64,000 bases of DNA from Candidatus Kerfeldbacteria bacterium. Lineage in GTDB: Bacteria; Patescibacteriota; Patescibacteriia; SBBC01; CAIJZX01. The DNA is taken from positions 761-64,760 of the forward strand of contig CAVSWO010000001.1 in NCBI GenBank assembly GCA_963731735.1. The letters run 5' to 3'. The notes below the pieces were generated by a model, which saw only the letters and a list, made by a program, of their open reading frames with translations, searched no databases and was not told where the DNA came from. The translations under genes were made by a program, and so were the position numbers. Of this stretch, positions 1 through 64,000 are shown one piece after another (positions within the stretch are counted from its first letter, which is position 1; each line of letters opens with the position of its first letter).

Positions 1-60
1 ATTGTTTGGGTCAGAATAATAAAAATAGTAGTTGTTTTAGCGCCCGTACTGATTGGGTTC

Positions 61-1464
61 ATGATCCTCAACCACCGATATGTACTCACGCCGAGCCTGA
101 CTTACACATATAAGCCGGGTGGTAGGGTCGGAGTTATCGGTCCGGAACAACCAGAGTCGCTGCTTCAGACGGCTGATACGCAACTAAAATGGAAGCTTTC
201 AACAGAGACCCTTCCGATGCATGTTCGCATTCCGCGTATTTTGGAAACAGTGGATGTGCGATTACGACTTGACCCTGGCACTCAACCCTACGCATCTTTT
301 ACAGCGAAGGGAAAAAACGGGATTGATCAAACTTCAATTCTTTATGCTGAGGGATTGGAGAATCTTGACTGGAAAGCAATCCAAGAGAACGGCCTCACTC
401 TTTGGCAACGCAATGCGCAGGGCGCATATGCAAGTATTCAAAAATTTTTGGCCGATCCGCCCGATCCAACGCAAATCGCGGTTGCGGGCATCGATCGCAT
501 GGCTTTTTCAAAACCCGTCTTTGGTCAGACAGGTGCCAATACAACAACGGTCGCACATGATATACGCGGTTCGCATGCATTATATACATTTGTTGAGAAT
601 GGAAGTTTGTCGGTTCACATGCAAAAAATTGACCTTAATCGCGTACCGGGCCAAGATACACTGGTTATTCGGGTATATCGCGTAAGTACAGATTTGCAAG
701 AGAATCCGGTACCGGTCGCGATCTCAAAAGTTCAGGATGATGGGGACGCGAAGGACAGTGATCACCATGGAGACCCGCAACCGGTTGATTTTGTTGTCGA
801 TAATCTTCAGACGGGGATTTATCGGATTGAACTCGATACCAGCGAGGATGTACTCATTAGGGACCTAGCGGTTAATCAAGCATATCTGGCATTTGATCGG
901 CGAGTGTTTCTGGCCGAAGGGCCAACCTATGGAACAGATTTTGACCCGGTTTCACTCGCCACGAATGGATCCCAGGTTTCGGTGGCGGCGGTGCATGATG
1001 TCGGAAAACAAAAAATTAGCATTGGGTCTCATACGTTGGTGCTGAAAGATCTAAAAGTTGATGAAACCGCAACTGAATTAGTCGGTACCACTCATTTTCG
1101 CTTAAATCGCGGTGATGTAATTGTGCAATCAGATGGCCTGATTGAAATTGATGACGCAAAATTACTTTCAGCCGGTGCCAAATCACTCGATGTTACTGGT
1201 CCTAAATTGCGATTAAAAAACATAGATTATGTTTTGGCCCGATACGTGACTCACGCTAACGGGTCTATAGAATTTGATCAAAAGTATGATGTTAACGAGT
1301 TAGAATTATTTACTAACGATCTCAAATTTGTCCTGTATACGCCAAACTTGGTTTCGGGGAATTTTACCTTGGGTTTCAAAGATTTTAAAGTCCGTTTACA
1401 ACGTGGACCATTTCCGTGGTCAAAGATTCCGGAAAAAATTGGTAAGGTATTAGGACGAAAATGA
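61..1464 (+). CDS. hypothetical protein; the frame stays open back to window position 1, so it may be 5'-partial with a hydrophobic segment upstream
   Basis: 467-aa ORF with no recognisable catalytic motif. The same frame has no stop from nt 1 to 61 and encodes IIKIVVVLAPVLIGF, which looks like a TM segment. Its stop overlaps the next ORF start (ATGA). Confidence 0.5.
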   Translation: MILNHRYVLTPSLTYTYKPGGRVGVIGPEQPESLLQTADTQLKWKLSTETLPMHVRIPRILETVDVRLRLDPGTQPYASFTAKGKNGIDQTSILYAEGLENLDWKAIQENGLTLWQRNAQGAYASIQKFLADPPDPTQIAVAGIDRMAFSKPVFGQTGANTTTVAHDIRGSHALYTFVENGSLSVHMQKIDLNRVPGQDTLVIRVYRVSTDLQENPVPVAISKVQDDGDAKDSDHHGDPQPVDFVVDNLQTGIYRIELDTSEDVLIRDLAVNQAYLAFDRRVFLAEGPTYGTDFDPVSLATNGSQVSVAAVHDVGKQKISIGSHTLVLKDLKVDETATELVGTTHFRLNRGDVIVQSDGLIEIDDAKLLSAGAKSLDVTGPKLRLKNIDYVLARYVTHANGSIEFDQKYDVNELELFTNDLKFVLYTPNLVSGNFTLGFKDFKVRLQRGPFPWSKIPEKIGKVLGRK

Positions 1465-1880
1465 GAAGAGTTACTGTATCTTTTCCATGGCCTTTATCTC
1501 CAGCGGCAACGCGAGAAATTTTTTCATTTAGCTTTACGACGGCGCTGGTAACGTATTTATTGCTGTATCTCGTTGAAAGTCTTTCCCCGGGGGCAGTCAG
1601 TCGATACTATAATCTAGACCATTTTCTCTGGGTAACCATTATTTTGGGAGTCATTTCCAGTTTCTGGCCAGCCACTGTACAGAATGCGCGTGAGGATTCG
1701 AAACCGGATTGGAAGGATTACCTGTGGATAGTAGTGCTGGCGCTGGGATCTGGAGCCGTGATCTATAGTAAATCACAGGATCTTGGACTGATGGCGAAAA
1801 TTATTGCTCCACTCGGAGCTTTGATTGTATTCGGTATGGCACTTCTGGTCTATTTTGATCGTTCAGAAGACTCATCTTGA
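1461..1880 (+). CDS. small integral membrane protein (about 4 TM helices)
   Basis: 139-aa ORF translationally coupled to the upstream ORF. Hydrophobic helices: LVTYLLLYLVESL, VTIILGVISSFW, LWIVVLALGSGAVIY and IIAPLGALIVFGMALLVYF. Confidence 0.5.
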   Translation: MRRVTVSFPWPLSPAATREIFSFSFTTALVTYLLLYLVESLSPGAVSRYYNLDHFLWVTIILGVISSFWPATVQNAREDSKPDWKDYLWIVVLALGSGAVIYSKSQDLGLMAKIIAPLGALIVFGMALLVYFDRSEDSS

Positions 1881-1960
1881 CTATTTAGTACGAAGATACT
1901 AGGGTTGATTCGGACAGGGTGAATTCTATGGTTTGGACTCCATGGAGCAAGGAGGTTCAC

Positions 1961-2128
1961 ATGCCGAAGCCTGGCCATAACCGCCGTAAGAAAAACACTG
2001 GGCCCAGACCTAGGAACAAAGGTCGAGCGACTGATCAGCAACTCTCAGAGCTCATTCAACTTCTCAAGAAGCACCGCATTCACGGCCAACTCAAGTTCCG
2101 TCCCAACCGCGCCCTCTCACAAGAGTGA
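1961..2128 (+). CDS. very basic 55-aa protein (MPKPGHNRRKKNTGPRPRNKGRATDQQLSELIQLLKKHRIHGQLKFRPNRALSQE); function unknown, possibly nucleic-acid binding
   Basis: AAGGAGG at 1949-1955, five nt before the ATG at 1961. The stop lies inside the stem of a rho-independent terminator. This sits within the larger 1919..2128 ORF; the in-frame upstream Met has no RBS. Confidence 0.45.
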   Translation: MPKPGHNRRKKNTGPRPRNKGRATDQQLSELIQLLKKHRIHGQLKFRPNRALSQE

Positions 2129-2146
2129 GGGGGCGTACTTTTTTCG
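2112..2146 (+). terminator. rho-independent terminator after the small basic ORF
   Basis: Stem ccctctcac / gtgagggg with loop aaga, followed by cgtactttttt. Confidence 0.5.
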
Positions 2147-2196
2147 TGGTATAGGGGAGAAGGAATAGATTTTTATTCGTGTGATTCAGTCAAGGA

Positions 2197-3825
2197 TTGG
2201 CTAATTCACCTTGTTTGAAGAAAGAGTATTTTTTTGGTAGATTGAACTCAAATAATCTCATGCAAGCCCAAATATTTTCCCGCAAGAACCTGTACATTTG
2301 GTTTGGATTGGCAGTCTGGATCGTACTCGCGGGTTGGGCCAGCCTCCAGCCGAGTACCCAAGGATCGCCCGATGAAGCGGCGAACGCCTACTTCACCCGG
2401 CAAGTCGCCGCCAACGGTCAACTCGAAGTTGACGCCGCCACCCAGTTTACATTGACCGCTGACCAGCTGGCGTACTGGCACCCGCGGAGTATCCGGGCCG
2501 CCGGGACCAACCTACAATTATTGAGTTTTCCGGGCTTACCGCTGGCTGGGGGATTGATTGATCGCTTGCTGGGCAGGGACCTAGACCGCCTGCTGACGCC
2601 CTTCCTCGCGCTGTTTGGGCTATTTGCCCTCTACCGGATTCTGCGTCGATTCTGGAGCTCCTGGTGGGCTTGGCTGGGCACGGCTCTGGTGGCCCTGCAT
2701 CCGGTCTGGTGGGAATTTACGACCTTGCCGTATTTTCACAATGGCGCCTTCGCGGCGCTGCTGATCGTGACCGGTTGGCGATTGATGCGGCTGTGGGATT
2801 CCCATCGATCAGTCGATGCGGTCTGGACCGGTCTGGCGTTTGGAGCGGCTTTGTTTTTTCGTCCGGTCGAAGTGCTGTGGACGGGGCCGCTGCTGGCGAT
2901 CGTCCTGCTGGCCCAACGTCAATGGAAGAATTTGGCTCTGACGACACTTATCACCCTGGTGGTCCAGCTGGCCTGGTGGGTACCCGGTTGGGCGACGTAC
3001 GGACCCTCGCTGGGGGCCGGGTATTCCTCGGCGGTGGTCAGTCAAGCTGGTTCGGTCGTTACCCGCTCTTCCGCGACGCTGTGGTCTATCCTGACGCCTC
3101 CCGGCGGCTGGTCGTGGCACTGGCTGAGTTCAACCGGCTGGTACCTCGGGATGCTGCTGCCGAGTTGGACGCTGGCGGCCTTGGTGGGATTTGTCTTTTA
3201 CCTGAAACGCATCTGGCCGCAGCGCGGCAAGGTCTTGAAGATTAGCCTGGTAACCATCTTTGTAGTGTTTCCGCTGGTTTACTATGGCAGCTGGGATCTC
3301 TATCCGCTGGAGGCGCCGGGTACCGTCGGAGCGCTGGCCTCCTACGCGCGCTATTGGATTCCGTTGTACGTGGCGATGGTGGTCGGGGTACTCTGGTTCT
3401 TGAAGCGGTTGCGGAAGCAACCGGTCCTGCTGGCCTTGGCGATGACCGGACTGTGCGTCAGCCAAGTGACCGCGATAATCTGGCACCCGAACTCCGGCCT
3501 GCTGCATCGTCTCGATCAAGATCGAATGCAAGTTACGAAACGCCAAGCCGTGCTCGAGCAAACCCCGGCCGACGCCGCCATCATTGCCGGGCACATGGAT
3601 AAAGTGCTGTTTCCTGATCGCATCGTGGCTTTCCGTTTGCCTTCGACCGAGGCTGCCTGGGCGGCGGTTGAGAGCCTAGCCGGCACCCGACCGGTGTATG
3701 TCTACGGTACGCCGCGGCAGTATGATTCGGAAAATCTCGAAACCCAATTACGAACGCATCACCTGTCGCTTGGTCCACGCGCCGCCATCGGTTCCGATTC
3801 GCTCTGGGAGGTGCGACCGTTATGA
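2197..3825 (+). CDS. polytopic membrane glycosyltransferase of GT-C type (ArnT/PMT-like)
   Basis: 542 aa, at least 10 TM helices then a C-terminal soluble domain. There is a DE motif (QGSPDEAANAYF) in the first extracytoplasmic loop, as in GT39/GT83 enzymes. The true start may be an internal Met (MQAQIF...). Confidence 0.55.
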   Translation: MANSPCLKKEYFFGRLNSNNLMQAQIFSRKNLYIWFGLAVWIVLAGWASLQPSTQGSPDEAANAYFTRQVAANGQLEVDAATQFTLTADQLAYWHPRSIRAAGTNLQLLSFPGLPLAGGLIDRLLGRDLDRLLTPFLALFGLFALYRILRRFWSSWWAWLGTALVALHPVWWEFTTLPYFHNGAFAALLIVTGWRLMRLWDSHRSVDAVWTGLAFGAALFFRPVEVLWTGPLLAIVLLAQRQWKNLALTTLITLVVQLAWWVPGWATYGPSLGAGYSSAVVSQAGSVVTRSSATLWSILTPPGGWSWHWLSSTGWYLGMLLPSWTLAALVGFVFYLKRIWPQRGKVLKISLVTIFVVFPLVYYGSWDLYPLEAPGTVGALASYARYWIPLYVAMVVGVLWFLKRLRKQPVLLALAMTGLCVSQVTAIIWHPNSGLLHRLDQDRMQVTKRQAVLEQTPADAAIIAGHMDKVLFPDRIVAFRLPSTEAAWAAVESLAGTRPVYVYGTPRQYDSENLETQLRTHHLSLGPRAAIGSDSLWEVRPL

Positions 3826-4289
3826 TTGGACGCTGGATTGCCGGATTGAGTTTGGTGGGCTGGCTGATGGTGGCCGGTCTCGTGGTGCAGCATGCAGCGG
3901 CCTTGACCGGCACCACCACCCTGCGGTGGACCAATCTGACCCGCCCAACCCCGGCCATCAGCTGGGGCGCGATTCCGGAGACGGAGTCGGGTCGAGTGAT
4001 CATCAGTGCGGGACACGAACCAGGGTTTCGGGTCCGCTTGCCGCGCGGATTTGTTTCGGGGACGGTCAGCGTTCAAGCTGACCAAACAATCCCGGCCGGG
4101 CTGTCGCTGACCGCCGAGGCGCTCCCGACCGCTCAGTCGCCGGCCAGTACCATCCAAGGGTCGGTGCTGCAGCTGTCGGTCGATTGGCGCTCACTGGTGG
4201 CGCGCGGGCATGATTTTGTTTTCACCTTGCATAATCCAAGCGATCAGCCGGTCAAACTTTCGGCTATCACCATCACACTTCAACGATGA
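3822..4289 (+). CDS. membrane-anchored or secreted hypothetical protein
   Basis: 155 aa with an N-terminal signal/anchor (IAGLSLVGWLMVAGLVVQHAAA). ATGA-coupled to the GT-C gene. Confidence 0.5.
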   Translation: MIGRWIAGLSLVGWLMVAGLVVQHAAALTGTTTLRWTNLTRPTPAISWGAIPETESGRVIISAGHEPGFRVRLPRGFVSGTVSVQADQTIPAGLSLTAEALPTAQSPASTIQGSVLQLSVDWRSLVARGHDFVFTLHNPSDQPVKLSAITITLQR

Positions 4290-4513
4290 ACCGCGACGCG
4301 CCACTCGAACTGACCTTCGCCATCAACCTACTGGGTTGGTGCGCGATCGTAACGTTGGAAGCCATCCGCCCGGGTTTGGTGGCTGATGCGCTCAATCTCC
4401 ACTGGTTGGTACTGGGGAGCGTGGTGGTGACGCTGGCGGCTTATGCGGCGGGTTCGTTCCAGGCGACTTCGCGCAGCGATCCGTCGGATGGATCGAACGT
4501 CACAAATCGCTGA
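4286..4513 (+). CDS. small 2-TM membrane protein (tentative)
   Basis: 75 aa, ATGA-coupled to the upstream ORF. It overlaps the 3' end of the convergent PEGA gene by about 70 nt, which lowers confidence. Confidence 0.3.
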   Translation: MNRDAPLELTFAINLLGWCAIVTLEAIRPGLVADALNLHWLVLGSVVVTLAAYAAGSFQATSRSDPSDGSNVTNR

Positions 4514-5739
4514 CGGCTGAGGTCCACCAGCATCACCCGGGTTTGCGGGGAGAGGGGATAGTGGAAAGCGGTACCCTGTCCTTGGCGGACGCTGAGGCTG
4601 CGGATGATTACCTGATCTGCATCGGCGGTCAGCAGTAAATGTTTCGGTTCAAGCCAGACCGCCTGCTGGTAGCTGCTGGGTGTGCGTTCAACCAGGGCCA
4701 CCTGCCCGTTGATAGAGGTTTGGAAATCTACCCCGTTGAACCACAGCGGCGCTTGGCTGCCCGGTTCCCAGTACAGCCGATCGAGCCGGCCGAAATCGAT
4801 TTGATGGAGTTGATTAGTGAGGCTGGTATAGCTCAACCAACGCGTGTCCCGGGAAGAATTTTCTCGCACCACCAATTCCGGGGCCGGGACAAATTGCCAA
4901 TCACCATCCAGCGTGGTTACCAGTGTGGGTTGGCTGTTGCCGGTGCCGGTCAGGCGATAGAGCTGGGTTTGGTCGGCGGTTTGACTGGTATACCAGACCG
5001 CATCTTGGTCGGCGCTGAGTGACGTGGCGGCGGCAATCGGCTGGACGGTTTGGGCATAGGCGTCGTACTGATTGAGTTGTCCGGCCTGCAACCCGAACCA
5101 GACATTGTCCGAGTCGGCGCTCCAGCCTAGCTGGTCCAGCGGTGGCAAGCTCCAGCTGGCCGCCGATTGCCCGGTCGGAAAGACGGCGGTTTCGGTCTCC
5201 GACTGAAGAATTGTCAGTTGCGCGTGCGGACTCTCCCGAATGGTTTGGGGCTGGAAGGCGGTTACCAGGCGCGACCCGGCCGTCGGCCAGAGTTGCTGCG
5301 TTTGCCAACTTGATTCGGACGGGCGGGTCAGGCCGTAGACATGCTGGTGCGCCGCATCGGTCAACGCCGCCGTCAGATCAGACCCGAGCAGGGTAGTTTT
5401 CGGGAGCGTGGGATACAGATGGACCGGCCCGATGACGGTGGCCACATTCGGCTGGACGGCAATCACATGTTGCCAGCTCGTATAGCCGGCTCGCACCAGT
5501 TCCAACTGGTAGGAACCAGGCGCCAAGCCGGCCATCCGCTTGGGAGTTTGACCCTGAACCACGCCGTTGAGCCGGACGATGGCTCGAGGATCGGCCTGGA
5601 CAACAATCAAGCCCGTCTTGGTAATGCCGATCGACGGTTGCCAGCGATACCCAAAGGTGGCCGCCAACACCAGCGGCGCCGCAATCGCAAACACCACAAA
5701 GGCCAAAATATAGACTATCCGACGTCGAACCAGGCTCAT
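4441..5739 (-). CDS. membrane-anchored PEGA-domain protein with a C-terminal beta-rich domain
   Basis: N-terminal TM segment (IVYILAFVVFAIAAPLVLAA). PEGA-like segment (AIVRLNGVVQGQTPKRMAGLAPGSYQLELVRAGYTSWQ). Confidence 0.65.
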   Translation of the reverse strand: MSLVRRRIVYILAFVVFAIAAPLVLAATFGYRWQPSIGITKTGLIVVQADPRAIVRLNGVVQGQTPKRMAGLAPGSYQLELVRAGYTSWQHVIAVQPNVATVIGPVHLYPTLPKTTLLGSDLTAALTDAAHQHVYGLTRPSESSWQTQQLWPTAGSRLVTAFQPQTIRESPHAQLTILQSETETAVFPTGQSAASWSLPPLDQLGWSADSDNVWFGLQAGQLNQYDAYAQTVQPIAAATSLSADQDAVWYTSQTADQTQLYRLTGTGNSQPTLVTTLDGDWQFVPAPELVVRENSSRDTRWLSYTSLTNQLHQIDFGRLDRLYWEPGSQAPLWFNGVDFQTSINGQVALVERTPSSYQQAVWLEPKHLLLTADADQVIIRSLSVRQGQGTAFHYPLSPQTRVMLVDLSRQRFVTFDPSDGSLREVAWNEPAA

Positions 5740-5743
5740 GACT

Positions 5744-5772
5744 TTGACGGTCCGACCACGACCCGATACACT
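5744..5772 (+). promoter_or_regulatory. putative sigma70 promoter of murA (TTGACG-17-TACACT)
   Basis: -35 TTGACG at 5744-5749, a 17-nt spacer, and -10 TACACT at 5767-5772. The same hexamer pair recurs at 16181-16209. Confidence 0.4.
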
Positions 5773-5813
5773 ACGGTGCAGGCGCGCATATAGCCGCAGT
5801 CTACCATGTCTGT

Positions 5814-7133
5814 ATGAGTCACACCAAGCTATCGGAATACGTGATTGAAGGCGGCCATCCGTTATCCGGAACGATTGCGGTTCGAGGCGCGAAAAACGCG
5901 GCCTCGAAAATTTTATTGGCCACCATGCTCTCCGATCAGCCGTCGGTGATTACCCAGGTGCCGCTGTCTGGGGAAACTGATATCGCCGCTGAATTGATTG
6001 AGCAAATCGGCGGACGAGTTGACCGTCACGAACATACCTGGACGGTTTGCACGTCCCGGGTCCAGGCCAATAACTTACCGCCCCAAACCCGAAAAAATCG
6101 TTTACCAATCTTGACCCTCGGCCCGCTCCTCCAGCGGACCGGTCAAGCCGAAATCCCGATGGTCGGCGGAGATGCAATTGGACCGCGGCCCGTTAATTTT
6201 CACATTGATGCGCTGCGAGCCATGGGGGCGACGGTCCGGTTGGAGCAAGACCGATTGCGGGCCGAGACTCGCGGACTGCGCGGCGCCACGATTCGACTGC
6301 CATACCCAAGCGTCGGGGCGACCGAATCGATCGCGTTAACGGCGGTCTTGGCCGAAGGGCGGACGGTGATTGAGAATGCGGCGGTTGAACCCGAAGTTCA
6401 AGATTTATTGCAGATGTTGCAGATGATGGGCGCCATGATTGAATTACGTCCCAATCGCCGGGTGGTGATTGACGGTGTTCGACGCCTGGATGGGGCTCAG
6501 TATCGGGTGATGCCGGATCGGATCGAAGCGGCTTCGTTTGCCTGCCTGGCGCTGGCGACGCAGGGAGACTTGGTGGTTGAACACGCGCGGCAAGCCGATT
6601 TGTTCACATTTTTAACAACCATTCGACGCTTGCATGGGCGCTATGAAATCGACGACCAAGGAATTCGTTTTTTCGCGCCCGAACCCTTACACGGCGTGAT
6701 TGTTGAAACCGATACGCATCCGGGTTTTATGACTGACTGGCAACAACCGCTGGTCACCGTTTTAACCCAGGCCCAGGGGGAATCGATCATGCACGAAACG
6801 GTGTATGAAGATCGTTTTGGGTATACCAACGTGTTGAATCGAATGGGTGCCCGGATCGAAGTTTCGGATGCCTGCCTCGGGACCCTGCCGTGTCGGTTTG
6901 CCGGCCACGGGCACCAACACAGCGCGCGGATTCTCGGCCCGACAAAGCTCCATGGCACGACAATCGCCATCCCGGACATTCGGGCCGGCATGGCCCAGGT
7001 GATCGCCGCCCTGACGGCCGAAGGCACGTCGCGATTGACTGGCCTGGAACATTTGGATCGGGGCTACGAACAACTTGACCAACGACTCCAGGCAGTTGGC
7101 GCTCGTCTCCAGCGGACAGAACGTGTATACTAG
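5814..7133 (+). CDS. murA: UDP-N-acetylglucosamine 1-carboxyvinyltransferase
   Basis: N-terminus GHPLSGTIAVRGAKNAASKILLATML and active-site loop GGDAIGPRPVNFHIDAL match MurA. The catalytic position carries Asp, not Cys. Confidence 0.95.
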   Translation: MSHTKLSEYVIEGGHPLSGTIAVRGAKNAASKILLATMLSDQPSVITQVPLSGETDIAAELIEQIGGRVDRHEHTWTVCTSRVQANNLPPQTRKNRLPILTLGPLLQRTGQAEIPMVGGDAIGPRPVNFHIDALRAMGATVRLEQDRLRAETRGLRGATIRLPYPSVGATESIALTAVLAEGRTVIENAAVEPEVQDLLQMLQMMGAMIELRPNRRVVIDGVRRLDGAQYRVMPDRIEAASFACLALATQGDLVVEHARQADLFTFLTTIRRLHGRYEIDDQGIRFFAPEPLHGVIVETDTHPGFMTDWQQPLVTVLTQAQGESIMHETVYEDRFGYTNVLNRMGARIEVSDACLGTLPCRFAGHGHQHSARILGPTKLHGTTIAIPDIRAGMAQVIAALTAEGTSRLTGLEHLDRGYEQLDQRLQAVGARLQRTERVY

Positions 7134-7137
7134 CCCT

Positions 7138-8334
7138 ATGGCCCTCCGACCGCGATTCCTGACGTTGATGCTTGGTCTGTTTTTCCTATCCGCCGGATTT
7201 GGGCTGGGAGTCTGGTCCAGCTCGCCCACCGCCCCGCCGGCGGCCGCCGAGTTGGCAAATACCGTGGCCAATATTCGCACCCGCGATCAATCCGGCTGGA
7301 CCACCTTTCAACGCGTCTGGAATGAAGTTCACGCCACCTACTTGCGGCGTTCGGTCAAGGACCAGACGCTTGTTGATGGCGCAACCAAGGGGCTGGTTGA
7401 AGCCCTGGGCGACCCCTATTCGGTCTATTTGACCAAAAGCGAATCCCAGGACTTTCAGGCTGAAATTGAAGGTTCATTTGAGGGAGTTGGGATGGAAATC
7501 AGCGTGAAAAATAATGTCTTAACGATTATTGCGCCCTTACCTGGCAGTCCGGCCGAGCAAGCCGGAGTCAAACCCGGGGATGTGATCACCGCCATTGGCG
7601 ATCAAGACGCCTCGGCCATGTCACTCGATCAGGCGGTCCAAAAAATCCGCGGTCAGGCCGGTACACAAGTCACCATCACGGTTGCTCGCGGTGACCAAAG
7701 CCTGGATCTGACCATGACCCGCGACACTATCAAGGTCGATTCTGTCCAGAGCCATGTCGAAACGGTGGGTGACACCAAACTCGGCTATATCCAAATCAGT
7801 CAATTCTCTTCCGACACCGCAAAATTATTCCAGCAGGCGGTGCAAAATTTACTGGGCCAATCGGTCAGCGGGTTGATCCTGGATTTACGGAACGATCCGG
7901 GCGGACTGCTTGACCAAGCGGTCGCGGTCGGCAAAAAATTTATCCCGTCCGGACCAATCGTCAAAGAAGTCGATCGCAACGGAAAAATTACCACCCTGGA
8001 TGCCGATAATACGGCTACGCTGACCAAGATTCCGACCGTGGTGTTGATCAACGGTGGATCGGCCTCGGCGGCTGAAATATTGGCGGGCGCGCTGCAGGAC
8101 TACGGCCAGGCCACCATCATCGGTGAAACCTCATTTGGGAAAGGGACGGTCCAAGATTTTCAGACCCTGCCGGACGGATCGAGCCTAAAACTCACGGTGG
8201 CCGAATGGCAAACGCCGCATGGTCGTTCGATCCAAGATAACGGGATCACGCCGGATATTGCAGTAAAAAATTCAGACGATCCCCAAGCGACGGACGCGCA
8301 GCTCGACCGCGCAAAACAGGAACTCACCCAATGA
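7138..8334 (+). CDS. ctpA: carboxyl-terminal processing peptidase (S41 family)
   Basis: N-terminal anchor, PDZ domain (GVKPGDVITAIGD...VTITVARG), and S41 catalytic motifs LILDLRNDPGGLL and INGGSASAAEILAGAL...GETSFGKGTVQ. The start was chosen at the ATG at 7138 just after the murA stop. Confidence 0.9.
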   Translation: MALRPRFLTLMLGLFFLSAGFGLGVWSSSPTAPPAAAELANTVANIRTRDQSGWTTFQRVWNEVHATYLRRSVKDQTLVDGATKGLVEALGDPYSVYLTKSESQDFQAEIEGSFEGVGMEISVKNNVLTIIAPLPGSPAEQAGVKPGDVITAIGDQDASAMSLDQAVQKIRGQAGTQVTITVARGDQSLDLTMTRDTIKVDSVQSHVETVGDTKLGYIQISQFSSDTAKLFQQAVQNLLGQSVSGLILDLRNDPGGLLDQAVAVGKKFIPSGPIVKEVDRNGKITTLDADNTATLTKIPTVVLINGGSASAAEILAGALQDYGQATIIGETSFGKGTVQDFQTLPDGSSLKLTVAEWQTPHGRSIQDNGITPDIAVKNSDDPQATDAQLDRAKQELTQ

Positions 8335-8771
8335 AGATCGTCCTGACCAAACGGCACCCAACGCTTGGCCAGCCCGGTCAAATTGTCGAGGTGGCGGATG
8401 CGTTTGCGCGGAATTTTTTACTGCCCAAGGGATGGGCGACGGTGGCTACGACCGAACGGATTGCGCAGACGGCGGCCAATCAGCAGCAGCGGGCCAAATC
8501 AGCCGAGCGTCAACGGCAGCAGTGGCGAGCCGCGGCTGCACAGGTCCAGGCGGCCGTCATACCGATGACTGCGGCGGCCAGTCCGACCGGAAAATTGTTT
8601 GCCGCCCTCAAGACGGCGGATTTGATGTCGGCCGCGGCGGCGCAGGGGCTGACCCTCTCGGACGCCGCCCTGGAACCCGATCACTGGAAGACGACCGGCC
8701 GGCACCAGGTCGCGGCCGTCTGGCCGGATGGTTCGCAAGCCCAATTTACGCTGGAGGTAACGGATGGCTAA
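8331..8771 (+). CDS. rplI: 50S ribosomal protein L9
   Basis: MKIVLTKRHPTLGQPGQIVEVADAFARNFLLPKGWA matches the L9 N-domain. ATGA-coupled to ctpA. Confidence 0.85.
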   Translation: MKIVLTKRHPTLGQPGQIVEVADAFARNFLLPKGWATVATTERIAQTAANQQQRAKSAERQRQQWRAAAAQVQAAVIPMTAAASPTGKLFAALKTADLMSAAAAQGLTLSDAALEPDHWKTTGRHQVAAVWPDGSQAQFTLEVTDG

Positions 8772-10566
8772 ATCCACTCGGTATGTTTTTGTGATGGGCG
8801 GCGTCTTGTCAGGTCTCGGCAAGGGGATTGCCGTATCTTCCATCGGCCGATTGCTCAGCAGTCTCGGTTATCGGGTCTCGGCCATGAAAATTGATCCGTA
8901 TATTAATGTTGACGCCGGCACCATGAACCCGACCGAGCATGGTGAAGTCTTTGTGACCCAGGATGGCCTCGAAACTGATCAGGACATTGGCAACTACGAA
9001 CGCTTCCTGGATACGGCCCTGACCCGTGACAGTTACATGACCACCGGGCAAGTCTACCTGTCAGTGATTGAGCGTGAACGGGCTTTGCAGTATCGGGGAA
9101 AATGCGTCGAAGTCGTTCCGCATGTGCCGGAGGAGGTGATCCGTCGGATCGAACGGGCGGCCGCGAAGAACCGGGCCGAAATCCAATTGGTCGAAATCGG
9201 CGGTACGGTCGGCGAGTATCAAAATCTCCTGTTTCTGGAAGCCGCCCGGATGATGCATTTACGCCAACCGGGACTGGTTCAATTTATTCTGGTCAGTTAT
9301 TTACCAATCCCGTCGCCGCTGGGGGAGATGAAAACCAAGCCGACACAATACGCCACCCGGACCCTCAATTCAGCCGGCATCCAGCCCGACTTTATCCTCG
9401 GCCGGTCGGCCCAGCCGCTGGATCAGCCCCGCAAAGAGCGGCTATCAATTTTTTGCAATATGCATCCCGGCGATATCATTTCGGCGCCGGATGTCAAAAC
9501 GATTTACGAAGTCCCGTTGAATTTCGCCAAGGAGCGGCTGGCCGAAAAAATCCTGCAGAAATTTGGCTTGCAGCCACGAACCAAGGACATGGTAGCATGG
9601 CGGCGCTTCGTCCGGCGCGCCAAGAAACCAACGGGCCAGCTCCGGATCGGCCTGGTCGGCAAATATTTTCAAACCGGAAGCTTTACCTTGGCGGATTCTT
9701 ACGTCTCGGTGATTGAGGCCATCAAGCATGCCGCCTGGTCGCTTGGGCTACAACCCGAATTGACGTGGCTGAATGCTGAACAATTCGAACGGCATCCGGC
9801 TCGGGTCAAGCAGCTGGCGGATTTTGACGGCGTGATTGTGCCCGGTGGGTTCGGTCGCCGCGGCGTGGAAGGTATCATCACCGCCATTGAATATTGCCGA
9901 ATCCAGCGGGTGCCATACTTGGGATTATGTTACGGCTTGCAATTGGCGGCCGTAGAATTTGCCCGTCACGTCCTCAAAAAATCACGCGCCCATACCACCG
10001 AAGTCAATCCAAAAACGCCTGATCCGGTCGTCGATGTCATGCCTGAGCAAGCCGAGCATGTTGACCGGCAAACGCTGGGCGGGACGATGCGGCTGGGGAC
10101 CTACCGCTGTCAGCTCACGGCCGGGACGCGCGTGGCGGACGCCTACGGCGTTCGGGTGATCGGTGAGCGACATCGCCATCGCTACGAGTTCAATAATTCC
10201 TACCGACAAAAATTTTCCGAGGCCGGCATGGTGGTGGCCGGTCGCGAACCGCAGCGCGGATTAGTCGAAATCTTGGAGGTCCGCGATCATCCGTGGTTCG
10301 TCGGGACGCAGTTTCATCCGGAATTTCTTTCGCACCCGCTCAAACCACACCCGCTGTTTGTCGGCTTTTTGCGAGCCGCAAAAAAACGGCTGGCCAGCCG
10401 TCAGTCCGGTCAACACCTTAAGCAGGTTAGCGAACGTGTACCACCCGCCGCATCACGCGCCGGCCGTCGTAGCGGAGCTTCGACTTCCGTTCAAAAGCCA
10501 CCACGCCGTTCGCGGTCGCGAACAACGTATCGTCGCCGCCGCGCTGGACATTCTGACCCGGAATAA
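8764..10566 (+). CDS. pyrG: CTP synthase, with an unusual C-terminal extension of about 55 aa
   Basis: [31 protein letters not shown]... with a glutamine amidotransferase domain (GLCYGLQ, HPEF). The ORF continues past the usual end ([10 protein letters not shown]) into a basic low-complexity tail that overlaps rpmA. Confidence 0.93.
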
Positions 10567-10699
10567 ACCGGGCGCCGCGTTGGCGGACTAAAATATTACC
10601 GGCTTTGGCGCGCTGGCCGGCAAAGAGTTTGACGCCGAGTCGTTTGCTTTGGGAATCGCGGCCAAGATTTGTGGAGCCGCCGGATTTAGTATGGGCCAT
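10427..10699 (-). CDS. rpmA: 50S ribosomal protein L27
   Basis: [51 protein letters not shown] matches L27. Confidence 0.9.
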
Positions 10700-10750
10700 A
10701 GGTCAGAAATTGCTCAGCCAGTGTACAGATTCCCGGCTAGCCTGTCAAGT

Positions 10751-11020
10751 CTAGGAGCTGGGGCTGCTGGCGGCTGGAAAAATATTGGCTGAAACCGCCG
10801 GAATTTTCGAAAAACTTTTCGGCGCGGCCAGGGCTTGATTGAACGAATCGAGCTTAGCTTGATTGACTTCGGTCTGGCGGGCTGCCACGAAAGCGCTATC
10901 CAGCGTTTGATCGAAGACCAGACTTTGCATCTCCCAGGCCATCCAGGCCAACAACAGTAAACCGACCACGACTGCCAAGGCGTTCGGTCGACGATTGAGA
11001 AGTTGTTTCAGTAGGCGCAT
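10751..11020 (-). CDS. small membrane protein at the distal end of the pilus operon
   Basis: 89 aa with one TM (ALAVVVGLLLLAWMAW). It starts 4 nt downstream of the pilO stop. Confidence 0.35.
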   Translation of the reverse strand: MRLLKQLLNRRPNALAVVVGLLLLAWMAWEMQSLVFDQTLDSAFVAARQTEVNQAKLDSFNQALAAPKSFSKIPAVSANIFPAASSPSS

Positions 11021-11024
11021 AGGT

Positions 11025-11549
11025 TTATTGCCAAATAGTCGTCGCGTTGACTGACGCGGTAATCGCTGAATCGGCGCCTGGTTGGAGGGTCACCGATTGG
11101 ATGGCGATCAACGGCTGCGTCGTTTGAATGGCTCGCAGACTGTCCAGCACATCCGACAGCGCACCGCTGATGCTGAGGACTACGGTCCGGGCCACCGGTT
11201 GGGTACCGGGTACCACGTCCGCCACGTTTGAAAGTTCAACCGTCACGTGATGGGCCGGGCCAAAGCTGTCCCAACGCGTAAAAAATGACTCTTCATCAGC
11301 AAATTTCCAAATTTGGGAATTCAGGTCCTGTTGCTGTTGACTCAAGGTGGTTAACTGGCGTTTCAACGCTTGAAGATTCATTTGCTGATCGGACACGTAG
11401 GCGGCGTTGGCCCGGGTGTTATCAATTGAGGTTCGTAAGGTTTGTAAACCCGGAAGTTGGATGATAAAAAATGCAAACAATCCAACCACGGCCAGACCAC
11501 CGATGCCGGCGAGCCCAATCATCAGAGATTGTTGACGGGAAATTTTCAT
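11025..11549 (-). CDS. pilO: type IV pilus assembly protein PilO-like
   Basis: 174 aa: N-terminal TM, a coiled-coil, then a periplasmic domain. It lies after pilM-pilN in conserved order and overlaps the pilN stop. Confidence 0.6.
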   Translation of the reverse strand: MKISRQQSLMIGLAGIGGLAVVGLFAFFIIQLPGLQTLRTSIDNTRANAAYVSDQQMNLQALKRQLTTLSQQQQDLNSQIWKFADEESFFTRWDSFGPAHHVTVELSNVADVVPGTQPVARTVVLSISGALSDVLDSLRAIQTTQPLIAIQSVTLQPGADSAITASVNATTIWQ

Positions 11550-12091
11550 GAGGCTGGAGGGGTTTGAAAAGTGGCGGTGTAGTGAAACGGCAACGCTTCT
11601 CGGCGACTGGCCTGTGAATCGGTTTGGACATTTTTCAGGTGCGGCTCTTGCTTCAGCAACGTGTCCAAACTGATAAAATCCGCTCGAGTTTGGGCCGTCC
11701 CGCTATAGCTGATATCACCGGCCAGATTGAGGGTCAGTTGCTCGAGCGTGACGTTGGCGGGGAGGAGGTTCAAAGCGGTGGCGATATCGCCGGCCCAATC
11801 ACGATTGGTGGGCAGGGCGGTGGCCAGCGGGGTAATGGTGTTATTCAGCGTGCGAATTTGGTTGGTGATTGTTCCAATCTCCGAATTGGCTGATTGGCGC
11901 TGCAATTGCTCAAGCGATTGCTGGGCTGACGATTGTTTTCGGACCAGCCACTGATCGGCGGCCACGGCCAAGCCGTTGCCCACGAGCACAAAAATGACGA
12001 CCAGGCTGATCACCTTTCGCCACCGTAAAACAGTCGCCCGTTGGCGTAGGGCCTGTTTCCGCTCGGGGGGTAACAGATTTAGCCGGATCAT
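11546..12091 (-). CDS. pilN: type IV pilus assembly protein PilN
   Basis: MIRLNLLPPERKQ... is the characteristic PilN N-terminus, followed by a single TM. Confidence 0.7.
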   Translation of the reverse strand: MIRLNLLPPERKQALRQRATVLRWRKVISLVVIFVLVGNGLAVAADQWLVRKQSSAQQSLEQLQRQSANSEIGTITNQIRTLNNTITPLATALPTNRDWAGDIATALNLLPANVTLEQLTLNLAGDISYSGTAQTRADFISLDTLLKQEPHLKNVQTDSQASRREALPFHYTATFQTPPAS

Positions 12092-13125
12092 AGCGTTCCC
12101 TCAAAATTACTGAGTGCCAAACCGAAGGCGGTGGCATAGGTAAAACCAATCGACGGATCAAGATCATGGTCGTGTTGCCGGAGTTCTTCAGTAATCCAGG
12201 ACGGCTGAATCGTGACCGGTCGCTTGAGTCGCGCCTGGAGTTCCTGATCTATCATCCGCATCTGGGCGCCGCTGCCGGTGAGAAAAATCTGTTCAATCGG
12301 TTGATGACTGGTAACATGTTCATGATAAAACGTTTCAACCTCAGCGATTTTTTCAACCAAGTTGTCTAAAAATGGAGCCAGGACGGTCCGCAGCATGCCT
12401 TTCCCGCGGTTTGGATCCAAGCCAAAAATTTGTTTGGCTCGTTCGGCTTGTTCTTCGGTAATGTGCAGCTGTTCGGCGATAAATTTGTTCAATTCCGTGC
12501 CGGCATACCGGACGGTGGCTGAGAAAAGCACGAAGCCATGTTGAACCAAAATCAAAGTGGAACGGGTTCGGCCGAGATCAAGGATAATCGTGGCGTGATC
12601 ATGAATCGGTTTACGAAGGGTGCCGCGGGCAATGGCCACCGATTCAATTTCAATTCCCAAAGGCTCGATGTTACTTTCTTCCAGCACCGACAGATAGCCT
12701 TCCACAAAAGTTTTTGGAGCCGCTCCAATCAGGACCGAAGTATGTTCGTCAGCTTGGCCGGTGTGGACCGATTGCCAGTCGAAATAGACTTCGTCCCAGG
12801 CATACGGCAGGTGATGCATGGCTTCATCTTTGACGGCCTGGGAGAGACCATCGGCTCGGTTGTTCGGAATTTCAATCAATTTCAAAAAGGTGTGACGTTC
12901 GGGCAGTGAGACATAGGCCTCATGGTTCTTGATGCCGGCCGCCTTGAGTAACTGCTGCAAGAGGCGACTGACGCCTTTTGGATCGTGAATATCACCATCT
13001 TCGATCAGGCCGGACGGAACCGGTATTTCGCCCCGAATCGGCAAATACATACTCCGTCCCCGCCGCGTCAAGAGGGCCAGGCGGATCCAAGCGTCACTGA
13101 TGTCGAGTCCAAAAGCCGGATGCAT
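12088..13125 (-). CDS. pilM: type IV pilus assembly ATPase-like protein PilM (actin fold)
   Basis: 345 aa with an FtsA/actin-like fold signature, sitting between pilC and pilN. Confidence 0.85.
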   Translation of the reverse strand: MHPAFGLDISDAWIRLALLTRRGRSMYLPIRGEIPVPSGLIEDGDIHDPKGVSRLLQQLLKAAGIKNHEAYVSLPERHTFLKLIEIPNNRADGLSQAVKDEAMHHLPYAWDEVYFDWQSVHTGQADEHTSVLIGAAPKTFVEGYLSVLEESNIEPLGIEIESVAIARGTLRKPIHDHATIILDLGRTRSTLILVQHGFVLFSATVRYAGTELNKFIAEQLHITEEQAERAKQIFGLDPNRGKGMLRTVLAPFLDNLVEKIAEVETFYHEHVTSHQPIEQIFLTGSGAQMRMIDQELQARLKRPVTIQPSWITEELRQHDHDLDPSIGFTYATAFGLALSNFEGTL

Positions 13126-13128
13126 AGG

Positions 13129-14349
13129 TTAGTTAATTTGATCGGACAGCGAATAAATCGGCAACAAAATTGCCAGCGCCATGCCGGCCACGCCGGCTCC
13201 GAGGACCAGCAACAGGATTGGTTCAATAATCGTTGAAAGGTTTGACATGGTTTGATCAACTTCTTCCTCAAAAAAGACCGCCAATTCACCGGAGACTTCA
13301 TCTAAGGTTCCGCTTTCTTCCCCGACGTTGATCATTTGTTCGACCAGCGGGGGATAGAGGGCTGGGTATTGGCTCAGGACTTTACTAATGGTCGCCCCGC
13401 TGCGCAAGGCTTGGGCGGCTTGCTCCATCGATGCGCTATAGTGGGCGCTGCTCATGGTGCGGGAAATGATTTGGAAAGATTGAATAATCGGAATATCGGT
13501 TGAAAGCATCGAGCTTAAGCTTCGGGTAAACCGCGCCAGGTTTATTTTTTTAACTATCGGTCCGGCTACGGGCGCATGCAATAACAGGCTGTCGTAGAGC
13601 TGGCGGCCCCGCGGTTGGCGACCGAACCAGATCAGCAATACAACCAAGCCGATCAATCCTAGGCCAATCCAGATGCCCTGATGAATCAAGGTGTCGCTCA
13701 GCCAAATCAGAATGCGGGTCGGGAGCGGGAGCTGCGCGTTATTCTGTTGAAAAACCTCGAGCAATTTTGGGACCACAAAGGTAATCATGGCCACCCCGGC
13801 GCCGATCATGGCCACGATCACGACTATCGGATAGGTCATGGCTCCCTTGACCTTACTGACCAAGGCGTGATCTTTCTTCATTTGGACCGTCAAGTTTTTT
13901 AAGACCTCGTCGAGTTTTCCGCTGGATTCGCCGGCCGCGATCATATTCACAAACAGTTCCGGAAAAATTTTCGGATGTTTTTTCAAGGCTTGGGAAAAAT
14001 TCGTGCCGGCCTCAAGATCACTCTGCAAGGTCAGCAGCACTTTTTTAAAATATTTATGGCTGGTTTGAATCGCCAAGACGCCCATTGCCCGGCCGATCGA
14101 GAAACCGCCACGTAACATGACGCCTAAATTTTGCGTAAAGAAAATCTTTTGCACAACCGGCACGCCCTGCAGTCGCTCAAACCAGGAATTCAAATCTCGT
14201 TTACTCAAATCCGTGACACTCGAAGAGGTCAGGGTCAACTGCTGCTGAGCCTTTAATCCGGCCGCCAAATCTTTTTCGTTGGCAGCCACCAGATTGCCTT
14301 TGATGATTTTCCCAGCGGTGTTTTTAGCGGTGTATTGGTAGACCGGCAT
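13129..14349 (-). CDS. pilC: type IV pilus inner-membrane platform protein PilC (GspF family)
   Basis: 406 aa with two GspF repeats and 3 TM helices. Confidence 0.9.
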   Translation of the reverse strand: MPVYQYTAKNTAGKIIKGNLVAANEKDLAAGLKAQQQLTLTSSSVTDLSKRDLNSWFERLQGVPVVQKIFFTQNLGVMLRGGFSIGRAMGVLAIQTSHKYFKKVLLTLQSDLEAGTNFSQALKKHPKIFPELFVNMIAAGESSGKLDEVLKNLTVQMKKDHALVSKVKGAMTYPIVVIVAMIGAGVAMITFVVPKLLEVFQQNNAQLPLPTRILIWLSDTLIHQGIWIGLGLIGLVVLLIWFGRQPRGRQLYDSLLLHAPVAGPIVKKINLARFTRSLSSMLSTDIPIIQSFQIISRTMSSAHYSASMEQAAQALRSGATISKVLSQYPALYPPLVEQMINVGEESGTLDEVSGELAVFFEEEVDQTMSNLSTIIEPILLLVLGAGVAGMALAILLPIYSLSDQIN

Positions 14350-14352
14350 GGA

Positions 14353-16074
14353 TTATTCCTTGGTAACCCGGATAACTTCTTCAATCGTAGTCACGCCGGC
14401 CTTGGCCTTCAAGAATCCATCTTGGATTAAGGTGACCATGCCGTTCTTGATGGCCACCGCCTGCAAGTCGATGGCGGTCCCGTGTTCGAGAATCGTCTTG
14501 GCGATTTCCGGATTGATTTCCAACACCTCGTAAATCCCGATCCGCCCCTTGTAGCCATCGTTATTACAGCGCCGACAGCCACGGCCTCGGTAAAACAACA
14601 ATTCCTCGGCTTTCTGGCCTTTGACAATTTGTCCCTCCTGGACCAGCGTCTCGAGCAAGTATTGGACATTGATCTGTTTTTCTAACTGGGCGATGGCCTT
14701 GGAAGTCAGGGTGTAGCTTTCGATGCAATTCTGGCAAATCTTTCGAACCAACCGTTGGGCCACAATCAGGTTAGTGGTACTGGCGATCAGAAAGGCCGGC
14801 ACCTTCATTTCCGTTAAACGCGGTAAGACCGTCACGGCGTCGTTGGTGTGAATCGTGGCCAGCACCAGGTGGCCGGTCAGCGCGGCGTTGGCTGAAATTT
14901 CAGCCGTTTCTTCATCCCGAATTTCACCCACCATTATGATGTTCGGGTCTTGGCGCAACAAAGCCCGCAAGCCGGAAGCGAAGGTCATGCCAATTTTTGG
15001 ATTAACTTGGGTTTGGTTGACGCGCGGCATCCGATATTCAATCGGATCCTCGATCGTCGAGATGTTGACCTTGGGAGTATTGAGAATGTTTACGATGGTG
15101 TAGAGGGTGGTCGTTTTTCCGGAACCGGTCGGACCGCTGACGAAAATTTGTCCATGCGGCTTGATGATATTGCGCTTCACGATCGTTAAGTTTTTCTCCG
15201 AAAGACCGATTTGTTCGAGCGTCAAAACTTGCCCGGATTCGTTGAGCAGACGCAAGACCAGTTTTTCACCGTCGTAAACTGGGAGAATACTTACCCGAAA
15301 GGCGACGTTATAATCATCATTAGAAATTTTAAACCGTCCGTCTTGCGGTAAGCGATGCTCGTCGATTTTCAGATTGGCTAAGATTTTAATCCGGGCCACT
15401 ACGCCGGGCTGAACTTTTTTTGGTAGGGTCATGACTTCCCGCAAGACGCCGTCAATCCGGTAGCGAACGATGGTATCCTTTTCGGTTGGTTCAATGTGAA
15501 TGTCCGAAGCGCCTTCGAAAATCGCGTATTCAAGCAAGGTATCAACCACCCGGATGACCGGCACATCGGTGGCTAATTGTTTGAGGTCGGCTTCATTGTC
15601 GGCCCCTTCTTTGACTGTCGAAATATTTTCAAACTCAGCCTTTAATCCCTTGTGGTACTGCTTTAAAGCGGATTTGATGCCGGCCGGGGTGGTCAAATGA
15701 ATGACCGGCTTCAAGCCGGTTTTCTTGTCGATAAAATCGATGATTTGGAGGTCATCGGGATCGAGCATGGCCACTTTGACGCTGGTATCCGACTTGTCAA
15801 AGGTGACGACGTTATGCGACTGGATGATTGTTTCCGGCAGCAGGGTCAGGATATCGCGTCGAATGGTTTGGGCCGATATGTCGACAAAGGGGATTTTCCA
15901 GGCATTTGCCAACGTTTCGTACAACAATTCCTCGGTGACGAGATTCGAACCGGTTAATTCTTCAGCCAGGGAGATGTGTTTATCAGCCGCTTGACGGGCC
16001 GCGCCGTCAATTTGGTCTTCACTCAGCAGCTTATTATCCAGCAGGACTTGGCGAATTGATCGTTGATGTGGCAT
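14353..16074 (-). CDS. pilB: type IV pilus assembly ATPase PilB (GspE family)
   Basis: Walker A VSGPTGSGKTTTLY, a Walker B/His box, and a C-terminal tetracysteine motif (CQNC...CRRCNNDGYKGRIGIYEV). Confidence 0.93.
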   Translation of the reverse strand: MPHQRSIRQVLLDNKLLSEDQIDGAARQAADKHISLAEELTGSNLVTEELLYETLANAWKIPFVDISAQTIRRDILTLLPETIIQSHNVVTFDKSDTSVKVAMLDPDDLQIIDFIDKKTGLKPVIHLTTPAGIKSALKQYHKGLKAEFENISTVKEGADNEADLKQLATDVPVIRVVDTLLEYAIFEGASDIHIEPTEKDTIVRYRIDGVLREVMTLPKKVQPGVVARIKILANLKIDEHRLPQDGRFKISNDDYNVAFRVSILPVYDGEKLVLRLLNESGQVLTLEQIGLSEKNLTIVKRNIIKPHGQIFVSGPTGSGKTTTLYTIVNILNTPKVNISTIEDPIEYRMPRVNQTQVNPKIGMTFASGLRALLRQDPNIIMVGEIRDEETAEISANAALTGHLVLATIHTNDAVTVLPRLTEMKVPAFLIASTTNLIVAQRLVRKICQNCIESYTLTSKAIAQLEKQINVQYLLETLVQEGQIVKGQKAEELLFYRGRGCRRCNNDGYKGRIGIYEVLEINPEIAKTILEHGTAIDLQAVAIKNGMVTLIQDGFLKAKAGVTTIEEVIRVTKE

Positions 16075-16107
16075 TTTGTCTTGGATTTTCGCTTGAAAGC
16101 GAAACTA

Positions 16108-16136
16108 TTATAGCAAAATTGCCTATGGAGGTCAAC
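16108..16136 (-). promoter_or_regulatory. consensus sigma70 promoter of the pil operon (TTGACC-17-TATAAT on the minus strand)
   Basis: The reverse complement of 16108-16136 reads TTGACCtccataggcaattttgcTATAAT. The perfect inverted repeat tttcgct-tgaa-agcgaaa at 16088-16105 lies at the predicted TSS/5'UTR. Confidence 0.6.
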
Positions 16137-16180
16137 GTGCCTGGCGGGGGTGTCCGCCGAAATTATCAGCCGAAAAGAAA

Positions 16181-16209
16181 TTGACGCTCTGCAGACAGCC
16201 AGATACACT
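16181..16209 (+). promoter_or_regulatory. putative divergent promoter for the mraY-containing cluster (TTGACG-17-TACACT)
   Basis: -35 at 16181-16186 and -10 at 16204-16209. Confidence 0.4.
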
Positions 16210-16241
16210 ACCAGCAACGTAATTTCGGTAGGTAAGTAATT

Positions 16242-16622
16242 TTGATGCAAATCTTTCCGCGAGTCTTTCAGAGTGGCTTTCGGGCTGCCTGGGCAGACCG
16301 CGTTGTTCGGTGGCTCAGTATCCTGAGTGTCGCGGTGCTGGCGGCTGAGTGGGGGTTAGTGACTTGGGCGGTGCCGCGCGGCGGTCAATTTTTACCGATC
16401 CACTACACCGTCTATTTCGGCATTGATTTGACCGGCGCCTGGAATCGGCTGCTGATGATTCCGATCGCGGCAACGGCAATTTTTCTCTGGCATTTGATCG
16501 TTAGTGGCTGGCGGAATGACCAGGTTTGGCGGCGAACGTGGGTGCTGCTCGGTCTGATCCTCGTCATGTTACTGGCGCTTGGGTTAGGTGCCATTTGGTT
16601 TAATCATATTCATCACTCGTGA
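16242..16622 (+). CDS. small membrane protein (4 TM) preceding mraY
   Basis: 126 aa. The start is TTG at 16242 or ATG at 16245, with AGGTAAG 10 nt upstream. The stop overlaps the mraY GTG start. Confidence 0.5.
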   Translation: MMQIFPRVFQSGFRAAWADRVVRWLSILSVAVLAAEWGLVTWAVPRGGQFLPIHYTVYFGIDLTGAWNRLLMIPIAATAIFLWHLIVSGWRNDQVWRRTWVLLGLILVMLLALGLGAIWFNHIHHS

Positions 16623-17659
16623 CCGATACCATTACACAACTCTTCATCCTGCTGGTCGTTAGTTCCCTGGTCAGCGCGGCTATCACGCCGGCCTTAACTA
16701 ATTTTCTCTATCGACACCGGCTCGGTAAACAAATTCGGGATGCCCGGGAAACGCCGATCTATAGCGCCCTGCACGCCAAAAAATCAGGCACGCCCACCAT
16801 GGGCGGGATAATTATCTGGGGCACCACCTTGGCCATCACGGTCGGGGCTTGGGTATTAGCCGAGATCGTACCGACCGGATTTTGGCATCAGATTAATTTT
16901 TGGTCCCGGGCGGAAACCTATTTACCAATCGCCGCGCTGCTGGGAGCGGCCGTGATTGGACTGGTCGACGATTTCTACAATGTTCGTCAACGGGGCGCCC
17001 ACGGCGGCGGCTTACGAGCCCGCCATCGGTTACTGCTCTACACGATCATCGCGGTGATTGGTGCCTGGTGGTTTACGCTGAAACTTGATTGGACCACGTT
17101 GCATGTCCCGTTTGTCGGAAGTTTTGATATCGGCTTCTGGTATTTCCCGATTTTTATTCTGGTGATTGTGGCTACCTCGTTTTCCCTGAACAACGCCGAT
17201 GGTTTGGATGGACTCTCTGGCGGGTTTACGCTGGCGGCCCTGGCGGCCTACATGGCGATTGCCTTCAGTCAGGGTAAAGTCGAGCTGGCTTCTTTGATCG
17301 CGGTGCTGATCGGGAGCTTGATAACATTTTTATGGTTCAATATCCCGCCGGCTCGATTTTTTATGGGTGATACTGGGTCGATGTCCCTTGGGGTGACGCT
17401 CGGGGTGATTGCAATGCTGACCAACACGGCTTTGCTCTTGCCAATTATCGCGCTCCCGCTGGTGATTGAGTCGGTTTCTATACTACTGCAGTTATTTTGG
17501 CGGCGGGTTTTCCATCGCAAACTGTTGCTGTCCGCTCCGTTGCACCATCATTTGGAAGCCAAGGGCTGGAGCGAACCGAAAATTGTCATGCGTTCCTGGT
17601 TGATCGGCGCGTTGACCGCGGTAGCCGGTTTGATCCTCTTTTTTATCGACCACTCATAA
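16619..17659 (+). CDS. mraY: phospho-N-acetylmuramoyl-pentapeptide transferase
   Basis: NADGLDGLSGG motif, polytopic, and classic position upstream of murD. Confidence 0.95.
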   Translation: MTDTITQLFILLVVSSLVSAAITPALTNFLYRHRLGKQIRDARETPIYSALHAKKSGTPTMGGIIIWGTTLAITVGAWVLAEIVPTGFWHQINFWSRAETYLPIAALLGAAVIGLVDDFYNVRQRGAHGGGLRARHRLLLYTIIAVIGAWWFTLKLDWTTLHVPFVGSFDIGFWYFPIFILVIVATSFSLNNADGLDGLSGGFTLAALAAYMAIAFSQGKVELASLIAVLIGSLITFLWFNIPPARFFMGDTGSMSLGVTLGVIAMLTNTALLLPIIALPLVIESVSILLQLFWRRVFHRKLLLSAPLHHHLEAKGWSEPKIVMRSWLIGALTAVAGLILFFIDHS

Positions 17660-17669
17660 CGTTTCCGCC

Positions 17670-17698
17670 TTGTTTCCAAGGTGATTTTATGGTATAAT
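17670..17698 (+). promoter_or_regulatory. promoter with an extended -10 (TTGTTT-17-TGgTATAAT) directly in front of murD
   Basis: -10 TATAAT at 17693-17698 preceded by TG. The murD ATG at 17706 coincides with the predicted TSS, so the mRNA would be leaderless. Confidence 0.45.
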
Positions 17699-17705
17699 CT
17701 GGCGG

Positions 17706-19100
17706 ATGAAGAATGCCATGACGGATGTTCGCGGACAGCGAGTGCTGGTGGTTGGCCTGGGATTGCATGGTGGCGGGGTGAGCGCCGTCCGCTGGCTAAA
17801 CCGCCACGGGGCAGACGTCCGGGTCACAGATCTGCGATCCGCCAGTCAGCTGCGGCCGAGCCTCAAACGTCTGCCGAAAACACGTATGCAGACCATCCTT
17901 GGGAAACATCGCTGGGCAGATTTTGCCTGGGCTGATTGTATTTATCAAAATCAAGGCGTGCCCAATACACAGCCGTTGATTGTACGAGCCAAGCGGCACG
18001 GCATTCCAATCGTGAATGAGGCCAGTCTTTTTTTTGCACGCTGCCCGGCTCGGATTATCGGCGTGACCGGAACGCGGGGAAAATCCAGCACCACCGCCCT
18101 GCTCGGCGCGATGTTGTCCAAACAATTCAGCCGCGTATTTGTATCCGGAAATATTCGGCAACAGCCGATGTTAGACATTTTGGACAAATTGCGAAAAACG
18201 GATACGGTCGTGCTTGAACTGTCATCGTTTCAATTAGAACACTTGGCCGCCGTCCAACGCAGTCCGGAGATCGCCGTTTTTACCAATTTACTGGTTGATC
18301 ATCTCAATCGTTACCGATCCATGCAGGCGTACGGGCAAGCTAAAGCCAACATCTTGGCCTGGCAACAAGCCGGGGATACGGCCGTGCTCAACCACGAATC
18401 AGCCGGAGTGCGCAAGCTGGCCGACCGGGTTCGGAGCCAGCGAGTCTGGTTTTTTCCGAGCGGCCGGCCAACTCAATCGGGTTTTGGTTGGGACGGAGAC
18501 AGGTTGGTTGAACGCCGAGGTCGGCGAGTGACGAAGCGGTTGGGAGTCTCGCGGAAGCTGGCACCGGGTAATCACCAACGAGCAAACATCCTGGCCGCGG
18601 TGGCGGCTGCGCGCGCGGCCGGAGCAAACTGGACGGCTGTCCAGGCCGGCCTGCGCGGTTTTCGCGGCTTACCGCACCGGCAGCAAGTTGTGCGACGCTG
18701 GCGCGGGCACACCTGGGTAAATGACACGACTGCTACCACGCCGGATGGCACGTTGGCGGCGCTGGATGTCTATCCATCCGGATTGTTTATCGTTGGCGGG
18801 ACCGACAAGCAGTTATCGTTTACCCGACTGGCCAAAGTATTGGCTAAGCGCAAGACCAATCTCATTTTTTTACCCGGCTCAGCCACGAAAAAATTACTGA
18901 CCGCTTTGCGTCAGGTCAAATGGCGCGGACAGGGGTGGCCAGTCAATAGCATGGCCGAAGCAGTCCAGCGAGCCCATCGAGAAGTCCAGCCGGGCCAAAC
19001 CGTGGTCCTCAGTCCAGGCGCGGCCAGTTTCGGACTTTTCAAACATGAATTTGATCGTGGTGATCAATTTATCCGAAAGGTGAAGGGGTTGCGATCATGA
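17706..19100 (+). CDS. murD: UDP-N-acetylmuramoylalanine--D-glutamate ligase
   Basis: Mur ligase P-loop IIGVTGTRGKSSTTALL. Position mraY-murD-ftsW. Confidence 0.9.
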   Translation: MKNAMTDVRGQRVLVVGLGLHGGGVSAVRWLNRHGADVRVTDLRSASQLRPSLKRLPKTRMQTILGKHRWADFAWADCIYQNQGVPNTQPLIVRAKRHGIPIVNEASLFFARCPARIIGVTGTRGKSSTTALLGAMLSKQFSRVFVSGNIRQQPMLDILDKLRKTDTVVLELSSFQLEHLAAVQRSPEIAVFTNLLVDHLNRYRSMQAYGQAKANILAWQQAGDTAVLNHESAGVRKLADRVRSQRVWFFPSGRPTQSGFGWDGDRLVERRGRRVTKRLGVSRKLAPGNHQRANILAAVAAARAAGANWTAVQAGLRGFRGLPHRQQVVRRWRGHTWVNDTTATTPDGTLAALDVYPSGLFIVGGTDKQLSFTRLAKVLAKRKTNLIFLPGSATKKLLTALRQVKWRGQGWPVNSMAEAVQRAHREVQPGQTVVLSPGAASFGLFKHEFDRGDQFIRKVKGLRS

Positions 19101-20215
19101 AACGTTCCCACGGGCACGCGCCAGATATTTGGGTCTGGATGAGTATCGCGATTCTGCTTGTGTTTGGATTGGTGATGCTCTCGAGCGCCAGCTCGGTCCT
19201 CGGATTTCAACGTTTTGACGATAGTAACTTTTTTCTCAAACGTCAGTTGATTTGGACGGCGGTTGGGGTCCTGGCCTTATTCGTAACCTATCGGATTGAT
19301 TACCATACCTGGAAAAGCTGGTCGGTGCCGATTATGATTGCCCTGATCGCGCTGCTGCTGGCGGTGTTCGTGCCGGGTTTGGGGATTGAATCACTGGGCG
19401 CCCATCGGTGGATCAACCTGGGATTCTTTGGGTTGCAACCGAGTGAATTGGCAAAACTGGCCACCATTATTTATTTGGCGGCTTGGCTCGACCAACGTGA
19501 ACACCAGATGCAGAGCGCGCGGGCTACGCTGTTACCGTTTTTGATTGCACTTGGCCTGGTCAGCGGTATTATCTTAGCCGAGCCCGATCTGGGCACCACG
19601 ACCGTGGTCCTGATGGTCTCGCTGATTTTATACTTTGCCTCCGGGGCGCCTTGGAAATTTGTGCTGGGCGTCATCGGGGCCGGGATCGGATTCTTTTTAT
19701 TGATGATCCAAATTGCACCGTATCGGGCGCAACGCTTTACCGTCTTCTTGAATCCGGAGCTTGATCCGCTGGGCATTGGATACCATATCAACCAAGCGCT
19801 GTTAGCAATTGGATCGGGTGGCTGGTTCGGATTGGGACTCGGTCATTCCCGCCAAAAATTTAATTACCTCCCGGAACCGGCCGGCGACTCAATCTTCGCC
19901 GTTACGGCTGAGGAACTTGGATTTTTGTTTGCGACGCTCTTTGTGGTGGCCTGGAGTTTTCTGATTTACCGAGGATTCCAGATCGCCAAACATGCACCGG
20001 ATCGGTTCGGTCGTTTAATGGCCACCGGAATTGTCGCCTGGTTGGGGATCCAAGCGTTTTTGAACATTGGCGCCTTAACCGGACTTTTGCCATTAACCGG
20101 TATCCCGCTGCCTTTCTTGAGTTACGGAGGATCGGCAATTATTGTAAACTTAGCGGCGGTGGGGATTCTCCTGAACATATCCCGCCAAACCGTTTACGGG
20201 AGTCGACGCGCATGA
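19097..20215 (+). CDS. ftsW: SEDS-family peptidoglycan glycosyltransferase FtsW
   Basis: 372 aa, about 10 TM, between murD and murG. ATGA coupling on both sides. Confidence 0.88.
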   Translation: MKRSHGHAPDIWVWMSIAILLVFGLVMLSSASSVLGFQRFDDSNFFLKRQLIWTAVGVLALFVTYRIDYHTWKSWSVPIMIALIALLLAVFVPGLGIESLGAHRWINLGFFGLQPSELAKLATIIYLAAWLDQREHQMQSARATLLPFLIALGLVSGIILAEPDLGTTTVVLMVSLILYFASGAPWKFVLGVIGAGIGFFLLMIQIAPYRAQRFTVFLNPELDPLGIGYHINQALLAIGSGGWFGLGLGHSRQKFNYLPEPAGDSIFAVTAEELGFLFATLFVVAWSFLIYRGFQIAKHAPDRFGRLMATGIVAWLGIQAFLNIGALTGLLPLTGIPLPFLSYGGSAIIVNLAAVGILLNISRQTVYGSRRA

Positions 20216-21273
20216 CCCATCGCATATTATTGAGTGGAGGCGGTACCGCCGGATCAGTCACCCCTTTATTGGCGGTGCATGCCTATCTGACTCAGCAAGA
20301 TCCGTCCATTGAGTGGTTATTTGTCGGAACCGACACGGGCCCCGAACGGGCATTGGCCGAAGCGGCCAATTTGCCTTTCCGCACCGTCCGGGCCGGCAAG
20401 CTGCGTCGGTATTGGTCGTGGAAAAATATTTCGGACTGGTCCAACCTCTACCAGGGTTACCGGCAGGCTCGAGAGTTGATTCGAGAATGGAAACCGACCG
20501 TGGTGGTTTCGGCCGGATCGTATGTCTCGGTGCCAATCGCCTGGGCAGCGAAACTGCATCGCATACCGGTCGTCATTCATCAGCAGGATGTTCGGCCCGG
20601 CTTAGCCAATCGACTGATGGCCCCGGCCGCCAGCCGAATCACCGTTAGCTTTGAATCATCACTCCGTCATTTTCCAAAATCAAAAAGTATCTTTACCGGA
20701 AATCCGGTCCGAAGTGAATTCTTACACGCTGACGCGGCGCGCGGACGGGAGCTCTTAGATCTGAACAGCCGTTTGCCGGTTTTGGTTGTCTTAGGCGGCA
20801 GTACCGGTTCCAGCGCGTTAAATAGTTTAGTCAGTACGATTGGGTACCGGTTGGTCCAGCATTGGCAGGTGGTTCACCTAACCGGCTCGGCTCGAGACTT
20901 TGTCGAACTGCAGGACCCGCACTATCACGTGGTGCAATTTCTGACCTGGCAATTGCCGCATCTGATGGCCGCCAGCGATTTGGTGGTCAGCCGAGCAGGT
21001 CTGGGCGTGATTACCGAACTCGGCGCCCTGCGGCGCGCCGCCATTATCCTACCCATGCCGGGAACGCATCAAGAAGACAATGCGGCCCTGATTGACCGAC
21101 GGCATGCCGGATTGGTTTTGCAGCAATCCGGGTTAACGAGTGAAGACTTGTATCAAGCGATTGAAGCGCTGCGGATTGATCCGGCGCGCCGCCAGCACTA
21201 CGCGCACAATATTCACCAACTGTACCAACCGAACGCCCTGGAACAATTAAGTCAGGTCATTCTGCATGCCTAA
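20212..21273 (+). CDS. murG: UDP-GlcNAc--undecaprenyl-PP-MurNAc-pentapeptide GlcNAc transferase
   Basis: N-terminal LSGGGTAGSVTPLLAV (the G-loop of MurG) and a GT28 C-terminal domain. Confidence 0.9.
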   Translation: MTHRILLSGGGTAGSVTPLLAVHAYLTQQDPSIEWLFVGTDTGPERALAEAANLPFRTVRAGKLRRYWSWKNISDWSNLYQGYRQARELIREWKPTVVVSAGSYVSVPIAWAAKLHRIPVVIHQQDVRPGLANRLMAPAASRITVSFESSLRHFPKSKSIFTGNPVRSEFLHADAARGRELLDLNSRLPVLVVLGGSTGSSALNSLVSTIGYRLVQHWQVVHLTGSARDFVELQDPHYHVVQFLTWQLPHLMAASDLVVSRAGLGVITELGALRRAAIILPMPGTHQEDNAALIDRRHAGLVLQQSGLTSEDLYQAIEALRIDPARRQHYAHNIHQLYQPNALEQLSQVILHA

Positions 21274-22651
21274 CACCACCTTGCTCCAATCGTGCAACCG
21301 AATGTACTGTTTTGGCATCGGCGGAGTGGGCGTGTCCGGAGTCGCCCGAATCTTATTAGCCCGCGGGATCGAGGTCGTTGGGTTTGAACCAAATCCTTCG
21401 CCGCTGACTGCAGACGTGGAACGGGACGGAGGAAAAATTTTCCAAACCTTTGACCCCGCGCAACTGGATGGTATCGAGGGGGTCGTGTATTCCGACGCCT
21501 GGCATGATCACCCGGGCTTAGCCACTGCCCGGAAACAAGGAATCCCGTGCTGGTCATTTGCCGAAGGGCTGGGGCAATTGATGAGTCGGGCGGCCGCTCG
21601 AATCGCGATTAGCGGCACCAATGGTAAAAGCACCACCACCGCCTTGACCGGGCTGTTACTGGCGAATGCCAAAAAAAATCCAACCGTTTTTGTTGGTAGT
21701 CGGGTGGCCCAATTTGCCGGTAACGTCCGCATCGGCTCGCCGCGCTTATTCGTGGCCGAAGCGGATGAATATCGCGATCATTACCATCAGCTTCAACCGA
21801 CTATTCTGACCATCACCAATATCGAGGCCGATCATTTGGATTATTTTAAAACGGCGCAGGCAGTCAATCAAAGTTTTCAAACCATGATCAGCAAATTGGG
21901 ATCGGATGGGCAAGTGGTGGCTAATCTTGATGATCCAACTACCCGGCAGGTCCTACAAGGTTTTCCGCGATTGACCACCTTCGGAACCAGTCCGGGTGTC
22001 GATCTGCAACTGACGGATCAGCAGACAGAATCCGGCCGGCAACATTTCTCACTGATTTGGCAAGGCCGGGAACTGGGAAAATTTACCGTCGAAATTCCCG
22101 GCGACTATAATCTCTCCAATATCGCCGCCGCGGTCGCAACCGCCCTGCGGGCCGGAGCCAAGCCGGATAGCTTTTCCAAAACACTGGCTGACTTTCACGG
22201 GGTCTGGCGCCGATTTGAAATTTTGAACGCCGGCGCGGCGGTCACGATCGTCAATGATTACGCCCACCATCCAACCGCCGTCCGGGGCGTCCTGGAAGGG
22301 GGGCGGGCGTTTTATCCGGGTCGAAGAATTTTAGCCGTATTTCAACCGCATCACCACCACCGTTTAGCCAGTCTGTTTCCGGGTTTTGTCAACGCCTTTC
22401 AAGCGGCGGATTACGTTTTGCTGACCGACGTGTTTGCGGTCCCGGGACGCGATCAAACACCGGTGAAAACCAGTCAGGATTTAGCGGCCGCCTTGCAAGC
22501 TCAAGGCCGGGCGGTATCCTACGCGGCCACCCTTGAAGACACCAAGAATCGTTTACGCCAACTCATTCAACCGGGTGATGTGGTGATCGTGATGGGGGCC
22601 GGCGATATTTGGAAAGTCGGCGTGGAATTAGCCAAAGACTATGCCAAATAA
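21266..22651 (+). CDS. murC: UDP-N-acetylmuramate--L-alanine ligase
   Basis: FGIGGVGVSGVARIL and IAISGTNGKSTTTAL. Confidence 0.92.
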   Translation: MPNTTLLQSCNRMYCFGIGGVGVSGVARILLARGIEVVGFEPNPSPLTADVERDGGKIFQTFDPAQLDGIEGVVYSDAWHDHPGLATARKQGIPCWSFAEGLGQLMSRAAARIAISGTNGKSTTTALTGLLLANAKKNPTVFVGSRVAQFAGNVRIGSPRLFVAEADEYRDHYHQLQPTILTITNIEADHLDYFKTAQAVNQSFQTMISKLGSDGQVVANLDDPTTRQVLQGFPRLTTFGTSPGVDLQLTDQQTESGRQHFSLIWQGRELGKFTVEIPGDYNLSNIAAAVATALRAGAKPDSFSKTLADFHGVWRRFEILNAGAAVTIVNDYAHHPTAVRGVLEGGRAFYPGRRILAVFQPHHHHRLASLFPGFVNAFQAADYVLLTDVFAVPGRDQTPVKTSQDLAAALQAQGRAVSYAATLEDTKNRLRQLIQPGDVVIVMGAGDIWKVGVELAKDYAK

Positions 22652-23564
22652 TTTTCAGCTGCAAGAAAACGTCCCGCTCGCACCCTTAACGACACTCAAA
22701 TTGGGGGGCAGGGCACGGTACCTGGTCGCCGCCAAATCGGTTGATGAAGCTCGCCAGGCGCTGGCCTGGGCCCAGCAACGGCAGCTTGACTGGGTGGTCT
22801 TGGGCGCCGGCAGTAATACCCTGGTGGCCGACACCGGGTACGCCGGCTTGGTGGTGGTAATGCGTAACGATCAAGCCGAATGGAAGCCGCCGCACGTCAC
22901 CGTCGGGGCCGGCATGAAACTTGGCCAACTGGTAGCCGGCGCGTTACAGCATGATCTGGGCGGTTTGTGGTGGTTGATTGGGGTACCGGGCAGTGTCGGT
23001 GGCGCGATTTACGGCAACGCCGGGAGTCGTGATCAAGCTATCGGTCAGTATGTACAGTGGGTGGAAACGTTGGAACCAACCGGTCAGTTCAAACGTTGGT
23101 CACTGGACGAATGTGAATTCAGGTATCGGCATAGTCGGTTTAAAGAGCAGCATACAATTATTATTCGGGCCGGTCTGCAGTTACCAGCCGTCGATCGATC
23201 GCAGGAACAGCAGCTACTCAAAGAAAAAGCCGCTGCCAAGCAGAAAAATCAACCGTTGACCGCCGCCTCGGCCGGATGCATGTTTAAGAATCCCAGCGTC
23301 GAAGGGGTGTCGCTTCCGGACTATTTACAAACCCAAGTCTTTCCGGACAAGACCATTTCGGCCTGGCGTTTAATTGCGGCCTTGGACCTGCCCGGATTTC
23401 AACTCGGGCAAATGCAAATTTCGACCAAGCACGCGAATTTTATGATTAACTTGGGCGGCGCCACCGCCGATCAAGTCGTCCAACTGCTGAGTTACGTCAA
23501 ACAGCAAGTGCGTGATAATTTGGGCGTGCAATTACAAGAGGAAGTTCAATATTTAGGCTTCTAA
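22641..23564 (+). CDS. murB: UDP-N-acetylenolpyruvoylglucosamine reductase
   Basis: FAD-binding N-terminus LKLGGRARYLV...VLGAGSNTLV and a MurB C-terminal domain. Confidence 0.9.
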   Translation: MPNNFQLQENVPLAPLTTLKLGGRARYLVAAKSVDEARQALAWAQQRQLDWVVLGAGSNTLVADTGYAGLVVVMRNDQAEWKPPHVTVGAGMKLGQLVAGALQHDLGGLWWLIGVPGSVGGAIYGNAGSRDQAIGQYVQWVETLEPTGQFKRWSLDECEFRYRHSRFKEQHTIIIRAGLQLPAVDRSQEQQLLKEKAAAKQKNQPLTAASAGCMFKNPSVEGVSLPDYLQTQVFPDKTISAWRLIAALDLPGFQLGQMQISTKHANFMINLGGATADQVVQLLSYVKQQVRDNLGVQLQEEVQYLGF

Positions 23565-23871
23565 AGGATAGTCGAACACGCGTCAGGCTGCTGCATATTC
23601 CAATACGTCGTTTACCGAAAGTACTGCGAAGCTTGTATCGGTGATTAAAACCAAACGGAGTGTTCGCGGTTAGCCTGAAACCTTTTCCAACTGTCGAACA
23701 GGGCATGCAACAAACACTCCACTCCGGATGGACCGAACGGTACTTTGCGTTTTTACCGTCCCCGTGAATTTCGGTCACTCCTCAGCCAGGCGGGATTCAA
23801 GCAGATTGTCATGCACCGACGGCAGCCGGGGAAAAACCTTGGTTGTACTTTCAAGCTCAAGCTTGATCATG

Positions 23872-23877
23872 TATACT
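23872..23877 (+). promoter_or_regulatory. -10-like element TATACT eight nt upstream of the hpf ATG, giving a leaderless or near-leaderless start
   Basis: TATACT at 23872-23877, only a weak -35 (TTTCAA), and the hpf ATG at 23886 with no SD. Confidence 0.3.
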
Positions 23878-23885
23878 GAACACCT

Positions 23886-24197
23886 ATGCAACTTACTATC
23901 AGCGGTAAAGATTTCGCGCTAACGCCATCCATTAAAACCTACGTTGCCAGCAAGCTTAGCCGGCTGGAGAAATTTGCCCATGACGCTGAACGGATTGGGG
24001 TGGAGCTCGATGTCGATCATAGTCATCACAAAGGTGATATTTACAGAATTGAAGTTTGGGTCTATTTTCCGGGTGAGACGATTCAGGCCGGCGAAAAGGC
24101 TGAAGATATGCACGCGGCCGTCGATTTGGTCTATCCGAAGCTCGAACGACAATTGACGGATCGCAAGCAAAAAAAGCTGGCCGAGCGAAAAGGCTGA
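23886..24197 (+). CDS. hpf: ribosome hibernation promoting factor (short HPF/RaiA type)
   Basis: MQLTISGKDFALTPSIKTYVASKLSRLEKF...IEVWVYFPGETIQA... matches the sigma54-modulation/HPF fold. Confidence 0.85.
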   Translation: MQLTISGKDFALTPSIKTYVASKLSRLEKFAHDAERIGVELDVDHSHHKGDIYRIEVWVYFPGETIQAGEKAEDMHAAVDLVYPKLERQLTDRKQKKLAERKG

Positions 24198-24214
24198 TCC
24201 GACATCAGGCGTCA

Positions 24215-24250
24215 GGGCTAAACCGGCCGGTTTGGCCGCTTGATTTTTTA
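24215..24250 (+). terminator. rho-independent terminator after hpf
   Basis: Stem ggctaaaccgg / ccggtttggcc (one G-U pair) followed by gcttgatttttta. Confidence 0.5.
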
Positions 24251-24279
24251 GGCCCAGGTTGGTAAAGTAAGCTCCTGCT

Positions 24280-26991
24280 ATGGCACTGTTAGGGAAACTT
24301 TTTGGCGATGCGAATGCGCGGTTGATCAAGCAGCTGCAGCCGACCATTGACCGAATCAACCAATTCAAACCGACGGTTAGCGCCTGGGAAGACGCGAAAT
24401 TTCGCGACCGGGCGACCGAACTCCGTCAGCAGGTGGACGGCGATTTTGCTAAACTCGATCCCTTGGTGCCGGAAGTCTTCGCCATGGTCCGGGAAGCGGC
24501 CCAGCGCAAACTCGGGATGGAGCACTTTGACGTCCAGCTGGTTGGCGGTCTGATACTGCATCGCGGGGAAATTGCGGAAATGAAAACTGGTGAAGGGAAG
24601 ACGTTGGTAGCCACCTTAGCGGTCGCCCTGAATGCCTTAACCGGGCAAGGGGTGCACGTGGTGACGGTCAACGACTATTTGGCCCGGCGCGATGCCGGTT
24701 GGATGGCCGAAATTTATGACTTTCTCGGTTTAAGCGTCGGGGTGATTATTCACGATCAGGCGTTTGTGTATGATGCAAAGTACGACGATCCGGAGGCGGT
24801 CGACGACCGGACCCGACATTTGCGACCGGTGGCCCGACCCGAAGCCTATCAGGCTGACATTACTTACGGCACGAATAATGAATTTGGGTTTGATTATTTG
24901 CGTGATAATATGGTGCCGGATCAGCGCTATATCGTGCAACGACCGTTCGCCTACGCCATCATCGACGAAGTCGACAGTATTTTGATTGACGAAGCTCGGA
25001 CGCCGCTGATTATTTCCGCTCCGGCCGAGCAATCATCCGATCGGTACCAAAAATTTGCCCAAATTGTCTCGCGGTTGGAAACCAGCGATTACACAGTCGA
25101 TGAAAAGATGCGGGCGGCCACCTTGACGGAACAGGGGATCGCGCACGTTGAACAAATGCTGAATATCGATAACATCTATACGGCCGGCGGCATTGAGATG
25201 GTTCACCATCTTGAATCGGCCCTCAAGGCCCGGACATTGTTTCAGCGCGATAAAGACTACGTCGTCAAAGATGGTGAGGTAATAATTGTTGATGAGTTTA
25301 CCGGACGTTTAATGCAGGGCCGCCGCTATTCGGAAGGACTCCACCAGGCCATCGAGGCTAAAGAAGGGTTGTCCGTCAAACAGGAAAGCCGCACCCTAGC
25401 CACGGTCTCACTCCAAAACCTGTTCCGTCTGTATCCGAAGAAAGCCGGTATGACCGGCACGGCCGCGACCGAAGCCGAAGAGTTTCATAAAATCTATGAT
25501 TTGAACGTGGCGGTCATTCCAACCAATCAACCGTTGGCCCGCAAAGATTTATCGGACAGTGTTTACAAAAACGAACAGGGTAAATACACCGCCATCATAC
25601 GAGAAGTCAAACGTCGTCACGAAGCCGGCCAGCCGGTATTAATCGGAACCATTTCAATTGAAAAGAACGAACTCTTGAGCGAGTTGCTCAACAATGAAGG
25701 AATTCCGCATGAACTGCTGAACGCCAAGAACCACGAGCGTGAAGCGCAGATCATCGCCCAGGCGGGACAACCGGGCGCGGTCACGCTGGCCACCAATATT
25801 GCCGGCCGTGGCGTTGACATCGTACTAGGCGGTTCACCGGCGGATGCCGCGTCGGCCAAGGCCGTACGTGAAGCCGGCGGTCTCCATATCCTGGGTACCG
25901 AGCGGCATGAATCACGACGGATTGATAATCAGTTGCGTGGCCGGGCCGGCCGACAAGGGGACGCCGGGTCGAGTCAATTCTTCGTTTCGATGGAAGATGA
26001 TTTGATGCGTATCTTCGGGCAGGACCGAATGAAGAACATGATGGAGCGCTTGGGTATACCGGATGACCAGCCGATCGAAAGTGGTATGGTTTCGAAGGCG
26101 ATTGAACAGGCTCAAAAGAAAGTCGAAGGCCACAATTTCGACATCCGTAAACACTTGGTTGAATACGACGACGTCATGAACAAGCACCGCGAGGTGATAT
26201 ACAAACGCCGCCGCGGGATATTACTGGCCGACCCGGAAGCAATCCGCCAGCGAATTTCCGAGCTGGTTGAAAAAGAAATCACCCAGGTGGTTTCATTCCA
26301 CACGGCTGGAGAAGTTGAACAGAACTGGAATCTGGACGCGATTTATAACGCGGTCGAAGCGATGGGCTTGATTGGGCTCAAGGGACGCTTAACTTTAGAG
26401 GATTTGCGAGACCAAGCCGGTGACCAGGCGCATGACGCGGCCGCCCGGACGAAAATCATCGAGTTTTTGATGGAGCAGGCCAAGGTCAAAATGGACGAAC
26501 AGTCCAAACAAGTGGAAAATCCAGCCGCCTGGCCTGAAGTTGCCCGCAACATCATGTTGCGGACAATCGATCAACTTTGGGTCGAGCATCTCGACCTAAT
26601 GGAACGGCTGCGTGAGGGAATCGGTCTGCGCGGTTATGGACAGAAAGATCCGTTGGTTGAATATAAACGAGAAGCCTTTGATTTGTTCAATCAATTGATT
26701 AACGCCATCAACGCCCAAATTGCGAATACCATTTTTCGAGTCACGATCACACCGGGCGATCAAGCTCCGCAATCACCGACACCCCAAGCGATGCAATATT
26801 CCGCCCCGCAAAAAGAAGCAACTGAATCACGCCAAGCCGGTGCCTTTATAAAAAAACAAAATATCGTTGATGGGGTTGATCTTTCCAACGTTGGCCGAAA
26901 TGATCCGTGTCCATGCGGATCCGGAAAGAAATTTAAGAAGTGCTACCTGGCCAATGACCCGGGGTGCAAATTATTACACCAAGTCAGCTAA
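24280..26991 (+). CDS. secA: preprotein translocase ATPase SecA
   Basis: 903 aa with DEAD motor motifs and a C-terminal zinc-binding tail CPCGSGKKFKKCY. Confidence 0.97.
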   Translation: MALLGKLFGDANARLIKQLQPTIDRINQFKPTVSAWEDAKFRDRATELRQQVDGDFAKLDPLVPEVFAMVREAAQRKLGMEHFDVQLVGGLILHRGEIAEMKTGEGKTLVATLAVALNALTGQGVHVVTVNDYLARRDAGWMAEIYDFLGLSVGVIIHDQAFVYDAKYDDPEAVDDRTRHLRPVARPEAYQADITYGTNNEFGFDYLRDNMVPDQRYIVQRPFAYAIIDEVDSILIDEARTPLIISAPAEQSSDRYQKFAQIVSRLETSDYTVDEKMRAATLTEQGIAHVEQMLNIDNIYTAGGIEMVHHLESALKARTLFQRDKDYVVKDGEVIIVDEFTGRLMQGRRYSEGLHQAIEAKEGLSVKQESRTLATVSLQNLFRLYPKKAGMTGTAATEAEEFHKIYDLNVAVIPTNQPLARKDLSDSVYKNEQGKYTAIIREVKRRHEAGQPVLIGTISIEKNELLSELLNNEGIPHELLNAKNHEREAQIIAQAGQPGAVTLATNIAGRGVDIVLGGSPADAASAKAVREAGGLHILGTERHESRRIDNQLRGRAGRQGDAGSSQFFVSMEDDLMRIFGQDRMKNMMERLGIPDDQPIESGMVSKAIEQAQKKVEGHNFDIRKHLVEYDDVMNKHREVIYKRRRGILLADPEAIRQRISELVEKEITQVVSFHTAGEVEQNWNLDAIYNAVEAMGLIGLKGRLTLEDLRDQAGDQAHDAAARTKIIEFLMEQAKVKMDEQSKQVENPAAWPEVARNIMLRTIDQLWVEHLDLMERLREGIGLRGYGQKDPLVEYKREAFDLFNQLINAINAQIANTIFRVTITPGDQAPQSPTPQAMQYSAPQKEATESRQAGAFIKKQNIVDGVDLSNVGRNDPCPCGSGKKFKKCYLANDPGCKLLHQVS

Positions 26992-27017
26992 AGAACGCAA
27001 AAAAATTAAAGTGCGAT

Positions 27018-27046
27018 GTTGACAAAACCGATTTTTTGTGCTAAAA
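27018..27046 (+). promoter_or_regulatory. near-consensus sigma70 promoter (TTGACA-17-TAAAAT)
   Basis: TTGACA at 27018-27023, a 17-nt spacer, and TAAAAT at 27041-27046. The predicted TSS is near 27053, about 265 nt upstream of secD. Confidence 0.6.
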
Positions 27047-27052
27047 TACTAT

Positions 27053-27317
27053 TTGTACGCGTGAAAAACGTACATGTGTTCCTTGAAGAAACACAAAAAG
27101 AAAAACAAAAGCGCGACTAGGGGCTCCAGGTGATGTTTGATCTGGAGCGGTCTCCAGGCCAGGCATCACCTGCGTACTCCAAAGCGAATACTCAACATCG
27201 CCCCGGGGTCATTGAGCCCCTAGTTCCCACCTTTTCCTACCGACCGGACGCGGCCGGTGTTTTTATATCCGGACTTGTCGTTTTCGGGCTGAAGCCCTAT
27301 ACTGGCTGAGTTACTGT
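27053..27317 (+). promoter_or_regulatory. long structured 5' leader or small RNA upstream of secD
   Basis: A 10-bp perfect closing helix, ctaggggctc (27118-27127) with gagcccctag (27207-27216), encloses a 9-bp hairpin (caggtgatg...catcacctg) that contains a nested ctggag-cggt-ctccag hairpin. Downstream lies accgg-acgcgg-ccggt followed by gttttta. No ORF with an RBS is present. Confidence 0.3.
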
Positions 27318-28952
27318 ATGCGTCGATCACGACTCTGGCTGACATTCGGGTTGATCATCGGCCTCGCCTTGCTGGCTGGGTACATCGACTGGCCGAACGC
27401 GCCGACCACACCCTTTCCTCCCTTCAACCGGAATTTTCCGATTCGGCTTGGTTTAGATATCCAGGGCGGCAGCAGCTTGGTTTACCAGGCGGACATGTCG
27501 AAGATCCCGAGCGCTGATCGCGACTCAGCGCTGCAAGGTGTTCGTGACGTAATTGAACGTCGCGTGAATGCCTTCGGAGTTTCCGAACCAGTCGTGCAAA
27601 CTAATCACGGCGGGGGAGAGTACCGGGTGCTGGTTGAACTGGCCGGAATTAAAGATATCAACCAGGCGATTAAACAGATCGGGGAAACACCGTTACTGGA
27701 ATTTCGCATCGCCGCCGGCCTGCCAGATGCTGAAGCGAAACAGAAAGCCGAAGATTTACTCAAACAAATTCAGCAGGGCGCGGATTTTGGGGAAATCGCC
27801 AAAGCCAATTCTGATGACCCGGGATCGGCCGTCAAGGGTGGGGATTTGGGCTTTGCGGATCCAAGTTCCTATGTCACGGAGTTTGGTGATGCCTTGAAGA
27901 AACTCAAAGACGGCGAGATTACGTCGGCTCCGGTAAAGTCTCAATTCGGCTACCACATCATCAAACGAATCGCTACGAAAACAGTCGATCAGGACGGAAA
28001 ACCGGTTGAACAAATCGAGGCCGCGCACATTCTGGTGGCCACCAGTGATTCGGCCCAGCAAACGGGAAATTTTGTTCCAACCAAGCTGTCAGGCCAGCAG
28101 CTTAAACGAGCGGATGTGGTCTTCGACCCGACCGCCGGGACGCCCCAAGTCCAGCTGACCTTTAATAGTGAGGGTGCGAAATTGTTTGAACAACTGACCA
28201 CCGACCATGTCGGCGAGGTGTTGGGTATCTATTTAGACGGACAACCGATAAGTTTACCGCGCGTCAACGGTCCGATCACCGGCGGCACCGCCATCATTAC
28301 CGGTGACTTTTCCTTGCAGGAAGCCAAAGATTTGGCACGCCGGCTGAATGCCGGAGCCCTGCCGGTGCCGATTACCTTGGTCAGCCAGCAGAACATCGGT
28401 GCCAGCTTGGGTCAGGCGGCGGTGGAGCGCAGCTTTGCCGCTGGATTGATTGGCTTAGCCTTGGTGGCAGTGTTCATGATTCTGTACTACCGCCTGCCCG
28501 GCGTGGTGGCCGTGCTGGCACTCGGGGTCTACACCTTGCTGGTGCTGGCGATATTTAAAGTCTGGCCCGTAACGCTGACGCTGGCCGGGATCGCGGGATT
28601 TATCTTGTCGATCGGTATGGCGGTGGATGCCAACATTCTGGTCTTTGAACGCACCAAGGAAGAATTGCGCGCCGGCCGACCGCTGCTGTCCGCGATTGAC
28701 GAAGGCTTCCGCCGTGCCTGGCCGTCCATCCGTGATTCGAATATTTCCAGTTTAATTACCTCGGCCATTTTGATTTGGTTCGGCAGTAGTTTAATTAAAG
28801 GTTTCGCTGTGACGCTTTCGATCGGAATTTTGCTCTCTATGTTCTCGGCTTTGACGGTCACGCGGACCTTTATGTTGCTGATCGCCCGAAAAGGGATTGC
28901 CCGCCGACCATGGTTATTTGGGGTTGGAAAATCGGAGGTGACAGATGTATAA
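27318..28952 (+). CDS. secD: protein translocase subunit SecD carrying an inserted parvulin-type peptidyl-prolyl isomerase domain
   Basis: Canonical SecD TM1, P1-base (EYRVLVELAGIKDINQAIKQIGETPLLEFR; ITGGTAIITGDFSLQEAKDLARRLNAGALPVPI) and the C-terminal 5-TM bundle are present. Residues about 136-222 (FGEIAKANSDDPGSAVKGGDLGFADPSSYVTEFGDALKKLKDGEITSAPVKSQFGYHIIKRI) form a PpiC/parvulin rotamase domain where the P1 head normally sits. Confidence 0.9.
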   Translation: MRRSRLWLTFGLIIGLALLAGYIDWPNAPTTPFPPFNRNFPIRLGLDIQGGSSLVYQADMSKIPSADRDSALQGVRDVIERRVNAFGVSEPVVQTNHGGGEYRVLVELAGIKDINQAIKQIGETPLLEFRIAAGLPDAEAKQKAEDLLKQIQQGADFGEIAKANSDDPGSAVKGGDLGFADPSSYVTEFGDALKKLKDGEITSAPVKSQFGYHIIKRIATKTVDQDGKPVEQIEAAHILVATSDSAQQTGNFVPTKLSGQQLKRADVVFDPTAGTPQVQLTFNSEGAKLFEQLTTDHVGEVLGIYLDGQPISLPRVNGPITGGTAIITGDFSLQEAKDLARRLNAGALPVPITLVSQQNIGASLGQAAVERSFAAGLIGLALVAVFMILYYRLPGVVAVLALGVYTLLVLAIFKVWPVTLTLAGIAGFILSIGMAVDANILVFERTKEELRAGRPLLSAIDEGFRRAWPSIRDSNISSLITSAILIWFGSSLIKGFAVTLSIGILLSMFSALTVTRTFMLLIARKGIARRPWLFGVGKSEVTDV

Positions 28953-29847
28953 GATTATTCAAAAACGTCGATTCCTGATTTGGTTGTCAGCGGCTATCCT
29001 GATCCCCGGCATCATTGTCTTGGCGATGTATGGCCTCAAGCTCGGCATTGATTTCACCGGCGGATCGCGGTTGACCGTCCAATTTTCGGATCAACGGCCG
29101 GATGGGCCGGTGGCGGCCAAAACCGTTGATCAGCTGAATTTTGGCAAGGCCACGGTTCAAACCGCCGGCGACACCGATTTAGTGATCCGGCTCCCGAGCA
29201 TCAGTAATGATCAGCGGCAGCAAGTCCTGGATACATTACAAGCAAAATACGGGACCGTCACGGAACTCTCTTTTGAATCGATCGGACCGACGATCGGGAA
29301 AGAGTTACTGCAAAAAGCCTGGATCGCGCTGGCCTTGGTAATGGCTGCCATCGTGGCCTACATCAGCTGGGCTTTCCGAAACGTAAATGTCGGTCCGGTG
29401 CCGGCTTGGGCCTACGGCGTGTCGGCGATTCTGGCGTTAGTGCATGACGTACTGATCGTGATCGGCGTCTTTGCGCTACTCGGACATTTCAGAGGAGTTG
29501 AAGTCGACAGTTTATTTGTGACTGCCTTATTGACCGTACTCGGTTTCTCCGTCCATGACACGATCGTCGTTTTTGACCGCATCCGCGAGCGGCTGTTAAT
29601 TGGTGGCCAGGACTCGTTCGAAGATACCGTCAATGTCAGCTTGAACCAGACGCTGATTCGATCAATCAACACCTCGTTTACCACGCTGTTAGTGCTGGCT
29701 GTCCTATACATTTTTGGTGGGTCGAGTATTAGTAATTTCGTTTTGGCGCTGTTAATCGGGATTATATCCGGGACGTATTCGTCTATTTTTGTGGCCAGTC
29801 CGTTGCTGGTTATCTTCGAACGCTGGCGCGCTCGACGGCGCCGCTAG
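28945..29847 (+). CDS. secF: protein translocase subunit SecF
   Basis: 300 aa: N-terminal TM, a small periplasmic domain, then the 5-TM RND-like bundle (ALVHDVLIVIGVFALLG...). Overlaps the secD stop. Confidence 0.92.
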   Translation: MYKIIQKRRFLIWLSAAILIPGIIVLAMYGLKLGIDFTGGSRLTVQFSDQRPDGPVAAKTVDQLNFGKATVQTAGDTDLVIRLPSISNDQRQQVLDTLQAKYGTVTELSFESIGPTIGKELLQKAWIALALVMAAIVAYISWAFRNVNVGPVPAWAYGVSAILALVHDVLIVIGVFALLGHFRGVEVDSLFVTALLTVLGFSVHDTIVVFDRIRERLLIGGQDSFEDTVNVSLNQTLIRSINTSFTTLLVLAVLYIFGGSSISNFVLALLIGIISGTYSSIFVASPLLVIFERWRARRRR

Positions 29848-29900
29848 TTCCCAACAGGGGAAAGGGTAAAACCCCTGTTTTTGCATACAAGCCTGAATAC

Positions 29901-29929
29901 TTGACAGAAATGCAACAAAATGCTATACT
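29901..29929 (+). promoter_or_regulatory. sigma70 promoter (TTGACA-17-TATACT)
   Basis: TTGACA at 29901-29906 and TATACT at 29924-29929. It drives the three-gene module that begins at 29940/29955. Confidence 0.55.
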
Positions 29930-29954
29930 TTAGGCGTTTTTGAATAACTATCGC

Positions 29955-31094
29955 ATGGAAGATCAACTGCAAGATACAGGTGGGTCTATTCTTGATCGGG
30001 TGTTGCATAGCCAACAAACGGTCGCTTTAGAGCACTTTGACCCGCAAGATATCGTCCAAGATGTGCTGAAGCAGGTTTCTGAAAAAGAAGCCGATGTTTT
30101 ACGTCGGCGATTTGGCTTGGGGCAAATGGATCAAGAAACGTTGGAAAAAATCGGCAATCATTATCATGTGACGCGTGAACGGGTCCGCCAAATCGAGCGT
30201 TGGGCGATCAAGCACCTCCAGAAGTCATCGACGGTTAAAGCTCGTCTGCACCAGCTGGAAACGTTATTGCAGCAACTGATGGAAGAGCACGGTGGGTTGA
30301 TGCTTGAAGATGAACTCTTTGCCGCCCTTCATATGCACACGTCGCCGACTGACCGTTCACGCGCCGCGATTACGTTTTTGCTCGAAGAGCTGCTGGCGGA
30401 AAAAGTCGAACGGATTGACCAAGCACCCTATAAGCCCTATTGGAAGCTTCGGTTTGAAACGCCGAGTCATTTGCCAATTGTCTTGGCCGAAGCCGAAGCG
30501 GTGATCAGCCAAGAAGGACGGCCGATTCCGCATCAGCGTTTAATTGAAAAACTCTTGGCTCGTCCGGCCATTCAATCTTTGCAACCGGCCATGAATGACG
30601 TCATGATTGATACGGCGCTAAGCGTGGCCACCAGTATCGAACGCAACCCATTTGGCGAGTACGGTTTACGAAATTGGGGGAGTATCGTCCCGAAGCGAAT
30701 GCATGATAAAATATTGTTGGTCATGCGCAAGCACGGCAAACCGATGCACTTTCAAGACATTGCCAAAAAAATCAATGAACTTGGCTTTGACCAGCGCCAG
30801 GCCTACCCGCCGACCGTGCATAATGAACTGATACTGAATGATGAATACGTCTTGATTGGTCGCGGTATCTACGCCTTACGCGAATGGGGATACAAACCGG
30901 GCGTGGTGGCGGATGTCCTCGAAGCAATTTTACGCGAGGCCGGCGAACCAATGGCCCGCGAAGATCTGGTGGCCAAAGTCTTAGAGCAACGGGTGGTCAA
31001 GCGGAACACCATTCATTTAGCGCTGACAAATAAACGGCGCTTTGCGCGGACGTCCGACGGCCGCTACACGTTGGCGACGGCCCCGACCGTTTAA
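29955..31094 (+). CDS. sigma-70 region-4 HTH / HARE-HTH domain protein, putative transcription-associated factor
   Basis: The N-terminus EKEADVLRRRFGLGQMDQETLEKIGNHYHVTRERVRQIERWAIKHL is a textbook sigma70 region 4. The C-terminus GKPMHFQDIAKKINELG...YVLIGRGIYALREWG resembles a HARE-HTH winged helix. The ORF could also start at TTG 29940. Confidence 0.6.
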   Translation: MEDQLQDTGGSILDRVLHSQQTVALEHFDPQDIVQDVLKQVSEKEADVLRRRFGLGQMDQETLEKIGNHYHVTRERVRQIERWAIKHLQKSSTVKARLHQLETLLQQLMEEHGGLMLEDELFAALHMHTSPTDRSRAAITFLLEELLAEKVERIDQAPYKPYWKLRFETPSHLPIVLAEAEAVISQEGRPIPHQRLIEKLLARPAIQSLQPAMNDVMIDTALSVATSIERNPFGEYGLRNWGSIVPKRMHDKILLVMRKHGKPMHFQDIAKKINELGFDQRQAYPPTVHNELILNDEYVLIGRGIYALREWGYKPGVVADVLEAILREAGEPMAREDLVAKVLEQRVVKRNTIHLALTNKRRFARTSDGRYTLATAPTV

Positions 31095-31116
31095 AAATCC
31101 ATACCGAAAACAAATT

Positions 31117-32508
31117 ATGCCGGGAGGCTTTCAACTTACCATTTCAATTCCTGAATTTTCCAGTCCGCTGGCGGCGCTGTGGTGGCTTTTTACGCATGGC
31201 GGTTTTGTGGCGGTGGTGATCGCGATTGGCTATGGAATTTGGTGGTTGTATTTAGACTATATTCAAAGCCGCTACCTGGCTCGACAACAGTACGTCATGT
31301 TGGCGGTCGATGTGCCAAAGTTGAATGAGCAGACCCCGAAAGCGGTCGAGCATATTTTTAGTCATTTTCACGGCATCCACAAACAACCGAATAAACGCGA
31401 GTTGTATGTTGAGGGTTTTGTCCAGCCAACTATTACCGTCGAACTGGTTTCGATCGGCGGCTATATTCAGTTTGTGATTCGAACGCCGATTGAACAGCGA
31501 GATCTGGTTGAATCGGCCATTTACGCGCAATACCCGGATGCCGAAATTTCGGAAGTCGAGGACTATGCCTATCGCTACGATCCAAAGTTTCCGAATGACG
31601 AATTCGATTTGTGGGCGTCCGAATTGCAGATGACCAATAAAGATCCGTACCCGATCAAGACCTATCCGCTCTGGGAACACAGTCTGACCCAAACTTTTCT
31701 CGATCCGATGGCCTCGATGTTAGAAATGATGGGCCGGCTGCAGGATGGTGAAGAAATTTGGTTTCAGTGGATTCTCAAGCCAACCCTCGACAGTCGCTGG
31801 CGTGATAAGGGGATGGACATCATCAATAAATTGATTGGTGCAAAAGTCAAAATCAAAAAAGGCGCACTCGACTCGCTGGTTGAAGCGCCGGGGAATGTTT
31901 TGTTAGGCACTTATAATACGTTGACCCGTACCTTGTTTGAACCGGTCGAAGGCAATGCGCGCAAGGATGACAATGGACTGCCGAGTTTGATGCAGCATCT
32001 TCCTCCGCATGTCAAAAATCAAGTCGAGGCAATCGGTATCAAAATCAGTAAATTAGCCTTTGAAACCAAGGCGCGCGTCGTGTACGTTGGGCGCCAGGAT
32101 GTATTTAATAAATCCCGGGTCAGTTCGATTTTCGGTTCCCTCAAACAGTTTGCAACGCTGGATATGAACGGGTTTAAGCCGGATAAGGTCATGAAAACGC
32201 AACGCTCGTACTTTCGCGTTCCGCAGCGGGTAGCGGCCCTGAAGCGCAAACTGCTGCTGGGCTATCGGACCCGCAGCAACTGGACCGGTCGTACCACCTT
32301 TATGCTGAATACCGAGGAATTGGCCTCGCTCTGGCATTTCCCGGTCGTAACGGTCAAAGCGCCACAAGTCAAAAAGACTGACGCCAAGCGCGGCGAACCG
32401 CCGGTCACACTGCCGACGGGTGAAGTAGCGGAGCGGGTCGAAAGACCGGTGGCGGCTCCGGCTGGACCACGCGGTGGCGCTCCCACCAATTTACCGACGC
32501 GTCCATGA
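31117..32508 (+). CDS. membrane-anchored hypothetical protein (2 N-terminal TM), translationally coupled partner of the downstream ATPase
   Basis: Start chosen at the ATG at 31117 (MPGGFQL...). TM helices LAALWWLFTHGGFVAVVIAIGYGIWWLYL, then a roughly 400-aa soluble domain with no known motif. ATGA overlap with the next gene. Confidence 0.55.
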   Translation: MPGGFQLTISIPEFSSPLAALWWLFTHGGFVAVVIAIGYGIWWLYLDYIQSRYLARQQYVMLAVDVPKLNEQTPKAVEHIFSHFHGIHKQPNKRELYVEGFVQPTITVELVSIGGYIQFVIRTPIEQRDLVESAIYAQYPDAEISEVEDYAYRYDPKFPNDEFDLWASELQMTNKDPYPIKTYPLWEHSLTQTFLDPMASMLEMMGRLQDGEEIWFQWILKPTLDSRWRDKGMDIINKLIGAKVKIKKGALDSLVEAPGNVLLGTYNTLTRTLFEPVEGNARKDDNGLPSLMQHLPPHVKNQVEAIGIKISKLAFETKARVVYVGRQDVFNKSRVSSIFGSLKQFATLDMNGFKPDKVMKTQRSYFRVPQRVAALKRKLLLGYRTRSNWTGRTTFMLNTEELASLWHFPVVTVKAPQVKKTDAKRGEPPVTLPTGEVAERVERPVAAPAGPRGGAPTNLPTRP

Positions 32509-34187
32509 GCGAACAACCGCAAGACGGCGTGACTTTATTTGCGACCACCAATTACCGTGGTCAGCAGCAACCGTTCGGGATCAAGACCGATGACCGACGT
32601 CGGCACATGTATGTGATCGGCAAGACCGGCATGGGCAAATCGACCATGCTTGAAAACATGATTATTCAGGATATCCGCGACGGTCAGGGGATTTGCGTGG
32701 TTGATCCGCACGGCGACTTAGTCGAAAAAATTGTCAACTTCATTCCCTCACATCGGGTCAATGACGTAATTTATTTTAACCCGGCTGACGCCGATTATCC
32801 GATTGCATTTAATATTTTGGAAGCCATTGATCCGCGCCAACGTCACCTGGTGGCTTCCGGGCTGATCGCGGTCTTCAAGAAACTCTGGGTTGATTCCTGG
32901 GGTCCGCGGCTCGAATATATTTTACGGAATACGATTTTGGCGTTGATTGAATACCCGGGTTCAACACTGTTGGGGATCAATCGGATGTTTGTCGACAAAG
33001 ACTACCGGAATAAGGTGGTCAACCATATTTCCGATCCGATCGTCAAATCTTTTTGGCAAACGGAGTTTAACGCGTATGCGCAGCAATTTCGAACCGAAGC
33101 CGTTTCGCCAATTCAAAATAAAATCGGACAATTTTTGTCGAGTTCAATCATTCGCAATATTGTCGGTCAGCCAAAATCAACGATTGACATGCGAGATATT
33201 ATGGACAGCGGAAAAATCCTGCTCCTGAATTTGGCCAAAGGCCGGATCGGTGAAGACAACGCCGCCCTGCTCGGTGCGATGATGATAACCAAGTTGCAGG
33301 TGGCGGCTATGAGTCGGATTGATATTCCTGAGCCGGAACGCCGAGATTTTATACTCTACGTTGACGAGTTTCAAAATTTTGCAACTGAATCATTTGCCAA
33401 TATTTTATCCGAAGCCAGAAAATACCGGCTGGACTTAGTGATCGCGCATCAATACATTGAGCAATTGGACGAGGCAGTGCGAGCGGCCGTGTTTGGCAAC
33501 GTCGGAACCATGATTTGTTTTCGTGTCGGGGCCGCTGATGCGGAATTTCTGGCCAAAGAATTTTTTCCGGTTTTTACCGAAACCGATCTCGTTAACCTAA
33601 CCAAGTTTGATATTTACTTAAAGTTAATGATCGACGGGGTGGCTTCGGAACCATTTTCGGCTACCGGTTTACCGCCAGTGCAAAATCCGGACAACCTTGA
33701 GGAAACGATTATTCGTGTTTCCCGTGAACGTTATGCCAAACAGCGCGATGTGGTCGAAGAAAAAATTTCACGCTGGTCCGGCGCGATGTTGGAAGCCATG
33801 GCGTCAGACGCAAAGTCGAGCGGCGACCGCCGCAATCGGGGACCCGCGCGATCGGATGGCCCGGCTCGATCAGAATCTCGCGCCCCGACTCGAAATCCCG
33901 ACAATCCGCCTGAAGCCAAGCCGAAAATCGATGTCCAAAGCCGGCAACCGGTGCCGACGGAAGGAATTCCGGCTGAAATATCTTTAGCGGACGCCTTCAA
34001 GTCACAACCGAACGACACACGATCTCCGGCCGAGCAGTCGCATCGAAATCGCCGACCAGAGCGACCGCGGCGGCGCCATGATCAACCGGCCCGACCGTCA
34101 AAAGCTGCCCCATCGGCGTCGACCGGACCGGCCGAAAATCCGGCGCCGCAGTCGATTCAGCCAGGCCAGGTCGTCCAAATCAAGTAA
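32505..34187 (+). CDS. TraG/TraD/VirD4-family (type IV coupling protein-like) P-loop ATPase with no N-terminal membrane anchor and a disordered basic C-terminal tail
   Basis: Walker A VIGKTGMGKST, Walker B ILYVDEFQNF, then ARKYRLDLVIAHQYIEQL...VFGNVGTMICFRVGAADAEF, which matches the conserved C-terminal block of TrwB/VirD4 coupling proteins. The last ~130 aa are low-complexity with GPARSDGPARSESRAP repeats. Confidence 0.75.
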   Translation: MSEQPQDGVTLFATTNYRGQQQPFGIKTDDRRRHMYVIGKTGMGKSTMLENMIIQDIRDGQGICVVDPHGDLVEKIVNFIPSHRVNDVIYFNPADADYPIAFNILEAIDPRQRHLVASGLIAVFKKLWVDSWGPRLEYILRNTILALIEYPGSTLLGINRMFVDKDYRNKVVNHISDPIVKSFWQTEFNAYAQQFRTEAVSPIQNKIGQFLSSSIIRNIVGQPKSTIDMRDIMDSGKILLLNLAKGRIGEDNAALLGAMMITKLQVAAMSRIDIPEPERRDFILYVDEFQNFATESFANILSEARKYRLDLVIAHQYIEQLDEAVRAAVFGNVGTMICFRVGAADAEFLAKEFFPVFTETDLVNLTKFDIYLKLMIDGVASEPFSATGLPPVQNPDNLEETIIRVSRERYAKQRDVVEEKISRWSGAMLEAMASDAKSSGDRRNRGPARSDGPARSESRAPTRNPDNPPEAKPKIDVQSRQPVPTEGIPAEISLADAFKSQPNDTRSPAEQSHRNRRPERPRRRHDQPARPSKAAPSASTGPAENPAPQSIQPGQVVQIK

Positions 34188-34199
34188 TTCTGCTATAGT

Positions 34200-35096
34200 G
34201 TGGCGGTGAACAAACTGAGTTGCGTTATTCCCGCATTTAATGAAGCCGAGAGCCTGCCCCACCTGTGGGAGCGGTTGAAGCCAGTGGTCAGCCAGTTCCC
34301 AGCTTGGGAAGTGGTACTGGTGAGTGACGGTAGCACCGATGCAACTGTGGCGATTGCCGAGCAATGGGTCGCTCAAGGTGATCCGGTCAAGGTGATTGAC
34401 CTCCACCGTAATCGCGGAAAATCAGCCGCCCTGATGGCCGGATTAGCGGTCGTCAGTGGTGATGTGGTTGTTACCCTCGATGCTGATTTACAGGATGATC
34501 CGCAAGAAATTCCGCGTCTGGTCCAGACACTTGATGACCAGCAGGTCGACATGGTTGGCGGCTGGAAACGCGATCGGAAAGATCCTTTGATAAAAAAAAT
34601 TTCTTCCAAAGTTTTTAACGGGATTGCTAGTCGGATTGCTAAACAGCGATTCTACGATTTAAACTGCGGGCTGAAGGCCTATCGTCGGGAAGTCGTCGAG
34701 ACCCTGGATTTATATGGTGACTTGTACCGCTTTATTCCGATTTTGGCCGTGGCCAACGGCTTTCGGGTCGCCGAAATACCGGTCAAACACCACGCGCGAC
34801 AATGGGGTGTTTCAAAATACGGGTTACGCTTGAGCGGCGCTTTTGATTTGTTGTCCTTGGCGATGATTGCCAATTACCGCTGGCGACCGCTGCACTTGTT
34901 TGGGCGCTGGGGCGCGCTTCTCGCCTTAGTGGGAATTATCTTGCTGGGTTACTTAGCCTGGTTGCGGCTGCAAGGTGAAACCATCGGCGATCGGCCGCTC
35001 TTGATATTCGGTGCCTTGTTCGTGATCGCGGGTTTGCAAATTTTCTTTACCGGCTTATTAGGTGATCTGATGATCCATCATCGGCGAAAAGAATGA
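34200..35096 (+). CDS. GT2 polyprenyl-phosphate glycosyltransferase (DPM1/GtrB/ArnC-like) with a C-terminal TM pair
   Basis: VIPAFNEAESL...VVLVSDGSTD...DADLQDDP (DxD). GTG start at 34200 (alternative 34206). Confidence 0.85.
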   Translation: MAVNKLSCVIPAFNEAESLPHLWERLKPVVSQFPAWEVVLVSDGSTDATVAIAEQWVAQGDPVKVIDLHRNRGKSAALMAGLAVVSGDVVVTLDADLQDDPQEIPRLVQTLDDQQVDMVGGWKRDRKDPLIKKISSKVFNGIASRIAKQRFYDLNCGLKAYRREVVETLDLYGDLYRFIPILAVANGFRVAEIPVKHHARQWGVSKYGLRLSGAFDLLSLAMIANYRWRPLHLFGRWGALLALVGIILLGYLAWLRLQGETIGDRPLLIFGALFVIAGLQIFFTGLLGDLMIHHRRKE

Positions 35097-35677
35097 GTTC
35101 GACCAACCAACAAAAATACGAAAGCGTCAATCCGCTACGCAAAATATTTTTGCGGCCGTTTCAACGCCGTTTTGTAACCACCATCACGACGACCCAGCCG
35201 CAGTCGCTGCTTGAGGTTGGTTGCGGTGAAGGTTTTTTGTTGACGGAAATTCAGGCGGCCTTACCGGCTACCCGAGTAGTTGGCATGGACGTAGTACCGG
35301 AATTTGTGCATGAGGGACATCGGTTATTCCCTGGGCTTGATTTACGAGTGGGTGATATTTACCACATCAATCAACCAGATCAGAGTTGGGACACGGTGGT
35401 GGCGAGTGAAGTGCTTGAGCACTTAGAACGTCCCGCGCAAGCCCTCGCTGAATTAGCACGGGTGGCGAAACGACACCTGGTCCTGTCTGTACCCTGGGAG
35501 CCCTGGTTTCAGGCTATGAATTTCGCCCGCGGTCAACATCTTCGCCGCTGGGGGAATCATCCCGAGCATATTAACCACTGGTCACCAAAGACATTTGAAA
35601 AATTGGTTGGTCAGTACGCCAAAGTAACCCAAGTAAAAACGTCACTGCCATGGATCATCCTGGTCGCCCAGGTATAA
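35093..35677 (+). CDS. class I SAM-dependent methyltransferase
   Basis: Motif I LEVGCGEGFL and post-I VVGMDVVPEF. ATGA-coupled to the GT2 gene. Confidence 0.8.
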   Translation: MSSTNQQKYESVNPLRKIFLRPFQRRFVTTITTTQPQSLLEVGCGEGFLLTEIQAALPATRVVGMDVVPEFVHEGHRLFPGLDLRVGDIYHINQPDQSWDTVVASEVLEHLERPAQALAELARVAKRHLVLSVPWEPWFQAMNFARGQHLRRWGNHPEHINHWSPKTFEKLVGQYAKVTQVKTSLPWIILVAQV

Positions 35678-36546
35678 CCCGATGGGTGCGGCCGCTCGGC
35701 TGGGTGTTGAGCTTGGTGGCGCTCGGGTTTGTTGTGCATTGGCTACTCAAAGTCGATCTCAACACTTGGCGTTCGTTGCGGTCGGCGAATTTTTGGTTGC
35801 TGGGACTCTCGCTGGTTATATTCCAGGCCTGGTTCAGTCTACGGTTTTTGGGTTGGGAATGGATTAGTACCCGCTACGGATTACATGATGCCCGCGGTTC
35901 AAACGCGCGCATGTGGACCCTGAGTGAATTGCTGCGGTATATTCCCGGAAATGTCTGGTCGTTTGCGGCTCGGTATCGCGGAGCCCGAGACCGCGGGGTC
36001 AGCCGGAGTGGGGCGGTGGCGGCGATTGTGTTTGAAGCGACTTTCTTATTCGCCGGCGCGGCCGTCGTAGCGGTGATATTTTGGCGGCCGAATTGGTGGT
36101 GGCTTTGGGCCGTTTGTATTGTCCTGCTCTTGTACCTGCTGCCGGCTATCTTGGGCCGTGTGGCTCGCTGGCGAGGCTGGGAAACGATCTCAATCCGTCC
36201 CTCGACGGCCTTAAAATTTTTGAGTTTATATGTAGCGGTTTGGGCTGTCTACGGATTCGCTCAAGCCGTTATGTTGCAGGCCATTCCGGGCCTCGGACTG
36301 CCGAATATTCTTATGCTGGCCGGCGCGAATGTTACCGCTTGGCTGATTGGCTATGTCAGCATCATCGCGCCCACCGGATTAGGGGTCCGTGAAGTTGCCT
36401 TGGTTGGGTTACTCCCAACCTTGACTGCCGAGGTGGCGAGTTTTGCTGCGGTATTGACTCGATTGTGGTTGATCATCAGTGAACTGGTTTTCTTGGGCAT
36501 AGTGTTTCTGATTCCTCATGGTCGATCCAACCCACAATCCTCGTAA
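35650..36546 (+). CDS. polytopic membrane protein (lysyl-PG-synthase-TM / flippase-like, UPF0104-like)
   Basis: 298 aa with about 8 TM. Sits in the GT2-MTase-GT-C cluster. Confidence 0.5.
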   Translation: MDHPGRPGITRWVRPLGWVLSLVALGFVVHWLLKVDLNTWRSLRSANFWLLGLSLVIFQAWFSLRFLGWEWISTRYGLHDARGSNARMWTLSELLRYIPGNVWSFAARYRGARDRGVSRSGAVAAIVFEATFLFAGAAVVAVIFWRPNWWWLWAVCIVLLLYLLPAILGRVARWRGWETISIRPSTALKFLSLYVAVWAVYGFAQAVMLQAIPGLGLPNILMLAGANVTAWLIGYVSIIAPTGLGVREVALVGLLPTLTAEVASFAAVLTRLWLIISELVFLGIVFLIPHGRSNPQSS

Positions 36547-37954
36547 GCCGCACTGGACAATCATCGGCGTGCTAGCGCTGAGCCTACTCTACGCTACCTA
36601 TTGGTCATGGTTCGATTTGACTCGTCATGCCAAAACGAATTCCACCCGGTTCGATCTTGGGAATGCCGAACAAATTATCTGGAACGGAGCGCACGGACGA
36701 TGGTTTCAATCGACGGATCCCTATGGCACCGCGACCGTCAGTCGATTAGCGTATCATGCCGACTTCTTTTTGATGGTCTTGGTGCCGGTTTACGCGCTAG
36801 CGCCATACACGCAAACGCTCCTTTTACTCCAGGTTCTCGCAATTGCCAGTTCTTTTCTGGCGGTTTACCTACTGGCTCGGGCCTGGACGAAGTCGGCGGC
36901 CTGGGGTTTCGGTTTGGCTGCGTTGTTCGCTATCTCACCGGCTTTGCACTGGATGACCTTATTTGATTTTCACGCGGTGGCCTTCGCGGTGCCGCTCATC
37001 TTGTGGGCGGTTTGGGCGATGCACAAGCAACGTTATGGCTGGATGTTCGTTCTGGCCGGCTTGGCCATGCTCACCAAAGAGGAAATCGGAATGACGCTGC
37101 TGCCGCTGGCGGCCATGTTGTGGTTTTGGAAAAAACAACCTAGGTTGGCATGGCTGATGGTCCTGCCTGCAGTTTGGTCGCTGGCCATGCTGACGTGGGC
37201 CATCCCGCACGCCCAATCCGCTGTTGATGCCGCCGATGTTTTTCGCAGTAGTTTTGGCAATACCACCGGGCAAGTCGTAAAAAATCTTATTATCCATCCG
37301 CGTATGCTGTGGGGCACCGTGACGAGTCCGGCCACGATTCATTATGCCTTGCAACTGTTGATTCCGTTCGGGTGGTTGCCCCTGGGTAATTGGCTTTCGC
37401 TTGGCGCCGGACCCGATGCTTTGATTAACGTGATTAGCGGCAAAGAAACGCAACAGACCATCTTCTTTCATTACGCGGGCGGGATGTTGGCCTGGATGAT
37501 GCTTGGTACGATCGGCGTGATTGCCTGGGTCAGGAAGCAATGGCCGGATCGTATTTTCACCTTCGCCATAGCCGGCTGGTTGTTGGTTTGGGGTGGGGCG
37601 GGAGCTTGGCTATATGGACCGCTGCCCGGCGCGAAACTTGATCACACACGCTTCGCTACCTGGCGCAATGAAAATGCCGCGCCGATCGCCAGCTGGGAAA
37701 AACGGATTCCGACGAGCGCAGCAGTCTCAGCAACCAATAACATCGGGTCACATTTCGCCCGGCGTCAAGCTTTCTATTCGTTCCCCCTGGGTCTGCAGCA
37801 GGCCGATTATGCGATCGTCCTGCAAGGACATGCGCTGCCTGAAGTCACCGACCAAGCAGGTGTCGACGCGGCCCTGGCTGAGCTGCAGGCCAATCCGCAT
37901 TGGCGAACCGTTTTTCATCAGGCCGATCTTACAATTCTTGCACGCCAGCCGTAG
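36518..37954 (+). CDS. DUF2079-family membrane protein (predicted GT-C glycosyltransferase)
   Basis: N-terminal RFDLGNAEQIIWN resembles the DUF2079 FDLGIFDQ signature. Polytopic N-terminal half plus a soluble C-terminal domain. Confidence 0.6.
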   Translation: MVDPTHNPRKPHWTIIGVLALSLLYATYWSWFDLTRHAKTNSTRFDLGNAEQIIWNGAHGRWFQSTDPYGTATVSRLAYHADFFLMVLVPVYALAPYTQTLLLLQVLAIASSFLAVYLLARAWTKSAAWGFGLAALFAISPALHWMTLFDFHAVAFAVPLILWAVWAMHKQRYGWMFVLAGLAMLTKEEIGMTLLPLAAMLWFWKKQPRLAWLMVLPAVWSLAMLTWAIPHAQSAVDAADVFRSSFGNTTGQVVKNLIIHPRMLWGTVTSPATIHYALQLLIPFGWLPLGNWLSLGAGPDALINVISGKETQQTIFFHYAGGMLAWMMLGTIGVIAWVRKQWPDRIFTFAIAGWLLVWGGAGAWLYGPLPGAKLDHTRFATWRNENAAPIASWEKRIPTSAAVSATNNIGSHFARRQAFYSFPLGLQQADYAIVLQGHALPEVTDQAGVDAALAELQANPHWRTVFHQADLTILARQP

Positions 37955-37998
37955 ACCCACCTTGCGGGTTACCGGACAGAATGCTAGAGTTTTCGGTC

Positions 37999-39093
37999 AT
38001 GACTGATAGCAAGAAAATACTGGTCGGAATTTCCGGCGGCGTCGATAGCGCCGTGGCGGCCTTGTTGCTGCAACGTCAGGGCTATCAGGTGCACGGGGTC
38101 TTCATGAAAAATTGGTCAGAAGATGATTTCGGCGGTCCGTGTCCGTGGGAGGAAGACCAAGCCTCAGCTCAGGTAGTCGCCCAGCATCTCGGTATTCCGA
38201 TCGAAACGTGGAACTTTGAACCCGAATATCGTGAGCGGGTTTTTCAGGTGATGTTACATGAGTACCAGCAGGGGCGAACGCCCAACCCGGATATTCTCTG
38301 CAACCGGGAAATAAAATTCAATCTATTTCTCGAACGGGCGCTAACGCACGCTCCGCTGATGGCGACCGGCCATTACGCGCGAACTCACGATGGGCGATTA
38401 TATAAAGCCAGTGACCAAACCAAAGATCAATCATATTTTCTCGCGGCAGTTTCATCGAAGGCATTAAAACAAACAGTTTTCCCGTTGGGTGAGCAGAAAA
38501 AAACAGCGGTTCGAGCGATTGCCAAGGATGCGAAACTGCCAAATTGGGATCGTCCGGATAGCGTCGGCATTTGTTTTGTGGGTGAGAAAAAGATGGTGGA
38601 GTTTTTATCTCGCTATTTAACCTGGAGCCCCGGTCCGATCATCCTATCCGATGGCACTGAAATCGGCCAACACCGCGGCCTACAGTTCTACACCATCGGT
38701 CAGCGTCGCGGGTTTGGGGCCGATATTGACGCCGCTAAAGTTAGCCAGCACCTTGGGCAAACACAGGCGCTCTATATTGCCGAAAAACGGTCCGCCACGA
38801 ATACTTTAGTACTGGCTCCGGCCGATCAACCAACCCAGTTGGAACGCCAAGAATTTAGGGTGTCGGAAGCGCACTGGATCCGGCACGCTTGTGTTTTTCC
38901 TTGGATCGGTCAAGCTAAGTTTCGGTATCGGCAACCAGATGTTCCTATCACTCTAGTGCCAGATGGCCACCGTCTGCGGGTCATCTGTGCAACTCCCCAA
39001 CGGGCGATTACGCCCGGACAATATGCGGTTTTCTATCAGGGCGATGAATGCATCGGCAGCGCGGTGATTGACACCTTTCAAGCCAACTCGTAA
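37999..39093 (+). CDS. mnmA: tRNA-specific 2-thiouridylase
   Basis: PP-loop ILVGISGGVDSAV, followed by CPWEED..., NPDILCNREIKF. Confidence 0.92.
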   Translation: MTDSKKILVGISGGVDSAVAALLLQRQGYQVHGVFMKNWSEDDFGGPCPWEEDQASAQVVAQHLGIPIETWNFEPEYRERVFQVMLHEYQQGRTPNPDILCNREIKFNLFLERALTHAPLMATGHYARTHDGRLYKASDQTKDQSYFLAAVSSKALKQTVFPLGEQKKTAVRAIAKDAKLPNWDRPDSVGICFVGEKKMVEFLSRYLTWSPGPIILSDGTEIGQHRGLQFYTIGQRRGFGADIDAAKVSQHLGQTQALYIAEKRSATNTLVLAPADQPTQLERQEFRVSEAHWIRHACVFPWIGQAKFRYRQPDVPITLVPDGHRLRVICATPQRAITPGQYAVFYQGDECIGSAVIDTFQANS

Positions 39094-39132
39094 TCTCAGG
39101 AGGTTCTTTCCCATGACCAGGAGGGTCGGCCC

Positions 39133-39423
39133 GTGGATAATCCCTGGATTTTTGGCATTTGTGGTGTCTGGACCGCGAGCATCGCTTTTGTTTCTCGCTT
39201 TACCCAATTTGGAACCGGTGTCAAGACCATAACGATCTTTGGGCTGATTGGGTACGTTCTGTACTGCAAATTTGCCGCTACCACCGGCCTGAACGTTATG
39301 CTGGTGCTAAGCGGGACGGCCGTCGGGGCAGTATTCGAGGGAATGCTCTCGGAATACGTCATCCAGGTCTATCGCTGGCCATGTTTTACTCGTTCGCAGT
39401 CGACCCAATCACTGGAAGAGTGA
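39133..39423 (+). CDS. small membrane protein (tentative)
   Basis: GTG start with AGGAGG 9 nt upstream, 96 aa with 2-3 TM. Immediately followed by a terminator. Confidence 0.35.
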   Translation: MDNPWIFGICGVWTASIAFVSRFTQFGTGVKTITIFGLIGYVLYCKFAATTGLNVMLVLSGTAVGAVFEGMLSEYVIQVYRWPCFTRSQSTQSLEE

Positions 39424-39450
39424 CCGCTTGAATTGGCGGTCTTTTTTTTG
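39422..39450 (+). terminator. rho-independent terminator
   Basis: Stem gaccgc / gcggtc with loop ttgaattg, then an 8-T run. Confidence 0.6.
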
Positions 39451-39456
39451 TATACT
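39428..39456 (+). promoter_or_regulatory. alaS promoter (TTGAAT-17-TATACT) overlapping the upstream terminator, predicting a leaderless alaS mRNA
   Basis: -35 at 39428-39433 and -10 at 39451-39456. The alaS ATG at 39465 sits 8-9 nt after the -10. Confidence 0.45.
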
Positions 39457-39461
39457 CGGGC

Positions 39462-41279
39462 TTGATGCACGCCCACGATTTGCGCCGGAAGTTTCTCGAG
39501 TATTTCGCGAAGCACGGACATACCCAGCTCCCATCCTCGTCTTTACTGCCGGACAATGATCCGTCGGTTCTGCTGACCACGGCCGGTATGCAGCAATTTA
39601 AACCGTATTTTCTGGGCGAAAAGGATCCGGTCAAAGACTTCAAATCAAAACGGGTGACGACCGTCCAAAAATCATTTCGAACCTCGGATATTACCGAGGT
39701 CGGGGATGAATCACACCTGACCTTTTTTGAAATGCTCGGGAATTTCAGCTTCGGAGACTACGGCAAAAAGGAGGCGATTGCTTGGGCCTGGGAGTTTCTA
39801 ACCAAAACACTCCACCTGCCAAAAGACCGATTATGGGCAACGGTTTTTGCCGGTGATGACGATGTACCAGGCGATACCGAGGCGACGCGTGAATGGGAAA
39901 AATATTTACCCAAAGAAAAAATTTTTCCGCTCGGACGAAGCGATAATTTTTGGGGACCGGCCGGGGAGACTGGTCCCTGCGGCCCCAGCAGCGAGATTCA
40001 TTACCAACTTGACCCGAAGCGGGGCGGGCAGCCGGGTGATGATTCCGATAATTTTATTGAGATCTGGAATCTGGTCTTTACCGAGTATGCGCAATCCAAG
40101 GACCGCCGGTTAAAAAAACTGCCGACCTTGAACATTGATACCGGGATGGGTCTGGAACGCTTGGCGATGGTGCTACAAAAGAAAGATTCGGTTTTTGCCA
40201 CCGATGCGTTTACTTCTTTGCTACGAGTGACTGAAAAACTGCCAGCCTTTGGGCAATCGGGCGACCAAGTAGCTGATCAGCGCCGGAGCAGGATCGTCGC
40301 CGACCACATCAAAGGCGCCTGTTTCCTGTTGGCCGATGGCGTCGGGTTTTCAAATAAAGATCAGGGGTATATTTTGCGCCGGATCGTCCGACGAGCGGCC
40401 GATCAATTCTTGCTGGCCGAAATAGATTTTCAACCGTTGGTGGATGAAGTCTTTGGACTTTACGGCTCGGCCTACCCTGAATTATTGAAAAATGAACACC
40501 TGGTCCGGGGCGCATTGACCCATGAATTGGAACAGTATCAAAAAATCTTACAAATCGACGTGCATGCACTGGTCGATAAAATCCGGAAGCTCAAGCCGGC
40601 CGAAACAGACAAGCCGCAGCCTTCAACGACGGATTTAACGCCGGATGAAGCGTTTACTTTGTACGCTACCCACGGCATCTCACTCGATCGTTTAGTGCGA
40701 CTCGGTTTTACCTTCAATCAGGCATCAGTCGAAAAGAAAGTTGCCAAACACCAAGCGCTGTCACGGGCCGGGGCCGAGAAGAAATTTGGCGGCCACGGGC
40801 TGAATGACCCAGATTTGGAAAACAAATTTACCAAAGATCAGATTTGGATTATGACCCGCTTACATACGGCTACCCACCTGCTGCATGCGGCCCTGCGTAC
40901 GATACTCGGACCGGGCGTGAAACAAAGCGGTTCGGATATTACTCCCGATCGGTTGCGATTTGATTTTACCTTTGAACGTAAACTGACCGATCAAGAAAAA
41001 CAGGATATTGAAAACCTCGTCAACGAAAAAATCAAGGCGGATTTGCCGGTTTCGCACGCCAGCCTGCCGTACCAGCAGGCGATTGATCAAGGCGCGCTGG
41101 CGTTCTTCAAAGAAAAATACGGCGAACAAGTAACCGTATATTCGATCGGAGATTTTTCGAAAGAACTGTGCGGCGGACCGCATGTCGAGCACACGAATCA
41201 AATCGGCAATTTCAAGATTACCGCAGAGCAGAGTGTTGGAGCCGGGTTACGGCGGATCAAAGCCAGTCTGGGCGCCTAA
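39462..41279 (+). CDS. alaS: alanine--tRNA ligase, short form lacking the C-Ala/DHHA1 domain
   Basis: Class II core FLEYFAKHGH...FEMLGNFSFGDY. Editing-domain zinc motif (TATHLLHAAL; CGGPHV). Only 605 aa. Probable ATG at 39465. Confidence 0.9.
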   Translation: MMHAHDLRRKFLEYFAKHGHTQLPSSSLLPDNDPSVLLTTAGMQQFKPYFLGEKDPVKDFKSKRVTTVQKSFRTSDITEVGDESHLTFFEMLGNFSFGDYGKKEAIAWAWEFLTKTLHLPKDRLWATVFAGDDDVPGDTEATREWEKYLPKEKIFPLGRSDNFWGPAGETGPCGPSSEIHYQLDPKRGGQPGDDSDNFIEIWNLVFTEYAQSKDRRLKKLPTLNIDTGMGLERLAMVLQKKDSVFATDAFTSLLRVTEKLPAFGQSGDQVADQRRSRIVADHIKGACFLLADGVGFSNKDQGYILRRIVRRAADQFLLAEIDFQPLVDEVFGLYGSAYPELLKNEHLVRGALTHELEQYQKILQIDVHALVDKIRKLKPAETDKPQPSTTDLTPDEAFTLYATHGISLDRLVRLGFTFNQASVEKKVAKHQALSRAGAEKKFGGHGLNDPDLENKFTKDQIWIMTRLHTATHLLHAALRTILGPGVKQSGSDITPDRLRFDFTFERKLTDQEKQDIENLVNEKIKADLPVSHASLPYQQAIDQGALAFFKEKYGEQVTVYSIGDFSKELCGGPHVEHTNQIGNFKITAEQSVGAGLRRIKASLGA

Positions 41280-41350
41280 AAATATCGGGTGGAAAAGCCC
41301 GAGATAAACGAGGTTTGCCAAAATTCGAATTTCATGAGTATAGTACGTAT

Positions 41351-42223
41351 ATGGAAGTTGCGCTGAATATCGCTGGACTTAAAAAATATTTCGGAAAAAC
41401 CAAAGCGGTTGATGACGTGAGCCTGACCGTCCAGAGCGGTGAAATGTTTGGTTTTTTAGGACCAAATGGAGCCGGGAAAACCACCACCATTCGCACGATC
41501 ATGGACTTTATCCGGCCGACAGCCGGGCAGATTCAGGTGTTCGGCCAAGACGCCCAACAGAATGCGGTGGCGGTGAAACATCAGATCGGCTATCTACCAG
41601 GGAACCCGCATGCCTTTGAAAAATGGACCGGGAATGAACATATTGAATGGGTCCGGCGCACGAATGGCGGAGTTGATTCGGCCCAGGAATTAGTTGAGAA
41701 ATTTGATTTTGACCCCAAGCGCCCGGCCCATCATTTGTCTTCCGGAAATCGGCAGAAACTGGGCTTAATCCTGGCGCTGATGACCAATCCGAAGTTAGTC
41801 ATTCTGGATGAACCCACCAACGCCCTTGATCCGTTAGTCCAAAATTCGCTTTACGCCTTACTGCGGGACCGGGTCAAGCAGGGGACCACGGTTTTTATGT
41901 CATCCCACAATTTAGCTGAAGTGGAGCGGATTTGCGACCGAGTGGCAATTATCCGACAAGGCAAGTTGGTGGCGGTTGAACGGATTGCTGATCTCAAAGA
42001 CAAACACATTCATCGAATCCAAGTCACCTTTGACCGACCGACGAAACCCGATACCCTGCGGCAGGATGGAATCACCATTGAAGCTGCCGCCGACCGGGCC
42101 TTGACCTTGAAAGTTCAGGGTGAACTGCAGCCACTGTTGGCCAAGCTGGCTACCTTACCGGTCAAAACGCTGGATGTGAAAAGCGCCGACCTGGAAGATA
42201 TATTTCTCACTTATTATCGCTAG
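41351..42223 (+). CDS. ABC transporter ATP-binding protein
   Basis: Walker A GPNGAGKTT, signature LSSGNRQKL, Walker B ILDEPT. Start chosen at the ATG at 41351 (MEVALNIAG...). Confidence 0.9.
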   Translation: MEVALNIAGLKKYFGKTKAVDDVSLTVQSGEMFGFLGPNGAGKTTTIRTIMDFIRPTAGQIQVFGQDAQQNAVAVKHQIGYLPGNPHAFEKWTGNEHIEWVRRTNGGVDSAQELVEKFDFDPKRPAHHLSSGNRQKLGLILALMTNPKLVILDEPTNALDPLVQNSLYALLRDRVKQGTTVFMSSHNLAEVERICDRVAIIRQGKLVAVERIADLKDKHIHRIQVTFDRPTKPDTLRQDGITIEAAADRALTLKVQGELQPLLAKLATLPVKTLDVKSADLEDIFLTYYR

Positions 42224-42224
42224 T

Positions 42225-43028
42225 ATGGGCTTTCTGATTTGGCGAACCATCCGCGACCGCCGCAATACCATCATTACTTATACGCTCCTAACCGTCCTCT
42301 TAATGTGGATGTATGTGGCGCTCTTCCCGTCACTCCAGAAGCAGGCGGCGAATTTTGACCAGTTGTTTAAAACCTACCCCAAAGGATTGATGGCGGCCTT
42401 CGGCATTGAGACGCTAAGCTTTGACCATTTTGATTCATACCTCTCAACCGAAACGTTTAATTTTACCTGGCCGTTGCTAGTGGTCTTAATTTCAATTTCC
42501 TTTGCTTCGAGTGGGATTGCCGGGGATATCGAACGCGGGACCAGCGAAATCTTACTGGCCCGCCCGTTATCTCGAGCCAAGATATTTTTTGGCAGATATT
42601 TTGCGACCTTAGCGGTGTTAATTGTCTTTACCGGACTTTCTGTCTATACTCCGGTCATGTTTGCTTCGTTTAGCTCGATAACCTACGATCTCAGCCAATT
42701 TCACACGTTTTTGGTTTTGTCTCTGCTCTATGCTTGGGCTGTTATGAGTGTCTCCTTTTGCATCTCCACGCTGGTATCTGAAAAGGGGAAAGCGTTGGGC
42801 CTGGCGGGCGGCTTATTTGTCCTGATGTATATTTTTAATTTGTTTGGGCAGTTGTCGGATAAAGTCTCCTGGATGACCAAGATTTCCTACTTTAAATATT
42901 TTGATCCGATTGAGGGTTTGGTCCATCACCATCTGGCCGCCGGGCCGCTGCTAGTTTTCGGATTGAGTATTCTCCTCGCCACCGGTTTGGGTGTCTTCTG
43001 GTTTCAACGGCGGGATATTGCGACCTAG
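42225..43028 (+). CDS. ABC-2 type exporter permease
   Basis: 267 aa, 6 TM. Confidence 0.8.
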   Translation: MGFLIWRTIRDRRNTIITYTLLTVLLMWMYVALFPSLQKQAANFDQLFKTYPKGLMAAFGIETLSFDHFDSYLSTETFNFTWPLLVVLISISFASSGIAGDIERGTSEILLARPLSRAKIFFGRYFATLAVLIVFTGLSVYTPVMFASFSSITYDLSQFHTFLVLSLLYAWAVMSVSFCISTLVSEKGKALGLAGGLFVLMYIFNLFGQLSDKVSWMTKISYFKYFDPIEGLVHHHLAAGPLLVFGLSILLATGLGVFWFQRRDIAT

Positions 43029-43031
43029 CCC

Positions 43032-43886
43032 ATGGACTACGCTATTCGAGTTGAACATCTGGCCAAGTACTATGGCGACGTGCACGCCCTGGAGGATGTG
43101 GTGCTGGATGTCCACCCGGGGAAAATTACCGGTTTACTCGGCCCCAACGGCGCCGGTAAATCCACCCTGATTAAATCATTAGTCGGCGCACTGCAACCGA
43201 ATCAAGGCAGCATCCAAGTCCTGGGGCTTGACCCGATTCATCACCGTTGGCAACTTCGCCCGAACCTGGGGTATATGCCGCAGGAACCGGCGCTGTATGA
43301 TGATTTGTCGGCCCTGGAAAACGTGGCTTTTTATGCCCGATTGCACCGTGACAAACAGCCGCAGGAACTGGCGGAAAAATTATTGACGGAATTGGATTTA
43401 GGTCAGCGGTTGCGAAGTCCAATTTTTACGCTATCCGGCGGCATGCAGAAACGCGTATCATTGGCCGCTGCTCTTGTCCATAATCCGAAATTATTGATTT
43501 TAGATGAACCGACGGCCGCCTTGGATCCGCTGCTGAAGCGCAGTCTGTGGCAACGTTTTCGTCAGTTGGCCGACGAAGGTAAAACTTTGATCATTAGCAC
43601 GCATTTGATGGATGAAGCCATGTTGTGTGACCGGGTAGTGCTGATGCAACATGGAAATGTGGTAGCTCATGATACACCGCGGAATTTGATAGAAACCGGC
43701 AGCTTGACCTTGCGGTATCATCAAAACGGGCAAGATGAAACAGAAACCATGCCGGCTGATGGGGTAGCCCTGGCCAAGGCCCTGCAACGGCACGGCCTGT
43801 CACCATCAATCGATCAGGTTAAGGTTGAGGAGGAGAATCTTGAAGACGTGATGGTGCGGATGCTGGGACGGGAGGACCAGCCATGA
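43032..43886 (+). CDS. ABC transporter ATP-binding protein (second copy)
   Basis: GPNGAGKST, LSGGMQKR, ILDEPT. Confidence 0.9.
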   Translation: MDYAIRVEHLAKYYGDVHALEDVVLDVHPGKITGLLGPNGAGKSTLIKSLVGALQPNQGSIQVLGLDPIHHRWQLRPNLGYMPQEPALYDDLSALENVAFYARLHRDKQPQELAEKLLTELDLGQRLRSPIFTLSGGMQKRVSLAAALVHNPKLLILDEPTAALDPLLKRSLWQRFRQLADEGKTLIISTHLMDEAMLCDRVVLMQHGNVVAHDTPRNLIETGSLTLRYHQNGQDETETMPADGVALAKALQRHGLSPSIDQVKVEEENLEDVMVRMLGREDQP

Positions 43887-44620
43887 ATATACTGATCGTG
43901 GCCCGCCGGGTACTCCAACAACTCCGCCATGATCGTCGATTTCTGGCCTTTATGATTTTGGTACCGCTGGTGCTGGCCTATTTCTTGAAACTATTTTTTG
44001 ACACGCTGCCGCCGAACGTATCGCGGGAAGCTTTCGTAGTGCCTTTTACCGCCTTTATCGTTTACTTCCTGACGTTTTTACTATCAGCGCTCCTCTTGGT
44101 TCAGGAACGCACCAGCGGAACATTAAACCGGATGCTAATCAACGGACTCAAAAAAACTGATATCATTCTGGGGTACGTTACCGGGTATATCGGACTGGCC
44201 ATCATCCAGGCGGCGTTTGTTTTGGCCGAGGTATTATGGCTGTTTGATCTCGGGTACGATGTCACGGTGATTATCGCCTTTGGCGGAGCCCTGTTCCTGC
44301 TGGCGATTGTCTCGGTCTTACTCGGGATTTTCATCTCAACCTTCGCGCGCCGGGAAGCTCAAGTTATCCCATTTATTCCGTTGTTGGTTGTGTTACCAGC
44401 CTTTTTATCGGGGTTGCTGGCTGATCCGGCTCTGCTTCCGCGGTGGGCGGAAATACTCGGAAAAGTATTTCCAATTCGCTATGGGATCGAAGCCGCCCAA
44501 GCCGCCATCGCCCATGGAGGAATAGATACGACTAGTTTGTGGCAAAGTTACGGAGCCTTACTGGCGTTTGCCGTCGCCCTAACCATCGTCGGTTCATTCA
44601 CTTTCCGTGAACGGGAGTAA
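43883..44620 (+). CDS. ABC-2 type exporter permease (second copy)
   Basis: 245 aa, 6 TM. ATGA-coupled. Confidence 0.8.
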   Translation: MNILIVARRVLQQLRHDRRFLAFMILVPLVLAYFLKLFFDTLPPNVSREAFVVPFTAFIVYFLTFLLSALLLVQERTSGTLNRMLINGLKKTDIILGYVTGYIGLAIIQAAFVLAEVLWLFDLGYDVTVIIAFGGALFLLAIVSVLLGIFISTFARREAQVIPFIPLLVVLPAFLSGLLADPALLPRWAEILGKVFPIRYGIEAAQAAIAHGGIDTTSLWQSYGALLAFAVALTIVGSFTFRERE

Positions 44621-44626
44621 GACTGG

Positions 44627-44794
44627 ATGAAAGCCTTAATCTGGATTGGAGCAATTGTGGGTTCAACCTTGGGCGGCTGGATTCCCGCACTTTGGCATGC
44701 TTCACTCTTGTCATTTTCCGGTATTATCGGCTCAACTTTGGGCGGCATACTTGGTATCGTGGCCGGCTATAAAATCGGTAAACAATACTTTTAA
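44627..44794 (+). CDS. 55-aa glycine-zipper membrane protein with an internally duplicated GSTLGG motif
   Basis: MKALIWIGAIVGSTLGGWIPALWHASLLSFSGIIGSTLGGILGIVAGYKIGKQYF. GGGAG is 9 nt upstream. The next feature is a terminator. The ORF is absent from the supplied track (shorter than 60 aa). Confidence 0.45.
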   Translation: MKALIWIGAIVGSTLGGWIPALWHASLLSFSGIIGSTLGGILGIVAGYKIGKQYF

Positions 44795-44800
44795 AAAAAA

Positions 44801-44830
44801 CCTACCCGAAGGTAGGTTATTTCTTTTTTC
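44801..44830 (+). terminator. rho-independent terminator
   Basis: cctacc-cgaa-ggtagg then ttatttctttttt. Confidence 0.6.
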
Positions 44831-45362
44831 GCGGGCGGGCCGGAAAGAAGAAATGAATTTCAATCCGAGTGGGGCGAATGCCCGGTTGACGACCAGCATG
44901 CACTAGCAGGGCCGTGACCATTGAGGCCGGCAGCGACGACTGCGGATGCGGCTGCCTCGTTCGTCGCTTTGAGGTACGAATACCGAAATCGACGACTTTA
45001 TCGATTTTGGCCGGCTGCCGATGACCTTTGCGACGTCCGTGCGGATTCGATCTTCTTGGATGGTAATCGATTGGCAATCGGGCCACCGCGCGGCGGTAAA
45101 CGATGAACTGATGGAAGTTACCGGATTTTCCGGTAGCGCGGGCCCGGGCATAGGTGCGGATGAGTTTGGCACTTCGTAGCGAAACGTAGATGGCGTACCC
45201 GGTTTTCTGTCCGAAGCGTTGACGCAGCAAAGAGGTAATACCGATCAACCTAAACCGCTCCGCCCGGGGTGGTCCCTGCTGCAACAAGAACCGATATCCT
45301 TGGTACAGATGGGTTGCCAAATACAGCTTACCGTGACGAATTTCAAACACGCGTTTTGCCAT
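44817..45362 (-). CDS. arginine-rich hypothetical protein (coding status uncertain)
   Basis: Long minus-strand ORF. The N-terminal ~90 aa look protein-like (MAKRVFEIRHGKLYLATHLYQGYRFLLQQ...) but the C-terminal half is R/P/K low-complexity, typical of spurious GC-rich frames. No motif recognised. Confidence 0.25.
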   Translation of the reverse strand: MAKRVFEIRHGKLYLATHLYQGYRFLLQQGPPRAERFRLIGITSLLRQRFGQKTGYAIYVSLRSAKLIRTYARARATGKSGNFHQFIVYRRAVARLPIDYHPRRSNPHGRRKGHRQPAKIDKVVDFGIRTSKRRTRQPHPQSSLPASMVTALLVHAGRQPGIRPTRIEIHFFFPARPRKKK

Positions 45363-45676
45363 AGCAACCTCACGGCTGGAGTGGGGAGTGATTTTGAAAG
45401 AGCCGCTGAATGTAGCAACTGGGAGACCATTTGTCAAGCCGACTTGAGGTTTTTCTGCCAAAGATTTAGACTCGCCGTATGCAATTAACGGTCGACTTCT
45501 CACACCTGTTTACCCAGCAACCGGGTGAATCCAACGTCTGGATCGCGAATTCGTTATTGGTGTTAGTTATCGCCGTCGTAGTCGTCGGCTGGTTCGTTGC
45601 CAAACAGGACTAGTTGACAGAACAGCCGAAAGGGTCTAGCGTTGCAGCGCGATCTTTGCTCATCAAGGAGGGAACA

Positions 45677-46099
45677 ATGCATAAGCTCGGCTGGGTTTTT
45701 GTTCTGATCGGTCTGTTCGGAATCGGGAACCGCCTGCAGGCCGCGACGGTCGATCTGCCAAACTATTACCGGTACCAGGTTGGTCCGAATATTTGGCGGA
45801 CGGATGTGCCGTTGTTTACGCTGCGTGCTTGGGGTGATACCGTCGCCTTCCGGTTACGGTCGGACGCGTTTGCGCGTTTTGTGGCTGAGTCAAGTTTCCC
45901 CGATACGATGCATTTCGATTTACAGACGGAATTCCTGCGCTATGATCAGGCGCCGACTGGTCACCTCTGGCGCGGTCCGTATCTAACCACCGATGGCGAT
46001 CTCGACCAAATCCGGATGCGAGCCTACCGATCCCAACCGCGACTGGAACAGATCCAGCTGCGCCTGCCATTCAAGCCGTCCCACCCACGCCAACCGTAA
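45677..46099 (+). CDS. secreted hypothetical protein
   Basis: AAGGAGGG 5 nt upstream of the ATG at 45677. Signal peptide MHKLGWVFVLIGLFGIGNRLQAATV. Confidence 0.6.
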   Translation: MHKLGWVFVLIGLFGIGNRLQAATVDLPNYYRYQVGPNIWRTDVPLFTLRAWGDTVAFRLRSDAFARFVAESSFPDTMHFDLQTEFLRYDQAPTGHLWRGPYLTTDGDLDQIRMRAYRSQPRLEQIQLRLPFKPSHPRQP

Positions 46100-46174
46100 T
46101 CGGTTGGCTTTTATATTGCATCCGCCCGGGGTAGGAAATTTTGGCCGGATAGTATATACTCAAACCGGAGGTAT

Positions 46175-47023
46175 ATGTATATGGCAACCGCTAAAAAGAA
46201 AACTCGAACAGCAAAAATTACCAATTCGTCGTCCAAGCCGGCAGAAAAAGCTCTACCCGCCTTGGAGCCAAAATTACAGAATCTTCGGGTCTGGAATTGG
46301 TCGATGGCCTTTTTGCATGCCATTTCTGGCAGTCTAATGCTTTGGCTTAGCACGGACTTTCGACTGCCGATCACCACCGCTTTCGTGCAATATAGTCCGA
46401 GCAGTCGAATGCTTGAACCGAATTTGCAAAACTTTGCGGAAGCCCGAATCGGTCCGTTGGTGGCCGGTTTTCTGTTCTTATCAGCGCTGGCGCATTTCCT
46501 GGTGGCCGGACCGTTTTATAAATGGTACACCGAGCATATCGTCAAAGGCATTAACCCGGCTCGCTGGATTGAATATACATTTTCATCATCCTTGATGATT
46601 GTCGTGATCGCCATGCTGGTTGGCGTCTATGATATCGGCACCCTGATCGCTATCTTCGGACTGAACGCGATGATGATTCTCTTCGGGTGGGTGATGGAGC
46701 TCCATAATCAAACCACTCAACGGACTGATTGGACGAGTTTCGTGTTTGGGTCAGTGGCGGGAATAATCCCTTGGATCGTGATTGGCATCTATTTATTTGG
46801 CGCTGGAAACGGCAATGGCGAAGTCCCAACGTTCGTGTACTGGATTTACGGTTCAATATTTGTCTTCTTCAACTGCTTCGCCTTGAATATGGTGCTCCAA
46901 TACAAACGGGTCGGCCGCTGGCAGGACTATTTGTTTGGAGAGAAAACATATCTCATCTTGAGTTTGGTGGCTAAATCACTGCTGGCCTGGCAAGTTTTTG
47001 CCGGTACGCTTCGGCCGGTCTAG
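46175..47023 (+). CDS. heliorhodopsin (inverted-topology microbial rhodopsin)
   Basis: RWIEYTFSSSLMIVVIAMLVG, FGWVMELHNQ, GIIPWIVIGIYLFG and YLILSLVAKSLLAWQVFAGTLRP align closely with heliorhodopsin 48C12, including the TM7 Schiff-base lysine (K267, AAA at 46973-46975). GGAGG spacing favours the second ATG at 46181. Confidence 0.88.
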   Translation: MYMATAKKKTRTAKITNSSSKPAEKALPALEPKLQNLRVWNWSMAFLHAISGSLMLWLSTDFRLPITTAFVQYSPSSRMLEPNLQNFAEARIGPLVAGFLFLSALAHFLVAGPFYKWYTEHIVKGINPARWIEYTFSSSLMIVVIAMLVGVYDIGTLIAIFGLNAMMILFGWVMELHNQTTQRTDWTSFVFGSVAGIIPWIVIGIYLFGAGNGNGEVPTFVYWIYGSIFVFFNCFALNMVLQYKRVGRWQDYLFGEKTYLILSLVAKSLLAWQVFAGTLRPV

Positions 47024-47044
47024 TCCGTCAATTGGATTCATACC

Positions 47045-47073
47045 TTGACAGCCGAAGCATCCTTGGGTATAGT
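47045..47073 (+). promoter_or_regulatory. consensus-like sigma70 promoter (TTGACA-17-TATAGT) of the infA-rpoA-rplQ operon
   Basis: TTGACA at 47045-47050 and TATAGT at 47068-47073. About 200 nt of leader follow, with hairpins gcctatcg-gcat-cgataggc (47131-47150) and cgcgga-acatcg-tccgcg. Confidence 0.55.
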
Positions 47074-47185
47074 TTTTTAGTACCTCACGACTTTGTCCCG
47101 TATTTGACGCTAAGACTAGCGAAATTTCGGGCCTATCGGCATCGATAGGCAGGGCAAGTTCGGGGTGCAGATCCTCGATTTTTCG

Positions 47186-47467
47186 ATGTATAAACGACAA
47201 CAGACCAATCGACAAAAAAACGCGGAACATCGTCCGCGGGGTCCGCGAGACCGTACCGATAAAGGGTTTTTAACCTTGACCGGGATGGTGATCGAGGCTC
47301 TGCCAGGCACTATGTTTCGGGTCGAGCTGGAAAATGGGCATACCATTTTGGCTCACCTGGCCGGAAAAATGCGAATGCATCGCATGAAAGTCCTGCCGGG
47401 CGATAAGGTGTCGGTTGAAATGACACCGTACGACCTGACCAAAGGTCGAATCGTCTACCGTCTGTGA
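47186..47467 (+). CDS. infA: translation initiation factor IF-1 (start ambiguous)
   Basis: [55 protein letters not shown] is IF-1. The conserved domain starts near nt 47260. Candidate starts are ATG 47186, TTG 47276 and ATG 47285. Confidence 0.8.
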
Positions 47468-47479
47468 TTACGACTCTCT

Positions 47480-47596
47480 ATGAAAGTTCGATCATCCGTC
47501 AAAGTTATGTGTAAGAAATGCCGCGTTATTCGACGTGGCAAACGGGTATTGGTTGTTTGTCCAGCCAATCCGAAACATAAGCAACGACAAGGATAA
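47480..47596 (+). CDS. rpmJ: 50S ribosomal protein L36
   Basis: [38 protein letters not shown] (38 aa, zinc ribbon). Not in the supplied ORF track. Confidence 0.9.
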
Positions 47597-47598
47597 CT

Positions 47599-47994
47599 AT
47601 GGCTGCGGTTCGAATTGCTGGAATTACTCTCCCGAACAACAAACGCGTGTTTGTCGCGCTGCAATATATTTACGGCGTGGGACCGCGAGTTGCGCGGGTG
47701 GTATTAAGCGAAGCGAAGATTGAGGACAACCCGAAAGTTGATTCACTGACTGAAGCGCAAGTTATTAAACTTCGTGAACTGGTAGAAAAAAATCATCGGG
47801 TTGAAGGCGATCTGAAACGAGAAATTCTTTTGAATATTAAACGGCTAAAGGAAATTGGGAGCTATCGCGGTGCGCGCCATAGCAAAAATTTACCGACCCG
47901 TGGACAACGAACCAAAACGAATTCACGGACGGTCCGTGGGAACGTCCGGCGTACCATGGGTTCTGGCCGCAAGCCGTCAGCGGAAAAGACCTAA
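47599..47994 (+). CDS. rpsM: 30S ribosomal protein S13
   Basis: MAAVRIAGITLPNNKRVFVALQYIYGVGPRVA... Confidence 0.92.
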   Translation: MAAVRIAGITLPNNKRVFVALQYIYGVGPRVARVVLSEAKIEDNPKVDSLTEAQVIKLRELVEKNHRVEGDLKREILLNIKRLKEIGSYRGARHSKNLPTRGQRTKTNSRTVRGNVRRTMGSGRKPSAEKT

Positions 47995-48003
47995 ACTATA
48001 TTT

Positions 48004-48483
48004 ATGAACGATCAAGAAGTTACCAAACCCGTCGCCAACGCAAACGAGCCGACCGCCGAAACGCCGGTTGAAGCCGGGCCGCCGGCCAAGGTTGAAGCGA
48101 CGCCGAAGACCGCCAAGAAGGGCAAGAAAAAAAAGTTTGTCCAGTCTGGTTTGGCGCATATTCAAGCCACCTACAACAATACCATCGTGACTATCTCAGA
48201 TCCGCAAGGGAATGTTTTGGCCTGGAGTTCGGCCGGCAAAGTTGGTTTCCGGGGTCCGAAAAAAAGTACACCATACGCCGCTTCGGTTATCGTCCGCGAC
48301 CTGGTTGAACGCGTCAAACCGATGGGTCTGAAACAAGTTGATGTATTCATTACGGGTGTCGGTCTCGGCCGGGAAGCCGCGGTTCGCGCCCTGGCCGCCC
48401 AAGGATTAACGATTTCTTCCATTAAGGACCAAACGCCGGCGCCCCACAATGGGCCACGCCCGCCGAAAGTCCGTCGCGTTTAA
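48004..48483 (+). CDS. rpsK: 30S ribosomal protein S11 with a ~40-aa low-complexity N-terminal extension
   Basis: Core [43 protein letters not shown]... preceded by a [18 protein letters not shown] tail. Confidence 0.9.
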
Positions 48484-48488
48484 CTTCT

Positions 48489-49106
48489 ATGGCACGTCGT
48501 GTCGGCTCAAAAATAAAGCTTTCTCGCCGCTATGGTCAGGCCTTGTTTGGTACGGCCAAAGAGGCGAAAGTTATGCAACGTCGGCCATATGCGCCGGGTC
48601 AACATGGTCCAAACTCGCGCAGCCGGGTATCTGAATATGGGTTACAGCTGCGGGAAAAGCAGAAGGCCAAAATCATGTATGGTCTGCTGGAGCGTCAATT
48701 TCGAAAATATTATGAAGATGCGTTTCGAAAAACCGGCGATACGGGCGCTTTACTCTTAGAGTCCCTCGAACGACGGTTGGATAACGTCGTCTATCGTCTC
48801 GGTTTCGGCAGCACCCGGCAACAGGCGCGACAACTGGTTAGCCATGGACACATTACGGTCAACGGACGGCGAGTCGATATTCCTTCCTATCGGGTCACCG
48901 TCGGGGAGGTTGTCAAAATTCGTGACCAAAGCGCCCAAAAGAAATATTTCACCGATCAAGCCAAAACCTTAGAGAATTTTGAAGCGCCAGCCTGGCTCGA
49001 ACTCGATAAATCGGCGATGGCCGGGAAAGTGCTGAGTCTGCCGGCGGGTGATCAGTTGGAAGCCAATATCAATTCTCAGCTGATTGTTGAATTCTACTCC
49101 CGATAA
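48489..49106 (+). CDS. rpsD: 30S ribosomal protein S4
   Basis: [21 protein letters not shown]..., with an S4 domain [14 protein letters not shown]. Confidence 0.92.
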
Positions 49107-49136
49107 TTTTTTGCAAATATTTATTAACCAACGCGT

Positions 49137-49982
49137 ATGAAATCTATTCCGCTCCCCAAATCTTTGTCCGAGCAAGCGGGTGATGGGAACCATCAAGCTA
49201 CTTTTATAATCGAACCGCTGTATCCAGGGTATGGCATGACGATTGGTAATACCTTGCGACGAGTTTTACTTTCGTCGCTTCCCGGCGCGGCTATCACCGC
49301 CGTCAAGGTCGAAGGTGCTGATCACGAGTTTTCCGGTCTGCCGCACGTTAAAGAAGATTTGGTAGATATTATTTTAAACTTGAAACAAGTCCGGCTGAAA
49401 CTGCATGGTAACGAGCCGGTGACCGTCCAGTTGAAAGTTTCTGGAGCCAAGACCGTTACCGCGGCTGATATCGCAAAAAATGCCGAGGTTGAAGTCGTCA
49501 GCCCCGACCAGGTGATTGCCACGCTGACGGATAAAGCCGCCAATCTCGATATGGAACTGACGGTTGCTCCGGGTCGCGGGTATATTCCGGTCGAAGCGCG
49601 CGAAAAAGAAAAATTGCCGATCGGCACGATCGCAATTGACGCGATTTATACCCCGGTAAAAAACGTAAATTTTGATACCGAACATGTGCGGGTTGAACAG
49701 ATGACCAACTTTGACAAGTTGAGCTTGCATATTACGACTGATGGATCGATTACGCCGGCCGAGGCGTTGCGCCAAGCGGCTGAAATCATGGTAGCGCATT
49801 TCCAGTTTGTGCTGGATGGCCCAACCCCAGAAGTCGAACCGATAGTGATTGATGAAGCCGCGACTGAACCAACCGAACCAGCCGAACCAGTCGAAGCCCC
49901 AGCCGATCCGGTTGCAGAAGAGAAGCCGAAGAAGAAAGCGGCTAAAAAAAAGAAAGACGAGACTGAAGGAACTGAGGACTAG
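49137..49982 (+). CDS. rpoA: DNA-directed RNA polymerase subunit alpha, N-terminal domain only (no alpha-CTD)
   Basis: The alpha-NTD is conserved (TIGNTLRRVLLSSLPGAAIT...). After ~aa 230 comes an acidic/Pro linker and a KKKAAKKKK tail, then the stop. No helix-hairpin-helix CTD, and rplQ follows 5 nt later. Confidence 0.85.
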   Translation: MKSIPLPKSLSEQAGDGNHQATFIIEPLYPGYGMTIGNTLRRVLLSSLPGAAITAVKVEGADHEFSGLPHVKEDLVDIILNLKQVRLKLHGNEPVTVQLKVSGAKTVTAADIAKNAEVEVVSPDQVIATLTDKAANLDMELTVAPGRGYIPVEAREKEKLPIGTIAIDAIYTPVKNVNFDTEHVRVEQMTNFDKLSLHITTDGSITPAEALRQAAEIMVAHFQFVLDGPTPEVEPIVIDEAATEPTEPAEPVEAPADPVAEEKPKKKAAKKKKDETEGTED

Positions 49983-49987
49983 TTTGC

Positions 49988-50341
49988 ATGCGCCATCGCA
50001 AGACAAACGCCACGCTCGATCGAAATAGCGCCCAGCGCCAACGGCTGATCCGGAACTTGGCATTGTCTTTGGTAACGCACGGCAAAATTGTTACCACCCG
50101 CGCCCGCGCCCGGGTTGTCCGGTCATATGTTGAGAAACTGATTACCACCGGCAAGCAGAAAGATCTGGCTCATCGCCGACAAATACTCCGCTACCTACCA
50201 AACGCGCGAGCGGCTGAAAAGATTCTGTCCGAGCTGAGCCCGAAATTTCTTGAACGTCGTGGTGGCTATACCCGAGTGGTCAAAATGAACCGCCGGGCCG
50301 GCGACGGAGCGGAACAAGTCGTGATTGAATTTGTAGCTTAA
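49988..50341 (+). CDS. rplQ: 50S ribosomal protein L17
   Basis: MRHRKTNATLDRNSAQRQRLIRNLALSLVTHGKIVTT... Confidence 0.92.
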   Translation: MRHRKTNATLDRNSAQRQRLIRNLALSLVTHGKIVTTRARARVVRSYVEKLITTGKQKDLAHRRQILRYLPNARAAEKILSELSPKFLERRGGYTRVVKMNRRAGDGAEQVVIEFVA

Positions 50342-50345
50342 CGAT

Positions 50346-50687
50346 ATGCGAATTATTGAAATTGACGCTACGAATAAGATTCTGGGGCGGCTGGCTACCC
50401 GGATCGCCGAAGAGTTGCGCGGGAAAAACCTCACGACTTTTCGGCCTGATCGTTTACCGGACGTGACGGTCAAAGTCTCCAATGTTTCAAAACTCAAAGT
50501 GTCCGGACAGAAGTTAGCACAAAAGAAATATCACCGATATTCCGGCTATCCGGGCGGATTGAAGACCGAGACCTTGGCCATCGCGATGGCCAAACATCCA
50601 GACCGTGTCTTGATGCTGGCTGTCAAACGAATGTTGCCTGATAACCGACTGCGAGCCGTGATGCTTAAACGTTTGATCATTTCCTAA
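50346..50687 (+). CDS. rplM: 50S ribosomal protein L13 (short form)
   Basis: ATNKILGRLATRIAEELRGK...AVKRMLP. Confidence 0.85.
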   Translation: MRIIEIDATNKILGRLATRIAEELRGKNLTTFRPDRLPDVTVKVSNVSKLKVSGQKLAQKKYHRYSGYPGGLKTETLAIAMAKHPDRVLMLAVKRMLPDNRLRAVMLKRLIIS

Positions 50688-50689
50688 CC

Positions 50690-51214
50690 ATGCCAACCAA
50701 ACCTGTCACAAAAAAAACCACCAAGCCGCGTTCAACGGTCAAACGCGCCTCGACTCGGAAAAAGGCTGCAACTCCTGCCTCAGCGCCAGCCACCCGCCCG
50801 GCCGCGCATAAACGAGCCGTCAAACGGACCTATACCTTCGCCGTCGGCCGCCGCAAGGAAGCGATTGCGCGCGTGCGTTGGCAGGCTGAAGGGAAGGGTG
50901 AAATGACCGTGAACGGACGGACACTGGCAGAATATTTTCCGGTGATTGAACAGCAACAACTGGTCCGGTCGCCGTTGACGCTGACCCAGCTGGAGCAAGC
51001 TGGCTCAATTACCGTCAAAGTCGCCGGGGGCGGCAGCCAGGGACAAGCCGAAGCGGTGCGGCTGGGGATTGCTCGCGTGCTGGTGATTCGTGATGCCGAT
51101 CTTCGTTTAGTGCTGAAACGAGCTGGATTCCTGCGACGCGACCCGCGGGTCAAGGAACGGAAGAAATACGGTCTTAAGCGCGCCCGGCGCGCGCCGCAGT
51201 GGCAGAAGCGCTAA
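50690..51214 (+). CDS. rpsI: 30S ribosomal protein S9 with a ~45-aa basic/Ala-Pro-rich N-terminal extension
   Basis: C-terminal RRDPRVKERKKYGLKRARRAPQWQKR is the S9 signature tail. Confidence 0.9.
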   Translation: MPTKPVTKKTTKPRSTVKRASTRKKAATPASAPATRPAAHKRAVKRTYTFAVGRRKEAIARVRWQAEGKGEMTVNGRTLAEYFPVIEQQQLVRSPLTLTQLEQAGSITVKVAGGGSQGQAEAVRLGIARVLVIRDADLRLVLKRAGFLRRDPRVKERKKYGLKRARRAPQWQKR

Positions 51215-51228
51215 GCGCCTGCTACACT

Positions 51229-52710
51229 ATGGGTATGGACAGCGCGCCAGCCCAATCTGCCGGCAATCGAATTGCTCGCAACACGACCTATTTAACCGGG
51301 GCCCTGATTGGGCAGAAGGTTTTGTCGTTTCTGTACGTTTTGATTTTGGCGCGCCTGGTCGGTGTTTCGATTACCGGCGATTACTTCAGCGCCTTGTCGT
51401 TCATGACGCTGTTCATGATCTTCATCGATTTTGGTCTGACCACGGCCTTTATACGACAAACAGCCCGTAACCGCGCTGAAGGCCAAGCCGACTTTAACTA
51501 CGTCATCACCTTTAAAGTCATCACCTCAATTTTAGTGGTGGCCGCCCTGCTCGGGACAGTGACCTTGCTGGAAGCGATGGGCCGGGGTCATCCGGATATC
51601 GCTTTTGTACGTTGGGCGGCGATTGTGATGGTGGTCGATTCGTTTACCCAAACACTCTACGGGTATTTTCGAGGCGTGCAATTGCTGCAGTATGAGTCAA
51701 TTGGTACGCTCTTACATCGGGTGATGGTTATGCTGGTTGGTATTACCGGGCTGATTCTCGGGGCAAATCCGATTATCACCATGATCGCCTTGCTGGCCGG
51801 CAGTTTTTCAAATTTTCTCTATGCCGCCTTCCACCTCTGGCGACACGGAGTTCACTGGACGCCGAGTATCAATTGGCCGATTCTCCGACGATTATTGACC
51901 ATCGCTATCCCGTTTGGGATTGCCGGTGTCTTTACTTCTATTTACGCCAGCAGTGATAATGTCTTGTTGTCGATCTTTACGGACCAACGTGCGGTCGGAC
52001 TGTATGCGCTGGCCGCTAAAATAATTTTAGCATTTCAGATAATTCCCCAGGGACTGGTCGCCGCCACGTTTCCGGCCATGAGCTCAGCCTTTGTTGATAA
52101 TCGTGATCGGTTAACGAAAATTTTTCAATATTCGATGCAGTATTTGATGGTCTTTGCGATCCCGCTGATGGTGGTACTCTTTTTATTAGCCGATCAAATT
52201 ATTATTTTAGGCTGGGGCCAGGTTTGGCTGGACGCGGTTTGGCCACTTCGATTTCTGGCTTTAGGTTTGCCATTTTTATTTTTAAATTTCCCGGTTGGAC
52301 ATTTATTGAATGCTTCAAACCAACAGACTCGGAATACCATCAACATCGCGATTACCGTGGTGGTCAATATTATCCTGAACCTCGTCTTTATTGAACGCTA
52401 TGGATATCAATCGGTGACGGTGGTGGCCTTAATCTCGTCCGCCCTGTTGTTTAGCCTAGGTTTATGGTATGTCCGACGAGTGATTACCATTCCGACGAGG
52501 ATCCTCTTGGTGACCCTAGGCAAAACCTTAGCGGCCGGGGTCATTTTGGCCCTGTTTGGGTGGTGGCTGATTCCGCAACTGAACGGCCGGGCCGGGGTGG
52601 TGACGGCCGCGGTCTTGATGGCATCGCTCTACGTGCTGCTAATATTTGCCTTACGAATTATCCGTCAACAAGATCTGCACGGGTTAGTTCGGCGGCTGCG
52701 CCGATCATGA
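51229..52710 (+). CDS. polysaccharide/oligosaccharide flippase (Wzx, MOP superfamily)
   Basis: About 14 TM and an N-terminal NTTYLTGALIGQKVLSFLYVLILARLVG typical of Wzx/polysaccharide biosynthesis proteins. ATG at 51229. Confidence 0.8.
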   Translation: MGMDSAPAQSAGNRIARNTTYLTGALIGQKVLSFLYVLILARLVGVSITGDYFSALSFMTLFMIFIDFGLTTAFIRQTARNRAEGQADFNYVITFKVITSILVVAALLGTVTLLEAMGRGHPDIAFVRWAAIVMVVDSFTQTLYGYFRGVQLLQYESIGTLLHRVMVMLVGITGLILGANPIITMIALLAGSFSNFLYAAFHLWRHGVHWTPSINWPILRRLLTIAIPFGIAGVFTSIYASSDNVLLSIFTDQRAVGLYALAAKIILAFQIIPQGLVAATFPAMSSAFVDNRDRLTKIFQYSMQYLMVFAIPLMVVLFLLADQIIILGWGQVWLDAVWPLRFLALGLPFLFLNFPVGHLLNASNQQTRNTINIAITVVVNIILNLVFIERYGYQSVTVVALISSALLFSLGLWYVRRVITIPTRILLVTLGKTLAAGVILALFGWWLIPQLNGRAGVVTAAVLMASLYVLLIFALRIIRQQDLHGLVRRLRRS

Positions 52711-54509
52711 AGCGCGTAGTATTTTTAACAGAATTTTTTCCGCCGGCATATGGCGGAATTCAATGGACCAGCCAAGTAGCGGCCCAGGCGCTTGGTCCGG
52801 ATTTGCTGGTGGTGGCCCCGCCCCAAACCGGATCAGTGGATTTTGATCGATTACAGCCGTACAGCATCATCCGACGATCACTATTTTCGGGTCGGCATTG
52901 GCCGCGCTGGTGGTGGCTGGTTGGATGGCTCAAGAAACAGCATCGCGCGGGAACGGAAATTGTGTTATTTGGGCATTACAGTGCGGCCGTGTTGGCCGGC
53001 TGGATCGTCCATTTTTTTGGATTGCGGTATGCCGTGATGATTCACGGCCGGGATGTATTAGTTGAACAGCGCCGATTACCTAGCTGGCTGATTGGTTCAA
53101 GTCTTCGAGCCGCCGATTGGATTGGTGTGAATAGTACGTTTACCGGCAATCTGGTTCGGGTGTACAACGTCCCAAACAGTAAAATAGTTGCGACGCATCC
53201 GGCGGTGGCGGTGCAAACAATCAATCGACCGTCGCAAGCCCCACTCGCTTTGATTACTATTTGCCGCTTGGTGGCCCGAAAAAATGTGGCCAACACTCTG
53301 CAGGCTATGGCGGTACTGCGTTCTCGATTTCCGAACTTGCAATTACAGGTCATTGGTGATGGTTCAGAGCGTCCAGCCCTGGAGGCCTTGGCGCTCAAAT
53401 TGGGTATCAATTCGCAAGTGCATTTTCACGGCTGGGTAGATGAAAAGCGTAAACAGGCGTTACTCGCCCAAAGTTCGATCGCGGTTATGGTTCCGCGCGA
53501 GCGAGAAGCGGGGACCGATGTTGAAGGTTTAGGAATATTTTATTTGGAGGCGGCCGCCCATGGCTTACCCCTAATTGCGAGTCCAACCGGGGGAGTCAGG
53601 GACGTGGTCCAACCAGCCGTAACCGGGAAACTTGTCCCGGCTGATGATCCGAAGGCTTTGGCTGCAGCCATCGGCCAACTCCTTGAGTCTCCGGAGCAGT
53701 TGCGGCAACTTGGCCAGCGCGCGCACGACCTGGTAAAAACCGAATGGAGCCTAGAGGTGCGAAATCGCCGACTACGGGCTTTGGTTGAACGGGCGGCCAT
53801 GGCTCAGGCGCCAAAAATATCGGTGATCATCCCGACCTATCAATCGGCGACTACCATCGGCGAGACGCTCCGCGACTTAGCGAATCAAACCTGGCCGAAT
53901 ACAGAAATTATCGTGGTGGATGATGGTTCGACTGATAACTTAGCGGAGGCGATCGCCGCTTGGAAGCACCAGCTGCTATTCATGCAACAACCCCATAGCG
54001 GTGCGCCGGTGGCCCGCAATGCCGGCGCCGCCAAGGCGAGCGGGGAGTATTTGCTATTTTTGGATGCTGACACCCGGTTGCAACCGACGATGCTGACCGA
54101 GATGGCTGTCGCATTATTGACTCATCCGGAAGCAACCTGGGTCTATAGCGATTTTATTTTTGGGCCAAAACATTTTCACCTGTGGGAGTATTCGAAAAAG
54201 AAATTGGCACAGATGAATTATATCCATACCTCCTCGTTACTTCGGGCAACTGCTTTTCCCGGATTTGATCCGTCCTTAAAAAAATTTCAAGATTGGGATT
54301 TGTGGTTGACGCTGGCCAGTCAAAAACATCAGGGTCTTTGGATTCCATCCACCCTTTTTCGGGTGCAACAGCGGGCCGGCGGTATGAGCAGTTGGTTGCC
54401 GAAAATCGTTTATCAGCTACCGGGACTCGGCCAAGGGCAGGGGAGCGCCACCATCCGAAAATATCGGGAGGCCGAGGCGGTAATACGCAGCAAGCACCAG
54501 TTATCCTGA
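52707..54509 (+). CDS. bifunctional glycosyltransferase: GT4 N-terminal domain fused to a GT2 C-terminal domain
   Basis: GT4 E-x7-E region EGLGIFYLEAAAHGLPLIASPTGGVRDVV. GT2 ISVIIPTYQSATTIGETL...VVDDGSTD...FLDADT. ATGA overlap with the flippase. Confidence 0.85.
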   Translation: MKRVVFLTEFFPPAYGGIQWTSQVAAQALGPDLLVVAPPQTGSVDFDRLQPYSIIRRSLFSGRHWPRWWWLVGWLKKQHRAGTEIVLFGHYSAAVLAGWIVHFFGLRYAVMIHGRDVLVEQRRLPSWLIGSSLRAADWIGVNSTFTGNLVRVYNVPNSKIVATHPAVAVQTINRPSQAPLALITICRLVARKNVANTLQAMAVLRSRFPNLQLQVIGDGSERPALEALALKLGINSQVHFHGWVDEKRKQALLAQSSIAVMVPREREAGTDVEGLGIFYLEAAAHGLPLIASPTGGVRDVVQPAVTGKLVPADDPKALAAAIGQLLESPEQLRQLGQRAHDLVKTEWSLEVRNRRLRALVERAAMAQAPKISVIIPTYQSATTIGETLRDLANQTWPNTEIIVVDDGSTDNLAEAIAAWKHQLLFMQQPHSGAPVARNAGAAKASGEYLLFLDADTRLQPTMLTEMAVALLTHPEATWVYSDFIFGPKHFHLWEYSKKKLAQMNYIHTSSLLRATAFPGFDPSLKKFQDWDLWLTLASQKHQGLWIPSTLFRVQQRAGGMSSWLPKIVYQLPGLGQGQGSATIRKYREAEAVIRSKHQLS

Positions 54510-54538
54510 TTGCCAGTTTGCCCTGATTTTGGTAGTAT
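54510..54538 (+). promoter_or_regulatory. internal promoter TTGCCA-17-TAGTAT predicting a leaderless transcript for the next GT2 gene
   Basis: -35 at 54510-54515 and -10 at 54533-54538. The ATG at 54546 is 8 nt after the -10. Confidence 0.4.
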
Positions 54539-54545
54539 CGGTTGC

Positions 54546-55409
54546 ATGTCCTCCGGACCGCTGGTAAGCGTGGTTATTGTCAGCTGGAACAGTCGGCAGC
54601 TGCTGCAACGCTGTCTGGCCTCGTTCCGGCACTGGGTTCAGCTCCCGCACGAAATTATTGTGGTGGACAATGCGTCCACCGATCAAACCCCGACTATGGT
54701 TGAGGCTGAGTTTCCAGATGTCCAACTGATCGTGAACCGAACGAACCGTGGTTTTGCGGCCGCGAACAATCAGGGCTTCGCGATCGCGGCCGGTCAGTTT
54801 ATTGTCTGTCTCAACCCGGATACTGAACTGACTGAAGATTTGCTAACGCCGCTGGTAGACTATGCACAAACGCATCCAACCGTAGCATTTATCGGGCCTG
54901 AAATTCTTAACTCGGATGGCAGCCATCAAATGTCGGTCCGGAATTTTCCAGGCTGGGGCGATCAGGTCATCACGCTTCTCAAGCTTCGGCATTTGCTGCG
55001 TCAGACGCCGGTCATGCGTCGGTACTTAGCCGACCCGGGTGCCGGGCAACAAACGCCGATCATGGTTGATCAAATCATGGGTGCCTGTATGCTGTTTCCG
55101 CGGTGGGTGTTGGAAACCCTGGGAGATTTTGATGAGGGGTATTGGATATGGTTTGAAGAAGTTGACTGGTGCCAGCGAGCGCACCGGGCTGGATATGGCG
55201 TGGTTTACCTGCCAACCGCTCACCTGGTTCATTGGGGTGGAGCGAGTTTTTCCCAGGTTTTAAGTTTGCGCAAACATGTCTGGCTGCTCCGCAGCCTGGC
55301 GCGATACGCCAAAAAATACTGGAGCCCGTTGGCCCGTTGGAGCCTGATTGCCTTGATGCCGATCAGTTATGGATTAACCATCGTACAATCACTTGGCAAA
55401 CCCCGATGA
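54546..55409 (+). CDS. GT2 family glycosyltransferase
   Basis: VSVVIVSWNSRQLL...VVDNASTD...NRGFAAANNQG...LNPDT. Confidence 0.85.
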   Translation: MSSGPLVSVVIVSWNSRQLLQRCLASFRHWVQLPHEIIVVDNASTDQTPTMVEAEFPDVQLIVNRTNRGFAAANNQGFAIAAGQFIVCLNPDTELTEDLLTPLVDYAQTHPTVAFIGPEILNSDGSHQMSVRNFPGWGDQVITLLKLRHLLRQTPVMRRYLADPGAGQQTPIMVDQIMGACMLFPRWVLETLGDFDEGYWIWFEEVDWCQRAHRAGYGVVYLPTAHLVHWGGASFSQVLSLRKHVWLLRSLARYAKKYWSPLARWSLIALMPISYGLTIVQSLGKPR

Positions 55410-56809
55410 TTAGTAAATCGCAACAACGATTTTGGTGGTGGGTAGTCGGCCTCGGGTTGTTTCATAGTTTGTCATGGCTGGCGTATCAGCTGCCAGACCT
55501 CCGGGTCTGGGCGATGCTGGGTGTTGGGCTGCTGGGGCTTTGGTTAGCGGTCTGGCGGCCACATTGGCTCGCCTACGCGAGTGTGGCCGAATTAGTCATC
55601 GGCGGTCAGGGATATTTGCTGTTTACCGAAATTCACGGCTTTCGTTTAACCTTGCGGATGATTTTGTTCGGACTCGTTTTGTTGGCCGGCGGCATGCAAT
55701 GGCTGCGACGTCGGCAACTGGCCTGGAATCCGGGCTTGACGGCGGCGGTCTATGTTCTCGGGTGGGTTAGTGTTTTGGCGGCGGTCGGTCTGGCCCGCGG
55801 CTATGGATTGAGCAATGTTTTTTCTGACGCGAATGGGTATTTCTACATCGCCATGGCATTTGGCTGGTGGCTGATCCTACGGGCCAAATCAGACTGGCGA
55901 TCAGAAGTTTTCACCATCGTGTTTGCGGGTAGTGTTGTGATTGGACTCAAAAGTTGGATGACCATGACCCTCTTTGGCCAGGCGCCAGTCGGGATTGACG
56001 CCTGGTATCAATGGATCCGCAATACCGGAACCGGAGAAATCACCCATATTCAGGGAAATATTTGGCGAGTCTTCTTCCAAAGCCAAATCTACTGCCTCCT
56101 GGCGGCACTGATCGCTTACGCAGGCCTCCTCATGAAACGGGCCGAAAGCTGGTGGCTGTGGCCGTTATTTTTTGGAAGTTTAGGCACGGTTATCAGCCTC
56201 TCACGCAGTTTTTGGCTGGGCGGGGCGGTGGCGGTTATCGGGCTGACAATTTGGGCTTGGCGGCGACAGGGTTGGAAAATCTTGTGGACCGGGTTACTGA
56301 TGGCGGGGGTGGCGACCGGAATATGGTTGATGCTGTCCTGGTCCATTAACTGGCCATATGTTATCGCGCCAACCGGTCAATCAACCAGCCCGAATCCAAT
56401 CGCGGCTCGGTTCGACGCACCCGGTTCAGCCCAAGCGGCTGACGCTCGACGACTGCAATTGCAACCACTGTGGCAGGCGATTCTGCACCAACCGGTGGTC
56501 GGGCATGGTTTCGGCGCCAGTTTGACCTACTATAATCCGGATCCGAGAATTCAGGCACTCCATTCCACCCATACGTTTGAACTGGGATATCTCGATCAAT
56601 GGTTTAAAATGGGGTTGGTTGGATTGCTCCTCTTAGCCTGGCTGCTTGGTCGGACACTTCGAAAACTGGCCGGAACCAAGTGGTGGGAACTGACCGTCGG
56701 AACAGTGCTGGCAATTGGGATCGTGCATATTTTTTCGCCATACCTCAATCATCCGTTGGGATTAGGATGGATCGCTCTACTCATATGTCTGGCCTATGAC
56801 CCAAACTGA
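55406..56809 (+). CDS. O-antigen ligase/polymerase-like membrane protein (Wzy_C family)
   Basis: About 12 TM, SLSRSFWLGGAV, and a large external loop with HQPVVGHGFGAS. ATGA-coupled. Confidence 0.7.
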   Translation: MISKSQQRFWWWVVGLGLFHSLSWLAYQLPDLRVWAMLGVGLLGLWLAVWRPHWLAYASVAELVIGGQGYLLFTEIHGFRLTLRMILFGLVLLAGGMQWLRRRQLAWNPGLTAAVYVLGWVSVLAAVGLARGYGLSNVFSDANGYFYIAMAFGWWLILRAKSDWRSEVFTIVFAGSVVIGLKSWMTMTLFGQAPVGIDAWYQWIRNTGTGEITHIQGNIWRVFFQSQIYCLLAALIAYAGLLMKRAESWWLWPLFFGSLGTVISLSRSFWLGGAVAVIGLTIWAWRRQGWKILWTGLLMAGVATGIWLMLSWSINWPYVIAPTGQSTSPNPIAARFDAPGSAQAADARRLQLQPLWQAILHQPVVGHGFGASLTYYNPDPRIQALHSTHTFELGYLDQWFKMGLVGLLLLAWLLGRTLRKLAGTKWWELTVGTVLAIGIVHIFSPYLNHPLGLGWIALLICLAYDPN

Positions 56810-57821
56810 CCCGCGGGTAACGGTTTCAATTGTAACCTGGAACAGCCGGCAACATTTACGGACATGTTTTGAAGCCCTCGAGCGACAAACATACACATCA
56901 TTCCAGATACTAGTGGTTGATAATGCTTCAGCCGACGGCACGGTAGCTTGGTTGGAGGAACACTATCCGCAGATAAACATTTTACGGAATACCAGAAATT
57001 TTGGGTATTGCCGAGCGCATAACCAGGCCATTCGTCTGACCAAAAGTGACTTCGTGCTCGTGCTGAACGCGGACGTGGTGCTGGCCGAAGACTGGATTAC
57101 ACGCGCGGTGACCTGGATGGACAACCACCCTGAAACCGGAAGCTATGGAGGACTGCTCGGACGATATACCTACAGTTCCGACGAGTTGAAAGAAGTCAAC
57201 GTTTCTGCTATAATCGACAGCGCCGGATTGCGTCTCGATCGTCAACGTCACGCCGTCGATCGCGGTAGCGGACAAGCAGCGAATGACCAGTTCCGGCAAG
57301 CCGAAGAAGTTTTCGGTTTTAGCGGAGCCTGTGTGCTGCACCGGCGAACCGCTCTTGATTCAGTCGCCTTTCAGCAACAGGTTTTTTATGAACCCTTCTT
57401 CGCGTATAAAGATGATGTCGACTTGGCCTGGCGCCTCCAACGATTGGGATGGCAGGCTTGGTTTGACCCGGCGGCCAAAGCTTGGCATCACCGTGAAATT
57501 CAAGGGGTTGATTCGTCCCGAAACTCGGCCTTGGCAAAAAATTACCGCCGCCGGAAAAGCATGATCGCTAGCTTGTCGTATCGGAATCACTGGGCCATGT
57601 TGTTGACATATGAATCTTGGAGTACTTGGTGGCGTGACGGTTTGCTGATTGCCTGGTACGAATTTCGCAAAGCTGGTTTTCTTTTGGTAACCCGGCCGCG
57701 CGTCTTGCGGGGATTTTTTATCGCGCTCTCCTGGTGGCCGGCCTTACAAGCTCGACGGCGGTGGTTAGCTGAGCACGCCAAGCGGAGTAGTCTGGCTGTT
57801 CGGCAGGCTTGGATACGCTAA
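56796..57821 (+). CDS. GT2 family glycosyltransferase
   Basis: VSIVTWNSRQHL...VVDNASADGT...NFGYCRAHNQA...LNADV. Confidence 0.85.
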   Translation: MTQTDPRVTVSIVTWNSRQHLRTCFEALERQTYTSFQILVVDNASADGTVAWLEEHYPQINILRNTRNFGYCRAHNQAIRLTKSDFVLVLNADVVLAEDWITRAVTWMDNHPETGSYGGLLGRYTYSSDELKEVNVSAIIDSAGLRLDRQRHAVDRGSGQAANDQFRQAEEVFGFSGACVLHRRTALDSVAFQQQVFYEPFFAYKDDVDLAWRLQRLGWQAWFDPAAKAWHHREIQGVDSSRNSALAKNYRRRKSMIASLSYRNHWAMLLTYESWSTWWRDGLLIAWYEFRKAGFLLVTRPRVLRGFFIALSWWPALQARRRWLAEHAKRSSLAVRQAWIR

Positions 57822-57823
57822 CT

Positions 57824-58630
57824 ATGGATCTCTCGATTGTCATTTTAAATTATAAATCTAAAGGACTGCTCAAACAGTGTTTGCGCGGCGTGGTGGGCAG
57901 TCAATGGCCGTTTCGGCACGAAGTGATTGTGATTGACAATGATTCACAAGATGGCAGCTTCGAAATGGTCCGTGAGCAATTTCCTAGCGTCAAAGTATTG
58001 GCTTCGCCCAATGTTGGTTTTGCAGCTGGGGTCAACCAAGGATTGCGTATCGCGAGCGGAGAGTTCGTACTCCTCTTAAACCCGGATGTGGCAATATTTG
58101 AACCGGCGGTCATAAAATTGCGGGATTATATGCTGGCGCATCCGAAAGTCGGGGTAGCCGCTCCGCGCTTAATAAACCCGGATGGTAGTACCCAGGATTC
58201 CTGTTATCGATTTCCGAATATCTGGACACCACTGCTTCGCCGCTCACCCCTGGGCCGAATCCCCTGGGGACGAAAAATATTACAGAAGTATCTGCTTCAT
58301 GATTGGTCGCACGATCAAAATGGTCCGGTCGGCTGGGTCTTAGGCGCCAGTATGTTTTTCCGCCGAGCGGCGCTTGAGCAGATTGGATTATTTGATGAAC
58401 GATTCTTTTTGTATTTTGAGGATGTCGATATGTGCCGAAGATTTTGGCAAGCCGGCTGGGAAGTGCACTACGTGGCAGAAGCCGAATTCGTCCATTATCA
58501 CCGCCGCTTATCGGCCGAATATTCCGGATTGCAGGGAATTTTCGCCTATCCAACCCGCCTGCACATACAAAGTGCTATTAAATATTTTGCTAAGTATCTT
58601 GGTGCCCAGCCGGCACCGCATAGCCTATGA
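57824..58630 (+). CDS. GT2 family glycosyltransferase
   Basis: LSIVILNYKSKGLL...VIDNDSQDGS...NVGFAAGVNQG...LNPDV. Alternative TTG start at 57809. Confidence 0.85.
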   Translation: MDLSIVILNYKSKGLLKQCLRGVVGSQWPFRHEVIVIDNDSQDGSFEMVREQFPSVKVLASPNVGFAAGVNQGLRIASGEFVLLLNPDVAIFEPAVIKLRDYMLAHPKVGVAAPRLINPDGSTQDSCYRFPNIWTPLLRRSPLGRIPWGRKILQKYLLHDWSHDQNGPVGWVLGASMFFRRAALEQIGLFDERFFLYFEDVDMCRRFWQAGWEVHYVAEAEFVHYHRRLSAEYSGLQGIFAYPTRLHIQSAIKYFAKYLGAQPAPHSL

Positions 58631-60603
58631 TATTTCGCCGACCCAAACAAAAAGCCCGAACAAAAGTCCAGCTGATGCCGCTCGCCCAAAAAGGGCGGCG
58701 GGTCCGACGCCAGGTTTGGAAAATTGTTGGTTTTACGCTCGGCGGCTTAGTGCTTTTTTTCGGCTTGGTGACAGCTTACTATTACCCAAAAGCCAAAGTC
58801 GTTATGACGGAGGCCAAAACGCTGCAAGATCTCGGCAAAAAGATTCCGCAGGCAATTTCTGATCAAGATTTCACCCGCGCCCACACCCTGACTACCGACC
58901 TTCAGGCCAGCGTTACTCGCGCGCAAAACGGATTGCATAAAATGCAAGGTTTACGCTGGTGGCCATATATTGGGCGGCAATACCGTGCCGGCGATGATTT
59001 GCTAACCGTAGCCGATCACGGAGCCGACGGAGTTTCAGCGTTAGTTGATTTTGCCGATCAATTGTTCGCGCCTTTTGCCGACCGCGGCAAGGTTAGCTTG
59101 GCGTCGATCACGCCGGAAGAAAAAGGCATCTTATTAGCCGGAATTTCTGAGCACGAAGATACCCTGCGTCAAGCGCATACGGCAATTGATGCTTCGGCTC
59201 AAGCGCTCGACCATATCCCCGACACAGGCCTGATCGGTCCGCTCGAGCGGATTGTCAAACCGTTGAAGGAGCAATTTCCGTTGCTCCAGCAAGGTTTGGC
59301 CCAGGCCATTCCGGCCACCCGTATTTTACCCAGCATCTTAGGCTACCCCGAAACGAAAACCTATCTGTTCCTGCTGGAAAACAATACCGAACTTCGTCCG
59401 GGCGGAGGCTTTATCGGTACCTACGGAATTTTACGGCTCAATTCGGGTGAAATCGTATCGCTCCAGACGGAGAATAGCTATAACCTTGATGAGGCCGCAA
59501 AAAGTTTATCGACCGTGACGCCACCGGCGCCAATCAGTAAGTATCTCAAAGTCTACAATTGGTATTTCCGTGATGCTAACTGGTCTCCGGATTTCCCGAC
59601 CAGTGCTCGTCAATCACTGGTATTGTACCAACGTGAAGGTGGTCGGAAAGACGTGGACGGCGTGATCGCGGTCACGCCGACGGCGATTAGTGCCTTATTA
59701 GATTTAGTTGGGCCGATTAAAATTGGTAGCATAGAATTTTCCGCCGACAACTTCGTTGATAAATTACAAAAGTACGTTGATCTGGATTTTCGGGTAGCCG
59801 GATTAAACGAAGCCGACCGCAAAGATATTATCGGTCCGCTGACCAAAGAATTGGTCGATCGGCTCTTACAACTCCCGGTTTCGGATTGGGGCGGCCTGTT
59901 TCTCACGCTCAGCCAGCAGCTGCATGAAAAACAAATGTTATTGTATGTCAACGACGCCGCCACCCAGGGGATTCTCGAAGATCAAAATTGGGCCGGTTCA
60001 ATCCATACTGACGAACAATCAGACTCCGTGATGGTGGTTGATGCCAACTTGGCTAGTTTAAAATCTGATCCGGTCGTCAAGCGGTCGTATGATTATCAGG
60101 TGTCTGTTAGACCAGATGCTGCCGAGGCTACCCTGACCATCACCTATAATCATACCGGAAAGTTTGATTGGAAAACCACCCGATATAACACCTATGTGCG
60201 GGTCTATGTACCGGAAGGCAGTACCTTGCTTGATTCCAGCGGTGCCCAGTTGCGTGAAAAATCCCAACGAGCGGGCGAAGTCACCACTACCACTGAACTT
60301 GGTAAAACCGTATTTGCGGCTTTCAAATCAATTGAACCGGGTACCAGTAGCACCCTCGTGCTCCACTATCGGTTACCGGATCGTCTGGCGAAACGCCTGG
60401 CCAAAGACCATCAGTATCAGCTGTGGTGGCAAAAGCAAGCCGGACTGGAATCGGCGGATATTTCGTTTCACCTGAGTACCCCCAACCAAAAACCAACCCA
60501 AGTCGACGGCCTTGACAATCAGGCCAAACTCAGTAAAGATAGCCTGCAATTTAGCGGCTCGCTTCGTGAAGATCGGCCGATTGATGTGACGTTTACGCAA
60601 TGA
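58627..60603 (+). CDS. DUF4012-domain envelope protein with an N-terminal membrane anchor
   Basis: TM IVGFTLGGLVLFFGLVTAYYY. Signature ELRPGGGFIGTYG typical of DUF4012. ATGA-coupled on both sides. Confidence 0.7.
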   Translation: MIFRRPKQKARTKVQLMPLAQKGRRVRRQVWKIVGFTLGGLVLFFGLVTAYYYPKAKVVMTEAKTLQDLGKKIPQAISDQDFTRAHTLTTDLQASVTRAQNGLHKMQGLRWWPYIGRQYRAGDDLLTVADHGADGVSALVDFADQLFAPFADRGKVSLASITPEEKGILLAGISEHEDTLRQAHTAIDASAQALDHIPDTGLIGPLERIVKPLKEQFPLLQQGLAQAIPATRILPSILGYPETKTYLFLLENNTELRPGGGFIGTYGILRLNSGEIVSLQTENSYNLDEAAKSLSTVTPPAPISKYLKVYNWYFRDANWSPDFPTSARQSLVLYQREGGRKDVDGVIAVTPTAISALLDLVGPIKIGSIEFSADNFVDKLQKYVDLDFRVAGLNEADRKDIIGPLTKELVDRLLQLPVSDWGGLFLTLSQQLHEKQMLLYVNDAATQGILEDQNWAGSIHTDEQSDSVMVVDANLASLKSDPVVKRSYDYQVSVRPDAAEATLTITYNHTGKFDWKTTRYNTYVRVYVPEGSTLLDSSGAQLREKSQRAGEVTTTTELGKTVFAAFKSIEPGTSSTLVLHYRLPDRLAKRLAKDHQYQLWWQKQAGLESADISFHLSTPNQKPTQVDGLDNQAKLSKDSLQFSGSLREDRPIDVTFTQ

Positions 60604-61613
60604 GTATATTTACCCGTCGAATTGGCATCGACCTCGGCACGACTTACACGTTGGTGTATCTGCCGGGACGGGGGATTGTGTTAAACGAGCCCTCGGTGGT
60701 GGCGATGTCGATGATCGATAAAAAAGTCTTAGCGGTCGGTGATGAAGCCAAGGAGATGATTGGCCGCACGCCGGATACCATTATTGCCTCACGACCGTTG
60801 AAAGACGGCGTGATTGCCGATTACCGCACGACCGAAGCGATGCTTCGCTATTTTATTAATAAAGCCATGGGCGGCGTACGATTCTTTCGGGCCGAAGTGA
60901 TGGTGGCTGTGCCGGGCGGCATTACTTCAACCGAGCGACGGGCGGTTATCGACGCCACGTTGGCGGCCGGCGCCAAAGCCGCCTACATCATCAAAGAGCC
61001 AATTGCAGCCGCGATTGGTGCAAATATCCCAATTGGTTCGCCGTCGGGACACATGATTATCGATATTGGCGGTGGTACATCTGAAATCGCGGTTATTAGT
61101 TTAGGCGGAATCGTGGTTAATACATCGGTTCGAATCGGTGGCAATAAATTTGATTTTGCGATTCAGGAATATGTACGAAAAAAATACGGGTTGGCGATTG
61201 GCGAACGCACCGCCGAAGACATAAAAATCACCATCGGCAGCGCCTTAGTGATGGAGGACAAATTAAGCATGGATGTCCGAGGTCGTGACATGATTACCGG
61301 GCTTCCCCGGACTGTGTCGATTATTTCCGATGACGTGACCGAAGCCATCCAAAACGAACTGGCCGGAATCATTCAAGCCATCAAAAATGTATTACAGGAG
61401 ACACCGCCGGAACTTTCGGCTGATGTGATGGACAAGGGCATGGTGTTAAGCGGTGGTTCATCAAAACTTCGAAATATTGATAAACTTTTTGCTCAGGCCA
61501 TCGGTGTACCGGCCTACGTGGCTGACGACACCGAACTCTGCGTCGCTCGCGGGACCGGCATCGCCCTGGATAACCTTGAATCGTACAAGCGCAGTATATT
61601 GGCCACCAAATAG
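60600..61613 (+). CDS. mreB: rod shape-determining protein MreB
   Basis: IGIDLGTTYTLVY...GVIADYRTTEAMLRYFI...IDIGGGTSEIAVISLGG. Confidence 0.92.
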   Translation: MSIFTRRIGIDLGTTYTLVYLPGRGIVLNEPSVVAMSMIDKKVLAVGDEAKEMIGRTPDTIIASRPLKDGVIADYRTTEAMLRYFINKAMGGVRFFRAEVMVAVPGGITSTERRAVIDATLAAGAKAAYIIKEPIAAAIGANIPIGSPSGHMIIDIGGGTSEIAVISLGGIVVNTSVRIGGNKFDFAIQEYVRKKYGLAIGERTAEDIKITIGSALVMEDKLSMDVRGRDMITGLPRTVSIISDDVTEAIQNELAGIIQAIKNVLQETPPELSADVMDKGMVLSGGSSKLRNIDKLFAQAIGVPAYVADDTELCVARGTGIALDNLESYKRSILATK

Positions 61614-61615
61614 CC

Positions 61616-62806
61616 ATGGTCATCGGGATTGACGCTTCGCGGGCAAATCAGCGGGAAAAGACCGGCACCGAATGGTACAGTTGGCATCTCATCCGTGCCT
61701 TAGCCAGCCGGCTGCCAGATCATCAGCTGCGTTTGTATACACGAGAACCACTGGAACCTGGTTTGCAAAACCTTGGTCCGCAGATTGAATCACGGGTGCT
61801 GACCTGGAAGCCTGGATTGCTGTGGTCGCATCTCCGATTGGCGTGGGAACTCTTGCGGCATCCGCCGGACGTAGTGTTTATTCCAGCCGACACCGTACCC
61901 TTAATCCGTCGGCGTCCGACGGTTACCACTATTCACGATATTGCTTTCGAGCGCTTTCCGGAGTTATACGCCAAACGGTCCGTCCAACGCCGGCTTGGCT
62001 GGCTCCGTCCGATCATTCAGCTACTTGTTCGACTGGTTACCGGCGGGCGCTATGGAGCCTCAGAACTTGATTATCATCGTTGGTCTGTTCGGCACGCCCT
62101 CCGGGTGAGTCGAGATATCCTGACCGTTTCTGCCTTTACAAAAAATGAAATGATTGAGGTGCTCCAAGCGCGGCCTGATCGGATACAGGTAACCTATCAA
62201 GGCGTGATCCAGCCAAAGCAAGTCCCAACCTTTGACCAGGCCGCAAAAAATCGATTGCGCGCCAAGCATCACTTATCGCGGCGGTATTGGTTGTTTATTG
62301 GACGCCTAGAAACAAAGAAAAATATTCAACAGCTGGTTCAAGCTTACCAGCAATATGCTGAAAGTGCATCGGATCCAGCCGATTTGGTTTTGGTAGGTTC
62401 GCCGGGCTATGGATGGGAAACGGTGGCCGCCCGTTTGCCGCTGATGAGACATGGACGGGTACACGTTCTGGGTTGGCAGCCAGAGACCGATGTCCATGGG
62501 CTCCTGTCGGACGCCCACGGGTTTCTTTTCTTGTCGGCTTACGAAGGATTCGGCCGCCCGCCGCTTGAAGCCATGAGTTTCGGGGTGCCCGTTCTCTCGA
62601 GCCCAGCCGGGTCATTACCTGAAGTTTTGGGTTCGGCCGCGGCTTACGCCGATCCAAAGAATACCAACCAAGTGGTTGAAACCTTGCGTCGACTTGACCG
62701 GGATACCGACTGGCGAAAACAGCTTCGCGATGCCGGGTTTCAGCAAGTCCGGAAATTTACCTGGCAGTCGACTGCCGATCGAACCGCGGCCGTCTTACTG
62801 AAGTAA
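61616..62806 (+). CDS. GT4 family glycosyltransferase
   Basis: EGFGRPPLEAMSFGVPVLSSPAGSLPEV (E-x7-E). Confidence 0.85.
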   Translation: MVIGIDASRANQREKTGTEWYSWHLIRALASRLPDHQLRLYTREPLEPGLQNLGPQIESRVLTWKPGLLWSHLRLAWELLRHPPDVVFIPADTVPLIRRRPTVTTIHDIAFERFPELYAKRSVQRRLGWLRPIIQLLVRLVTGGRYGASELDYHRWSVRHALRVSRDILTVSAFTKNEMIEVLQARPDRIQVTYQGVIQPKQVPTFDQAAKNRLRAKHHLSRRYWLFIGRLETKKNIQQLVQAYQQYAESASDPADLVLVGSPGYGWETVAARLPLMRHGRVHVLGWQPETDVHGLLSDAHGFLFLSAYEGFGRPPLEAMSFGVPVLSSPAGSLPEVLGSAAAYADPKNTNQVVETLRRLDRDTDWRKQLRDAGFQQVRKFTWQSTADRTAAVLLK

Positions 62807-62851
62807 GCACTTGCCGAAGGTCTGAAAAAATGGTAGAGTAGCGCACGTTCT

Positions 62852-63796
62852 GTGACTTCTCAATCTGCAACCGTTTCCTACCAATCATGGCCCCTGGTTG
62901 GCCAGTCTGAGCTTGGGCGACACCTGGTGGCCAGCCTAACCGTCGGAAGTCTTCCGTCGGTAATCTTGTTTTCGGGCCCGGCCCATCTCGGGAAAAATAC
63001 AGCCGCCCGTTGGTTGGCCCAAGCCAGCTTATGTACGGCCCAGGCGCCGCGACCGTGTGGGCAGTGTCCGGCCTGTCGCCAGGTACTCGGGAACCGTCAC
63101 CCACGCCTGAATATTTTCGCAGCCGGGCAGACACTCGGAGTTGAGGAGGTGCGTGCGGTTAAAGGCAGTGTCACACTGCGTCTGGAACCTGACGAACACC
63201 ATTGGATAATTTTTGAATCGGTTGATCGTTTCACGGAAGCGGCCGCCAATGCCCTGTTAGTTTTTTTGGAAGAACCGCCGCCCGGCCTCCAGATTGTGAT
63301 GACTACCAGTCGGCTCGATGTGATACCGACCACTGTGCGTTCGCGGGCGGCTAGCTACTTTTGGCATCTGGTTTCACCGCAAACTCTGACCCGGCTACCG
63401 AATGCGCAACCGGATTTGGTACATCGAGCGGCCGGTCGCCCCGGATTAGTTTTTTCGCCGCCTGAGGCGGAGCCGTCCGAATCTGACGGCGACCATGCAC
63501 AAATGATTCGAGCCCTGCTCGATGGCGATCCGAAGGCGACGCAACAGGCCATCGATCAACTCGGGGAGTCGCCAACCTCAGCTGATCTGGATCAATGGGA
63601 ATTACTCTTACGGGAATTATTGTTAGCCCGTTTAGGCATTGCAACCCGCCGTCTTTGGCCGGCACAAAAAATATTTTCTTCTCCCGCCACCTCAATCGCC
63701 GCCCTCGTCGATCGGCTTGAGCGATGGCAACAACGTCATCAACTATTGACTCATCATGTCTCGGCAAAATTTATCTTGGCGGACCTCCTGGTCTAA
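62852..63796 (+). CDS. holB: DNA polymerase III subunit delta-prime
   Basis: AAA+ clamp-loader fold with a degenerate P-loop GPAHLGKNTAARW, zinc module CGQCPACRQV, and SRC-like TVRSRAASY. GTG start. Confidence 0.7.
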   Translation: MTSQSATVSYQSWPLVGQSELGRHLVASLTVGSLPSVILFSGPAHLGKNTAARWLAQASLCTAQAPRPCGQCPACRQVLGNRHPRLNIFAAGQTLGVEEVRAVKGSVTLRLEPDEHHWIIFESVDRFTEAAANALLVFLEEPPPGLQIVMTTSRLDVIPTTVRSRAASYFWHLVSPQTLTRLPNAQPDLVHRAAGRPGLVFSPPEAEPSESDGDHAQMIRALLDGDPKATQQAIDQLGESPTSADLDQWELLLRELLLARLGIATRRLWPAQKIFSSPATSIAALVDRLERWQQRHQLLTHHVSAKFILADLLV

Positions 63797-64000
63797 ACGG
63801 AGCGGAGCGGTCGGAATCACTATTCTGTCGATCGCACTGATGGGCCAGAGTTGCACATTGCAATTTGGTAACCCACCCGTGGCTGACGGGGGAGTCTGGC
63901 GTTCCGACGATCACGGCCAGTCTTGGCAGCAAAAAGTTTTCGTCAGTCGAACCGCTAAAAAAACGGAAACCATCGGCCGAGTCAGCATTTTGGCGTTTGC
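63756..64000 (+). CDS. secreted protein, 3'-partial (runs off the window)
   Basis: MSRQNLSWRTSWSKRSGAVGITILSIALMGQSC... has a signal-peptide-like N-terminus. The ATG at 63756 overlaps the holB 3' end; an alternative ATG is at 63840. Confidence 0.35.
   Translation, partial: MSRQNLSWRTSWSKRSGAVGITILSIALMGQSCTLQFGNPPVADGGVWRSDDHGQSWQQKVFVSRTAKKTETIGRVSILAF

Follow-up and report, generated by a model that had tools for sequence, protein, structure and literature searches.

By HMM search, PDB search and fold, the closest described relatives of the ATPase reported here are the T4CPs, the coupling proteins of the VirD4/TraG/TrwB/TraD group, of which TrwB of R388 and DotL have been solved. These motors carry a two-helix transmembrane (TM) domain in the same polypeptide. 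A T4CP that lacks a TM helix and is anchored by a separate membrane protein was proposed earlier for TraJ/TraI of pIP501 (PMC12857230). TraI is small, with two TM segments but no large domain in the cytoplasm, and both proteins are encoded by a complete conjugative plasmid. In crenarchaea, CedB and CedD are membrane-anchored FtsK-HerA ATPases with N-terminal domains (NTDs) resembling that of VirB4, and they function in relaxase-free DNA uptake (bioRxiv 10.1101/2024.09.27.615246). They are single polypeptides of the HerA/VirB4 clade and are encoded with the CedA channel. A survey of 3,035 Patescibacteria genomes found VirD4-like genes in 2,918 of them, in 5,713 copies of which only 148 are close to virB4; MPF-FATA-clade VirB4 is present in 2,417 of these genomes, and relaxases are rare (PMC12102498). 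The authors of that study raised exaptation of the VirD4-like genes.

The locus lies in a window of 64 kb, the whole stretch of DNA analysed, which is housekeeping chromosome from a Kerfeldbacteria-like patescibacterium with the order pil, dcw, secA, secDF and then a module of three genes in the same direction, here called g1, g2 and g3. A first-pass annotation suggested that this module could be a minimal translocation device or something not yet described. Orphan VirD4-like genes were in fact reported in 2025 (PMC12102498), but we found no description of a split architecture or of partner proteins for them, so that only this part of the novelty stands. The features are as follows.

27318-29847, forward strand: secD-secF, conserved upstream neighbour of the module; membership in the system is not established
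29854-29882, forward strand: hairpin ACAGGGG...CCCCTGT with an 11-nt loop, too long for the rules of the hairpin scan, plus T-run, 3' of secF (read by eye)
29901-29929, forward strand: predicted sigma-70-type promoter, TTGACA-17-TATACT, TG-extended -10, 11/12 consensus match
29955-31094, forward strand: g1, 379 aa, ATG start, same as public gene call P0390
30063-30224, forward strand: sigma-70 region 4 helix-turn-helix of g1 (HMM search)
30699-30800, forward strand: beginning of the HARE-HTH of g1 (HMM search), followed by a weak winged-helix signal at the C-terminus
31117-32508, forward strand: g2, 463 aa, public gene call P0001
31165-31263, forward strand: single predicted TM helix of g2 after a short outside N-terminus (hydropathy, structure model)
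31285-32355, forward strand: predicted cytoplasmic VirB4-NTD-like domain of g2, ending in EELASLWHFP (structural match)
32392-32415 and 32482-32496, forward strand: GEPPVTLP and C-terminal PTNLP in the disordered linker of g2
32505-32508, forward strand: ATGA overlap of the g2 stop and g3 start codons (read directly)
32505-34187, forward strand: g3, 560 aa, public gene call P0121
32505-33791, forward strand: ATPase core of g3
32619-32642, forward strand: Walker A of g3, GKTGMGKS, residues 39-46
33351-33368, forward strand: Walker B of g3, ILYVDE, residues 283-288
g3 residues 308-321 and 330-342: TrwB/VirD4-type blocks cited in the first-pass annotation
33792-34184, forward strand: basic disordered tail of g3 with the conserved islands ISLADAF (33978-33998) and C-terminal QPGQVVQIK (34158-34184)

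The promoter lies inside the 107-nt spacer between secF and g1, right behind the hairpin and T-run. The consensus pattern with at most one mismatch is found at five places in the window, where 0.11 would be expected, and none of 100 shuffles gave five; at least three of the five stand directly before the start of an operon (pilB operon, secD, g1). The hairpin is likely to be the secDF terminator, and its position 3' of secF would mark the module as a separate transcription unit. One transcript starting at the promoter before g1 is predicted to cover g2 and g3, and the ATGA overlap implies that they are translationally coupled. Coordinates, promoter scan and direct reading thus agree with the promoter-led module of three co-directional genes, the last two ATGA-coupled, that had been described. 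The unit probably runs past 34187, since the next gene begins 12 nt further on and the gap holds no terminator.

This spacer also bears on the idea that g2 and g3 form a Sec-linked ATPase for protein export or membrane-protein handling at or near SecDF, a motor like the type VII EccC/EccE pair or a protein-translocating T4CP. Many lineages have secD-secF directly before these genes, and in 20 of 64 evaluable loci g1 is absent and secF abuts g2; secA is also upstream in this window, and proteins, not DNA, have been put forward as the exported cargo of the Patescibacteria T4SS (PMC10633639). However, such core-gene synteny in reduced genomes may be plain inherited gene order, and the terminator and separate promoter divide secF from the module here. 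In addition, g2 resembles EccE far less than VirB4, and g3 is not EccC/FtsK-like (FtsK_SpoIIIE 15.2 bits, cut-off 24). We regard a Sec-linked role as unlikely.

The ATPase g3 passes the cut-offs for TrwB_AAD_bind, T4SS-DNA_transf, TraG-D_C and DUF87 in the domain HMM search, and it shares the Walker A/B and TraG-D_C-type C-terminal blocks of T4CPs. Its best PDB sequence matches are TrwB (2e-7) and DotL (3e-5), and TrwB also comes first with Foldseek, where VirB4 and HerA rank lower. It is thus nearer to T4CPs than to a generic HerA/FtsK ATPase, with both the FtsK_SpoIIIE and HerA models staying below cut-off. The earlier description of g3 as a TraG/VirD4-like protein without an N-terminal TM anchor agrees with these results, as no hydrophobic segment is found in it (maximum KD19 1.25). 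The Arg/Pro/Ser-rich disordered tail of about 130 residues is likewise present: in the last 131 residues Pro makes up 16%, Arg 13% and Ser 11.5%, the net charge is +7 and AF2 pLDDT is below 50, and 'GPARS' occurs twice, at 446 and 452. Of 46 orthologues, 38 have a basic tail, and the conserved motif at the end of the tail recalls the TraM-binding tail of TraD. An all-helical insertion may occupy the position of the all-alpha domain of T4CPs, an uncertain assignment because the structure model of g3 is poor (pLDDT 60). Unlike T4CPs, g3 has no TM domain in the same polypeptide, scores far under every curated equivalog cut-off (56.7 bits against 366, for example) and has no adjacent relaxase or mating-pair genes. 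It is also chromosomal, and nearly all members of the phylum have genes of its T4CP-like class (PMC12102498).

Some of these matches could be read as an anti-phage defence or conflict system built on a HerA/DndH/MADS-type ATPase and a sigma-like regulator. With PADLOC, g3 matches mad8 (1.9e-17), HerA models (2e-9 and below) and DndH (0.007), g1 matches MzaA (7.5e-12), and the DndH C-domain is among the fold matches of g3. The MzaA match is restricted to the sigma region 4 of g1, however, and there is no adjacent effector (nuclease, Sir2 or methylase partner). The fixed housekeeping position in dozens of species and the identity of 60-80% in the g3 core across candidate phyla are not typical of defence islands, and the VirD4-like family is nearly universal in the phylum (PMC12102498). 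A defence function is thus very improbable.

The protein g2 had been credited with two TM helices and a 400-aa domain of no known motif, neither of which survives. Its only hydrophobic stretch, residues 17-49, is modelled as one continuous helix, so that g2 would have a single TM helix. The K+R count is 0.07 before and 2.2 after this helix (positive-inside rule, 30 homologues), which predicts an outside N-terminus and a cytoplasmic C-terminal domain. The latter, of about 400 aa in contrast to the two-helix domain of T4CPs, has a predicted VirB4-NTD-like fold, and the family is tagged PF26449 in a public protein collection. The likeness to VirB4 is structural only, with no signal of sequence similarity between the two. 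A motif P-x-N-[LI]-P ends g2 in 68 of 78 orthologues. A start at TTG 31042, given by the ORF finder, was rejected, as the homologue alignment gives no support for it.

Fused relatives indicate how g2 and g3 belong together. In PHROG 5156, a single family of 824 positions, g2 matches 25-358 (2.7e-13) and g3 matches 392-814 (1.7e-61). In Bacillus phage G gp156 (825 aa), residues 17-168 match the g2 profile (hhalign probability 97%, E 1e-10), and residues ~373-752 align with g3 at 28% identity (2e-41). Two Patescibacteria loci (L009 and L046) encode fused TM-NTD-ATPase paralogues of 852 and 856 aa, collinear with g2 (1e-17) and g3 (1e-130). On an Embleya plasmid, a collinear TM-NTD-ATPase protein of 812 aa stands at the place of the coupling protein in an actinobacterial T4SS cluster: it is flanked by a VirB4-like ATPase on one side and a Replic_Relax protein on the other, and PrgI and NlpC/P60 are close by. 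Its N-terminal part is matched weakly by g2 (hhalign E 0.0036, probability 9%). These relatives share with g2 the EELAxxxHFP end of the NTD and the proline-rich linker into the ATPase. By these alignments, g2 and g3 correspond to the two halves of a single VirD4/TrwB-family translocation ATPase, split at the linker between NTD and motor. Since the N-terminal region of the fused relatives is the homologue of g2, this anchor can be shown to be a piece of the same ancestral protein as the motor, and the suggestion of a 'split-off anchor' is well supported by PHROG 5156, gp156 and the L009/L046 paralogues. There are also differences. The fused proteins are single polypeptides, gp156 has no TM helix, the Patescibacteria paralogues lack the long basic tail of g3, and the phage and actinobacterial versions adjoin a VirB4-like ATPase, which g2/g3 does not.

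The best explanation, to which we give a probability of about 0.5, is that g2 and g3 form a split, membrane-anchored T4CP-like motor that pushes a substrate towards a T4SS channel. g2 would supply one TM helix and a cytoplasmic VirB4-NTD-fold domain, and g3 a P-loop motor whose disordered, basic tail bears two short conserved motifs. The C-terminal linker of g2 (GEPPxxLP ... PPxNLP) would dock on the N-terminal beta-strands of g3, because the same motif in the fused paralogues runs directly into those strands. Docking would tether a hexameric g3 ring to the cytoplasmic membrane face, like the VirB3/VirB4-NTD module or the TM domain of T4CPs. The assembled motor would most likely recruit a macromolecular substrate (DNA or protein) and push it towards a membrane channel, for which the monoderm (MPF-FATA type) T4SS, encoded elsewhere in most Patescibacteria, would be the best candidate. 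The logic is that of pIP501 TraJ/TraI, a soluble coupling ATPase brought to the membrane by a separate protein, although g2 has a large cytoplasmic domain and the pair is not part of a conjugative plasmid. Compared with VirB4 (TrwK)/VirB3, g2/g3 is encoded as two proteins, g3 is nearer VirD4 than VirB4, and the phylum has a separate canonical VirB4 (PMC12102498).

Related loci were sampled from 80 species, mostly of ABY1-type candidate phyla. Of 71 evaluable loci, 56 have g3 directly behind g2; g1 is upstream of g2 in 45 of 72, and all three are together in 29 of 64; g1 is thus linked less tightly than the g2-g3 pair. Upstream is usually secDF, and all conserved neighbours of the pair are housekeeping genes. 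Where recovered, then, g2/g3 is a conserved chromosomal pair, not a mobile element. Since the genes co-occur in relatives and g3 is T4CP-like, not HerA/FtsK, the first-pass reading holds on both counts. As it had also stated, VirB4, VirB6, relaxase and T4SS pilin genes are absent across the whole window, and no T4SS genes including VirB4 were found within 10 kb in the 80 related loci, at BLAST sensitivity only. The proposed link to the nearby type IV pilus finds no support: the pil genes are ~14 kb off, on the other strand and beyond dcw/sec, and no pilus genes are among the conserved neighbours in the 80 loci.

This isolation leaves room for a minimal autonomous translocation device, which is possible. 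An exapted translocase of this kind, working alone or with another envelope machine and not serving a T4SS, might import or export DNA as the archaeal Ced ATPases do, or pump chromosomal DNA, with g1 as a DNA-binding adaptor. The module is always apart from virB4, here and in the related loci, as are all but 148 of the 5,713 VirD4-like copies in the published survey, and relaxases are nearly absent from the phylum. In Southlakia, Tn-seq found the T4CP homologue non-essential and the T4SS essential (PMC12102498, citing PMC10633639), and 273 of 337 plasmid-borne g3-like genes are on non-mobilizable replicons; both count against T4SS coupling. VirD4-like genes also exceed VirB4 in prevalence (2,918 versus 2,417 of 3,035 genomes), but this gap could stem from two gene copies in incomplete MAGs. 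The commonly basic tail of g3, the co-encoded g1 with its DNA-binding domain families, and the VirB4-NTD-like, DNA-importing CedB/CedD, to whose NCBIfam CedD model g3 has a weak match (1.5e-7), point the same way. On the other hand, the conserved neighbours of the pair are housekeeping genes and include no ComEC, VirB6 or CedA-like channel protein, and the fused homologues outside the phylum adjoin VirB4-like ATPases. An autonomous role is therefore kept as a tentative alternative to the split T4CP-like motor.

The remaining gene, g1, passes the cut-offs for Sigma70_r4 (48.9 bits) and HARE-HTH (45.6 bits), and no matches to sigma regions 2 and 3 were found in the domain HMM search, so that it is not a sigma factor, as had been proposed. 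Its region 4.2 helix resembles that of primary sigma factors (VTRERVRQIE; recognition helix VTRERxRQIE). Like RNA polymerase delta (RpoE), g1 carries a HARE-HTH, but it has no acidic delta tail and scores 34.2 bits against the delta equivalog cut-off of 42. We found no published description of this two-domain combination. g1 would be a factor that binds DNA or RNA polymerase. It may control its own operon through -35-like sequences or, by analogy with TraM or TrwA, may be a DNA-binding accessory of the motor. Adjacency alone suggests these roles, and the lack of g1 at this position in 27 of 72 loci counts against them. An alternative start of g1 is TTG at 29940. There are ~3095 homologues of g1, of which the few organism-named ones are from Patescibacteria, and some bear the label 'sigma factor-like HTH DNA-binding protein'.

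The pair formed by g2, the membrane half, and g3, the ATPase half, is a split coupling-type ATPase whose anchoring half is of predicted VirB4 N-terminal domain (NTD) type, and it is kept as a conserved chromosomal gene pair among Patescibacteria. The first-pass annotation had described a promoter and three co-directional genes at 29901-34187, the last two joined by an ATGA overlap, and this layout was borne out.

29854-29882: hairpin with T-run, in the secF-g1 spacer, upstream of the promoter
29901-29929, plus strand: promoter TTGACA-17-TATACT with TG-extended -10, in the short secF-g1 spacer
29955-31094, plus strand: g1, sigma-70 region 4/HARE-HTH protein
31117-32508, plus strand: g2, membrane protein
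32505-34187, plus strand: g3, coupling-type ATPase, overlapping g2 by ATGA

The start of g2 is taken from the homologue alignment and the public gene call; a TTG at 31042, chosen by the ORF finder, is not backed by that alignment. The window has five near-consensus promoters of the type seen before g1, where 0.11 would be expected by chance; the near-perfect TTGACA-17-TGnTATAAT sites are the following.

16107-16135, minus strand
27019-27047, plus strand
29901-29929, plus strand
47045-47073, plus strand
57186-57214, plus strand

At least three of the five directly precede the start of an operon (at the pilB operon, at secD and at g1). Because of this placement and the excess over expectation, the g1 promoter is very probably real. 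The organism appears to rely on highly canonical extended -10 sigma-70 promoters. g2 and g3 are co-transcribed, and their ATGA overlap implies translational coupling. Since the next gene begins 12 nt after g3 with no terminator between them, transcription probably runs on past g3. The plus-strand genes at 34200-39093 encode a GT2 glycosyltransferase, a methyltransferase, an unassigned membrane protein, a DUF2079 protein and MnmA, tightly packed or overlapping, and the g1 promoter may drive a far longer operon through them. This downstream set is shared only with the closest relative (L001), and mnmA is found downstream again in 24 loci.

The ATPase half is best described as a soluble P-loop ATPase like the type IV coupling proteins (T4CPs). 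It carries Walker A and Walker B motifs within a nucleotide-binding domain of T4CP type, and three T4CP models exceed their cut-offs: PF10412 (TrwB_AAD_bind; 47.8 bits, cut-off 20.5, 1.3e-12), PF02534 (T4SS-DNA_transf; 28.2 bits, cut-off 20.1) and PF12696 (TraG-D_C; 24.7 bits, cut-off 22). A generic HerA or FtsK helicase is not what these scores describe. FtsK_SpoIIIE reaches 15.2 bits (cut-off 24) and the HerA model NF040819 16 bits (cut-off 970), and the remaining Pfam ATPase families are all under their cut-offs; DUF87, the central domain of HerA, is above its cut-off but covers the P-loop stretch only (residues 22-75). As to the idea that the ATPase replaces FtsK, a transcriptome paper on the saccharibacterium TM7x reportedly mentions FtsK, so that its absence from the whole phylum is unlikely. 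The sole matches in a PDB sequence search were TrwB (2e-7) and DotL (3e-5). In NCBIfam, g3 stays far under the cut-off of every curated T4CP family, TraD and CD1115 included; its top scores, to TraD/VirD4-like families, are 56.7 bits (cut-off 366) and 45.1 bits (cut-off 250). Foldseek placed TrwB first, then DndH-C, HerA, DotL and Cag-beta, with VirB4 lower. Because the AF2 model used, built from 30 close homologues, is poor (mean confidence, pLDDT, 60), these fold matches serve only to support the sequence result. The same model contains an all-helical insertion at about residues 105-235, a candidate for the all-alpha domain that T4CPs carry within the nucleotide-binding domain, but pLDDT there is just 57-76.

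As first annotated, g3 is without a membrane anchor of its own: no T4CP-type transmembrane domain and no hydrophobic window was found in it (hydropathy maximum in 19-residue windows, 1.25). The core extends over residues 1 to about 429, and between candidate phyla its identity is 60-80%. The tail that follows is disordered, as had been proposed, is 91-358 aa long across orthologues and has a positive net charge in 38 of 46. The GPARSxxRAP repeats noted in it are a local duplication that relatives do not keep; its conserved islands are instead ISLxEAL and a C-terminal h-x-P-G-Q-V-V-x-h. The presence of this PGQVV motif has no informative association with an adjacent g1.

The partner g2 is a membrane protein, as had been claimed, but the two transmembrane helices assigned to it reduce to a single hydrophobic stretch (residues 17-49), and its large domain is not without a known motif. 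The precomputed domain PF26449 lies on the public protein P0001, identical to g2, and on nearly all homologues in the public protein collection. Pfam and NCBIfam searches with g2 gave no match, the Pfam copy searched being one without the PF26449 model, and no literature on PF26449 was found. The family comprises about 3092 clusters at 50% identity (profile search, 1.84 billion representatives). The AF2 model is usable (pLDDT 77, pTM 0.72); in it, a single long helix at the N-terminus (17-56) leads to an alpha/beta domain (57-413), after which the chain is disordered. Basic residues average 0.07 before the hydrophobic stretch and 2.2 after it in 30 homologues. The single stretch and this charge distribution indicate that g2 has one transmembrane helix and a large cytoplasmic domain. 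On the basis of the model, we infer that this domain adopts the VirB4 NTD fold. It does not belong to CagE_TrbE_VirB (Pfam) or VirB4_CagE (NCBIfam), an hmmsearch of the PDB with its profile gave no match even at an E of 10, and neither TrwK nor pSK41 TrsD aligned significantly in hhalign. An invariant EELA[ST]xxHFP closes the domain. After it come GEPPxxLP, a spacer that varies and, at the very end of g2, PPxNLP, which 68 of 78 orthologues have.

The relation between the two proteins is explained by relatives in which they are one chain. In PHROG 5156, a phage family of 824 positions with no assigned function, g2 aligns to 25-358 (2.7e-13) and g3 to 392-814 (1.7e-61). Its member gp156 of Bacillus phage G (825 aa) matches the g2 profile with an hhalign probability of 97% (E 1e-10) and g3 at 2e-41, and directly upstream of it stands gp155, a VirB4-like ATPase (L083, phage G 87975-97114). 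g3-like ATPases occur in about 46 phage records, nearly all from Bacillus phages and often mis-annotated as 'MsbA-like'. For g2, tblastn found none in phages, and IMG/VR holds one short fragment.

Fused forms are also present in Patescibacteria. Two of the 80 loci have a second, fused paralogue a few kb upstream, in L046 beyond secDF, and neither paralogue has the long basic tail.

L009:33-2591: fused paralogue, 852 aa
L046:1524-4094: fused paralogue, 856 aa

In both, a transmembrane helix precedes a g2-like domain (1e-17), and the ATPase part matches g3 with 45% identity (about 1e-130). At their junction, ...EELASxxHFP...P-x-N-I-P continues directly into the beta-strands that open g3. Thus, the split point lies exactly in the inter-domain linker, and the PPxNLP of g2 is the stub of that linker. 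A third case is an 812-aa protein on an Embleya plasmid, collinear as transmembrane helix, NTD and ATPase, which is flanked by a VirB4-like ATPase on one side and a Replic_Relax protein on the other and has PrgI (VirB3-like) and NlpC/P60 close by; it occupies the coupling-protein slot of a monoderm type IV secretion system (T4SS) cluster, and its N-terminal part has a weak sequence link to g2. At the level of sequence, the homology of g2 to one half and of g3 to the other half of single-chain proteins is demonstrated, and the fused paralogues suggest that the anchor for g3 comes from g2. Together with the TrwB and DotL matches, these relatives uphold the central guess of the first-pass annotation, a split-off anchor with a T4CP-like motor. 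They came from PHROGs and local BLAST, not from the g2 profile search, in which the best 150 of 3092 matches (343-691 aa) included no such fusion. An apparent 1016-aa g2-g3 fusion in another locus (L066) was rejected as an artefact, its halves being bridged by a masked run of N. After the fused paralogue of L046 comes a small protein with a weak, sub-threshold HTH_20 match, and both paralogues may have a DNA-binding neighbour, g1 being that of the split pair. A fused paralogue beside the split one would agree with the literature figure of about two T4CP-like genes in each genome.

Conservation of the locus was surveyed in 80 species-level genomes, with counts over evaluable loci only. g3 directly follows g2 in 56 of 71 and g1 directly precedes it in 45 of 72, so the genes do co-occur in relatives. 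All three stand together in 29/64, secF-g2-g3 without g1 in 20/64, and g1-g2 without g3 in 12/64; from these arrangements g2 is the hub of the locus. The g1-g2 pairs lacking g3 within 10 kb downstream (L047:8751-11509 and the similar loci L039, L041, L048, L050, L052, L059, L061, L063, L068, L070 and L079) belong to one sublineage, in which g1 is only about 31% identical and a glycosyltransferase and a DUF4012-like protein stand after g2. All organism-named homologues of g1, g2 and g3 are from Patescibacteria (Candidate Phyla Radiation), the closest from Candidatus Kerfeldbacteria.

The other recurrent neighbours, secDF, mnmA, alaS, murC, secA and tgt, are all housekeeping genes, and the entire 64-kb window is housekeeping chromosome. 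pilB, pilC, pilM and pilN (11025-16074, minus strand) are separated by mraY-murD-ftsW-murG-murC-murB from secA, secD and secF, which precede the module; a glycosyltransferase, a methyltransferase, DUF2079, mnmA and alaS come after it. The window further holds ABC transporters, heliorhodopsin, ribosomal proteins, rpoA, cell-envelope polysaccharide genes, mreB and holB. This context bears on three readings. The suggested link to the nearby type IV pilus is rejected because the pil genes are distant and on the other strand, and because synteny with them is not conserved. Anti-phage defence, for which similarity to MADS mad8, DndH, HerA-based systems and MZA could speak, is a less likely reading and is rejected on genomic context: the similarities concern single domains only, and the module sits among housekeeping genes at a position conserved in 80 species, not in a variable island with other components. 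A role in Sec-linked protein export, to which the adjacent secDF could point, is also less likely.

As had been noted, the window contains no VirB4, VirB6, relaxase or T4SS pilin gene, nor any other mating-pair gene beside g3, and at BLAST sensitivity no VirB4-like gene was detected within 10 kb of the 80 loci. On sequenced plasmids, 273 of 337 g3-like genes lie on non-mobilizable replicons.

In the Sigma70_r4 domain of g1, the recognition helix reads VTRERVRQIE, in essence the helix of primary sigma factors; a HARE-HTH domain (45.6 bits) lies in the C-terminal half of the protein, with a weak winged-helix signal at the C-terminus. RpoD models match at the Sigma70_r4 stretch only, and the NCBIfam sigma matches all fall within about residues 15-116, far under their cut-offs. 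Since regions 2 and 3 are absent and Sigma70_r4 is the sole sigma domain, g1 is not a sigma factor, in agreement with the first-pass annotation. Nor is it RpoE: it scores 34.2 against the delta-subunit model TIGR04567 (cut-off 42), and whereas the RNA polymerase delta subunit has an N-terminal HARE-HTH and an acidic tail, g1 has HARE-HTH in its C-terminal half and no such tail. The family has about 3095 members, the few with an organism name being Patescibacteria, and a literature search found no published description of this architecture. From its domains and its adjacency, g1 would be a DNA-binding or RNA-polymerase-binding factor. RpoA (49137-49982, plus strand) is only 281 aa long; its matches are confined to the dimerisation and insert domains of the N-terminal part, and no alpha-CTD model hits. 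The polymerase may thus be without the usual contact domain for UP elements and activators, which could bear on g1.

A large part of bacterial diversity belongs to the Patescibacteria, whose cells live attached to those of a host. The few systems known to be essential for this lifestyle are their envelope machines, type IV pili and a T4SS. A recent survey counted 5,713 VirD4-like genes in 2,918 of 3,035 Patescibacteria genomes, about two per genome, with only 148 near virB4; MPF-FATA-type VirB4 was present in 2,417 genomes and relaxases were almost absent (PMC12102498, 2025). That study left their role open, reported the Southlakia T4CP homologue as non-essential and raised exaptation as possible; it makes no mention of a split architecture, g2, g1 or secDF (PMC12102498). 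For separate anchoring there is a proposed precedent in pIP501, where TraI would anchor the transmembrane-less T4CP TraJ (PMC12857230), and VirB4-NTD-like domains are known from the archaeal Ced DNA importers (bioRxiv 10.1101/2024.09.27.615246). Thus, the T4CP-like ATPase class is already in the literature, and the split architecture and its partners were not found in the papers searched. What is added is that one of the roughly two VirD4-like copies is a split protein, that its membrane half belongs to a family so far known merely as the accession PF26449 and probably has the VirB4 NTD fold, and that the gene order secDF, g1, g2, g3 is fixed.

In the proposed mechanism, the linker of g2 would dock on the N-terminus of g3 and keep a hexameric motor at the membrane, and the motor would hand its substrate over to a channel; the likeliest one is the T4SS that the phylum encodes at another locus (probability about 0.4). 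The basic g3 tail and the co-encoded HTH protein weakly favour a nucleic-acid cargo. Less probably, the pair would work by itself, as a translocase of DNA or protein that has been exapted. A fuller version of this reading is rather unlikely: the split pair and the fused paralogue would together form a membrane translocase that stands alone, occurs throughout the phylum and descends from a conjugative coupling protein. It would move nucleic acid or protein independently of a T4SS, and g1 would dock on the conserved tail at the C-terminus of g3 as its dedicated DNA-binding adaptor. If true, this would be a transport machine not described before and peculiar to episymbiotic life, and with its VirB4-like NTD fused to a VirD4-like motor it would mark an intermediate in the evolution of the two T4SS ATPases. 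The two paralogues per genome might be redundant; this might account for the Tn-seq non-essentiality if Southlakia has both, and for a single T4CP knockout without phenotype if Saccharibacteria have both copies. The PPxNLP tail of g2 and the ISLxEAL and PGQVV motifs of g3 are testable, and a natural chimera of VirB4 NTD and VirD4 motor bears on the divergence of the two T4SS ATPases.

Two other genes of the window deserve mention. A full-length heliorhodopsin gene (46175-47023, plus strand; PF18761, 3.4e-102) is followed immediately by the near-consensus promoter at 47045-47073. SecD (27318-28952, plus strand) has a PpiC-type peptidyl-prolyl isomerase (parvulin) domain inserted in its periplasmic P1 region (residues 137-218; Rotamase_3, 5e-25), in effect a foldase fused into a Sec accessory subunit, and the secD of L046 has, by eye, the same parvulin-like stretch.

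Follow-up and report, generated by a model that had tools for sequence, protein, structure and literature searches.

Heliorhodopsins (HeRs) are restricted to monoderms, and a sensory role has been assigned to them (PMC8612252); experiments have since placed them among the regulators of partner proteins (PMC11109279). Ten recurrent classes of partner were described in the latter study (glutamine synthetase, or GS, NAD synthetase, photolyase, MerR, TerC, ABC exporter, SDR, alpha/beta hydrolase, DUF2177 and DUF2238), and the majority of HeRs, approximately 61%, were placed in the class termed 'helR alone' (PMC11109279). Among individual proteins, the described systems closest to the present one are TaHeR, from the Thermoplasmatales archaeon SG8-52-1 (6IS6, 7CLJ and 7U55), and 48C12, the founding member of the family (6SU3 and 6UH3). 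TaHeR is reported to take up retinal from outside quickly through a lateral fenestration, in organisms that lack a pathway of their own (PMC9296517, citing Shihoya 2019).

HeRs have also been published from the CPR (Chiriac et al. 2022, PMC9166423; Bulzu et al. 2021, PMC8612252), where SLVAK is the commonest motif of TM7 (PMC9166423) and where responses to light-induced oxidative stress have been proposed as the function (PMC9166423, PMC8612252). Most recently, a 2025 preprint (bioRxiv 10.1101/2025.11.27.691015) proposes that most HeRs recruit an exogenous xanthophyll at the fenestration.

The locus described here lies in a window of 64 kb, which is the whole stretch of DNA that was analysed. 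It was interpreted as a canonical bacterial HeR of a Patescibacteria (CPR) bacterium near Kerfeldbacteria, most probably a light sensor that would use scavenged retinal and be transcribed as a single-gene unit.

Gene model and family assignment

The first-pass annotation had reported an open reading frame of 282 aa at 46175–47023 on the forward strand. The frame was present, together with the exact peptide blocks that had been quoted, but its start is probably the ATG at 46181 rather than the one at 46175. The later start was favoured because a Shine-Dalgarno-like GGAGG, recognized by inspection of the sequence at 46168–46172 (+), stands 8 nt ahead of ATG 46181 and 2 nt ahead of ATG 46175, and because a database copy of the protein (P0001, 100% identical) is 280 aa in length. 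The coding sequence is accordingly given as 46181–47023 (+), that is, 280 aa and a stop codon. Residue numbers in the 282-aa frame exceed those of the 280-aa frame by two, such that K267 in the former is K265 in the latter.

Assignment of the protein to the HeRs, as had been proposed at first reading, was borne out by every method applied. The Pfam family PF18761 (Heliorhodopsin) matched the open reading frame over its whole profile (positions 1–242 of 242; 341.4 bits against a cutoff of 26.7; E = 3.4e-102), and there was no other Pfam family at E ≤ 0.01. The NCBIfam equivalog NF038020, 'heliorhodopsin HeR', was likewise matched from end to end (positions 1–244 of 244; 350.3 bits against a cutoff of 100). 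When the sequence was searched against all PDB chains, the matches were TaHeR (6IS6, E = 1e-79), 48C12 (6SU3, E = 1e-60) and Cv06 (9VFC, E = 1e-46), and the next was a chance match at E = 2. In pairwise mapping, the identities were 54% (TaHeR) and 47% (48C12). At least 7,442 homologues were found at E ≤ 1e-20 among 8,000 candidates scored; the nearest database relatives, 60–76% identical and annotated as 'heliorhodopsin HeR', were recorded under Patescibacteria group, Kerfeldbacteria or Berkelbacteria.

An AlphaFold2 model was built from the homologue alignment (pLDDT 77, pTM 0.73) and compared with the PDB using Foldseek. The first ten matches were all HeR chains (E from 6e-20 to 4e-15, TM scores of 0.80–0.87, 44–53% identity). 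Type-1 rhodopsins appeared at E ≥ 1e-4, with TM scores of at most 0.67 and identities of 11–16%. These remote fold matches were the sole appearance of type-1 rhodopsins in any of the searches, and no point was found in favour of the view that a type-1 rhodopsin, or else an opsin that has degenerated and lost its function, has been misassigned as a HeR. Several results speak against it: the type-1 family in Pfam (Bac_rhodopsin, PF01036) gave no match at E ≤ 0.01, and the protein does not qualify for that family; no type-1 chain was retrieved in the PDB sequence search even at E ≤ 10; the TM7 motif takes the form SxxxK, not DxxxK; the charge bias points to an N-in orientation, where a type-1 rhodopsin would be N-out; and the reading frame is intact with every hallmark residue kept. 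This view is almost certainly false. Type-1 identity was rejected on the Pfam, PDB sequence, fold and motif results alike, and a closer match to type-1 rhodopsins, named at first reading as grounds for refutation, was looked for and not found.

Active site and predicted structure

The residues that define a HeR active site were all present. The TM7 motif, S263-L-V-A-K267 in the 282-aa frame, is encoded at 46961–46975 (+), and the codon of the retinal-binding lysine is AAA at 46973–46975. This lysine, K267 (K265 in the 280-aa frame), aligned with K238 of TaHeR and K241 of 48C12, while S263 aligned with S234 and S237 respectively; the first-pass claim of an intact Schiff-base lysine at the TM7 position therefore stands, and re-inspection for a missing lysine found K267 in place. 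The Schiff-base counterion is a glutamate with codon GAA at 46571–46573 (+), E133 in the 282-aa frame and E131 in the 280-aa frame, which aligned with E107 of 48C12 and E108 of TaHeR. As a set, H48, H107, E133, S263 and K267 (282 numbering; H46, H105, E131, S261 and K265 in 280 numbering) mapped onto H23, H80, E107, S237 and K241 of 48C12, and the corresponding residues of TaHeR (H23, H82, E108, S234 and K238) were conserved as well. All five were invariant across an alignment of 18 homologues (A1), in which the serine, alanine and lysine of SLVAK were also invariant.

The set of residues lining the lateral fenestration was complete (F187, S191, G194, F230, N231 and A234 in 280 numbering), the counterparts in 48C12 being F162, C166, G169, F206, N207 and A210. 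Five of these are kept from 48C12, while C166 is replaced by serine; compared with TaHeR, N204 and A207 are kept, while Y164 is replaced by phenylalanine. The criteria for the fenestration were taken from the 2025 preprint (bioRxiv 10.1101/2025.11.27.691015). By those criteria every position of the proposed carotenoid site was satisfied, with aromatic residues at 162 and 206 (F187 and F230), small residues at 166 and 210 (S191 and A234) and glycine at 169 (G194), and this could be read to mean that the protein is mainly a light-harvesting, two-chromophore HeR with an exogenous xanthophyll at the fenestration, and not a pure sensor. However, the preprint itself counts the motif in approximately 91% of HeRs, so that it is not specific to the present protein, and the support given in its available part for carotenoid binding in HeRs consists of sequence analysis, structural comparison and docking. 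Moreover, a HeR that does not pump would have no energy-transducing output for harvested light. A light-harvesting role was consequently thought improbable here, and the protein is treated as a sensor in what follows.

The modelled fold comprised seven TM helices and a short helix at 113–121 in the TM2–TM3 loop, while a plain hydropathy window resolved six hydrophobic segments, one of which (129–175) spans two helices. The long beta-hairpin of HeRs was modelled in ECL1, between TM1 and TM2 (strands 61–72 and 77–89). TaHeR superposed on the model at a TM score of 0.87 and 48C12 at 0.80–0.82. When charges were counted along the hydropathy scan, the side of the N-terminus, with the alternate loops that share it, held 16 lysines and arginines and the opposite side three; by the positive-inside rule the N-terminus is therefore predicted to be cytoplasmic, giving the inverted topology of HeRs (N-in/C-out), as had been anticipated when the topology check was first proposed.

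Ahead of TM1 is a Lys/Arg-rich tail of about 30 aa (46181–46270, +), predicted to be cytoplasmic and disordered. It contains nine lysines and arginines, its modelled confidence is below a pLDDT of 50 at residues 1–26, and it is weakly conserved, varying in both length and sequence among HeR homologues. It also sets the protein apart from TaHeR, whose own N-terminus is shorter by some 25–30 aa. Over the 7-TM core, the 54% identity to TaHeR is interrupted by one indel of four residues, the TM5–TM6 loop of the window HeR being longer by GNGN. Relative to 48C12, ECL1 and the TM4–TM5 loop differ in length by one or two residues. TaHeR and the window HeR also differ in host, which is archaeal for the former and bacterial (CPR) for the latter.

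Host, cell envelope and chromophore supply

The source of the window was evaluated through its SecA. After an identical database copy, the next 32 matches were 69–76% identical; the one among them that bears an organism name comes from Candidatus Kerfeldbacteria, at 71%, and further Patescibacteria came after these at approximately 60%. The closest HeRs also come from Patescibacteria. Kerfeldbacteria belong to the GTDB class ABY1. In the survey of Chiriac et al. 2022 most CPR HeRs occurred in Saccharimonadia and few in ABY1 (PMC9166423), whereas the present HeR sits in a Kerfeldbacteria-like genome. It otherwise shares with the published CPR HeRs a host from the same phylum, the SLVAK motif and, over the 64 kb of the window, the lack of a retinal pathway.

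Pfam searches covered approximately 58 open reading frames, meaning all those of at least 110 aa that were taken as genes after overlapping shadow frames had been removed, plus two shorter ones. They identified PilB, PilC, PilM and PilN with no secretin, a mur/ftsW cell-wall cluster, SecA, a SecD interrupted by a PPIase domain, two transporters of the ABC-2 type and two loci for glycan synthesis. Among these frames of the 64-kb window there was no match for secretin, BamA, Lpt, Lpx or TolC. The first-pass annotation had pointed to the pilus genes, the SecD insert and the glycan loci as signs of a monoderm, and these were all recovered. Patescibacteria are not known to possess an outer membrane. 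Given that background, the Patescibacterial SecA and the lack of any outer-membrane family within 64 kb, the genomic context fits a monoderm-type Patescibacteria cell, which is the kind of host in which HeRs occur.

The same Pfam searches showed no carotenoid or retinal family among the ~58 frames of the window, which covers 64 kb of a contig of at least 135 kb, and nine frames without a Pfam match that were also compared with NCBIfam produced no relevant match there either; to that extent, the earlier statement that no gene for retinal or carotenoid synthesis accompanies the HeR holds. Because the window carries no such pathway, and CPR genomes are as a rule without it, it is likely that retinal is scavenged. 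This reading is reasonable and follows the prevailing opinion on HeRs and CPR rhodopsins alike. The protein would, on the model of TaHeR and 48C12, bind all-trans retinal, which would probably be taken from the environment or from a host through the fenestration. From what is known of the family, it would not pump ions, and its photocycle would be slow, with a long-lived photointermediate.

Transcription unit

Upstream of the HeR is an open reading frame of 140 aa on the same strand (45677–46099, +), with AGGAGG before its ATG at 45677, coding-like codon usage and a signal-peptide-like N-terminus. It had been suggested that this secreted protein could be co-transcribed with the HeR. The two genes share a strand and stand 75–81 bp apart, and a consensus scan of the 70-bp gap detected no convincing sigma-70 promoter ahead of the HeR. 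On these grounds they might be regarded as a two-gene module, co-transcribed and with products that interact at the outer face of the membrane. However, the stop codon of the 140-aa frame is enclosed by a strong terminator-like hairpin, GCCAACCG-TAAT-CGGTTGGC followed by TTTTATATT (46089–46117, +). The hairpin proper (46089–46108) has a GC-rich stem of 8 bp, holds the stop codon in its loop and is succeeded by a U-tract; its predicted folding energy was -15 kcal/mol (z = -4.2), and none of 200 shuffled sequences folded as well.

Comparative evidence also argued against a module. The 140-aa frame had no family in Pfam, NCBIfam or PHROG and matched only itself among 5.8e9 proteins. Among 1.84e9 representatives there were two weak relatives, neither of them beside a HeR. 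One of the two, in locus L084, lies downstream of an AlaRS at 72% identity, where a related genome shows synteny, and is followed there by an unrelated secreted protein and no HeR. Nor was there a homologue of the frame in any of 82 HeR loci (L001–L082). The 140-aa frame is therefore a lineage-specific near-orphan and not a conserved partner of the HeR; co-transcription as first suggested was not upheld, and a functional module of the two genes is very improbable. Partial read-through from the 140-aa frame into the HeR is possible, because no convincing promoter was found between them.

On the downstream side, no structure was found directly 3' of the HeR (z = -0.2), and a sigma-70-type promoter, TTGACA-17-TATAGT, is located at 47045–47073 (+). 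It matches the consensus at 11 of 12 positions and serves the canonical operon that follows, infA-rpmJ-rpsM-rpsK-rpsD-rpoA-rplQ, after which come rplM and rpsI. With a terminator hairpin upstream and the infA promoter downstream, the HeR is apparently transcribed alone, as a unit of one gene.

Gene neighbourhood and search for a partner

Farther upstream, the region of the HeR is set apart by a bidirectional terminator-like hairpin at 44799–44818, of no particular strand, which closes a unit of ABC-2 and glycine-zipper genes. A- and T-runs flank this hairpin, with T-runs on both sides, while its fold alone was not significant (-11.2 kcal/mol, z = -1.6; 15 of 200 shuffles were as good). Next to it is an orphan, coding-like frame of 182 aa on the reverse strand (44820–45365, -), with a promoter-like site at 45437–45409. 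Orphan frames compared with PHROG and NCBIfam had no match. Searches of the 44.8–45.6 kb stretch and of the HeR surroundings returned no Rfam match at the gathering score; the matches at E ≤ 1 were all terminator-like and below threshold, and there was no tRNA or tmRNA.

None of the ten recurrent partner classes flanks the window HeR or shares its transcription unit, and the gene falls in the 'helR alone' class. When 59 window proteins were compared by tblastn with 82 related HeR loci, neither a ribosomal gene nor a relative of the 140-aa frame turned up, and there was no synteny. Neighbours were also clustered within four genes on either side of the HeR in 74 loci (the window and 73 related ones), seven loci being left out where the HeR frame was not recovered. 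No dominant neighbour family emerged among the 74 loci scored. The largest cluster consisted of ABC ATPases (7 of 74 loci), while the clusters of cupin, ECF sigma/anti-sigma, SDR and GlnA genes were small and lineage-specific. For the three nearest relatives with known context, the neighbours were a hemerythrin in one case, a 3-methyladenine glycosylase in another, while in the third an acetyltransferase occurred together with HhH-GPD and DUF2238. Small frames just 3' of the HeR in relatives were mutually homologous in three small groups of Saccharibacteria only.

The ABC ATPases raise the question of whether the HeR might modulate, in the light, the ABC-2 transporters that lie nearby (41168–44620), as OcHeR does the ABC exporter OmrDE. 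Control of an ABC transporter by a HeR is known by experiment (PMC11109279). Furthermore, ABC ATPases are the commonest neighbour (the window and 6 of the 73 related loci), and in locus L017 a homologous pair of ABC-2 ATPase and permease is directly upstream of the HeR. In the window, however, the transporters are 1.5 kb distant and belong to a separate transcription unit; between them and the HeR are the glycine-zipper gene, the bidirectional hairpin, the opposite-strand gene and the 140-aa frame with its terminator. They are also of ABC-2 type with separate subunits, the permeases being encoded at 42225–43028 and 43883–44620, whereas OmrDE are fused half-transporter exporters; and with ABC genes as frequent as they are, a count of 7 in 74 could have arisen by chance. 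By analogy with OcHeR such an arrangement is conceivable, yet on the evidence from this locus it is unlikely.

A second proposal concerns the genes downstream. The HeR occupies the place of secY-adk-map, which are usually found upstream of infA-rpmJ-rpsM-rpsK-rpsD-rpoA. This adjacency of HeR and infA operon was absent from all 82 related loci searched and is peculiar to the window. From the HeR standing in place of secY-adk-map, the lack of a terminator before the infA promoter and the Lys-rich tail, it could be supposed that the HeR is coupled to the translation or transcription machinery, either by read-through into infA or by binding of the tail to ribosomes or nucleic acid. The one observation that speaks for this coupling is the infA adjacency, unique relative to the 82 related loci. 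If true, it would amount to a light- and retinal-gated growth switch for a host-dependent CPR cell; it is nonetheless extremely improbable.

A further comparison is with the HeR-partner operons, those with glutamine synthetase, photolyase and OmrDE (PMC11109279). These share the photoreceptor family with the window HeR, so that the mode of action is likely to be shared also and light-dependent regulation through protein-protein contact is likely here. Extrapolating from other HeRs, the protein would sense light and, through its long-lived photointermediate, act on a partner by direct contact, and such a partner, if one exists, would be encoded away from the HeR gene. As regards the oxidative-stress proposals for CPR HeRs, the window neither adds to nor contradicts them.

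Conclusions

The HeR of the window is real, correctly read and already known; an identical protein has been deposited in NCBI/ENA, and NF038020 being an equivalog, the NCBI pipeline would name it automatically. Its general features have been published, namely CPR HeRs with SLVAK (PMC9166423), restriction to monoderms (PMC8612252) and the use of exogenous retinal (PMC9296517). Only two oddities are specific to the locus: an N-terminal tail that is rich in lysine and predicted to be disordered, and the placement of the gene immediately ahead of the infA operon.

What output an orphan HeR has is no easier to address here than elsewhere, since the locus lacks a partner gene and any uncommon feature that could help. 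It represents one more HeR to be added to the many catalogued in Patescibacteria, and matters little beyond its correct annotation. What it does illustrate is a known pattern, in which a reduced monoderm, probably dependent on a host, has retained a retinal photoreceptor without a pathway for its chromophore.

Gene neighbourhood of the heliorhodopsin

The infA-rpmJ-rpsM-rpsK-rpsD-rpoA-rplQ cluster of the window was preceded by the heliorhodopsin, which stood in place of the usual secY-adk-map. This region (47024-47600) included rpmJ (38 aa, 47480-47596); the infA ORF as listed carried an N-terminal extension of 25-30 aa, and its start was uncertain.

For a plus-strand ORF of 140 aa with a signal-peptide-like N-terminus (45677-46099), a search of 1.84e9 representative proteins detected no more than two relatives. 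One of these, at 3510-3968 of locus L084 (GCA_964597805.1), was located downstream of an AlaRS gene whose product was 72% identical to that of the window. Therefore, the 140-aa ORF was interpreted as part of the AlaRS neighbourhood of this lineage, and the heliorhodopsin and ABC-2 genes as what differs between the window genome and that of L084. At another related locus, L017 of a Saccharimonas MAG, the heliorhodopsin had approximately 130 bp upstream of it, on the same strand, an ABC-2 ATPase and permease pair (4416-5869) that was homologous to the second ABC-2 pair of the window (39% and 29% identity). This arrangement is a possible lead for coupling between heliorhodopsin and ABC-2.

Other features of the window

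On the minus strand, an orphan ORF of 182 aa (44820-45365) took up most of a 0.8-kb stretch that was otherwise unannotated. Its product was very basic, its codon usage was coding-like and it had a promoter-like site of its own (TTGACA-17-TACATT, 45437-45409); searches of Pfam, NCBIfam, PHROGs and Rfam returned no matches.

The plus-strand SecD gene (27318-28952) produced a domain match to a PPIC-type peptidyl-prolyl isomerase (rotamase) at residues 137-218, inserted after the N-terminal P1 segment and before the P1 head; the protein was therefore interpreted as a translocon accessory subunit with a foldase fused in. Also on the plus strand, a single protein (29940-31094) joined Sigma70 region 4 (residues 42-95) to a HARE-HTH domain (residues 254-287). 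Its gene was followed by a 488-aa ORF without any family match and then by the gene of a TrwB/TraG-like coupling ATPase (32505-34187, plus strand).

Distribution and neighbours of related heliorhodopsins

Heliorhodopsins have been described as restricted to hosts without an outer membrane (PMC8612252). Three contigs with a heliorhodopsin were nevertheless filed under diderm taxa, namely L001 and L002 (uncultured Gammaproteobacteria) and L029 (Burkholderiaceae). Their G-C content was 42-51%, the heliorhodopsin was flanked by small unknown or low-complexity proteins, and no outer-membrane genes were present in its visible neighbourhood. All three are probably CPR contigs that were mis-binned or mislabelled, rather than exceptions to the rule.

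The nearest heliorhodopsin relatives (L082, 7420-7968; L081, 3119-3874; and the contig of P0004) had neighbours with a link to oxidative or DNA damage: a hemerythrin at a distance of 33 bp upstream, a downstream 3-methyladenine glycosylase (Adenine_glyco), and, on the same strand, an HhH-GPD glycosylase and DUF2238. Such associations are in line with published ideas of a response to light damage.

Follow-up and report, generated by a model that had tools for sequence, protein, structure and literature searches.

Can a bacterial RNA polymerase do without the C-terminal domain of its alpha subunit and, if so, what stands in its place? Recognition of UP elements and class I/II activation depend on the alpha-CTD, which is treated as universal in bacteria. 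The question is raised by an rpoA gene in a 64-kb stretch of DNA, which was analysed over its full length and is called the window below. The original prediction described its product as an alpha subunit with a complete N-terminal domain (NTD), followed by an acidic Pro/Glu linker and a Lys-rich tail that could contact DNA, and with no CTD. Previous mentions of such a situation are scarce. Loss of the CTD in Parcubacteria is the subject of one sentence in a 2021 paper (PMC8321222), which cites PMC4508563, and the main text of the latter never mentions the polymerase. Full-text literature searches returned no description of an RpoA that carries a basic or AT-hook tail.

RESULTS

A canonical rpoA gene without an alpha-CTD

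The ORF, which runs from an ATG to a TAG, is the genuine, single and canonical rpoA gene of a bacterium that belongs to the Patescibacteria (CPR) and is close to Candidatus Kerfeldbacteria. Its product passes the cut-offs of two rpoA equivalog profiles, NF003519 (291.1 bits versus 277) and TIGR02027 (270.2 bits versus 227.8), and matches both over their N-terminal two thirds only (profile positions 13–231 of 320 and 2–210 of 298, respectively). Pfam detects PF01193 (RNA_pol_L; E = 8.7e-23, aa 26–222) and the inserted domain PF01000 (RNA_pol_A_bac; E = 1.5e-29, aa 56–172) in the 281-aa protein, while PF03118 (RNA_pol_A_CTD) is not found even at E ≤ 10. Residues 20–227 align with residues 23–233 of E. 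coli alpha, so the NTD is complete. The AlphaFold2 model has pLDDT >90 for residues 1–227, with the final NTD helix at aa 207–227; residues 230–281 are modelled as coil with pLDDT of 42–63, which predicts a disordered tail. Pfam, the equivalogs and the model thus bear out the domain composition that had been read from the translation.

The gene occupies its usual place in the alpha operon (Table 1), and the order rpsM-rpsK-rpsD-rpoA-rplQ is the same in the window and in relatives both with and without a CTD. As had been noticed earlier, rplQ begins 5 nt past the rpoA stop (its ATG is at 49988), and because of this no space is left for a CTD between the genes. The TTGACA-17-TATAGT site before infA is, by consensus match, a likely candidate for the operon promoter. 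The broader claim that strong, near-consensus promoters are found across the window stands only in part. There is a modest excess of promoter-like sites with at least 10/12 matches (12 in the window versus 5.7 ± 2.2 in shuffles), and 5 of the 12 fall in intergenic DNA, which makes up 3.7% of the window, but within the 44–53 kb stretch their count is not above chance. No consistent signal of A/T enrichment was seen upstream of the –35 element in an underpowered set of the five best predicted intergenic promoters: the 30 nt before this element had an AT fraction of 0.30–0.70 (mean 0.48) versus 0.47 for the window.

Table 1. Features of the alpha operon and of rpoA in the window
Feature	Coordinates	Strand	Basis and remarks
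Promoter-like site TTGACA-17-TATAGT, upstream of infA	47045..47073	+	Consensus match only (11/12)
Upstream part of alpha operon, infA to rpsD	47165..49106	+	
infA	47165..47467	+	ORF; synteny with Pfam-annotated relatives
rpmJ	47480..47596	+	ORF, translation; synteny with Pfam-annotated relatives
rpsM	47599..47994	+	ORF; synteny with Pfam-annotated relatives
rpsK	48004..48483	+	ORF; synteny with Pfam-annotated relatives
rpsD	48489..49106	+	ORF; synteny with Pfam-annotated relatives
rpoA, 281 aa, RNA polymerase alpha without alpha-CTD	49137..49982	+	ORF, NCBIfam equivalogs, Pfam NTD-only
Alpha-NTD, aa 1–228, dimerisation and beta/beta' assembly, complete	49137..49820	+	Pfam, AlphaFold2, E. coli alignment
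Acidic Pro/Glu/Ala linker, aa 229–262	49821..49922	+	Translation; AlphaFold2 coil, pLDDT about 56–63
Basic motif KPKKKAAKKKK, aa 263–273	49923..49955	+	Conservation in 99 nearest homologues; proposed tethered DNA contact
Acidic C-terminal tip DETEGTED, aa 274–281	49956..49979	+	Translation
rplQ (L17)	49988..50341	+	ORF; gap to rpoA stop 5 nt; same order in relatives

Absence of the alpha-CTD across the lineage

Absence of the alpha-CTD is a lineage-wide trait and not a peculiarity of one genome, a point that the original prediction had overlooked. PF03118 is missing from 119 of the best 120 homologues of the window protein and from all 120 best homologues of a more distant relative. A CTD-less RpoA is shared by at least 220 sequenced relatives or homologue clusters, the named members being Kerfeld-, Veblen-, Kuenen-, Uhr- and Buchananbacteria (Patescibacteria/CPR). 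The comparison of rpoA length with close relatives that had been suggested earlier gave 249–305 aa for the CTD-less homologues, which are encoded in the same rpsM-rpsK-rpsD-rpoA-rplQ operon. One split of the NTD tree holds 223 CTD-less sequences together with 1 CTD-bearing sequence. The neighbour-joining tree built on 227 NTD columns contains one big CTD-less clade and about 20 scattered CTD-less sequences, with 16 Fitch changes. Counting independent CTD losses on this tree was tried and given up, the tree being too weak for that purpose.

What follows the NTD differs between members of the lineage. A basic element is present in 195 of 273 CTD-less tails, as an AT-hook core in 42 and as a strong basic cluster in 153; basic-flanked G-R-P occurs in none of 149 CTD-bearing proteins. 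The 42 are more distant relatives, scattered over several subclades, that carry KKKRGRPKK, the canonical AT-hook core, at the position of the window motif, one hook each. When seven R-G-R-P relatives were compared with the Pfam AT_hook profile (cut-off 17.4 bits), five scored 13.6–17.1 bits and two 9.0 and 11.1 bits. Intermediate forms (KPKKRGRKKK, KKKRGRAKK, KPKRGRKKK) bridge the types into a continuum of variants. A basic cluster is missing from about 38 CTD-less tails, some of which, all purely acidic, form a coherent subgroup, and the tail of one Uhrbacteria RpoA is only 9 aa long; the motif is therefore dispensable in some lineages. The GC content of the locus is 0.36–0.55 for AT-hook tails, 0.39–0.53 for Lys-rich tails including that of the window, and 0.43–0.59 for tails without a basic motif; in this tiny sample no pattern linking genome GC to tail type was seen.

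A conserved basic motif in an otherwise variable tail

The tail of the window protein, PTPEVEPIVIDEAATEPTEPAEPVEAPADPVAEEKPKKKAAKKKKDETEGTED, agrees with the version given in the original prediction. All eight of its lysines lie within 11 of its 53 residues, and none of 200,000 shuffles equalled that clustering. The linker, by composition, holds 11 D/E and no K/R. In the 99 nearest homologues, which are 55–75% identical to the window protein, the linker varies in both sequence and length, its alignment columns being poorly conserved and in part empty. The basic motif is the only conserved element past the NTD in the same alignment: P264 is kept in 93 sequences, K265 and K/R266 in 97 each, K/R267 in 81, K/R269 in 88 and K/R270–272 in 84–94, while the first position past the motif is D/E in 81 of 97 relatives. 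The motif of near relatives can be written as P-K-K-K-x-R-K-K-K followed by D/E, kept in 81–97 of the 99. Such a pattern of conservation argues that the basic motif is under selection.

The overall layout, a disordered acidic segment and then a basic segment, is joined directly to the alpha-NTD. Judged by its sequence, the window motif is not an AT-hook because the G-R-P core is missing: A-A stands instead, and Pfam returned no AT-hook match (PF02178) in the window RpoA at E ≤ 10. Only one basic motif is present in the tail, and R-G-R-P repeats are absent.

DISCUSSION

A proposed tethered DNA contact in place of the alpha-CTD

We lean, by a little more than an even chance, towards the reading that the lost alpha-CTD was superseded by a tethered DNA contact, either basic or of the AT-hook type. 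The helix-hairpin-helix domain would have been lost in the lineage and a disordered appendage of three parts would have come in its place, namely an acidic Pro/Glu/Ala tether of about 35 residues, the selected basic motif and a short acidic tip. The motif reads KPKKKAAKKKK in the window; close relatives show KPKKKxRKKK, and relatives further away the AT-hook KKKRGRPKK. [quoted passage not shown] The promoter anchoring of the alpha-CTD would thereby be retained and the protein surface for class I activators given up. Since the window motif is without the G-R-P core, any contact it makes is probably not sequence-specific.

In favour of replacement are the absence of the CTD, its lineage-wide extent, the predicted disorder of the tail and the conservation of the motif in an otherwise unconserved tail. 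Two precedents are documented for disordered tails, basic or of the AT-hook type, that are held on RNA polymerase, namely CarD (PMC4374960) and Wbl proteins (PMC6954389), and the alpha-NTD alone is enough for assembly and basal transcription (PMC8321222). Against it count the missing G-R-P of the window motif, the lack of A/T enrichment at five promoters and the roughly 38 tails that have no basic cluster, as well as the ability of extended AT-hooks to bind RNA rather than DNA, reported in PMC4615771. The earlier suggestion that the Lys-rich tail contacts DNA has thus gained comparative support, since the motif is the sole conserved element past the NTD and an AT-hook is found there in relatives, while binding itself is proposed from sequence. 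We infer that the tail binds DNA, which DNA it binds and that activator-dependent regulation was lost; as a matter of logic, an organism that has no alpha-CTD would lack CTD-dependent activation.

Alternative explanations

A normal rpoA might have been cut short by a misplaced stop or by a frameshift that arose in sequencing or assembly. An A8 homopolymer (49944..49951) lies in the part of the gene that codes for the tail, and public assemblies do contain frameshift-split rpoA genes. The comparative data refute this explanation, to which we assign practically no probability: rplQ leaves no sequence for a CTD, and a frameshift, one of the two refuting outcomes named in the original prediction, is excluded because the CTD-less form is kept in >220 independent homologue clusters with the same gene order. 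An HMM built from 27 CPR-type CTDs (C-terminal segments) gave a best match of E = 0.16 (8.5 bits) in the six frames of the 64-kb window, which agrees with the earlier observation that no CTD is visible in other frames, and the same HMM detected the domain in 8 of 8 positive control loci at E ≤ 2e-14, three frameshift-split genes included. We regard a split rpoA, with the CTD retained as a gene of its own at another genomic site, as highly improbable. The contig is at least 135 kb long and the window takes in only 64 kb of it, and short PF03118-only proteins do exist in public data, where a profile of 8 CPR CTDs retrieved 64 of them. But the CTD HMM revealed no separate CTD in the window, read in all six frames, nor in 14 CTD-less loci. 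Six CTD-only proteins inspected in their context were rejected as relocated CTDs: three stand at the canonical rpoA site in error-prone assemblies and result from frameshifts that split the gene, and one is a contig-edge fragment (four split or truncated rpoA in all), while the other two belong to a phage-like and a defence-like locus, and none of the six comes from a CTD-less CPR genome. The conserved replacement tail also speaks for a function that was substituted and not relocated.

If the domain is truly gone, the tail might still be a functionless low-complexity remnant, with the CTD dropped in genome streamlining and the Lys run produced by composition or mutational bias towards A-rich codons. 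CPR genomes are reduced, the CTD was lost in Hodgkinia, Tremblaya and Euglena plastids with no obvious replacement (PMC8321222), some relatives have purely acidic or 9-aa tails, and the motif is coded by an A-rich tract that includes the A8 run. We consider such pure reductive loss quite unlikely, however, as the position and sequence of the motif persist in 81–97 of the 99 nearest relatives while the neighbouring linker is free to vary, a Pro before the motif and an Asp/Glu after it are conserved, R-G-R-P recurs in several subclades, and shuffling never reproduced the Lys clustering. The motif could also be functional and yet not bind promoter DNA. Its target might be RNA (the nascent transcript or rRNA) or a ribosomal or other acidic protein partner, it might act as a regulatory switch by folding onto the acidic linker, or it might serve as a docking site for a CPR-specific regulator. 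Conservation leaves the binding partner unspecified, the basic patch is flanked on both sides by acidic segments, as is typical of autoinhibited IDRs, and the RNA binding by extended AT-hooks and the lack of clear A/T enrichment at the five promoters mentioned above point the same way. Opposed to this are the position of the appendage, exactly where all other bacteria tether the DNA-binding alpha-CTD, the presence there of a canonical DNA minor-groove motif in 42 relatives, and the fact that the bacterial precedents of RNAP-tethered AT-hooks bind DNA (CarD, PMC4374960; Wbl, PMC6954389). On balance a function other than promoter binding seems unlikely.

The replacement of the alpha-CTD by a DNA contact can be formulated more boldly for the whole class-level clade (Kerfeld-, Veblen-, Kuenen-, Buchanan- and Uhrbacteria with their relatives), although at this breadth it is tentative and in our judgement falls somewhat short of an even chance. 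The alpha-CTD would have been exchanged for a single AT-hook on a disordered tether, through which the core polymerase would read the A/T-rich minor groove upstream of promoters, in effect a minimal, convergently evolved reader of UP elements that is about 10 residues long. In the window, the Lys-rich motif would then be a degenerate derivative that provides sequence-independent anchoring, and class I CTD-dependent activation would be absent clade-wide.

Comparison with known systems

Canonical RpoA (E. coli, Thermus, Bacillus, Mycobacterium; TIGR02027) is orthologous to the window protein, with the same PF01193 + PF01000 NTD and the same operon position, and in both a flexible segment past the NTD bears a distal element. 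The canonical element is a helix-hairpin-helix CTD (PF03118), whereas the window protein has no R265-type UP-element reader and no 261, 265 and 287 activator determinants. A linker of 13–20 aa with a folded domain of 85 aa is thus contrasted with a disordered tail of about 53 aa, and the native alpha chains among PDB matches are all 305–368 aa long. The alpha subunits of Hodgkinia, Tremblaya and Euglena plastids have kept the NTD and lost the CTD, as here (PMC8321222). We set these endosymbiont and plastid cases apart by their published description, which is one of erosion with no reported conserved replacement, while the CTD-less CPR clade is large and environmental, with contigs of about 0.6–1.2 Mb, normal sigma-70-type promoters and a conserved basic or AT-hook motif.

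Closer in design is the HMGA-like domain of Myxococcus CarD, a disordered extension of an RNAP-bound module in which an acidic segment is followed by R-G-R-P AT-hooks, a layout similar to that of the RpoA tail. PMC4374960, citing Garcia-Heras 2009, describes an H1-like Lys-rich domain as functionally equivalent to it, and RpoA tails span the range from AT-hook to Lys-rich just as these interchangeable versions of CarD do. CarD and RpoA lack homology: the former is an accessory factor on RNAP beta with four hooks in about 140 residues, the latter a core subunit with a single motif. Wbl proteins of actinobacteria carry a short, basic C-terminal tail of the AT-hook type, held on the holoenzyme via sigma-A region 4 where it could reach DNA near or upstream of the –35 element (PMC6954389), but they are separate Fe-S regulators that act conditionally, unlike a tail on a constitutive core subunit. 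As to the eukaryotic HMGA AT-hook (PF02178), K-K-K-R-G-R-P-K-K of the relatives fits its core and basic flanks, and the acidic stretch that follows resembles the HMGA C-terminus. The window motif differs from it by A-A in place of R-G-R-P, the absence of a Pfam match, its single copy and its bacterial context.

Implications

It should be noted that the NTD-only and CTD-only ORFs in public databases mix real biology with frameshift artefacts, which gene context can tell apart. The existence of a large and widespread CTD-less clade indicates that bacterial RNA polymerase is viable without the alpha-CTD outside extreme endosymbionts. A conserved replacement motif would suggest that contact with upstream DNA is the indispensable part of CTD function and that little protein is needed for it; such a compact module may be of use in engineered polymerases. 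For the CPR bacteria themselves, the finding constrains models of gene regulation, as these organisms could have no CTD-dependent activators.

Results

Our data show that the rpoA gene of the window encodes an RNA polymerase alpha subunit with a complete dimerisation/assembly domain (alpha-NTD) and without the helix-hairpin-helix DNA/activator-binding domain (alpha-CTD), in agreement with the original prediction. Pfam recognises both alpha-NTD domains (PF01193 at aa 26–222, PF01000 at aa 56–172) and, down to E ≤ 10, no PF03118 (RNA_pol_A_CTD). Scores for the rpoA equivalogs NF003519 (291.1 versus a cut-off of 277) and TIGR02027 (270.2 versus 227.8) come from just the N-terminal two thirds of the profiles (13–231 of 320 and 2–210 of 298). 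The NTD is complete, since residues 20–227 align to E. coli alpha 23–233 in the comparison with solved structures, among whose matches all native alpha chains have 305–368 aa. The protein remains an RpoA orthologue failing one canonical domain test, and its operon has the canonical order infA-rpmJ-rpsM-rpsK-rpsD-rpoA-rplQ-rplM-rpsI. The S11 and S9 products carry N-terminal extensions of about 35–45 aa each, the former similar in composition to the rpoA tail.

Features of the window and, under L-numbers, of loci from other genomes
Feature	Location	Strand	Description
rpoA	49137..49982	+	ATG start, TAG stop, 281 aa
A8 homopolymer	49944..49951		within rpoA Lys-motif codons; potential slippage or sequencing-error site
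alternative frame at A8 run	49849..50028		ORF also basic; encodes no CTD
rpsK (S11)	48004..48483		N-terminal low-complexity extension, E/P/T/A-rich, terminating in KKGKKKK
rpsI (S9)	50690..51214		N-terminal low-complexity extension, K/R/A/P/T-rich
heliorhodopsin gene	46175..47023	+	PF18761, E = 3e-102; directly 5' of the infA-rpsM-rpoA operon
384-aa protein gene	29940..31094	+	RpoD-type sigma-70 region 4 at aa 36–98 (Pfam E = 4.6e-13); HARE-HTH domain at aa 254–316, like RNAP delta subunit
near-consensus promoter	29901		TTGACA-17-TATACT, just 5' of the 384-aa protein gene
SecD gene	27318..28952	+	PpiC/parvulin-type peptidyl-prolyl isomerase domain at aa 137–218
CPR-typical gene content	11025..16074 (-); 16619..23564 (+); 32505..34187 (+); 39462..41279 (+)		includes type IV pilus (PilM, PilC, PilB types), mraY-murD-ftsW-murG-murC-murB cluster, TrwB/VirD4-like coupling ATPase, alanyl-tRNA synthetase of just 605 aa
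L085 rpoA	3204..4195		frameshift-split (NTD-only and CTD-only ORFs), from genomic context
L086 rpoA	3231..4207		as L085
L087 rpoA	3296..4294		as L085
L088 (P0406)	4001..4333		standalone alpha-CTD-like protein beside SSB and Cro/CI-type repressors; phage-like locus
L090 (P0410 and neighbour)	4001..6726		alpha-CTD-like protein, then 817-aa protein matching both alpha-CTD and sigma-70 region 4; defence-like locus with SNF2 helicase, SMC/AAA_15

An origin of the short gene in a frameshift or other artefact, which the original prediction had asked to be checked near the rpoA 3' end, is ruled out by the absence of a CTD in any frame and by the clade-wide occurrence of the short form described below. 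The rplQ ATG (49988) lies only 5 nt past the rpoA stop, which leaves a CTD no space. An HMM built from 27 CPR-type (Patescibacteria) CTD segments and run against every stop-to-stop segment in six frames of the 64-kb window gave a best match at noise level (E = 0.16, 8.5 bits), bearing out the earlier view that the other frames hold no helix-hairpin-helix sequence. The same model found nothing under E = 0.6 in 14 CTD-less loci of other genomes, and it recovered the CTD at E ≤ 2e-14 in each of 8 control loci, including three in which frameshifts split it off. It could also be that the alpha-CTD is encoded by a separate gene elsewhere in the genome. Searching with a profile made from eight CPR CTDs brought up 64 short PF03118-only proteins, six of which were viewed in context. 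Three are halves of frameshift-split rpoA at the canonical site (L085–L087), from apparently error-prone assemblies in which adjacent ribosomal genes are fragmented as well; one is a contig-edge fragment (L091); the last two, P0406 and P0410, are genuine standalone alpha-CTD-like proteins outside rpoA. None of the six represents a CTD that has moved elsewhere in a CTD-less CPR genome. The search for a separate gene proposed in the original prediction covered the window, the 14 loci and these six proteins, and we give a separate CTD gene a small probability. [quoted passage not shown]

Comparison of rpoA length among relatives, also suggested originally, shows that the domain loss is not limited to this genome. 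Of the top 120 homologues of the window RpoA, 119 are short (249–294 aa) and lack PF03118, the sole carrier being P0100 (310 aa); among the best 120 matches of P0101, a more distant CTD-less relative used as second query, there is none. P0101 is found on contigs up to 1.18 Mb and other CTD-less members on contigs of 0.5–0.9 Mb; these genomes are well assembled. Gene order is identical around short and CTD-bearing rpoA. The closest named relatives (66–69% identity) are Candidatus Kerfeldbacteria, placed by NCBI taxonomy under Patescibacteria group > Parcubacteria group, and other CTD-less homologues are named Buchananbacteria, Parcubacteria or "Patescibacteria group". With truncation and frameshift set aside, 13 of the 80 listed GTDB species-representative loci are CTD-less, including Veblenbacteria (L005), Kuenenbacteria (L022), Uhrbacteria (L009), Magasanikbacteria (L025) and one Paceibacterota genome (L030). 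The CTD is present in Zambryski-, Kaiser-, Nomura-, Taylor- and Gribaldobacteria and Minisyncoccales, and in all listed non-CPR phyla; the exceptions are three loci, of which L051 is frameshifted, L052 is cut off by the end of its contig and L079, labelled Gammaproteobacteria and of doubtful affiliation, is CTD-less. In a neighbour-joining tree built from 422 NTDs, 223 CTD-less sequences share one side of a split with just one CTD-bearing protein (P0134), and some 20 more CTD-less, Lys-rich sequences lie elsewhere; the tree is too weak to give the number of losses.

The last 53 residues of the window RpoA read PTPEVEPIVIDEAATEPTEPAEPVEAPADPVAEE-KPKKKAAKKKK-DETEGTED. AlphaFold2, given a 45-sequence alignment, has pLDDT >90 through the last helix (aa 207–227) and renders residues 230–281 as featureless coil (pLDDT 42–63), so that no cryptic folded domain is predicted in the tail. 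All 8 lysines of the tail fall within 11 residues, matched by none of 200,000 shuffles. The linker is unalignable in the 99 closest CTD-less homologues, being of variable length and low occupancy, with the commonest residue of a column usually <50%. The columns of the motif are conserved: P264 in 93/99, K265 and K/R266 in 97/99 each, K/R267 in 81/99, K/R269 in 88/99, K/R270–272 in 84–94/99, and D/E at position 274 in 81/97. The consensus is (D/E)(D/E)-K-P-K-K-K-x(0-2)-R-K-K-K-(T/S/A)-(D/E)(D/E), with A at the usual R position in the window protein. Selection on this basic motif is very probable.

More distant members have (E)KPKKKRGRPKK at the same C-terminal position. Basic-flanked G-R-P is the defining core of the AT-hook; it occurs in 42 CTD-less sequences and in 0/149 CTD-bearing ones. 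Intermediate forms (KPKKRGRKKK, KPKRGRKKK, KKKRGRAKK, KKKRGRGKK) link the Lys-rich motif and the AT-hook. The 13-residue AT_hook Pfam model gave 13.6–17.1 bits on five of seven G-R-P relatives scanned and 9.0–11.1 on the other two, all under the 17.4 cut-off, and did not match the window RpoA, whose motif is by definition not an AT-hook and plausibly works like a degenerate, nonspecific one. In 273 CTD-less proteins with complete NTD, tails carry an AT-hook core (42), a strong (153) or weak (29) basic cluster, no basic cluster (38) or long junk (11). The 38 include artefacts as well as a coherent group in which the tails are purely acidic. Such acidic tails, e.g. LNGTKKEVEEEKIEGEVEAPESEPVA, or very short ones (9 aa in Uhrbacteria L009) occur among P0103, P0111, P0282, P0286, P0287, P0290, P0308, P0338, L008, L009 and L028, so the basic motif is not obligatory in CTD-less lineages. 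About ten CTD-bearing CPR proteins have strongly Lys-rich NTD-CTD linkers, e.g. KVKTKKSKKEKATKTKTK (P0133, P0134, P0153, P0159, P0237, P0257, L017, L019, L023). P0134 is the CTD-bearing protein nearest the CTD-less clade. Basic linkers may thus have preceded CTD loss, as a possible intermediate state. Tail type showed no relation to GC among the few loci compared.

Near-consensus promoters throughout the window, as originally claimed, hold as a moderate enrichment: 12 sites have at least 10/12 sigma-70-type consensus matches versus 5.7 ± 2.2 in dinucleotide shuffles, five of them in intergenic DNA (3.7% of the window), and no excess over chance is seen for the 44–53 kb region by itself. In the 30 nt preceding each of the five intergenic sites, AT content is 0.30, 0.33, 0.70, 0.57 and 0.50 (window 0.47), with an obvious A-tract at site 27019 only; no UP-like signal is evident at these five consensus-based sites. 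The 384-aa protein lacks sigma region 2 and scores 34 bits with TIGR04567, under the cut-off of 42; it could be an RNAP-associated factor bearing on how CTD-less polymerases work. In SecD, the PpiC insert separates the first periplasmic segment from the P1 head.

Discussion

The short RpoA belongs to an architecture conserved across a clade, with a replacement motif very probably under selection, and is not a one-off truncation, which extends the original prediction. In protein databases, frameshift-split rpoA ORFs look like loss of the domain or like standalone CTDs. Open-access papers and bioRxiv full text gave no account of RpoA with a basic or AT-hook tail, and the sole statement found on alpha-CTD loss in CPR concerns Parcubacteria, in PMC8321222, which cites PMC4508563; the latter's main text does not contain "polymerase", "rpoA" or "alpha". 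A 2025 paper calls the alpha-CTD "ubiquitously present across all Bacteria" (PMC12531629).

Our data show that the CTD has been lost and that a basic motif at the end of a tether, predicted to be disordered, is very probably under selection, in the position that AT-hooks occupy in relatives. Both alpha-CTD (UP-element structures) and AT-hooks (HMGA structures) read narrow A/T-rich minor grooves via arginine. Disordered AT-hook or basic tails attached to RNA polymerase have bacterial precedents. CarD, which binds RNAP beta, has four RGRP hooks preceded by an acidic segment (PMC4374960); Wbl proteins bind sigma-A and have an AT-hook at the C-terminus (PMC6954389). According to PMC4374960 (its reference 5), the HMGA-like domain of CarD and a histone-H1-like Lys-rich domain are functionally interchangeable.

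In the mechanism that we consider most likely, each alpha of the dimer would hold out a single basic motif, some 35 residues beyond the NTD, touching DNA upstream of -35. Established findings agree with it: the alpha-NTD by itself is enough for assembly and basal transcription, as summarised in PMC8321222. For the window RpoA a sequence-nonspecific electrostatic contact is favoured, because its motif is without G-R-P. We lean, by a narrow balance, towards the basic motif being a substitute contact with upstream DNA, in which case it would stand in for alpha-CTD DNA anchoring while the activator-contact surface would be gone.
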